Origin: an uncultured Verrucomicrobiota bacterium
GTDB lineage: Bacteria; Verrucomicrobiota; Verrucomicrobiia; Limisphaerales; UBA9464
NCBI GenBank assembly: GCA_903821635.1
Contig: CAIJLV010000150.1
Span: 25,551 to 89,550 of the forward strand
Direction of reading: 5' to 3'
Length of the DNA stretch: 64,000 nucleotides
Program-made: the position numbers and the translations under genes
Shown here: positions 1-64,000 of the stretch, piece after piece
How the letters are laid out: each line of letters opens with the position of its first letter
Position numbering within the stretch: position 1 is the first letter of the stretch
The notes under the pieces: model-generated
The model's input: the letters and a program-made list of their open reading frames with translations, nothing else
Database searches by the model: none
Told to the model about the DNA's origin: nothing

Positions 1-524
1 CCACTGCCACGCTAAGCCTGCTCGACAACCGCTACTTTGAGCTCAGCAAGGCCGGGGTGGTTGCCAATCAGCACGGCAACTGGTCGCTGGGCGGCTTGCT
101 GCCGACACTGACCACCAATTTGCCTAGGGCGGAATTTTCCCTGACGGCGGCCACCACCGGCGGCTTGCCGTTGTCCTATGAGTGGTTCAAAGACGGCACC
201 AAGCTCCCCGGGCAAACTGGCGCCAAGCTCTCCATAGATCCGGTGACTCCCGCCGATGCCGGCACCTACACTTGTGTGGTGACGCGTTCGGATGGCAAGA
301 CCCGGACTTCGCCGCCGGGGGTCCTGACCGTGAAAGGCGGGATTGCCGATGAGGTTAGCGTCGTGTTCTCGGATGGGGCGCTGATCCTAGCTTGGCCGGC
401 CGGCGCGCAACTGCAACTCAGACCTTCGCTGGAGTCCGCCGATTGGCAGACAGTCAACGCGGTATCACCGGCCTCAATTTCGCCGACCAACGCCGCCGGA
501 TTTTTCCGGTGGATCGCCCCTTGA
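1..524 (+). CDS. C-terminal part of a secreted Ig-like (I-set) repeat protein; the 5' end lies outside the window
   Basis: The frame is open from base 3 up to the listed 57..524 ORF. It has an I-set-type signature 'YEWFKDGTKLPG...DAGTYTCVV...GVLTV'. It ends '...GFFRWIAP', like the C-terminus of the 1387-aa protein at 20822-24985. Confidence 0.6.
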   Translation, partial: TATLSLLDNRYFELSKAGVVANQHGNWSLGGLLPTLTTNLPRAEFSLTAATTGGLPLSYEWFKDGTKLPGQTGAKLSIDPVTPADAGTYTCVVTRSDGKTRTSPPGVLTVKGGIADEVSVVFSDGALILAWPAGAQLQLRPSLESADWQTVNAVSPASISPTNAAGFFRWIAP

Positions 525-590
525 GTCGCCGGCGGCCAAAACCGTGGAACGCCGCGCTGAAGTCGATGCTGCAGTGATTAGGAAAAGGGC

Positions 591-752
591 GTTGGAGTTA
601 ACCGATGTTTCCCACTGTGCACCGTCCTCACGAGCTGCCGCCGCCGCGGGCTCGATCCCTATGCCTACCTCAAGGACATCTTCACCCGCCTCCCCACCCT
701 GACCAACCGCTAGGTCGGCCAGATCATGCCGGCGTTCTGGGGTAAAAACGGC
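591..752 (+). mobile_element. IS66-family transposase 3'-terminal remnant (about 50 codons) with an in-frame TAG
   Basis: Translation gives '...CRRRGLDPYAYLKDIFTRLPTLTNR*VGQIMPAFWGK'. This matches the conserved IS66 transposase C-terminus (G-x-DPYAYL...LP...W). TAG at 711-713 sits where Gln is expected. No upstream transposase body is present. Confidence 0.6.
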
Positions 753-1039
753 CCGCCGCGCCGCCGCCGTGTCGCTGCTGGCCGAGTTCGGCGCGGATCA
801 GCACGGAGCGACGGGACGAACTCGTTTCCCGCCGCGCGCTTGAGCTTACTTCAACAGCCCGATCGGCCCGGTTCGCCGGACTACGCCGGCAGGAAGCGCC
901 CGAAGTCGCCGGCTCGGCCAACGACAGCCAGCGGTGGTTTGGCCTATATCAATGGCCGGCGCCGTAAGCAGTCGTGGGCTCACCTGGTAGCCTGCCACGT
1001 CTCACGCCACGTCTCATGCCATGATCCGTGCCATGAACG

Positions 1040-1285
1040 ATGGCATCATCACCATGGACGGCAGCGGGCGCTTTGGTGATCCCCATGGAAATCCGCACGT
1101 TGCTGCACCTCTCATCCGGGGCGGCCCTTCGCCCCGCAGTGGTCGGCAACCGCCTCGAATTGACGCCGGTGGAACCGCCCGGCCCCAAGCCCAAGCGCAA
1201 ATCGGGACTCATGGTCGTGCCGCGCACCAGGCAGGCGTTTGATGCCGTGGCCGCGCTAGCCGCCACGAGGGAATCGCGCCCCTGA
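1040..1285 (+). CDS. AbrB/SpoVT-type antitoxin (VapB-like)
   Basis: 'GALVIPMEIRTLLHLSSGAALRPAVVGNRLELTPVE' parallels the intact antitoxin at 18455-18706 ('KGQLVIPSRFRLALHLQPGDKVALALEGDRLVIE'). Its stop overlaps the putative CTG start of the downstream PIN ORF. Confidence 0.55.
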   Translation: MASSPWTAAGALVIPMEIRTLLHLSSGAALRPAVVGNRLELTPVEPPGPKPKRKSGLMVVPRTRQAFDAVAALAATRESRP

Positions 1286-1704
1286 GGGAGTTCTTTGACA
1301 GCTCCACGCTGCTGGCAGCGATGGTTGAGGATGAAGCCGGCCATGAGACCGCGCTGGCCGCGCTTTCAACCACCCAAGACGGTTAAGTCGCCACCCACTC
1401 TTTGACCGAATGGTTCGCCATCCTCACCGACGGGCGTAGGCCGGCCCGCCTGACTCCGGCCATCGCAGCGGAAATGGTGGAAGTCAATTTGCCCCAGCGC
1501 TTGAACTTGGTCTCCCTGACTTCCTCTGAGTATGCGGCCGTGTTTCAGGCCGCAGCCTCCGTTGGGGCCCGGGGAGGCGCCATCTACGCTATGTTGCTGT
1601 TGGCAGCGGCGCGAAAATGCCGAGCCGAACGCATCCATACGCTTAACCTTCGGCATTTTTCGGCCTTTGCGCCGGACTTGAGGGAACAGCTTCACCAAGA
1701 ATAG
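1282..1704 (+). pseudogene. PIN-domain toxin (VapC-like) interrupted by an in-frame TAA
   Basis: The same frame reads 'FFDSSTLLAAMVEDEAGHETALAALSTTQDG' + TAA (1384-1386) + 'VATHSLTEWFAILTDG...GGAIYAMLLLAAARKCRAERIHTLNLRHF'. This is typical PIN architecture. The usually conserved Asp in 'IYD' is Ala (codon at about 1588). Confidence 0.6.
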
Positions 1705-1826
1705 GCCAACGGGCTAATCGCGCACCGGGCACCAACGGCGGGCCGCGGGATGGCGCACGAGTTCAAGGATGGGGTTCATGGCTATTTTCCTTCGAAGGTG
1801 TCGAGCAACCGGCGCAGTTAGCTGAC

Positions 1827-2213
1827 TTACGCCGCGGACGGCTTCCGTCCGGCCAAGGCATGCAGGACCAGCTTCTGGGCCGAGCCGCCAAAGGCGCGTT
1901 TCAACAGGTCATCCACCAACTGCCGCTGGGTCGTGATCTCGGGGATGGCCGGCGTGAACACGTGGGTTCGTGCCGAATCATCGCGGGTCACCAGACCCTT
2001 CTCCGTGATGATCTGGAGCCGCTTGAGCACGGTGGTGTCACCGGTGTCGGCGCCCAGCTCTTCGACCACTTGCCGGACCGTGCTGGCGCCAAGATGCCAG
2101 AGCACCCGAAGAATCAGCAGCTCCGACTCGGGTCGGTCGGGCAATAGGTTTGGAAGGCACGCGCCCTTGAATGCGAATTCCTCCGTAGAAACGACCGACT
2201 CCAAGCCACCCAA
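1827..2213 (-). CDS. BlaI/MecI/CopY-family transcriptional repressor
   Basis: Winged-helix N-terminus 'ESELLILRVLWHLGASTVRQVVEELG...TTVLKRLQIITEKGLVTRD..RTHVFTP', as in the penicillinase-repressor family. No BlaR1-type sensor gene is adjacent. The start codon is uncertain. Confidence 0.65.
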   Translation of the reverse strand: MGGLESVVSTEEFAFKGACLPNLLPDRPESELLILRVLWHLGASTVRQVVEELGADTGDTTVLKRLQIITEKGLVTRDDSARTHVFTPAIPEITTQRQLVDDLLKRAFGGSAQKLVLHALAGRKPSAA

Positions 2214-2230
2214 CGGGGAACAAGTGCCGA

Positions 2231-3067
2231 TCAGTCGAAGATCACCGTGCGGTTACCGCACAGGAAGACGCGATCCTCGAAGACCAATCGCAGCGCCCGG
2301 GCGAGGACCATCTGCTCCACGTCGCGGCCGGCCAGGACGAGGTCTTCGGCTGCGTGCGTGTGGTCCACGGGCACGACCTGCTGAACGATGATCGGGCCGG
2401 CGTCGAGTTCGTCGGTGACGAAATGGGCGGTGGCGCCGATGACCTTCACGCCGCGTTCAAAGGCCTGATGATACGGCCGCGCGCCGGCAAAGGCGGGCAG
2501 GAAGCTGTGGTGGATGTTCACCAGCCGGGCGGGAAACTGCCCGACGAACTTCGGGCTGAGCACGCGCATGTATTTCGCCAGCACCACGTAGTCGGGCCGA
2601 TAGCGCTGGACCATGTTAAGCACCTCGGCCTCGTGGACCTCGCGGGGCAGTTCGCCATGGGGCAAGTGGTGGAAGGGCAAATCGAACTTCCGCACCAGCG
2701 GTTCCAGCGTCGCGTGGTTGGCGATCACTGCGAGGACGTGGGCGTTCAGTTCCTTGAACAAGTGCCGCACGATGATGTCCGCGAGGCAGTGATGCTCCTT
2801 GGAAGCCAGCACCACGACCCGCTTGGGTTCCAAGTGCGACAGGCGGACCTCGGCCTGTTCCGGCAGCACGGCGCGCACCGCGGCCAAAAGCTCCGCTCCA
2901 TTGACCGCACCGTCGAACTCAGTGCGCATGAAGAAGCGGCGGGAAGCTCGATCCACAAACTCCAGGTTCCCCACGACGTTGACGCCCAAGCGGAACAGCA
3001 CGCCGGTGATGCCGTGGACCAAGCCGGGCCGGTCGGGACATTCGACAAGCAGGACGGAGGATTTCAT
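2231..3067 (-). CDS. purU: Formyltetrahydrofolate deformylase
   Basis: N-terminal ACT domain ('MKSSVLLVECPDRPGLVHGITGVLFRLGVNV') followed by a formyltransferase core ('IANHATL','NIHHSFLPAFAGARPYHQA','GATAHFVTDELDAGPII'). I chose the ATG at 3067; the 327-aa track ORF carries a spurious 5' extension. Confidence 0.9.
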   Translation of the reverse strand: MKSSVLLVECPDRPGLVHGITGVLFRLGVNVVGNLEFVDRASRRFFMRTEFDGAVNGAELLAAVRAVLPEQAEVRLSHLEPKRVVVLASKEHHCLADIIVRHLFKELNAHVLAVIANHATLEPLVRKFDLPFHHLPHGELPREVHEAEVLNMVQRYRPDYVVLAKYMRVLSPKFVGQFPARLVNIHHSFLPAFAGARPYHQAFERGVKVIGATAHFVTDELDAGPIIVQQVVPVDHTHAAEDLVLAGRDVEQMVLARALRLVFEDRVFLCGNRTVIFD

Positions 3068-3113
3068 GGCCAGACTCGGGACCGCAAAGGCACGCCGGCT
3101 TCGGGGATCGCTT

Positions 3114-3887
3114 TCACAGCCCCAGCTTCTCGTAAAGCTTCGCCAAACGACGCCCGTGTTCGTCGTAGGCGGCCTCGAACAATTCCGTGGCGCGAGCCTT
3201 GCCAACGAGCACACCCGCCGTGAGCACCTTGGGCGGCTGGCCCGCGGCGGTGAGGCGGGCGGCGACTTCGGCCTTGATGGAGTTCACCAGCAGGCAACCG
3301 CCCACCGTGGAGCCAGGCGAAACCGGCGTGTCGAGGCCAGGCACCTTAACCATCGCGTCGCCCACCGGCGCGCCGGTATCGAGCACGAGGTCGGCGAAGT
3401 CCTGTAGCTTCTTGCCGTCGGCCCGCTGGCTAGTGCTCGCCTCGCTGTGCGCCTGAGAAATGATCGCCACCACCTTGACGCCGCGTTGCTGGAAGCCTTC
3501 CGCCATCTCGATGGGCACGACGTTGCAACCACTGGACGAGATGACGAGCGCGGAATCGAGCGGCGACAGGTCGTAATTCCGCAGGATCCGGGCGGCGAGG
3601 CCGGGAACGTTTTCGAGGAACATCGCCTGCCGTTGGCCGTTCGCCCCGACGACCAGATTGTGGAAGCTGAGCGAGAGCTCGACGATGGGATTGAACCCGG
3701 GAAAGGAGCCGTAACGCGGCCACATCTCTTCGACCATGATCCGGGAGTGGCCGGAGCCGAAGACATGCACCATGCGCCCGGCGAGAATGGTGGCGGCAAA
3801 TCGTTCGGCCACCAGCCGAAGGGCGGGCGTCTGGCGTTCCACGGTGTCAACGAGCGTGCGGCACTGGGCGAGGTAATCGGCGATCAC
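3114..3887 (-). CDS. SIS (sugar isomerase) domain protein, UPF0309-like
   Basis: 'GRMVHVFGSGHSRIMVEEM', 'ALVISSSGCNVVPIEMA' and 'VKVVAIIS' are typical of SIS-domain proteins of about 250 aa. Confidence 0.7.
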   Translation of the reverse strand: MIADYLAQCRTLVDTVERQTPALRLVAERFAATILAGRMVHVFGSGHSRIMVEEMWPRYGSFPGFNPIVELSLSFHNLVVGANGQRQAMFLENVPGLAARILRNYDLSPLDSALVISSSGCNVVPIEMAEGFQQRGVKVVAIISQAHSEASTSQRADGKKLQDFADLVLDTGAPVGDAMVKVPGLDTPVSPGSTVGGCLLVNSIKAEVAARLTAAGQPPKVLTAGVLVGKARATELFEAAYDEHGRRLAKLYEKLGL

Positions 3888-4047
3888 GGGCCGTTGCTAC
3901 CGGAGGGGAGCCCGCCCTGACAATGCCACGGATTGGCACGCTGCCCGACTTCCCCGCGTGGCCACCCGGCCAGTGAACCGCAAAGGATGAGTGGCGGCTT
4001 CCATTTCCCAGCATTATACGAGCTCTGGAATCGCAACCACCCGCCTT

Positions 4048-5403
4048 ATGAAAATTCTCGTCGGAACCGATTTCAGTCCCAACGCCGCCGATGCGATCAA
4101 GGTCGCCGCCGCGCTAGCCCGGCGCTTCAACGATGGTCTCCACTTGGTTCACGCCACGCAGCCCCCCCTCTTGGAAGGGGGCCCCGATCCGTTGTGGGAT
4201 CCCTTGGTCACTGGCCTGCGCGACCGGATGCAGCTCGAAGTCACCGCGTTGCAGGCGGCCACTCCCAAGGCGACGGGCAGCGTGGAAATCGGGCCAGCAG
4301 ACAGCGTGTTCAAACACCTAGCCCGCCCCGGTCAGGCGCGCTTGGTCGTGGTCTCTTCAGTGGGCCGGGTCGCCCTGACCCGAGTGCTGCTGGGCAGCAC
4401 GGCCGAGCGCATCGCCGAGGCGGCGGCCGTGCCCACGCTGGTCACCCGCACGACGGCTCCGTTTCGCGAATGGGCCGCTGGCCAGCGCCCCCTTCGCGTG
4501 TTCGTGGCGTGTGACTTCACTCTCGCCAGCGACGCCGCGCTCGCCTTCGCCGGCGAACTGGCCGCGCACGGCCCGTGCGATTTGTCGGTCGGCTACGTGG
4601 ACGATCGCACCCTCGACGGCGCCCCGGACGCCCCCCCAGCGCCAGCCACGCCCGCCGCTTGGGCCGCAACTTGGCGCCGTGATCTGGGGGAAAAGGTGGC
4701 CGCCATGCTCGGCGAACACCGGGTGCAATTGCTGGTGGAAGCGGGCGTCAACAACCCCGCGGGCACGCTCATCGAGCTGGCCAAGGCGACCCAGGCGGAC
4801 CTGCTCGTGGTCGGCACCAACCAACATCACGGCTTATCCCGGCTGTGGCACCGTTCCACGTCCCGGGCGCTGCTCAACGATGCCCCCATGAGCGTGGCCT
4901 GCGTGCCGGTGGCCGGCCACCCGCCGGTCCCGACGAACGTGCCCGTGCTCAGCCGGGTGCTCGTCACCACCGACTTTTCACCCGTGGGTAACCGGGCCGT
5001 GGTCGCCGCCTGTGCGCTGCTGCCCAACGGAGGCCGCCTGCGCCTCTTTCACGCGCTCACCCAGCAACAGTCGCCGATGACCGCGCTGTTCGGCGGGGGC
5101 AAGCGGCCCACCTTGTCGCCGGGCGAACACCGCCGCCTGCTGCAAAGCGCCCGCAAGAAACTCGGCGCCCTCGTTCCCGCGGCCGCGCTTCAACACGGGG
5201 TGACGGTGGAGGTCGTGGTGGAACCCGTCACCCACGTGGCGGCCGCCATTCTGCGCCAAGCCGAGCAATTCGGCGCCCACGTCATCTGCCTGAGTTCGCA
5301 TGGCCGCACCGGACTCGCCGGGGCGGTGTTTGGCTCGGTGGCCGCCGACGTGGTGGCCCAAAGTCACCGTCCCGTGCATCTCGTTCGGCTGTCGCCCACG
5401 TGA
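4048..5403 (+). CDS. Multi-domain universal stress protein (tandem UspA domains)
   Basis: Usp-like units recur: '[24 protein letters not shown]...', '[18 protein letters not shown]...' and '[20 protein letters not shown]...[18 protein letters not shown]'. Start is the ATG at 4048. Confidence 0.75.
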
Positions 5404-5521
5404 GCGGCCCCACGGGAATTTTAGGGGTGTCGGGTTGCGCCCCGTTCCAACTGACGCATTCTTTCACGCGGTCGGCCTCGCCTACCCCGGGGCTCAAGTT
5501 CCGCCGCCGTCTTTTAAGCTC

Positions 5522-6634
5522 ATGAAATCACTCCAAGTCACGCTGGCTCTTGCCGGACTGTTGGGCGTAGTCGGGTTGGGATTTTTCCTGCGCGACGGTC
5601 CTGTCCCCCGCCCGGTGTCCCCCGCCGCGCCGCTCACCGCGGCCCTGTCTCCCCACTCCATGAACGACTTCCAGAAGCCCGCTGCTGCCGAACTGAAGCG
5701 CCAACTGACACCCGAGCAGTTTGCCGTCACCCAGCAGTGCGGCACCGAGCCACCGTTTCGCAACGCCTACTGGGACAACCATCGGCCTGGGCTCTACGTG
5801 GACGTAGTGTCGGGCGAACCCTTGTTCAGCTCGCTCGACAAGTTCGATTCCGGCAGTGGCTGGCCGAGTTTTACCCGCCCGGTGGTCGCCGAAGCGGTGG
5901 CTGAAAAAGAAGACCGGGCGCACGGTATGCAGCGGACCGAAGTTCGCTCCAAACGGGCCGACTCGCATCTCGGCCACCTGTTTGATGACGGTCCGGGGCC
6001 CACCCAACTCCGCTACTGCATCAACTCAGCGTCCTTGCGTTTTATCCCGGTCGAAAAACTGGAAGCGGAAGGTTACGGCGCGCACCTCGGTCCCTTTGTC
6101 CAAGCTGGCTTGATCAAGCCGGGCGTCGCGCCCGCGGTCGGCCCCGCCCAACGCGAAACCGCAGTCCTCGCCGGAGGCTGCTTCTGGGGCGTGGAGGAAA
6201 TCCTGCGGAAGATTCCCGGCGTGCTCGAAACGGCGGTCGGCTACACCGGCGGCACGATCAAGAATCCCTCCTACGAACTCGTGTGCACCGGCCGTTCGGG
6301 TCATGCCGAGGCCATCCGCATCGTGTTCGACCCGGTCCAACTGAGCTACGAAACGCTGCTGGGATTCTTCTTCCGCATGCACGACCCGACGACGCTCAAC
6401 CGCCAACACAACGACGTCGGCCCGCAGTATCGCTCGGCCATCTACTTCACGGAGGAAACCCAAAAAGCCACCGCTGAGAGAGTGAAGGCGCAGTTCGACC
6501 GATCCGGGCGCTTCCAACGCCCCATCGTGACGGAGATCACCGCCGCGGCGGAATTCTACCCGGCAGAGGCTTACCACCAGAAATACCTGATCAAGCATCC
6601 CGGCGGCTACAACTGCCACGTGCTCACGGATTGA
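5522..6634 (+). CDS. Bifunctional methionine sulfoxide reductase (N-terminal MsrB/SelR domain, C-terminal MsrA domain) with an N-terminal signal or anchor
   Basis: MsrB motifs '[28 protein letters not shown]' and '[11 protein letters not shown]'. MsrA motif '[18 protein letters not shown]...GYTGG'. Hydrophobic N-terminus '[19 protein letters not shown]'. Confidence 0.9.
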
Positions 6635-6722
6635 GCCGCGGGCGGGTCAGTCGGTCAGCCGGCGGGACGAGTTCCGCCAGCTTTGCCTTTCCGGGGCGGG
6701 ACGCTTTGGCAATCCTCCGCCC

Positions 6723-7661
6723 ATGCCTCGCAAGCTCAGCGCCATCGCTCCCGATTGGTGGGACTACACCACGCTCGATTCCAAACTCATCGACGACGCC
6801 GCACGCCTCACGCCGGAGAAACTGGCCAAACTGTCCCGGCCCGGCTTCAAAATCGTTTTTTACGATACGCTCGAAGACTTCTACCTCGCCGAAGCCCTCG
6901 AATACATCACCGCTTGGCGCCAGAGCACACCCGATAATCCAGTCGGCCTCTGCGGCCCCATCGGCCCCACGGAACAACTCCCCCTCGTGGCCCGGCTCGT
7001 CAACGCGCTCGGCCTGCAACTGGGCTCGGCTCATTTTTGGGGTATGGACGAGTGGTTCGACGGCGCAACCGGCCGCGAAACTCCGGTGACGCATCCGCTC
7101 TCGTTTGAGCGGGCGGACCGCGAATTGTGCTTCAATCGCATTGATCGGAAACTGCGTCCGCCCGAGGCCAACCTGCATTTCCCCAAGGGCGACCCGACCG
7201 CCTATCGCGCCTCGTGGAACGCGGGCGTCCGCTGCGCCGTCATGCAAGGCGGCCAAGGCGACACCAAACACTGGGCCTTTAACGACCCCCTGCCCCGGCG
7301 CGGCAAGTGGAAGCACGAGCCGCCGACCGCCGCCGAATACCGCAAGCTAGCGACGCGGGTCGTGGACCTCCATCCGCTCACGCTCGCGCAAAACGCCCGC
7401 ACCAGCGGCGGCGGCAACATCACGATGGTGCCCACCCAAGCCATCACCGTTGGCCCCGTCGAGACGTGGCAGGCGGACAAGGTCTCCATCTGGCAGGCCG
7501 GCAGCCACGACAACCCGCTCGGCCAGCGGCTCACTGCGCTAATGATTTCCCAGCGCCTCGTGGACACGTCGGTGCCCCTGTCGCTGCTCGCCGACCATCC
7601 CAACGTGCAGTTCAACTACTACCGCGGCGGACTCGGAAGTTGCGCGGTGGAAATGCACTGA
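6723..7661 (+). CDS. Glucosamine-6-phosphate deaminase/isomerase-like (NagB/6-phosphogluconolactonase superfamily) protein
   Basis: Length and the N-terminal pattern '[21 protein letters not shown]...[15 protein letters not shown]...FWGMDEW' resemble NagB-like proteins. The assignment rests on motif recollection only. Confidence 0.5.
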
Positions 7662-7905
7662 ATCGTTCGCAAAGCGGGCCCAAGTCTGAAATTGAACCCG
7701 CCACCGGCCCCCCTAGCCGCCAGCGGGCCGAGTCGCACTCGACGGCTACGAACGGACTGAAATTGCAGGCCGGCGAGCCGACTTCGAAGCCGGGCGCCGA
7801 ACGGCGCCGAACGACCGCCCCACGGCCGGCGTGGCTCCCTGCATTGAATCGGCCCAATCCGCTCCTTGCGTCGTCGCGCGCCGACCATATCGTCGCGCGT
7901 CTTTT

Positions 7906-10900
7906 ATGCCTGAATCCGTCCGCACCCTGCTGCGCCGTGCCGTGCTTGGCGCCTTGGCCGTTTCCGCCACCACCCATGCCTTCGCCCAGCATCAACTGGG
8001 CCCGCAGGGCAGCTTTGAGGCGCCCAAACTCGCGCCGCGTTCCGACGAAGGCGAAAAGAACATCAAGCGCTTCCAAGTGCCGCCGGGCTGGAAGGTGGAG
8101 CTCTGGGCCGCCGAGCCCGACGTGGCTCACGGCGTCGCCTTCGACCTCGCCAACGACGGCCGTGTGTTTGTCGCGGAATCGTTCCGCGCCTGGCGGGGCG
8201 TGCCGGACATCCGCGGCATCATGCCGTGGCTCGACGAAGATCTGGCCTGCAAGTCGGTGGACGACCGCTTGATGATGATGAAACGCCACCTCGGCGAGGA
8301 AGGCATGAAGGATTACTACCGCAACACCGAGCGCGTCCGTTACCTGCGCGACGAAACCGGCGCCGGCAAGGCCACGGTCTCGAAGGTGTTCGCCGAGAAC
8401 TTCGCCACGCCGCTCGACGGCGTCGCCTCCGGCGTGCTGGCCCGCGGCAAGGATGTCTATTTTGCCAACATTCCGAACGTCTGGCACCTCCGCGACGAGA
8501 ACCTCGACGGTCTCGCCGACGCCCGCCGCAGCATCAGCTACGGCCACGGCGTGCGGGTGGGCTTCCTCGGCCATGACCTTCACGGCCTCACTTGGGGACC
8601 GGACGGAAAACTCTACTTCAGCATTGGTGACCGGGCCTCGGTGCTGAAGACGCCGAATGGCGACGTGGGCACGCCCGACTGCGGCGCCGTGTTCCGCTGC
8701 AATGCCGACGGCTCGAACATCGAGATGATTTACAAGGGCCTGCGTAATCCGCAGGAACTGGTTTTCGACGAATGGGGCAACCTCTTCACCGGCGATAACA
8801 ACTCCGACGGCGGCGACCAAGCCCGCTGGACTTACCTGATCGAAGGCGGCGACAGCGGTTGGCGCATCGGCTGGCAGTTCCTCGAACGTTCCGACGCCCC
8901 GATGCCGCGCGGCCCGTGGAACATGGAGAAGATGTGGGCGCCGCAGAACGAGGCGCACCCGGCCTACATCACCCCGCCAATCAAAAACATCACCGCCGGC
9001 CCGAGCGGCAATGCCTATTACCCCGGCACCGGCCTGGGCGCGGAGTGGCAGGGCACGTTCACGCTGTGCGATTTCCGCGGCAGCGGCAGCGGTTCGGGCA
9101 TCATGCAATTCAAGCATCAGCCCAAGGGCGCGAGCTTCGAGCTCGTCGAGGACAAGAAGATGATTTGGGCGGTCGAAGCCACGGACGGCACCTGGGGACC
9201 GGACGGCGCCTACTGGGTGCTCGACTGGGTGGACGGCTGGGAACCGGTCGGCAAAGGCCGCATCTACCGGATGTATGATCCGAACACGATCAATTCTCCG
9301 GTCGTCAAAGAGACCCAGAAGCTGCTCGCGTCCGACTTCTCGGCGAAGAAAGACGGAGAACTCCTGAAGCTGCTGGCCCACGCCAATTACCGGGTCCGCC
9401 AGACCGCGCAGTTTGAACTCGCCGGGCGCGGCGAAAAACAGACCGGCACCTTGGCCAAGCTCGCCAAATCCTCCGCCAGCCGGCACGCCCGGCTGCACGC
9501 AATCTGGGGTTTGGGCCAAATCGCAAACGCCAGCCACGCCACGAAGGAAGGCGCGAAATCCGACGCCCTTGAGGCGATTAACAGCCTCGCCGCAGATCAC
9601 GAAGCCCACGTCCGCGCCAACGTCGCCCGGGTGCTGGGCGACGCGAAGTATCAGCCGGCCTACGCCGCGCTGCTGAAACTCACCACCGACAACGACGCCC
9701 ACGTCCGCGCGCTCGGCACGATTGCCCTCGGCAAGCTCGGCCGCCGCGAAGCGATTCCAGCCGTCTTCGCCGTGCTCAAGGCCAACGCCGACCGGGATCC
9801 CCACCTGCGCCACGCGGCCGTAACCGCCTTGGTCGCCTGCAACGATTTCGACGCCCTCCAAGCCGCCGCCAAGGATCCGCACGATTCCGTCCGCATGGGC
9901 GTGTTGTTGGCCCTGCGACGGCTGCAACGGAACGAGATCAGCAGCTTCCTGAACGACGCCAATCCGAAGCTCGTCACCGAAGCCGCCCGGGCGATCAATG
10001 ACGAACCGATCCCGGGCGCGATGGATAACCTAGCCGCCCTGATCGCGCAGCCGCTGGACAACCAAAACGACGCCCTCGTCCGCCGCGTGGTGAATGCAAA
10101 TTACCGCTTCGGCACCAAAGAAACCGCCCAAGCGATGGCGCAGTTCGCCACGCGCACCACCGGCACGGAGGCTCAGCGGGCGGAAGCCTTGGAAGCCCTG
10201 AGCGCGTGGCCCAAGAACGGGGGCCGTGATCGCATCAGCGGCCTGTGGCGCCCCACCGCCTTTGCCCGGGATGCCCAAGTCCCCGGTCAAGCCATCCAAC
10301 CCGTGCTCAACACGCTGCTGGCTTCGGCTCCCGAGCGGGTTCGCACCGCCGCCGCCACCGCCGCCGGCGAATTGCAGGTCAAGGAATCCGCCGCCGCCCT
10401 CGGCCGGCTGGTGCTGGAAAAACAAGGCAGCGCCCGCACCCGCGTGGCCGCCTTGACCGCTTTGTCGAAATTGCAGACCGCCGACTACGCCACCGCCTTG
10501 GCCGCCGCGCAAAACGATGCGGAAGAACTCGTCCGCAAAGCGGCATTGAAGCTGTCGGTGGACGTCCCGCCCACCGCGGGCACTTCGGCCTCGGCTCCCG
10601 CCGCTGATCCGACCGCCAAACTGGCCGCGGTCATCACCGCCGGCACGACCGCGGAAAAGCAGGGTGCTTTTGCCGCCTTGGCCAAAGTGCCGGGAGCGGC
10701 CGCCGACGCCTTGGCCGGCAAGTGGCTGGGTGATTTGCTCGCCGGCCGGGTGACGCCCGAACTGCAACTCGACGTGCTCGAAGCTGCGAATGCCCGCCCG
10801 GCGTTGAAAACGGAGGTGGAAAAATGGCGCGCTGCCCACACCAAGAAATCGGATTTCGATACCACCCCGTGGAAACTCACGCTGGCGGGTGGGAATGCGG

Positions 10901-45086: not shown

Positions 45087-45920
45087 TCACTCGCCGGTTT
45101 TCAGGGGCTGATACGCGACCGTCGAGCCCACCGGCACCGGCTTCCAGTCCGAGTCGAGGTTCATCGTGGTCTCGGCCGTCCCCAAAAACAGATGGCCGTG
45201 GGGCAACAGGCAACCGCGCATTCGCCGGAGGATCGAGCGCTTGGTCTCGACGTCGAAATAGATCATCACGTTGCGGAGAAAGACTAAGTCGAAACCGGGC
45301 ATAATCGGCCACGGTTGGATTAAGTTCATGGGCTTGAATTCGACGATTTTTCGGATGTCTTCCTTGATGAACCAGTGCGCCTCACGTTTCTCGAAATACT
45401 TGATCAACAGCGGCGCCGGCAGCCCCCGATTCACCTCCAATTGCGTGTAGCGGCCAGCCTGGGCCTGAGCCAAGACCGTGGCGGACAAGTCGGTCGCCAA
45501 AATCTTCAATGTCCAGTCGCGCAATTGCGGAAACGAATCCCGAAGCAACATCGCCAAGCTGTAAGGCTCCTGCCCGGTCGAGCAGGCCCCCGACCAGATC
45601 GTGAGGCGCTTCACCGAGGCGCGCTGTTCGATCAATTGGGGTATGACGTGCTTGCGCACCGCTTCGAACGGGTGGAAGTCGCGAAAAAAGAAGGTCTCAT
45701 TGGTCGTCAACGCATCCACCACCCGGGCGTGGAGGCTGCCGAACGTGCGCTCCGCACGCAGCCGACCGATCAACTCCCCGAGCGTAGCCAACCCCTCCTG
45801 CCGGGCGATTGGACCCAACCGGGTCTCGACCAGGTATTCCTTGCCCCGCTCCAGCACGATTGCCGCGTTAGACCGCGCCAAGTCAGCCACGTAAGCGAAT
45901 TCTTCCGGTTTTAATGCCAT
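45087..45920 (-). CDS. cheR: Chemotaxis protein methyltransferase
   Basis: 'TNETFFFRDFHPFE' and 'IWSGACSTGQEPYSLAMLL' (SAM-binding) match, and the length (277 aa) fits. Confidence 0.9.
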   Translation of the reverse strand: MALKPEEFAYVADLARSNAAIVLERGKEYLVETRLGPIARQEGLATLGELIGRLRAERTFGSLHARVVDALTTNETFFFRDFHPFEAVRKHVIPQLIEQRASVKRLTIWSGACSTGQEPYSLAMLLRDSFPQLRDWTLKILATDLSATVLAQAQAGRYTQLEVNRGLPAPLLIKYFEKREAHWFIKEDIRKIVEFKPMNLIQPWPIMPGFDLVFLRNVMIYFDVETKRSILRRMRGCLLPHGHLFLGTAETTMNLDSDWKPVPVGSTVAYQPLKTGE

Positions 45921-45938
45921 GATTTTGGGTTGGTTGCC

Positions 45939-47018
45939 TCAGCCCGCCCGGGCCCGTAACCGTCGTGAAATTTCACCGCTTAATTCGGTCAACGGCAGGA
46001 CCGCTTCCGCCAAACCGGCATTGGCGACATGCCCCGGCATTCCCCAGACGACCGAGGAAGCTTCGTCTTGGGCCAAGATCCGACCGCCCCGTTCCCGGAT
46101 CACTTCCGAACCACGCAACCCGTCTTGGCCCATGCCGGTCAAAACCACCGCCAAGACGCTCGGCCCCATCAAGGTCGCGGCGCTGCGAAACAGCACGTCC
46201 ACGGCGGGGCGACAGGAATTCTCGGGGGGGCCGTCGTGCAAGCGGGCCACCAGTTTGTTGGCTTCCCGCGCCAACTCCAGATGCCGGCCGCCGGGGGCGA
46301 GGTAAACGTGGCCGGATTCGATCAACTGACCGGCCTCGGCTTCGTGACAGGGCAAACCGGAAACCTTGCCCAAGCGCTCGGCCAAGATCCGAGTGAACAC
46401 CGGCGGCATGTGTTGCACGATGAGCACCGGCACGGGCAACGGTTTGGCGAGGCCCGAAAACAGGTCGGCCAGCGCGTTGGGCCCCCCGGTCGACGACCCC
46501 ACGCACAGGAGTCCCACTTGCTGCGGGCCGGGCGGGCGCGGGGGCACCGTAACCGGAGTGGCGGGCCGTTCTAAACGCCGGACCACCAACGGGGTTTCAA
46601 AAGGAATTACATGGCGGCAATGCGCCTTGATCCGGGGAATCAATTCCCGTTCCAGCCGGCTAATGCTCTCACTGATGCTCCCGACATTGGCGGGCTTGGT
46701 AACGTAGTCGGTCGCCCCGGCGGTCAGGGCGTCTAGGGTCGTTTCCGCCCCCCGTTGGGTCAGAGTGGAAAACATGATCACCGGCAGGCGGGGATACTGT
46801 TTGCGAATTTCCCGAACGGTCGCCACGCCGTCCATTTCCGGCATCTCCACGTCCAGCGTGATCACGTCCGGATTCACCTGGCTGATTTTTTGAAGGGCGA
46901 TGCTGCCGTTGGCGGCCACACCAGCCACTTCCAACCCGGGATCACCAGCGATCACTTCGGAGATCAGCCGCCGCATCACCACCGCATCATCGACAATCAA
47001 AACTCTAATTTTAGACAT
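45939..47018 (-). CDS. cheB: Chemotaxis response regulator protein-glutamate methylesterase
   Basis: Receiver domain 'MSKIRVLIVDDAVVMRR...DVITLDVEMPEMDG' plus the esterase domain 'CVGSSTGGPNAL', 'VQHMPPVFT' and 'LTGMGQDG'. I chose the ATG at 47018. Confidence 0.9.
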   Translation of the reverse strand: MSKIRVLIVDDAVVMRRLISEVIAGDPGLEVAGVAANGSIALQKISQVNPDVITLDVEMPEMDGVATVREIRKQYPRLPVIMFSTLTQRGAETTLDALTAGATDYVTKPANVGSISESISRLERELIPRIKAHCRHVIPFETPLVVRRLERPATPVTVPPRPPGPQQVGLLCVGSSTGGPNALADLFSGLAKPLPVPVLIVQHMPPVFTRILAERLGKVSGLPCHEAEAGQLIESGHVYLAPGGRHLELAREANKLVARLHDGPPENSCRPAVDVLFRSAATLMGPSVLAVVLTGMGQDGLRGSEVIRERGGRILAQDEASSVVWGMPGHVANAGLAEAVLPLTELSGEISRRLRARAG

Positions 47019-47038
47019 GGGTGGGGTCCTCTCAAGCG

Positions 47039-47407
47039 TTACTCGGCCATGCCCAGCACTCGTAGTTTGTCGAACAGCATTTCTTCGGTGAGCGGCTTCA
47101 TCAGATAGTCGTCCGCTCCCGCCTCGATGGCTTGGGACACTGTATCGAAACCGTTCTGGGCCGTGACCATCATGAGTTTCATATCGGCATAACGGGAATC
47201 GGCCCGAACTGTTTTCACGAAATCTAGGCCATTCATTATGGGCATGTCCCAATCCACCAGCGCCAGATCGAAGGGCGCTTCTTGGCCCAAGACGGTGAGG
47301 GCGGCCTGGCCGTCGCCAGCTTCCGCGATGTTTTCAGTCAGGGGCGCTAGAAAGGATGACAGCAGGCGCCGCATGGTTCGCGAATCGTCGATAATTAAGA
47401 TTTTCAT
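47039..47407 (-). CDS. cheY: Chemotaxis response regulator CheY
   Basis: 122-aa single receiver: 'MKILIIDDSRTMRR', 'ALVDWDMPIMNG', 'MMVTAQ' and 'DYLMKP'. Confidence 0.85.
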   Translation of the reverse strand: MKILIIDDSRTMRRLLSSFLAPLTENIAEAGDGQAALTVLGQEAPFDLALVDWDMPIMNGLDFVKTVRADSRYADMKLMMVTAQNGFDTVSQAIEAGADDYLMKPLTEEMLFDKLRVLGMAE

Positions 47408-47571
47408 GCTTCAGTAGGTTTCGGCGGACACTTCAGAAAATGGCGCCCACTTTGCGTTCCTTCGCGCCAACGCCCGCCCACCCACCGCCCACTGACCAAG
47501 ACCCGTTGCAGGGCCCCGGCGCTGGGGCGGCGGCGTGCGGAACGTGAGGGGACCAACAGCTGGGTCCAGAC

Positions 47572-49653
47572 TCAGCGGGTTCTTGCATGTTCGACCACCT
47601 GCTGGAGCTCGGAAGCCAGTTTCGCCAGCTCCGCCGAGGCGGTCAGCGTGTTGGCCGCCCCTTCCGAGGTGCTCTTGGCCGCTTGCGAGACGCTGGAGAT
47701 GTTACGGGCGATCTCGTCGCTGCCGCGCGCGGCTTCAGACGCATTGCGCGCAATCTCGTTGGTCGTCGCGGTTTGTTCTTCGACCGCACTGGCGATCGTG
47801 TTCTGGATGTCGTTGATCTGGTTGATGATCTGGCTGATCTGTTCGATCGCGCCGACGGCACTCCGGGTGTCGGTTTGGATCGCCTCGATTTTGCCGCTGA
47901 TGTCCTCGGTAGCGGCCGCAGTCTGTTTGGCCAACTCCTTGACCTCGTTGGCCACGACCGCGAAGCCCTTACCAGCCTCGCCCGCTCGGGCCGCTTCGAT
48001 CGTCGCATTCAAGGCCAGCAGATTCGTCTGCTGCGCGATGGAAGTGATGACTTTGATGACTTTACCAATCTCAGTGCTGCTCTCGCCGAGTTTGGCGACC
48101 GTCTTATTGGTCGTCTGGGCGACCAGCACGGCGTCGCTGGCCACGCGGGCGGCTTGGGAGGCGTTCTTGGCAATTTCTTTGACGCTCGCGCTCATCTCTT
48201 CGGCGCTGGTCGCCACGGTGGACACGTTCCGGCTGATCTGTTCGGACGCAGCGGCTGCGACTCCCGCTTGGGCGGTGGTCTCTTCCGAATTTGAACTCAA
48301 CTGCTGCGAAGTAGCGGAAAGTTCTTCCGCCGCCGAGGCCAGCGTCTGCGCGTTTCTGGCCACCTGATCCACCGTGGTGATGAGGCCCGCCTCAGCCACT
48401 TTTCGGCCGGTGATGTCGGAGGCGAATTTTACCACCTTGTGAACCCGGCCGGCCGAATCAAAGACCGGATTGTAAGTGGCTTGCAGCCAAACCGCTTTGC
48501 CGCCCTTGCCCACGCGTTGGTATTCTGCGGTCTGGAATTTGCCTTCGTTGAGGTCGCGCCAGAACTGCTGGTATTCCGCCGTGCCGCGATAAACTGGATC
48601 CACAAAAGTGGAGTGATGCCGGCCGCGGATCTCGTCTTGCGTATATCCCATGACGTTCAAGAAGTTCTGGTTAGCGGTCACTACCGTGCCATCCGCCAAG
48701 AACTCAATGACCGCCTGCGTGCGGTTGCTCTCCGCGATCTGGCGCGCCTTGTTATCGGCGTCCACCTTCTGGGCTGTCACGTCAGTGGCGATTTTTATCA
48801 CCTTGGTCACCCGCCCCATTTCATCTTTGACGGGTGCATAGACTGCCTGAATCCAGACTTCGCGACCGTCTTTGGCAACGCGCTTGAACATGTCGGATTG
48901 GGATACCCCCGCATTGAGGTCAGCCCAGAACTGGATGTATTCCGCAGTGCGGGCAAAGGCCGGATCCACGAACAGGCGATGGTGTTTACCCACCACTTCT
49001 TCGAGGGCATAACCCAAGGTTGCCAGGAAGTTCTTGTTCGCGTTGGTCACCACGCCCTTGGGGTCGAACTCGACGAAGGCATAGGCGCTGTCGATGGCGG
49101 CCAAAATCCCCCGGCTATTCTGCCGTTCGATTTCCGCCGCCGTAATGTCATAGCGCACCCCTATGTATTTGCGGGGCTTGCCATTCTCGCCGAGCACCGG
49201 CGCGATGACGGCATCGACGTAGTAGGGGCTGCCATCCTTCTTCCGATTCTTGATGATTCCGCGAAAGGGTTTGCCCTTGCCGATAGTCGCCCAGAGTTCA
49301 CGGAACACTTCCTTGGCCATGTCGGGATGGCGGGTCGTGTTATGGGGCCGGCCAATCAGCTCATCGCGCCCGTATTGGGAGACCTCGATGAACTTATCGT
49401 TGATGGACAGGATGTCCCCCTTGAGATCGGACTCTGAGACAATGCTCGTCATGTTGGTGATCTCAGCCCGAACCTTTAGCTCGATGAGCTCTTCGGCTTG
49501 GGCGGCCAACTGGGCCCGGGCACTGGCCAGTTCCTCGGAAAGGTCTACCGCGGGCGCCGCGCCGTTTTGTTTTTGGCGGTGGGGCCGACTCGTAGAGGGG
49601 GCGTGGGCAGAAGCTTTGAGGGCCACGTTACTTGGAGGCAGTAAGGTTTTCAT
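47572..49653 (-). CDS. Soluble methyl-accepting chemotaxis protein with multiple N-terminal PAS domains
   Basis: At least three PAS-like units ('[27 protein letters not shown]', '[26 protein letters not shown]', '[26 protein letters not shown]'). MCP tip '[34 protein letters not shown]'. The ATG at 49653 avoids overlap with cheW. Confidence 0.85.
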
Positions 49654-49711
49654 GCAGTTATTTGAGCTCTGGTAGTTAGTGGATTCTTGGAAAATTTTCG
49701 GGCGGGCCGTT

Positions 49712-50155
49712 TCAGCAGACGCGTTCAACAGTGGCGGGCTGACACGTGATTTCTTCAACTTCGAGGGCGATGAGGATGTGCTCCTTCAGGCGGTAAACCC
49801 CGGTGACCATTTCACGCACCAAGCTCGAAATGGTTCCTGGAGCCGGCTCCAGCGTGCTGTCGTCCACCTCGATCACATCGCCAACCCCATCCACGAGCAG
49901 GCAGAAGGCGCCGTCCCCCGTGCGAATGACGATGATGACGGGGTCATTCCCGGTCGCGAGCGGGGGGAGTTCGATTCGCTGCCGAAAATCGATGGCCGTG
50001 ACGATCTGACCTCGGAGATTGATGAGCCCGCGCACCGTCTTGTGCGACAGGGGCACCCGGGTCATTCGTTGGTGCCGGATGACTTCTTGAACGTTCAGGA
50101 CGGGCACTCCAAACAGGAAGTCAGCCACATGAAAGGTGCAGAACTGGTGAGTCAT
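49712..50155 (-). CDS. cheW: Chemotaxis coupling protein CheW
   Basis: 147 aa; '[19 protein letters not shown]', '[18 protein letters not shown]' and '[12 protein letters not shown]'. Confidence 0.85.
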
Positions 50156-50175
50156 GGAAGCGATTCGGTTGAGGG

Positions 50176-52548
50176 CTAGAGTGAAGGGGCAACTGTGAAG
50201 AAGGCCGGGGCCGCGCGGCGGATAACACCGCGGACATCCAGGAGGTCGGTCACCTGCCCCTGCACCAGGGCTGAACCCAAGATGCCCTCCTCCAGTCCGT
50301 GCCGTTCTACCACCACCTTTTCCTCCACAATGTCGATGATCCGGTCCACGACCAGACCGACGCTGCGACCCTGATCGGAATAGACGACTACCTGCAGGAC
50401 GTCCGGACTGACGATTCCGGGACCCCGGCCCAACTGGTTGGCGACATCGATGAGCGGGAGAATGGCTCCGCGATACTGGACCGCTTCCCGGCGACCGCTG
50501 CGTTCGATCTTGCCCCGGGGGAATTCTTCCAACCGGGCCGCCTCGGAAAGGGGCATGGCGAAGCGGGAGTTTTCGCCGGCATCGAAGACCAGCAGCGTCT
50601 GCCGGTTCCCCTCGTCCGTCGTTTCTGCGGCGGCCGTAGACGTGTTGGTCCCTGCCCGGTTTTCCGCGAGCACCGCGGCGTGTTGGCCGATTCCGAGGAC
50701 ATCGAGAATCAGCGCAACGCAGCCGTCGCCCATGATGGTCGCCCCGGCAAAACAGGTCAGCCCCTTGAGTTGTTTCCCCAGGGGTTTGACCACGATTTCC
50801 TGCGTGTCGTTGACCGCATCCACGACCATGCCGAACTGCCGCCCGTCGGCCTGCAAAACCACCAAGTTTCTGACGTCGTCCGCACTGGTCATTTCTGAGG
50901 TGCCGCCCAATTCGAGCGTGCGGTTGAGATAGACCAGCGGCAGCAACTTGCCCCGTAGCCGAAAGACGGGGGCATTGAAGACCGTTTCGATGCCGTTCTT
51001 GCCGTCCGGCCCTTCGATGCGAACGAGCTCAAGCAAACTCACTTGGGGAATCGCAAAACGCTCGCCGCCGCTCGTAATGATCAGCGCCGGAATGATGGCC
51101 AGCGTCAGGGGGATCTTAAACTTGATCGTGGTTCCCTGCCCCAGCTCACTGTGGATGTCCACCGAGCCGCCGATGCGTTCGACGTTGGTCTTCACCACGT
51201 CCATCCCGACACCGCGACCGGACACATTGGTCACCTTGGCGGCGGTGGAGAGTCCGGGCAGAAAGATCAGGCTGACGGCCTCGCGATCGCTGAGCCGGGC
51301 CGCCATATCAGGCGTAATTAACCCCTTTTCCAGGGCCTTTTGTTTGACCCGCTCGGGGTTGATGCCCGCGCCATCGTCGGCGATCTCGATGTTGACCTGG
51401 CCGCCCTCATGGTAGGCGCGAATGAAGAGCAGGCCCGTGGGTGATTTGCCCGCCTGCGTGCGGAGGTCCGGCATTTCGATGCCGTGATCGATTGAGTTGC
51501 GGACGACGTGGGTGAGCGGGTCCTTGATCGCCTCGATGATGGTGCGATCCAGTTCGGTTTCCCGCCCCGCCATTTCCAACCGCACCTGCTTGCCAAGTTC
51601 GTTCGCCACGTCGCGAACGATCCGCGGGAAACGCGTCAAAACGCTGTCGATCGCCTGCATCCGCGTCTTCATCACGCCTTCCTGCAACTCGCTGGTGATG
51701 TGATTGAGCCGCTGGGCCACGGCCTGAAGTCCGGCGTCCCGGGAAGTCACCAAGTGCTGGGCGATTTGGTTGCGCGCCAAAACCAGTTCGCCAACGAGAT
51801 TCATCAGTCGATCCAACTGCGCGACATCCACGCGGATCGCCGTCTCCGCCACCGACGTCTTGGCCCCCGCATCGGCGACCGGAACTGGGGCGCTTGGAAC
51901 TGACACCTTGGGCAGCGCCTTGACGGCCGCTACGACAGCGGCAGCCGGCACCGCGGGAGCAGGCGTCACACTGAGGGGCACAGCGGGAGTCGGAGTCGGA
52001 GTCGGAGTCGGAGTCGGGGCGCTATCGTCAAACAATCCCCAGCCGTTTTCGGCGGCGACCTCCTCGTCCAACACCACCGGAGCACCCACCGGCGCCATTT
52101 CGACCGGCGCAATTTCGGCCGGCGCGGCTTCGGCCGGAGCCGCCGCTTCGGGCGTTTGCAGATCGCGCAGCAATTGGAGCACTTCGGAATAATCGCGGTC
52201 GCCTTCAGAGCGGGTCGTTTCCAGCAAGTGCAGCATCTCGCGCAACACGTCAGCGTAACGCAGGAGCGCCGAAATGATCGCCCGGGTGACCGTTAGTTTA
52301 TGCTCCCGCACCAGACTCAGGAGGTTTTCCCCCACGTGCGCCACGCGCTCGATCTTCTGGAGGCCAAGACAACCCGCGGTGCCCTTGATCGTGTGGATGA
52401 CGCGAAACATCCGGTTCAGGATATCCGGCCCGCCGGTGCCGGCTTCCAGCGCCAAGAGGTCACGGTCGAAACTGTCCAGCCCCTCGAAACTTTCGATGAG
52501 CAGGTCCTTGATCAATTGTTCGTGGAGGTCGGTTTTCATCGGGTTCAA
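50176..52548 (-). CDS. cheA: Chemotaxis histidine kinase CheA
   Basis: Hpt 'FRVIHTIKGTAGCLGL'. A Pro/Ala/Thr-rich linker. Dimerisation and HATPase regions ('HVVRNSIDHGIE','DDGAGI','GRGVGMDVV'). A C-terminal CheW-like domain. Confidence 0.9.
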   Translation of the reverse strand: MNPMKTDLHEQLIKDLLIESFEGLDSFDRDLLALEAGTGGPDILNRMFRVIHTIKGTAGCLGLQKIERVAHVGENLLSLVREHKLTVTRAIISALLRYADVLREMLHLLETTRSEGDRDYSEVLQLLRDLQTPEAAAPAEAAPAEIAPVEMAPVGAPVVLDEEVAAENGWGLFDDSAPTPTPTPTPTPAVPLSVTPAPAVPAAAVVAAVKALPKVSVPSAPVPVADAGAKTSVAETAIRVDVAQLDRLMNLVGELVLARNQIAQHLVTSRDAGLQAVAQRLNHITSELQEGVMKTRMQAIDSVLTRFPRIVRDVANELGKQVRLEMAGRETELDRTIIEAIKDPLTHVVRNSIDHGIEMPDLRTQAGKSPTGLLFIRAYHEGGQVNIEIADDGAGINPERVKQKALEKGLITPDMAARLSDREAVSLIFLPGLSTAAKVTNVSGRGVGMDVVKTNVERIGGSVDIHSELGQGTTIKFKIPLTLAIIPALIITSGGERFAIPQVSLLELVRIEGPDGKNGIETVFNAPVFRLRGKLLPLVYLNRTLELGGTSEMTSADDVRNLVVLQADGRQFGMVVDAVNDTQEIVVKPLGKQLKGLTCFAGATIMGDGCVALILDVLGIGQHAAVLAENRAGTNTSTAAAETTDEGNRQTLLVFDAGENSRFAMPLSEAARLEEFPRGKIERSGRREAVQYRGAILPLIDVANQLGRGPGIVSPDVLQVVVYSDQGRSVGLVVDRIIDIVEEKVVVERHGLEEGILGSALVQGQVTDLLDVRGVIRRAAPAFFTVAPSL
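51987..52016. repeat. (GAGTCG)x5 hexanucleotide microsatellite inside the cheA linker; encodes (Pro-Thr)5
   Basis: Five perfect tandem copies read directly. They correspond to 'PTPTPTPTPT' in the CheA P1-P2 linker. Confidence 0.8.
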
Positions 52549-53690
52549 AAGGTCGAGTCAGACGCCGGCTGGGTTGGCAGGGAGGAGGCGGATTCACCTC
52601 GCACTCCGCCATGGGGGAGGGTGAAAAAAAACGTGGCGCCTTGATTGACCGCGGATTCAGCCCAGATCCGGCCGCCGTGGCGTTCGACGATGCGTTTCAC
52701 GATCGTCAAACCGATGCCGGTGCCGCTGAATTCCGCTGGGGAGTGGAACCGCTGGAAGGCCCCAAACAAACGGGCCGCCTTGTCCATGGCAAAGCCGGCG
52801 CCGTTATCGCGCACAAAATACCGGGTGGCGTCAGCGGTTCCACTACACCCGAACTCGATGCGGGCCGGATGGCAGCGGGAACTGAATTTCCACGCGTTGC
52901 GCAGCAGGTTTTCGAGCGCCAAGCGCAGCAGGCCCGCGTCCCCTTTGACGCGCAGTCCGGGACTGAGACACCAGTCGACCCGGCGCCGGTCGGAGTTCCA
53001 CTGCAAGTCGGTGGCGATCTGCGTCACTAGGTCGGTGAGGTCCACTTCGTCTTGTCGTAGCGGGCTCAAGGCGGCCCGCGACAGTTTCAGGAGATCGTCG
53101 ATGATATTCCGGGCGTGGGCGGAGGCCTGGGAAATTTCCGCGAGATGCGGCAGCACCTCTTGCGGACACCCAGCCTTCAAATCCAACAGGGCGATTTCCG
53201 TCAGCGATTCGATGGCGCCCAAGGGCGTTTTGAGGTCGTGGGCGACCATGCGGCTGAACGCCTCCAACTCCTGGTTGCTTTGTTCCAAGTCCCGCACGCG
53301 CCCGGCCAGCGAGCGTTGCAGTCCGACCATGCGTTCGCCGATCTGCACCCGCGCCAAGAGCGCCTCCTCATCGAACGGCTTGGTCACATAGTCGTCCGCC
53401 CCGGACTTCAACCCGCGAATGATCTCGTTCCGCCCTGAGTGCACCGTGAGCAGCATGAGATAGGGGGGCTGGGTGGTCGGTTGAGTCCGCAGTTCCCGGC
53501 ACACGTCCACGCCCTCCATTCCTGGCATGTGCCAATCAATGATCGCCATGCCCGGGGCATTCGGCGCGAGCATCATCGCCAGCGCGTCAGTGCCATTGGG
53601 GGCCTCCACCACGTGGTGTCCCTCAGCTTCGAGCAGAGCCCGCAACATCGTGCGAATGGGCTTGCTGTCGTCGGCCACGAGAATGTTCAT
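52545..53690 (-). CDS. Hybrid receiver-histidine kinase (REC + HisKA + HATPase_c)
   Basis: 'MNILVADDSKPIRTML...AIIDWHMPGMEG...DYVTKPF', then the H-box 'FSRMVAHDLKTPL', N-box 'LLRNAWKFS' and G-boxes 'DNGAGF' and 'GTGIGLTIV'. The ATG at 53690 is internal to the 517-aa track ORF. Its stop overlaps the cheA start. Confidence 0.85.
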   Translation of the reverse strand: MNILVADDSKPIRTMLRALLEAEGHHVVEAPNGTDALAMMLAPNAPGMAIIDWHMPGMEGVDVCRELRTQPTTQPPYLMLLTVHSGRNEIIRGLKSGADDYVTKPFDEEALLARVQIGERMVGLQRSLAGRVRDLEQSNQELEAFSRMVAHDLKTPLGAIESLTEIALLDLKAGCPQEVLPHLAEISQASAHARNIIDDLLKLSRAALSPLRQDEVDLTDLVTQIATDLQWNSDRRRVDWCLSPGLRVKGDAGLLRLALENLLRNAWKFSSRCHPARIEFGCSGTADATRYFVRDNGAGFAMDKAARLFGAFQRFHSPAEFSGTGIGLTIVKRIVERHGGRIWAESAVNQGATFFFTLPHGGVRGESASSLPTQPASDSTF

Positions 53691-53728
53691 GCGAGGCAGA
53701 TGGAAGCGGGGTGGGAAGAGGCGGAACC

Positions 53729-54098
53729 TCAGGCGGGCAAAACCTTGGCCACCACCGCGACGAGTTGTTCCGGCTGAAAAGGCTTCACGATCCAACCTGT
53801 GGCGCCGGCCGCCCGTCCCTTGCTCTTCATTTCGGGATCGGATTCGGTGGTCAGCAGGATGATCGGCACCCGACTGTAGGCCGGCAGCGCCCGGAGCTCC
53901 CGGGGTGAGATCGAGGCCATTCATGTTGGGCATGTTGACATCGGTGATGATCAGATCCATGGGCCGACTGCGGGCCATCTGCAACGCCACCACCCCATCG
54001 GGCGCCTCGACCACCGTGTGCCCCGTCGCTTTCAGGGCGAACACGATCATCCGCCGCATCGTGGTCGCATCGTCTACCGTCATGATCGTCTTACTCAT
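53729..54098 (-). pseudogene. CheY-like single-domain response regulator carrying a 1-nt frameshift
   Basis: 'MSKTIMTVDDATTMRRM...DLIITDVNMPNMNGLDLT' (frame a) continues as 'RELRALPAYSRVPIILLTTESDPEMKSKGRAAGATGWIVKPFQPEQLVAVVAKVLPA' (frame b, track ORF 53729..53920). The junction is the G4/C4 run at 53902-53905. Confidence 0.75.
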
Positions 54099-54193
54099 GG
54101 AAATGGGGGGAGCTTCCGAATTGGCTTAAGTCCGGCTACAGCGCCTTTTCCACGGAAACCAAGGCGATCTCACCGGCATTGAGGATTACTTTT

Positions 54194-54219
54194 ACATCGG
54201 TTGGTGCGCTCAAAACTAA
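54194..54219 (-). promoter_or_regulatory. Sigma-28-type promoter candidate upstream of the che operon
   Basis: The minus strand reads TTAG-N15-CCGATGT, about 95 nt upstream of the ATG at 54098. Confidence 0.45.
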
Positions 54220-54305
54220 ACTGCTATTCGGGGCGAACTTTGCGCTCTGACTGAAACTTTGAAGCGACCGAGGCATGAATTCCCGCTCGACGCGCCCGCG
54301 GCGGG

Positions 54306-56309
54306 TCAAAACAGCTCGATGTTATCACCCAACGGCATCGGGGCGGGCGCGGCCGCCGGCGGGGGGGCGGCCACTGGGGCAGCCACCGGGGCGGCGGTAG
54401 GCGGATTGGTCGGGGGCTCGTCCGCTTGGAAAAAAACGCAATCTGCCGCCGCCGGCGCGGCCGCGACGGCCGAAACAATCGCCCCGACCGGCGCCGAGCC
54501 CGCCGTGGCCGCTTGTTTGCGGGCGAGGATCGTCTCGTGAATCGCCCGCTCCGAAGCCACCGTGTAATTGGCCTGTAATCGGGCGCTTTCTTGGGCCCCC
54601 TGCGAATCGGCCAACAAGTCAAAAGAGGCGGTCTGATCCACCACCGTTTGAATCGCACCAACAAGTTGTTCCAAATCGGCGTTGGCCGCCTCGGCAAACG
54701 GCAGGTGCTCCACCGCTGCCCGCGCCTCGTCACGCGTCTGCCCCACCATCACGCCAAATTTTTGAAACGTATCGAGGGTGACATCGCGGTGTTGGTGCAG
54801 TCGCACTTTCACCGCTTCCGCCTCCGCCTCCAGCCACTGCTGCTGGGCGGCCACCGCATCCTGCAGCTCCTTGCACTCCGCCACCAAGGAATCGAATCCA
54901 GTGATCAACCGGTCTAGTCCCGCCGCGGCCTCGTTGTTGGCGACGGAGGCCTCATCGGCAATCTGGCAGGTCCGCTGAGAGAGCACTTCCAACCCCGTGC
55001 CCACCCCGACTTGGGCGGCTTGGATCTGGGCGTTGAGGGCGATGATGCGAATGCTTTGGGAGAGCCGGCGCATCGCCCCGGTGAGGTCGGAAGCCATGCC
55101 CGCGAGCGGCTTCAGCGTTTCATACACTTCGGACTGGATCGCAAAGGTCTGCCGCACGAGGCCGGCAAGCTCATCCAGCGAATTCAGCACGACCTGCACC
55201 ACGCCGTCTTCTTGCACCGAAATTGTCCGGAAATCGCGCAACGTCAGGCACTCGCGATCCACTTCGTCGGTCCGTTCGATGATGGCGTCAAACGCCTCGG
55301 CAATCGCCAGTTCCGCCTGGCTCAGTTCCGCCTCCACCGCGACCACCTGCCCCACCTGCACCTCCCCGGTCTCCCTCAGGAAGGCGCCCGCCGCCGGCCA
55401 AGAATTGCGGTCAGCTCCCGCCAACCGCTGGCCCATACCCACGAGCGCGTCATCGACGTGTTTGAGCTTCTGCCGGGTGATATCCTCGAACTGAACCGCC
55501 CCAATCACCCGCGCCACCGCCGTTTGGAGGCCATGGGCGGCATCGGCTAGGCGAACGTCGCGGCCGCGGTTCTCTTCCAACGCGAGCCGAAGACCTTCGA
55601 GGGTTTGGGCGATCACCGCTTTTTTCTGCACCGCCGCCTGCTGGTGCAACTGGATTTGAGGCCCCAACCGCACCACCAAGGCGCCGAGCTGAGACTCGGC
55701 CAGTTCCAGACTTTTAAACTGCTCGGAAAACAGGTTCAGCACCTGCTCGTGGAGTTGCTCAATATCTCGGGTCAGCGAAACGAATACCGCCCGAACCCCG
55801 GCATCCAGCACTGAAGACTCAATCCGAAAGGCCACTTGGATGAACCGTAACGGCGCCACGACGGATTCCATGATTCCTTCGAGATGGCGAACCTCCGTGA
55901 TCAACTGTTGGTGCCGGCGCAGGTGCTCAACCACCTCGGCTGAACGAGCGAGGCAGTCATCCAGCACCTTGATCGGCGGCTGGAGCACATTGATCGCTTC
56001 GTGAAGCTGATCTTCGCCATCCGCTTGGCCCGTGGCCAACCGGAGCAAATGTTCGCCGGTGGCCACGACGTCTTCGCTCAGTTGGGCGAGCTTTTCGAGG
56101 CGGGTCCCAATTTGGAGAAAGTGCTGTTCCAAGCGGGTCCCGATTTCCCCGAGCACGGGCCGTTCGGCCTCGACCACGGAAAAATTAAGGGCCAACTGCC
56201 GGCGGATGGCGGGGTTGTGACGACTGACAGTCTGCCGCATCTGACCCCACCAGCGGGCGGGAAGCATCCGACCGGCTGACCACACGTTATGAAACCGTCT
56301 TGTAATCAT
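54306..56309 (-). CDS. Soluble MCP-like protein with a divergent signalling domain
   Basis: 'SQSIRIIALNAQIQAAQVGVGTGLEVLSQRTCQIADEA' resembles the MCP hairpin tip but is degenerate. The protein is long and coiled-coil-like and contains 'VQFEDITRQKLKHV'. It has a Pro/Ala-rich tail ending '...GDNIELF'. A sigma-28-like motif 43 nt upstream supports the start at 56309. Confidence 0.6.
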   Translation of the reverse strand: MITRRFHNVWSAGRMLPARWWGQMRQTVSRHNPAIRRQLALNFSVVEAERPVLGEIGTRLEQHFLQIGTRLEKLAQLSEDVVATGEHLLRLATGQADGEDQLHEAINVLQPPIKVLDDCLARSAEVVEHLRRHQQLITEVRHLEGIMESVVAPLRFIQVAFRIESSVLDAGVRAVFVSLTRDIEQLHEQVLNLFSEQFKSLELAESQLGALVVRLGPQIQLHQQAAVQKKAVIAQTLEGLRLALEENRGRDVRLADAAHGLQTAVARVIGAVQFEDITRQKLKHVDDALVGMGQRLAGADRNSWPAAGAFLRETGEVQVGQVVAVEAELSQAELAIAEAFDAIIERTDEVDRECLTLRDFRTISVQEDGVVQVVLNSLDELAGLVRQTFAIQSEVYETLKPLAGMASDLTGAMRRLSQSIRIIALNAQIQAAQVGVGTGLEVLSQRTCQIADEASVANNEAAAGLDRLITGFDSLVAECKELQDAVAAQQQWLEAEAEAVKVRLHQHRDVTLDTFQKFGVMVGQTRDEARAAVEHLPFAEAANADLEQLVGAIQTVVDQTASFDLLADSQGAQESARLQANYTVASERAIHETILARKQAATAGSAPVGAIVSAVAAAPAAADCVFFQADEPPTNPPTAAPVAAPVAAPPPAAAPAPMPLGDNIELF

Positions 56310-56351
56310 GTGACTAGGGCGCCGCCCGATAATTCTTGGGCCGGTGCTGGG

Positions 56352-56377
56352 GCATCGGCATAACGCGCCGCCACTTG
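56352..56377 (-). promoter_or_regulatory. Sigma-28-type promoter candidate upstream of the MCP-like gene
   Basis: The minus strand reads CAAG-N15-CCGATGC. The -10 element ends about 42 nt before the ATG at 56309. Confidence 0.4.
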
Positions 56378-56531
56378 AGTCCCGAGCCACATTCTGTTTC
56401 GCCACCAAGGCTCGGAGCTAAAGCCGGACGCTAGCCCGCCGATGAACCCTCCAGCGGTTGGCGCGCACCCGTTAACGAATAGCGAAACGGGCTCGGGCGA
56501 GCCCCCCCTTAGTTCGAAGTTTCGTCCCACC

Positions 56532-58136
56532 ATGCCCGGTTCCTCGCCCAACCAGCTTTCGCCCCGTCGCGGGCGTGTTCTTGGCGTTGAAGATGACGCC
56601 ATCTCGCGGCGCGCCTTGGAGCTGCATTTGCAGCGGAGCGGGTTTGATGCGGTGATGGCCAGCGACGCGGCGCAGGCCCGGACCCAGTTCACACTCAGCG
56701 GTAGTTCCCGATTCGACTGCGTCGTGACGGACTTCCGGATGCCCGGGGAAACCGGGGCGGAATTGCTCACTTGGCTAAGGACTCAGGATGCCACCCTGTC
56801 GTCGATCATGCTGACGGCCAAAGGGGAGCGGCAAATCGTGCTCGATTCCCTGCGGGCCGGCGCGTGCGATTTTATCGAAAAACCGTATCGGCAAATGGAG
56901 TTGGCCAGCGCCATCGATGGGGCGATCAAATGCACCCGCGACCAACGGTGGCTTTCCCAGACCCAGGCCGAGGCCCTCGCCGTGGGCCAGACCCAACGCC
57001 GGTTGCTGGCGGCCAGCTCCGGCACCCTTACCAACGGGGTGGTCTTTTGCCATTATCCCAAGCACGGGGCCGGGGGGGATTTTTTTACCGTCTTTCCGCT
57101 CGACCAAGACCGCTTGCTAGTGCTGGTGGCCGACGTCTCGGGACACGATCTCCAGGCCGCCTTCATCTCGGCGTATTTTCAAGGCATCACCCGGGGCATG
57201 CTGGAAAAGCAGACGAAAATCACGGCCATCCTGAACTTCTTCAACTGCTACCTGATTCACGAGTGGAACCATTGGCCAGTCGGCCTGAAACAAGCTCCCA
57301 CCTCGATCGCGGTCTGCGCCCTAGTGCTCGACCGCAGGGCCGGTGAAATCACCGTGTTCAATAGCGGCGCTCCGGCCCCTCGGCTGATGGGAGGCGAACT
57401 CGACCGCTGCGCCCGCGCCTTGGAGTTGGGCGGGCATCCGTTGGGATGGTTCGAAGATTCTAAACCCGAGGTTAACCAACTGCTGCTACCCTTGGACGGC
57501 GGAATCATCCTGTGGACGGACGGATTGGAAGATCACGCCCACACTCTGGGCGTCAGCGACTGGAGCCTCGCCTACCGCCTGCTCACGCTCCGAGCCGACA
57601 ACGAAGCCACCAGCCGGCTGGAAGAGGCCCCCGATGACATCCTCGTGGTCCGCCTACCAGTGGGCCTCGACCGACAGGTGGCGGTTCACACTCTACTGGA
57701 CGAGTGCTATCCTGGCTCCGGTTGGCCCCTGATTGACGACTTTCAAGCCCGCTGGGAACGCAGCCTAAAGCTCGCCTTGCCAGCCGCCGCCCCCCAGCGA
57801 TTGGACGAAATCTGCCTCTGCCTGCGCGAAGCCTGCCTGAACGCGTTGCGGCACGGTTGCCAGCAACAACCAGATCAGTCGGCCCGCGTCGTCATCGCCT
57901 ACGAAGTCGGGCCGAATCGGCTCCGGGTCCTCATCGACGATCCCGGTTCCGGCCACAGCTTCGACTGGCAGACCCACGAGCAACGCGCACTCGAAGAACT
58001 CATCGCTGAACACCGCGGTCTGAGCCTTATCAATGCCTTTGCCGATTCGGTTTACTCAGAACGCAACGGGGCCCGCCTGACGCTTGAATTCGCGCTCACC
58101 CCGGGGAGCGGCCTTACTTACCCACCATCAATATGA
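56532..58136 (+). CDS. Three-domain response regulator: receiver + PP2C (SpoIIE-type) phosphatase + anti-sigma-type Ser kinase (HATPase_c); HsbR-like
   Basis: REC 'RVLGVEDDAISRRALE...CVVTDFRMPGETG...IMLTAKG...DFIEKPY'. PP2C 'GGDFFTVFPLDQDRLLVLVADVSGHDLQAAFISAY...WTDGLEDH'. Kinase-like 'LREACLNALRHG...RVLIDDPGSGH...RGLSLINAFADSV'. The start is at 56532 or 56442. Confidence 0.8.
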   Translation: MPGSSPNQLSPRRGRVLGVEDDAISRRALELHLQRSGFDAVMASDAAQARTQFTLSGSSRFDCVVTDFRMPGETGAELLTWLRTQDATLSSIMLTAKGERQIVLDSLRAGACDFIEKPYRQMELASAIDGAIKCTRDQRWLSQTQAEALAVGQTQRRLLAASSGTLTNGVVFCHYPKHGAGGDFFTVFPLDQDRLLVLVADVSGHDLQAAFISAYFQGITRGMLEKQTKITAILNFFNCYLIHEWNHWPVGLKQAPTSIAVCALVLDRRAGEITVFNSGAPAPRLMGGELDRCARALELGGHPLGWFEDSKPEVNQLLLPLDGGIILWTDGLEDHAHTLGVSDWSLAYRLLTLRADNEATSRLEEAPDDILVVRLPVGLDRQVAVHTLLDECYPGSGWPLIDDFQARWERSLKLALPAAAPQRLDEICLCLREACLNALRHGCQQQPDQSARVVIAYEVGPNRLRVLIDDPGSGHSFDWQTHEQRALEELIAEHRGLSLINAFADSVYSERNGARLTLEFALTPGSGLTYPPSI

Positions 58137-58483
58137 AATATGAACTTCAACCCGATTGTTTGGCCGTAGTCGTGCCCGGCAATCTGGTCAGCACCTCAGT
58201 CGAGGCGTTCCGCCTCCAATTCGACGGCATCCTAGAAGATCCCAAAGTCCGCAAGATGGCGCCCAAAACGATGGAACTGGACCTCCGCCAAGCCCGACAA
58301 ATGGACTCCGCCGGCCTCAATCTCTTGGTCACGCTCGTGAAATTGGGCCGGGAGCGCGGGTTCAAACTCCGGGCGCTTGTGGCCAACCCAACCCTGCAGC
58401 GCACGCTCCAGTTCACCCGCATGGATCGCATTCTAGACGTGGTGCCGGTCGCTGAACCGGCCGAACTCGCCGAACCGGCTTGA
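58133..58483 (+). CDS. STAS-domain anti-sigma-factor antagonist (HsbA/SpoIIAA/RsbV-like)
   Basis: 116 aa. 'MELDLRQARQMDSAGLNLLVTLVKLGRERGFKLRALVANPTLQRTLQFTRMDRIL' carries the conserved phosphorylatable Ser in 'DSAG'. It has an ATGA overlap with the upstream gene. Confidence 0.8.
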   Translation: MKYELQPDCLAVVVPGNLVSTSVEAFRLQFDGILEDPKVRKMAPKTMELDLRQARQMDSAGLNLLVTLVKLGRERGFKLRALVANPTLQRTLQFTRMDRILDVVPVAEPAELAEPA

Positions 58484-58615
58484 AGCACCGATGCCGGCGC
58501 TGCCCGCAGCCAAACCCAGAGGGAAGAACCGCGAAGGTGGACACCCTGCTGAAGCGGCCGGCCGGCGGGTGGAGGCAGACGTTCGCGCGTCCGCCCTACC
58601 CACCGATGCCGGCGC

Positions 58616-58996
58616 CTACGAATAGGATTGCCAGGTGGAATTTTGGCCCTGGCCGTAAGAACACCGCAGCCGACGGAGGTTCAGGCCAGACTGCTCCAAA
58701 ACGGCCCGTTCACTCCGGTGGGCTTCCAATTGTTGGGCGAGAAACGCCGAGTTTTCCTCTTCGCGGCGAACCAAATCACGGATGACGCGCTGCAATTCGG
58801 CGGCGCACGCACGCCCGCTGTCCGCCAGCGGGGAGACGCGGCGAGAGCAGGCTTCGACCAACTTCTGGAGTCCGGCCTTCTGCGCCTGCAACTCAGTCAC
58901 CGCCGACCAACTGGCGGCCCGAATGGCGCGGGCTTCAGACTCGGTCAACTCCAGCCAGCGGCCGTAAAGGTCGAGCAGTTCAGTGGCGGCATTCAC
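58616..58996 (-). CDS. Flagellar chaperone-like protein (FliT/FlgN-like)
   Basis: 126-aa helical protein directly downstream of fliS. 'LLDLYGRWLELTESEARAIRAASWSAVTELQAQKAGL' follows the FliT-type pattern. The call rests on position and pattern only. Confidence 0.4.
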   Translation of the reverse strand: MNAATELLDLYGRWLELTESEARAIRAASWSAVTELQAQKAGLQKLVEACSRRVSPLADSGRACAAELQRVIRDLVRREEENSAFLAQQLEAHRSERAVLEQSGLNLRRLRCSYGQGQNSTWQSYS

Positions 58997-59018
58997 CGGG
59001 GAGGGTCTCCTTCACCGC

Positions 59019-59459
59019 TCAGGCGGCGAGCATCGTGGGTAGTTTTTCGGCGGCAGCATCCGCCGGCGACCACGTGTTGCCTTGGAGCATCTGAGCCCAC
59101 GCTTCGCGCAGGACGGTCAGCCGCTGGATCACTTCTTCGATTCCGGCGGGAATCTTCTTCAAGTTACTCTCGTCCAAACGCCGATCGAAGTAGTCGTAAA
59201 GCCGCCGTAGCGTCGCAGCGCAGTCACCGCCCTGCTCCAAGTTCAGCGAGAGATTCAATTCATGAATGATCGCCTGCGCCCGCAGCACGTTGTTGCTGAT
59301 CGTCTCGCAGGATTCAGCCGGATCCTCCAAACCGAACCCGGTGAGCGCACGCTCCATGAATCGAAGTGCGCCATCGAACAACATCAGGACGAGTTGGCCC
59401 GGACTGGCGGTTTGGGTGGCCACCGACCGATAGGATGCCCAAGGATTCACGGCGTGCAT
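59019..59459 (-). CDS. fliS: Flagellin-specific export chaperone FliS
   Basis: 'YRSVATQTASPGQLVLMLFDGALRFMERA', 'LRAQAIIHELNLSLNLEQGGD.A..L..LYDYF..RL' and 'L..LREAW' match. Confidence 0.85.
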   Translation of the reverse strand: MHAVNPWASYRSVATQTASPGQLVLMLFDGALRFMERALTGFGLEDPAESCETISNNVLRAQAIIHELNLSLNLEQGGDCAATLRRLYDYFDRRLDESNLKKIPAGIEEVIQRLTVLREAWAQMLQGNTWSPADAAAEKLPTMLAA

Positions 59460-59471
59460 GTGACTTTGGTT

Positions 59472-59747
59472 TTATTGGGGAGAATCGAAGTTAATCGCCA
59501 ATAGGTTTGCTATCTTTCTGATAGTTTCGGCGGGGGGATACCGGGGATCGGTCGCGAGGGCCTTGCCGCGTTCCACGGCTTCTGTCCGAACTTCCGGCGC
59601 TTCGGCCAGCCGTGCTTCCAATGCCTGCGACTGATCCAGAACTACGTCGTCCGTGCGTGCCGCGGCCTCTTTGGGCCGCACCGGGCCGGAGACCACCTTG
59701 GCGGCAGTCTCCACCGGGGGATTAAGATTAATTTCCATACGGTTCAC
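59472..59747 (-). CDS. Anti-sigma-28 factor FlgM-like protein
   Basis: 91 aa and Ala/Glu-rich. The C-terminal 'VRTEAVERGKALATDPRYPPAETIRKIANLLA' resembles the FlgM C-terminal sigma-28-binding helices. A good sigma-28 promoter lies upstream. FlaG is the alternative call. Confidence 0.5.
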   Translation of the reverse strand: MNRMEINLNPPVETAAKVVSGPVRPKEAAARTDDVVLDQSQALEARLAEAPEVRTEAVERGKALATDPRYPPAETIRKIANLLAINFDSPQ

Positions 59748-59795
59748 CTGTAGCTTTTGGCAGGCTGCAAGAATTGATTTCCAACTCCACTATCA

Positions 59796-59822
59796 GTATC
59801 GGCTGGAGCGAGGGGAGCTTTA
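59796..59822 (-). promoter_or_regulatory. Sigma-28-type promoter upstream of flgM-like/fliS/fliT-like
   Basis: The minus strand reads TAAA-N15-GCCGATAC (7/8 in the -10 element, 4/4 in the -35 core), about 48 nt upstream of the ATG at 59747. Confidence 0.6.
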
Positions 59823-59864
59823 GCAGTTTTTCCAGCCGCACCAAACGGCATCCGCCACCTCGGC

Positions 59865-60548
59865 TCACTGCGCCGGCAGAGTCGCAAAGGTCGCGGCCGC
59901 CGCGTAGGCCGCAAAGCGACGGGGCGAACTCAGCACAATCCGCGAATCGCCCGTCCGGTAGCCCGGCGTCCGGGCGGACTGCTGGAAGCGTCGGGCAGCG
60001 TTGACCACGCTGGCTTCGCGGGCATCAAACACCTCATCCAGCTCCCACAACACCTGGGGTGTCGGACAGCCCACCAGCTTCAGGTGCCACCCGACTGCCA
60101 GCGGCGGATACGATTCATACCGGGTCAACCGCACAAACATCACGGCGTCACACCCCGACTGGTGCTGAAGCCGGCTAAAAAAATCGGCCGGCAACTCGGC
60201 CAGCGCGCTCCAATCACTCCGCCCCGTAGCCTCCGCCAGTTCTCGGGGCGAGAGCCAGACGACTTCAAAGCGCTGCGTCTGTTTCAGGCTGGTCCGCAAG
60301 GTAGATTCCAACTCCGCGCGGGCATCGACCGCCGCCGCACTGTCCACTTCGCTGGTGAGGGGCAACACTAGGACGCGCCGCAACAAGGGGTTTAACCGCC
60401 GGGTTTCCACCTGGACATTGGTCGGCCGAAACGGCGCCCCCAGAACGAGATCGTCCGGGTCCGGCAGCACGCAACCGCCGACCGCGAGGAATCCGCCGAG
60501 GAGGGCGGCTCGAACCTGGGCGCAGAAGGTTGACGGCGGACGGCTCAC
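59865..60548 (-). CDS. Putative lipoprotein of unknown function inside the flagellar cluster
   Basis: Signal and lipobox 'AALLGGFLAVGGC'. I recognised no motif. I prefer the GTG at 60548; the ATG at 60575 would overlap the fliD 3' end. Confidence 0.5.
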   Translation of the reverse strand: MSRPPSTFCAQVRAALLGGFLAVGGCVLPDPDDLVLGAPFRPTNVQVETRRLNPLLRRVLVLPLTSEVDSAAAVDARAELESTLRTSLKQTQRFEVVWLSPRELAEATGRSDWSALAELPADFFSRLQHQSGCDAVMFVRLTRYESYPPLAVGWHLKLVGCPTPQVLWELDEVFDAREASVVNAARRFQQSARTPGYRTGDSRIVLSSPRRFAAYAAAATFATLPAQ

Positions 60549-60561
60549 AAAAGGGACCTCG

Positions 60562-62304
60562 CTATTTGGAAGCACTCGATTGACCCAACTGTTGTTGGAG
60601 GAATTGCAGTTGTTGGTTGACCCGTTGCTGCACGGTTTCCATCGCGATGAAGCTGTCGATCATGCGCTGCCGGTTCTGCTGCACGATTCGTTCTAGGTTC
60701 TCGATTTCCGTATCGATGCCGCCAGCTTGTTTGGTCAGCAAATCTTGGCGATCAATCAGGGTGCCCTCCTCGCCGGCTTCCTCGCCCACGGTGGCTTCCA
60801 GAAAAGTCTCCAAATCCACCGCTAAACCGTCGCTCGCGTTGGTGAACAGGTCGCTGACCGCGCTCAGGTTGTTGGCCAAGGCTGTGTCCAGCTTTGCCTC
60901 ACCCTCGGCGGAGAACGCGAGGGAATTGTCGTTGCCGTTGGTCGTGATCCCAATGTCGGCCAAGTTCTTGAAGACGCCCGTCAGCCCGGAATTTGTGTTG
61001 TAGGCCAAGCGCCGCAAAGCGGAGGAGATTTCAAAGGGTTCCCGCTCATTCGCCAACAGTCCGGCAGTGACCTTGCCCTTGGAATCCGTGCTGCTGGCCG
61101 TCTGAGTGTCGATGACCGACTGAGCCTTGTTGTAGTCGGCAATGAAGTCGGTGATCGCGGTCTTGATCGTCGCCGTATCAGTCGCCACCACGACGTCAAA
61201 AGTCGCCCCCTCTTCCAACGCGGTGACCGACAGACCAGTCAGCCCCGAACTGCCTTCCGTAATGGTGTTGGACTGACTGCTCAACTGCCCGCCGCCGTTA
61301 ACCGTGTAGAGTAGATTGTTGCCCCGCGTGACCGTGCCCGAACTGAGTCCCGTCGCGGCGAGAAAATTACCGGTGACGTCCTCCAGCGCGACTCCGAGGT
61401 CGCCTGTCGTCTTGTTGGTCAGGATGAAGCGGTCGTTCACCGAATCGTAGCTGGCCGAGACCCCGGCCGCCGAATCGTTGATCCGCTGGAGAATGTTGCC
61501 GAGGTTGTCGGTGGCGCTGTCAAACTCGATGGCCACCCCGTTGATTTTGAACTCCCCGGCCCCGCTGCCACCATCCGTGATGGCGGTCGCCAGATTGGAG
61601 TTGGCCAGCGTGCCCGTGGTCACGACTCCACCCACGGCGCTGGAACTGGTGGCGGTCGCCGTCCCGTTATTTTGCAACCGGGCCACCTGCAAGAAATTGC
61701 TCGAATCCGTCGCACTCCCGAGGATGACTTCGCCCGAAGTCGCGGTGAAGGAAATCTGGTCCGTGGCGGAACTGTAGCTGGCCACCACATCGCCGCCGGT
61801 CGCAGTCCCGATCTGGTCAAAGACGTCCTGCAACGTATCGGTGGTTGCGATGGTGATCTGCTTGCCGTTGACCGTGAAGGTGCCGGCCGAGACGGCGGTG
61901 CTGAACCCGGCGGTGCTGAGATTCACGCCCGACACGTCGTCCGTCGCGCTCAACGCCGCGCCGGCGTTGGCGCTGCCCCGCTGAGCCGCCGCGGTGGCAA
62001 GCTGCGTGACATTGAAAGTGTAGCTGCCCAACGGCGTCGCCGCCGCCGCCGTGGCCGTGGCCGCGGACGTATTGCTCACCGTCGTCGTGCGGCCGTTGAA
62101 GAGTGAGCCGTCGGTCAACGCCTGAACCCGGTTCAGCAGGACGTTGAGCTGCGTCTTGATGCTGCCGTAGGCGTTGTTGCGCTGTTCGAGCCGGTTTTGC
62201 TCGACCAGCAACCGTTGTTGGGGCTGGCGCTCGACCTCGACCAGTTGCTCGACCAGCGACTTCCAGTCAAAGTTAGAGGCCAAGCCAGCCACTCCCAGGT
62301 CCAT
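60562..62304 (-). CDS. fliD: Flagellar filament capping protein FliD (hook-associated protein 2)
   Basis: N-terminus 'GLASNFDWKSLVEQLVEVERQPQQRL...QRNNAYGSIKTQL'. C-terminus 'IENLERIVQQNRQRMIDSFIAMETVQQRVNQQLQFL'. Ser/Thr/Gly-rich centre. Confidence 0.85.
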   Translation of the reverse strand: MDLGVAGLASNFDWKSLVEQLVEVERQPQQRLLVEQNRLEQRNNAYGSIKTQLNVLLNRVQALTDGSLFNGRTTTVSNTSAATATAAAATPLGSYTFNVTQLATAAAQRGSANAGAALSATDDVSGVNLSTAGFSTAVSAGTFTVNGKQITIATTDTLQDVFDQIGTATGGDVVASYSSATDQISFTATSGEVILGSATDSSNFLQVARLQNNGTATATSSSAVGGVVTTGTLANSNLATAITDGGSGAGEFKINGVAIEFDSATDNLGNILQRINDSAAGVSASYDSVNDRFILTNKTTGDLGVALEDVTGNFLAATGLSSGTVTRGNNLLYTVNGGGQLSSQSNTITEGSSGLTGLSVTALEEGATFDVVVATDTATIKTAITDFIADYNKAQSVIDTQTASSTDSKGKVTAGLLANEREPFEISSALRRLAYNTNSGLTGVFKNLADIGITTNGNDNSLAFSAEGEAKLDTALANNLSAVSDLFTNASDGLAVDLETFLEATVGEEAGEEGTLIDRQDLLTKQAGGIDTEIENLERIVQQNRQRMIDSFIAMETVQQRVNQQLQFLQQQLGQSSASK

Positions 62305-62354
62305 AAGGCGAAATCGGTTTGAATTGGAGAAACTTGAGGCCGGCTCAGGGCCGA

Positions 62355-62397
62355 CTCGAAAAGGTCAAAGGTTCCGGCAGCACCCGCCGCCGGAACC
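62355..62397 (-). terminator. Stem-loop (9-bp GC-rich stem) followed by a U-rich tract between fliC and fliD
   Basis: mRNA sense is GGTTCCGGC-(10 nt)-GCCGGAACC followed by TTTGACCTTTTCGA, 28 nt after the fliC stop. Confidence 0.5.
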
Positions 62398-62425
62398 CGT
62401 AACGCCACGATCAACTTCCGGCCGC

Positions 62426-63229
62426 TTATTGCAGCAGACGGAGGGCGGACTGCGGCGTGGAGTTCGCCTGAGCGAGCATCGCGGTGCCTGCCTGGACCAG
62501 GATGTTCAACTTGGCGAAGTTGGTGCTTTCCTCAGCCACATCCACGTCCTTGATGCGGCTGTTGGCCGCGGACAGGTTGTCTTTGAGGACTGACAATTGT
62601 TCCCCATAGGAGCCCAACACCGAGATGTTGGCGCCCAGGTTGGCGCGATCCGTGGCCATCTGGTCGATGGCAGCCTTCACGTTGGTGAGGGCAGTGGCCG
62701 CATTGGCTGCTGTATCCACCGTCGAAGCGGTGGCGGTGGTATAGGCTGCCGCCGCAAGATCCACGCCAGTGGTGCTGAAGGCGTTGCCGTCGCTATCCAC
62801 CGTGACGTCGAGGGCCGTGCCGTCAAACAGCGCGATCTCGTTAAACTCTTTGGTGGCAATATCGTCTACGTAGGCACCCAGTTGGGTGAACTCCGCATTG
62901 TAGAGAGCCCGATCTGCATCTGATTTGGTGACGTCCTGCGCCGCAATGGAGAGTTCGCCCATTCGGTCAAACGCCTTGCCAACCTTCTGCATATAACCGT
63001 CCTGCGTCTGGTTGAATGACACGGCATTGCCGATGTTGGAACTCGCCGCCTTGATTCGACTGATCTGTGCGTCGAAGCGCACCGACACGGCAAGACCGGC
63101 CGCGTCATCTTCCGGCGAAATAATTTTCGAGCCAGAGGACAACCGCGACAGCGATTTGCTGAGCGATGAGGACGATTCCGAGAGGAGGCGCGCGCTAGTG
63201 AGTGCCGCCGTATTAGTATTGATGACCAT
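62426..63229 (-). CDS. fliC: Flagellin
   Basis: 'MVINTNTAALTSARLL...LSRLSSGSKIISPEDDAAGLAVS' and the C-terminus 'EESTNFAKLNILVQAGTAMLAQANSTPQSALRLLQ'. It is short (267 aa). Confidence 0.9.
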   Translation of the reverse strand: MVINTNTAALTSARLLSESSSSLSKSLSRLSSGSKIISPEDDAAGLAVSVRFDAQISRIKAASSNIGNAVSFNQTQDGYMQKVGKAFDRMGELSIAAQDVTKSDADRALYNAEFTQLGAYVDDIATKEFNEIALFDGTALDVTVDSDGNAFSTTGVDLAAAAYTTATASTVDTAANAATALTNVKAAIDQMATDRANLGANISVLGSYGEQLSVLKDNLSAANSRIKDVDVAEESTNFAKLNILVQAGTAMLAQANSTPQSALRLLQ

Positions 63230-63271
63230 AACCGACTCCTTCCTTGAGTCACCCCTTGCGGGGTTTTAAGT

Positions 63272-63289
63272 CGCGGCATCCTTGCCGCG
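63272..63289 (-). promoter_or_regulatory. GGA-loop hairpin in the fliC 5' leader (CsrA-binding-site-like)
   Basis: mRNA sense is CGCGGCA-AGGA-UGCCGCG, a 7-bp stem with an AGGA tetraloop. A second GGA-rich element AAGGAAGGAG forms the ribosome-binding region at 63236-63245. Confidence 0.45.

Positions 63290-64000: not shown

Follow-up and report, generated by a model that had tools for sequence, protein, structure and literature searches.

A verrucomicrobial relative of the HsbR/HsbA and CrsR/CrsA partner switches, encoded between a chemotaxis operon and late flagellar genes

Two overlapping genes on the forward strand of the window (the whole 64,000-nucleotide stretch that we analysed) encode a three-domain response regulator and a STAS protein, and are set between a chemotaxis (che) operon, headed by the gene for an MCP-like protein that we call U700, and a run of late flagellar genes, both on the opposite strand (Table 1). 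The source genome is an Opitutae-like uncultured MAG of 237 contigs that is 87% complete; its phylum is Verrucomicrobiota, which bears out the "phylogenetically distant organism" supposed by a first-pass annotation made from the letters alone.

Table 1 Genes, domains and predicted promoter motifs at the locus, in order along the window
Feature	Position	Strand	Basis or remark
che operon overall	45087-54098	-	Pfam
CheR	45087-45920	-	Pfam
CheB	45939-47252	-	Pfam
Triple-PAS MCP	47572-49758	-	Pfam
CheW	49712-50155	-	Pfam
CheA (Hpt, H-kinase_dim, HATPase_c, CheW)	50176-52548	-	Pfam
CheY fragment fused to REC-HisKA-HATPase_c kinase	52545-54098	-	Pfam
U700, divergent soluble MCP-like protein, 667 aa	54306-56309	-	Transcribed divergently from switch operon
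Weaker sigma-28-like motif TCAA-N15-GCCGATGC, 43 nt upstream of the MCP-like gene heading the che operon	56352-56378	-	Consensus match
Predicted sigma-28-type promoter TAAA-N15-GCCGATGA before switch operon	56419-56445	+	Consensus match
HsbR/CrsR-like response regulator (switch protein), 534 aa	56532-58136	+	Pfam, conserved catalytic residues, RsbW alignment
REC domain of switch protein	~56577-56915	+	Pfam
PP2C domain of switch protein	~57105-57644	+	Pfam
HATPase_c_2 Ser kinase/anti-sigma domain of switch protein	~57789-58085	+	Pfam
STAS anti-sigma-factor antagonist, 116 aa	58133-58483	+	Pfam STAS, 7.5e-11
Predicted phosphorylatable Ser59 (MDSAGLN) of STAS protein	codon 58307-58309	+	Alignment
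FlgN-like export-chaperone candidate, 126 aa, last in flgM-like operon	58616-58996	-	Pfam FlgN, E 0.007, below family threshold
fliS, flagellin export chaperone	59019-59459	-	Pfam FliS, 2e-30; NCBIfam TIGR00208, 83.5 bits, above cut-off
Divergent FlgM-like protein, 88 aa from ATG 59738 (first-pass annotation: GTG 59747, 91 aa)	59472-59738	-	Family-level remote homology
Predicted sigma-28-type promoter TAAA-N15-GCCGATAC of flgM-like/fliS/flgN-like unit	59796-59822	-	Consensus match
Lipoprotein-like conserved gene between fliD and flgM-like gene	59865-60575	-	Homologues at same position
fliD	60562-62304	-	Pfam
Flagellin	62426-63229	-	Pfam

The larger of the two proteins had been read as a receiver, a PP2C phosphatase and an anti-sigma-type Ser kinase in one polypeptide, and Pfam models indeed placed all three in the single reading frame (Response_reg, E = 2e-21; SpoIIE/PP2C, 5e-17; HATPase_c_2, 8e-15), in a REC-PP2C-GHKL order that is shared by nearly all of the 120 homologues listed. 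Across 27 homologues, and in the numbering of the 534-residue form, invariant or nearly invariant positions comprise the receiver acid pocket, D67, T95 and K117; the phosphatase residues D183, D201, G204-H205-D206, D330-G331 and D368-D369; and, in the kinase, E433 and N437 (N-box), D470, G472 and G474 (G1) and G496-L497 (G2). The ATP-binding residues, whose presence the first-pass annotation had left to a proper alignment, are in place, and RsbW can be aligned with the kinase domain over the N-box and G1 box. The top match of the switch protein among solved structures was the REC-PP2C protein 3eq2/3f7a. By sequence analysis, the REC-PP2C-GHKL protein is real and all of its catalytic motifs are intact.

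Gene callers and homologues both back ATG 56532 as the start codon, giving the same length of 534 residues as first reported. The longest open reading frame begins at ATG 56442; this start was rejected because it falls inside the -10 element of the sigma-28-type motif and because alignments with homologues begin only at about residue 12-16 of the 534-residue form. Fused forms occur among relatives, some with a REC-Hpt-REC-PP2C-GHKL order and others with the STAS domain fused on. A search of the genome for further kinase or STAS paralogues of the switch family found none and just one additional PP2C, and none of the switch, STAS and 88-residue FlgM-like proteins matched a family-specific NCBIfam model.

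The STAS gene starts within the stop of the switch gene, the two sharing ATGA at 58133-58136, as expected of the translationally coupled STAS partner with a conserved DSAG Ser that had been described. In alignments its predicted Ser59 (in DSAGLN) falls on the Ser that is phosphorylated in TM1442 and SpoIIAA; this Ser is retained in 72 of the 73 STAS partners encoded at related loci, and a STAS gene adjoins the switch gene in 72 of the 80 related loci. The Bacillus switches RsbU/RsbV/RsbW and SpoIIE/SpoIIAA/SpoIIAB are likewise built from a PP2C phosphatase, a Ser kinase/anti-sigma factor of GHKL type and an antagonist of STAS type, and their motifs are alignable with those found here; unlike in Bacillus, phosphatase and kinase are here fused under a receiver and the operon has no sigma factor gene.

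This architecture had been likened to the HptB-HsbR-HsbA pathway of Pseudomonas aeruginosa (PA3345-PA3347; PMC6482189, PMC5085249), and the likeness stands: compared by Pfam domains and published description, HsbR also carries REC, PP2C and GHKL in one protein, with the order unchanged and the positions comparable (571 against 534 aa), together with a STAS partner, HsbA, whose phosphorylated Ser is Ser56 (PMC6482189) where we predict Ser59. HsbR/HsbA provides a mechanistic precedent with FlgM and RpoS as outputs, and homologues of CrsR and HsbR are widespread in Proteobacteria (PMC6482189). The resemblance extends to candidate Hpt-type donors in the genome, with REC-Hpt even fused to the switch in some relatives, and to a flagellar setting in which a flgM-type gene is present. 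In contrast to the Pseudomonas pathway, the host belongs to Verrucomicrobiota, the operon is without hptB, a full che operon and a divergent MCP-like protein are encoded divergently from the pair, the pair has its own promoter of predicted sigma-28 type, and the FlgM-like protein is highly divergent.

A distance of 989 bp separates the end of the STAS gene from the flgM-like gene, in line with the roughly 1 kb first given. Against Pfam FlgM (PF04316) the 88-residue product of the flgM-like gene scored 13.3 bits (E = 0.1), below the cut-off of 25, and a profile-profile comparison of its family with enterobacterial FlgM was non-significant, the template alignment being of very low diversity. Despite the missed threshold, the sequence evidence makes the protein most likely a divergent FlgM, because it is the sole FlgM candidate in a genome-wide search of the window's genome, its family co-occurs with FliA, and one member, an ORF of genome G232 matched by both the FlgM and the 88-residue family profiles, forms a bridge to canonical FlgM. 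In a sample of the phylum, the family was found in 15 of 27 FliA-positive genomes and in none of 224 FliA-negative ones; among the 19 FliA-positive genomes of the class, 17 carry it (16 with one match, one with two). Genome G202 is without the family and has a canonical FlgM instead.

Other comparisons of the 88-residue family, which numbers 1027 members at E <= 1e-3, point the same way. FlgM was the only Pfam family to recur among 150 members (15 of them, best E = 1.9e-5) and FlgM 9wsf_B the only match among solved structures (E = 0.037); enterobacterial FlgM proteins scored 7-10 bits against the family profile (p ~1e-4), and in several genomes the top genome-wide match to Pfam FlgM was the ORF of this family itself. 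We also considered FlaG and rejected it, there being no FlaG match and FlgM being the only family seen; the FlgM identity first proposed for a 91-residue protein is probably correct. A FlgN-like gene beside fliS, and a homologue of the lipoprotein-like gene at the equivalent position, both recur in four related loci (L022, L024, L034 and L037); the lipoprotein-like gene of the window matched no Pfam or NCBIfam family.

The sigma-28 promoter that had been ascribed to the flgM-like gene corresponds to a consensus match upstream of it, the single occurrence of TAAA-N14-16-GCCGATA in the window, where 0.02 would be expected by chance. Genome-wide, TAAA-N15-GCCGAT[AG] has 10 matches against about 1.8 expected, and these include sites upstream of a PAS plus REC-Hpt unit, of a REC protein with a weak Hpt match and of a REC-HDOD gene. 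FliA is encoded in this genome. A scan of the locus for sigma-70 promoters and terminators gave none above chance.

Beyond anything claimed at first, a predicted sigma-28-type promoter also precedes the switch operon itself. It is among the 10 genome-wide matches and is kept in the three closest relatives (L022, L023 and L037).

On the other side of the pair, Pfam confirmed the two neighbouring kinases with Hpt or receiver domains, CheA and the REC-HisKA-HATPase_c hybrid, at 2.4-6.3 kb upstream on the minus strand. Elsewhere the genome offers further Hpt sources: a search for a stand-alone Hpt protein returned one of 126 residues, and there are in addition a REC-Hpt protein and the REC protein with the weak Hpt match. 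The family profile of U700 matches the MCP signalling domain 2ch7 (E = 3e-5), and its conserved features are an FQDIxxQ motif and an NVELF C-terminus. No other neighbour of the pair is as constant as U700, which is present in 27 of the 80 loci and every time directly beside the pair. Such constancy would suit a STAS protein that acts on something other than a sigma factor: the MCP-like protein or another part of the chemosensory array, or else an enzyme, in the way that phosphorylated HsbA binds the diguanylate cyclase HsbD (PMC6482189, PMC5085249). Pfam found no GGDEF gene in the locus, however, and what speaks for an array target is gene order; we regard a target of this kind as very unlikely.

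We surveyed synteny in 80 related loci and took tree and linkage counts from 77 full-length rows, window included. A che operon and/or the divergent MCP-like protein lies within 10 kb of the pair in 38 of the 77 rows, the window being counted, and the window nests in a group of 10 rows (itself and nine loci) that all have both. Late flagellar genes flank the pair in the window and in just four of the 80 related loci (three of the window's small clade, and L034), and four other families of the phylum have the switch and flgM-like genes 42-280 kb apart or on separate contigs. Survey and tree together exclude flgM adjacency as a family-wide trait: the linkage to the che operon and the MCP-like protein is old and widespread, whereas the flagellar neighbourhood is recent and rare. 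Three-domain regulators linked to che genes and paired with a STAS protein occur in Verrucomicrobiota and also in some MAGs labelled as Acidobacteriota.

A three-domain regulator and STAS antagonist in or beside a che cluster with soluble PAS-type receptors is also, by gene arrangement, what is seen for crsR-crsA within the che1 (F7) locus of Shewanella oneidensis (PMC9855816) and for the anti-sigma antagonist and Ser phosphatase genes of ancestral F7 che clusters (PMC7184735), and in this likeness the che linkage is the evolutionarily conserved one. Those described systems are gamma-proteobacterial and target RpoS; the present locus differs from them in the extra REC-HisKA kinase of its che operon, in the novel MCP-like protein at the operon's head, and in abutting late flagellar genes. 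On a CrsR-like reading, the module would be the output of the adjacent chemosensory pathway, with the GHKL domain controlling an RpoS-like group-2 sigma factor, the STAS protein antagonising the GHKL domain, and the flgM-like neighbour a lineage-specific coincidence of gene order. Apart from the age of the che linkage, it can draw on the binding of RpoS by both CrsR and HsbR (PMC6482189), on three RpoS/RpoD-like group-2 sigma factors in the genome (scoring 286-293 bits with the RpoS model, whose cut-off is higher), and on the retention of the pair in non-flagellated genomes. It is at odds with the predicted sigma-28-type promoter before the switch operon, conserved in the clade, and with the strong tie of the switch family to FliA-positive genomes, and we hold it to be possible but doubtful; it is nonetheless compatible with a FlgM route, as HsbA and HsbR use both in Pseudomonas.

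That tie to FliA is evident in 48 of 49 carriers of the switch family, against 25 of 251 genomes in the phylum sample, and within the sample itself FliA is found in seven of nine carriers (Fisher p = 2e-6). Conversely, two complete non-flagellated genomes, with neither FliA nor flagellin, keep the switch-STAS pair, and therefore FlgM cannot be the family's only target. The switch is moreover present in just seven of the 27 FliA-positive genomes of the sample; on both counts, FlgM is neither required as a target nor universal as one. The correlation with FliA would also fit a GHKL domain that is itself the anti-sigma-28 factor, holding sigma-28 as SpoIIAB holds sigma-F, with the STAS protein as its antagonist and FlgM left untouched by the switch; HATPase_c_2 is the domain type of SpoIIAB and RsbW, and this is the only kinase of its family detected in the genome. 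We think this reading very unlikely; it is confronted by the two carriers that lack FliA and by a FlgM-like protein present and conserved in the same genomes, and we found no precedent for it in the HsbR/CrsR and F7-cluster literature cited here.

We consider it probable, on the genomic evidence, that the locus encodes a partner switch of CrsR/HsbR type whose expression goes with the flagellar regulon, whose input is a che- or Hpt-type phosphorelay and whose output is through FlgM/sigma-28, through an RpoS-like sigma factor, or through both. Once its receiver Asp is phosphorylated, with the neighbouring CheA, the REC-HK hybrid or a REC-Hpt/Hpt relay protein as candidate phosphodonors, the switch protein would turn from kinase to phosphatase activity on Ser59 of the STAS protein, whose phosphorylation state would then set its choice of binding partner. 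Given the predicted sigma-28-type promoter on the switch operon and the adjoining divergent flgM with the same promoter type, the most likely output in the window's clade would be release of sigma-28, the unphosphorylated STAS protein freeing it from FlgM as HsbA does; such release would be a feedback loop inside the late flagellar regulon. Like CrsR and HsbR, the protein may additionally hold, through its GHKL domain, a group-2 sigma factor of the RpoS type.

A more far-reaching proposal, which we offer tentatively and think unlikely, is that in the window's clade a dedicated chemosensory array, made up of the MCP-like protein with its CheZ-like FQDIxxQ motif, CheA, CheW and the in-operon REC-HisKA kinase, controls flagellar gene expression besides rotation. 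The array would drive the switch that frees sigma-28 from the divergent FlgM, and the switch, FlgM and the REC-Hpt relays would all belong to the sigma-28 regulon, closing a feedback loop.

To our knowledge, the CrsR/HsbR-type switches described experimentally are all from gamma-proteobacteria. The pair studied here is a verrucomicrobial relative of HsbR/HsbA and CrsR/CrsA; with it, a system already described elsewhere gains a representative in a new phylum, and the kind of mechanism is one already known. The 88-residue family would constitute a FlgM subfamily of about 1000 representative proteins that the Pfam threshold misses, and its recognition could improve flgM annotation in the phylum. 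In one clade, the predicted sigma-28-type promoter and the flgM gene next door suggest that the late flagellar regulon has recruited the pair, which would provide a testable link, outside Proteobacteria, between chemosensory input and sigma-28 availability.

The first-pass annotation had read one polypeptide combining a receiver, a PP2C phosphatase and an anti-sigma-type Ser kinase, translationally coupled to a STAS protein with a conserved DSAG Ser, and this observation is correct in every detail. Pfam places Response_reg, SpoIIE (PP2C) and HATPase_c_2 domains in a single ORF (56442-58136, +) and finds the STAS protein in the next; the latter also matches an NCBIfam anti-sigma-factor antagonist model, below that model's cut-off. 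At the junction, ATGA joins the stop codon of the switch gene to the STAS start codon. The true start of the switch gene is ATG 56532, giving a 534-aa product, because gene callers chose this codon (protein P0005) and because in homologues the alignment begins only at about residue 12-16 of the 534-aa form. An upstream start, ATG 56442, was rejected; it lies inside a promoter-like -10 element.

Across 27 switch-protein homologues (30-57% identity), the receiver acid pocket, phospho-acceptor D67, T95 and K117 are kept, as are the PP2C metal-binding Asp residues. The ATP-binding residues of the kinase also hold up on alignment: its N-box, G1 and G2 boxes are kept in the same homologues, and RsbW can be aligned over the N-box and G1 box. 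In the STAS protein, Ser59 (MDSAGLN) falls on the Ser position that is phosphorylated in TM1442 and SpoIIAA, and is Ser in 72 of the 73 STAS partners from related loci. Some relatives carry a natural REC-Hpt-REC-PP2C-GHKL fusion of about 790-850 aa, and others have a switch protein with an added STAS domain (about 660-670 aa). Both kinds of fusion favour functional links of Hpt to receiver and of kinase to STAS. A genome-wide search of the source genome, a 4.66-Mb MAG in 237 contigs, found no further kinase or STAS of the switch family. The closest named homologue of the switch protein is from Nibricoccus (45% identity) and others are from Opitutaceae and Verrucomicrobiae, which places the genome in Verrucomicrobiota.

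Coordinates of the switch locus, of promoter-like motifs and of related features in the source genome (C-numbers, contigs) and in relatives
Feature	Location	Strand	Remark
Switch gene	56532-58136	+	REC-PP2C-GHKL
STAS gene	58133-58483	+	overlaps switch gene
U700	54306-56309	-	667-aa helical protein; upstream of and divergent from switch gene
Half CheY	53729-54098	-	part of 517-aa ORF
REC-HisKA-HATPase_c kinase	52545-53700	-	part of 517-aa ORF
Flagellin	62426-63229	-	first in transcription order of downstream genes
fliD	60562-62304	-	after flagellin
Lipoprotein-like gene	59865-60575	-	between fliD and flgM-like gene
flgM-like gene	59472-59747	-	88/91 aa; after lipoprotein-like gene
fliS	59019-59459	-	after flgM-like gene
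Weakly FlgN-like gene	58616-58996	-	126 aa; last in order, after fliS
Motif TAAA-N15-GCCGATAC	59796-59822	-	upstream of flgM-like gene
Motif TAAA-N15-GCCGATGA	56419-56445	+	directly upstream of switch operon
Motif TCAA-N15-GCCGATGC	56352-56378	-	upstream of U700
Motif	C221:16894-16919	-	before PAS gene, then REC-Hpt gene
Motif	C93:33818-33843	+	before REC protein with weak Hpt match (18 bits, below Pfam cut-off)
Motif	C186:19566-19591	+	before REC-HDOD gene
Stand-alone Hpt	C105:20524-20904		candidate phosphodonor; 126 aa, motif HNLKG
REC-Hpt protein	C221:15436-16695		candidate phosphodonor
REC protein with weak Hpt match	C93		candidate phosphodonor
Second CheA and adjacent genes	C70:432-6210		CheA of 731 aa; 7.8-kb contig
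Fused switch protein of a relative	P0032/L021:10001-12388		also P0030, P0038, P0049, P0070
U700 homologue of a relative	L022:7676-9694		one of 27 loci
Switch region, genome without FliA	L102 = G118:C5:31500-49000
Switch region, genome without FliA	L103 = G280:C72:56500-74500

Beyond U700 the window holds a complete che operon encoding a CheY fragment joined to a REC-HisKA-HATPase_c kinase, CheA, CheW, a triple-PAS MCP, CheB and CheR. A frameshift or assembly error is the likely origin of the joined 517-aa ORF, since L020, a relative's locus, has separate genes for a 122-aa CheY and a 375-aa REC-HK.

The comparison of gene neighbourhoods covered 80 loci taken from representative genomes, each with 10 kb of flanking sequence per side as far as the contig reached; most are from Verrucomicrobiota, and a small number of records bear the label Acidobacteriota or Planctomycetota. 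The switch gene is followed by the STAS gene in 72 of the 80. In 38 of 77 full-length rows, the window included, the pair has CheA, CheW or MCP genes and/or U700 no more than 10 kb away. U700 directly adjoins the pair in all 27 loci that have it, either divergently upstream or just after the STAS gene. Genes for FliS, the FlgM-like and FlgN-like proteins, the lipoprotein and FliD lie beside the pair in just four of these loci: L022, L024 and L037 and, independently, L034. In the switch-protein tree the window groups with L022, L023 and L037 (SH-aLRT 99), and this group is nested among ten rows, every one of which has both che genes and U700 linked to the pair. On annotated contigs, L020 has a gene order identical to that of the window, and in L021 the che operon and a U700 homologue are transcribed away from genes for a REC-Hpt-REC-PP2C-GHKL fusion and STAS, in whose vicinity no flagellar gene lies. 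Of four genomes from other families of the phylum, three have the switch and flgM-like genes 42-280 kb apart, and the fourth has them on separate contigs. The survey, tree and annotated contigs therefore identify the chemosensory cluster as the old, conserved partner of the pair, and the flgM neighbourhood as a recent, clade-specific arrangement. The lipoprotein-like and FlgN-like genes keep their positions in L022, L024, L034 and L037; the window's FlgN-like protein ends in WQSYS.

FliA scored above the cut-off in 48 of 49 genomes carrying the switch family, against a background of 25 of 251 genomes in a phylum sample; within that sample, 7 of 9 switch carriers have FliA (Fisher p = 2e-6), and the switch is present in only 7 of 27 FliA-positive genomes. 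Neither FliA nor flagellin was found in two complete genomes of one Verrucomicrobial family, G118 and G280, that carry the switch protein. The STAS gene of G118 comes directly after the switch gene and overlaps it, and comparison of the fetched region with the window's proteins detected no che or flagellar genes nearby. The switch family is thus strongly tied to motility, without strict dependence on sigma-28 or FlgM.

The pattern TAAA-N14-16-GCCGATA has one match in the window, upstream of the flgM-like gene, against 0.02 expected, and a looser scan gave two further motifs, before the switch operon and before U700. The three closest relatives (L022, L023 and L037) share the motif at the switch gene, and most of the more distant loci lack it; a TAAG-type variant sits near the switch gene start in L053 and L073, and the motifs of L031 and L076 are weaker and lie over 200 nt upstream. 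Across the genome, which encodes FliA on contig C130 (above the NCBIfam cut-off), TAAA-N15-GCCGAT[AG] has 10 matches against about 1.8 expected, five of them preceding motility or signalling genes: both window operons and the units on C221, C93 and C186. Although these are matches to a consensus rather than mapped promoters, they suggest a sigma-28 regulon that includes the switch and possible relay proteins.

A family profile of U700 matched the MCP signalling domain 2ch7 (E 3e-5), marking U700 as a divergent, soluble MCP-like protein. Its conserved motif LQFQDI(x)xQKLxH falls in register with the Escherichia coli CheZ stretch QDFQDLTGQ, at only 0.8 bits; this CheZ stretch contains the active-site Asp and Gln. 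After a Pro/Ala-rich linker the C-terminus has a conserved (G)xNVELF. U700 may be a scaffold that resembles a receptor and carries a phosphatase motif of the CheZ type.

A search for a stand-alone Hpt protein yielded one on contig C105, which joins two further candidate phosphodonors. That on C221 is matched over both domains by the REC-Hpt module fused to the switch protein in some relatives, at only 25-39% identity, similar to matches with hybrid kinases. The motifs before the C221, C93 and C186 units suggest a putative sigma-28-dependent set of phosphorelay proteins. The second CheA, beside a PAS-HK-REC hybrid kinase and a further flagellin-like gene, brings the genome to at least two CheA kinases.

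HsbR is a REC-PP2C-kinase/anti-sigma protein whose receiver is phosphorylated by HptB; unphosphorylated HsbA binds FlgM, freeing FliA, phosphorylated HsbA binds HsbR and HsbD, and both HsbR and CrsR bind RpoS (PMC6482189). In Shewanella, crsR-crsA lies inside the che1 locus (PMC9855816), and gamma-proteobacterial ancestral F7 che clusters include an anti-sigma antagonist and a Ser phosphatase whose function was called unclear (PMC7184735). Compared with these published descriptions of HsbR and CrsR, the window's locus is of the CrsR/HsbR kind. It combines both contexts in another phylum, and differs in its sigma-28-type promoter, divergent FlgM, U700 partner and in-operon REC-HisKA kinase. The earlier HsbR/HsbA-like interpretation is supported in part: kind and architecture stand, and the FlgM route does not extend to the family at large. 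In this locus a FlgM route is plausible; a CrsR-like route, with the GHKL domain holding a sigma factor, is feasible because the genome has three RpoS/RpoD-like group-2 sigma factors.

The 88-aa protein from the flgM-like gene is the sole FlgM candidate in the whole genome. Alone, it missed the Pfam FlgM threshold (13.3 bits against a cut-off of 25) and had no match in NCBIfam; a profile-profile comparison with enterobacterial FlgM, whose alignment is of low diversity, was not significant. Evidence at the family level is much stronger. A profile built from six close relatives, searched against 1.8 billion representatives, matched 1027 proteins of mostly about 88 aa at E <= 1e-3, and of the top 150, 15 matched FlgM in Pfam (best E 1.9e-5), with no other Pfam family recurring. 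The profile's one match in the PDB was a FlgM, 9wsf_B (E 0.037), aligned across the expected C-terminal motif, and enterobacterial FlgM scored 7-10 bits against it (p ~1e-4, one-to-one test). Members (P0125-P0273) share a conserved C-terminal YPP...LLA. The family occurs in 15 of 27 FliA-positive and 0 of 224 FliA-negative genomes of the 251-genome phylum sample; at class level, members occur in 17 of 19 FliA-positive genomes (a single match in 16, two matches in one), and one of the other two, G202, has a canonical FlgM instead (33.6 bits). In genome G232 the family profile and Pfam FlgM both pick out the same ORF, and at least six further genomes have the family ORF itself as their top Pfam FlgM match genome-wide. 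FlaG, considered earlier as a possible identity, was not borne out, and the 88-aa protein is very probably a divergent FlgM. flgM is probably under-annotated in Verrucomicrobiota, where the Pfam FlgM threshold misses a large FlgM-like family.
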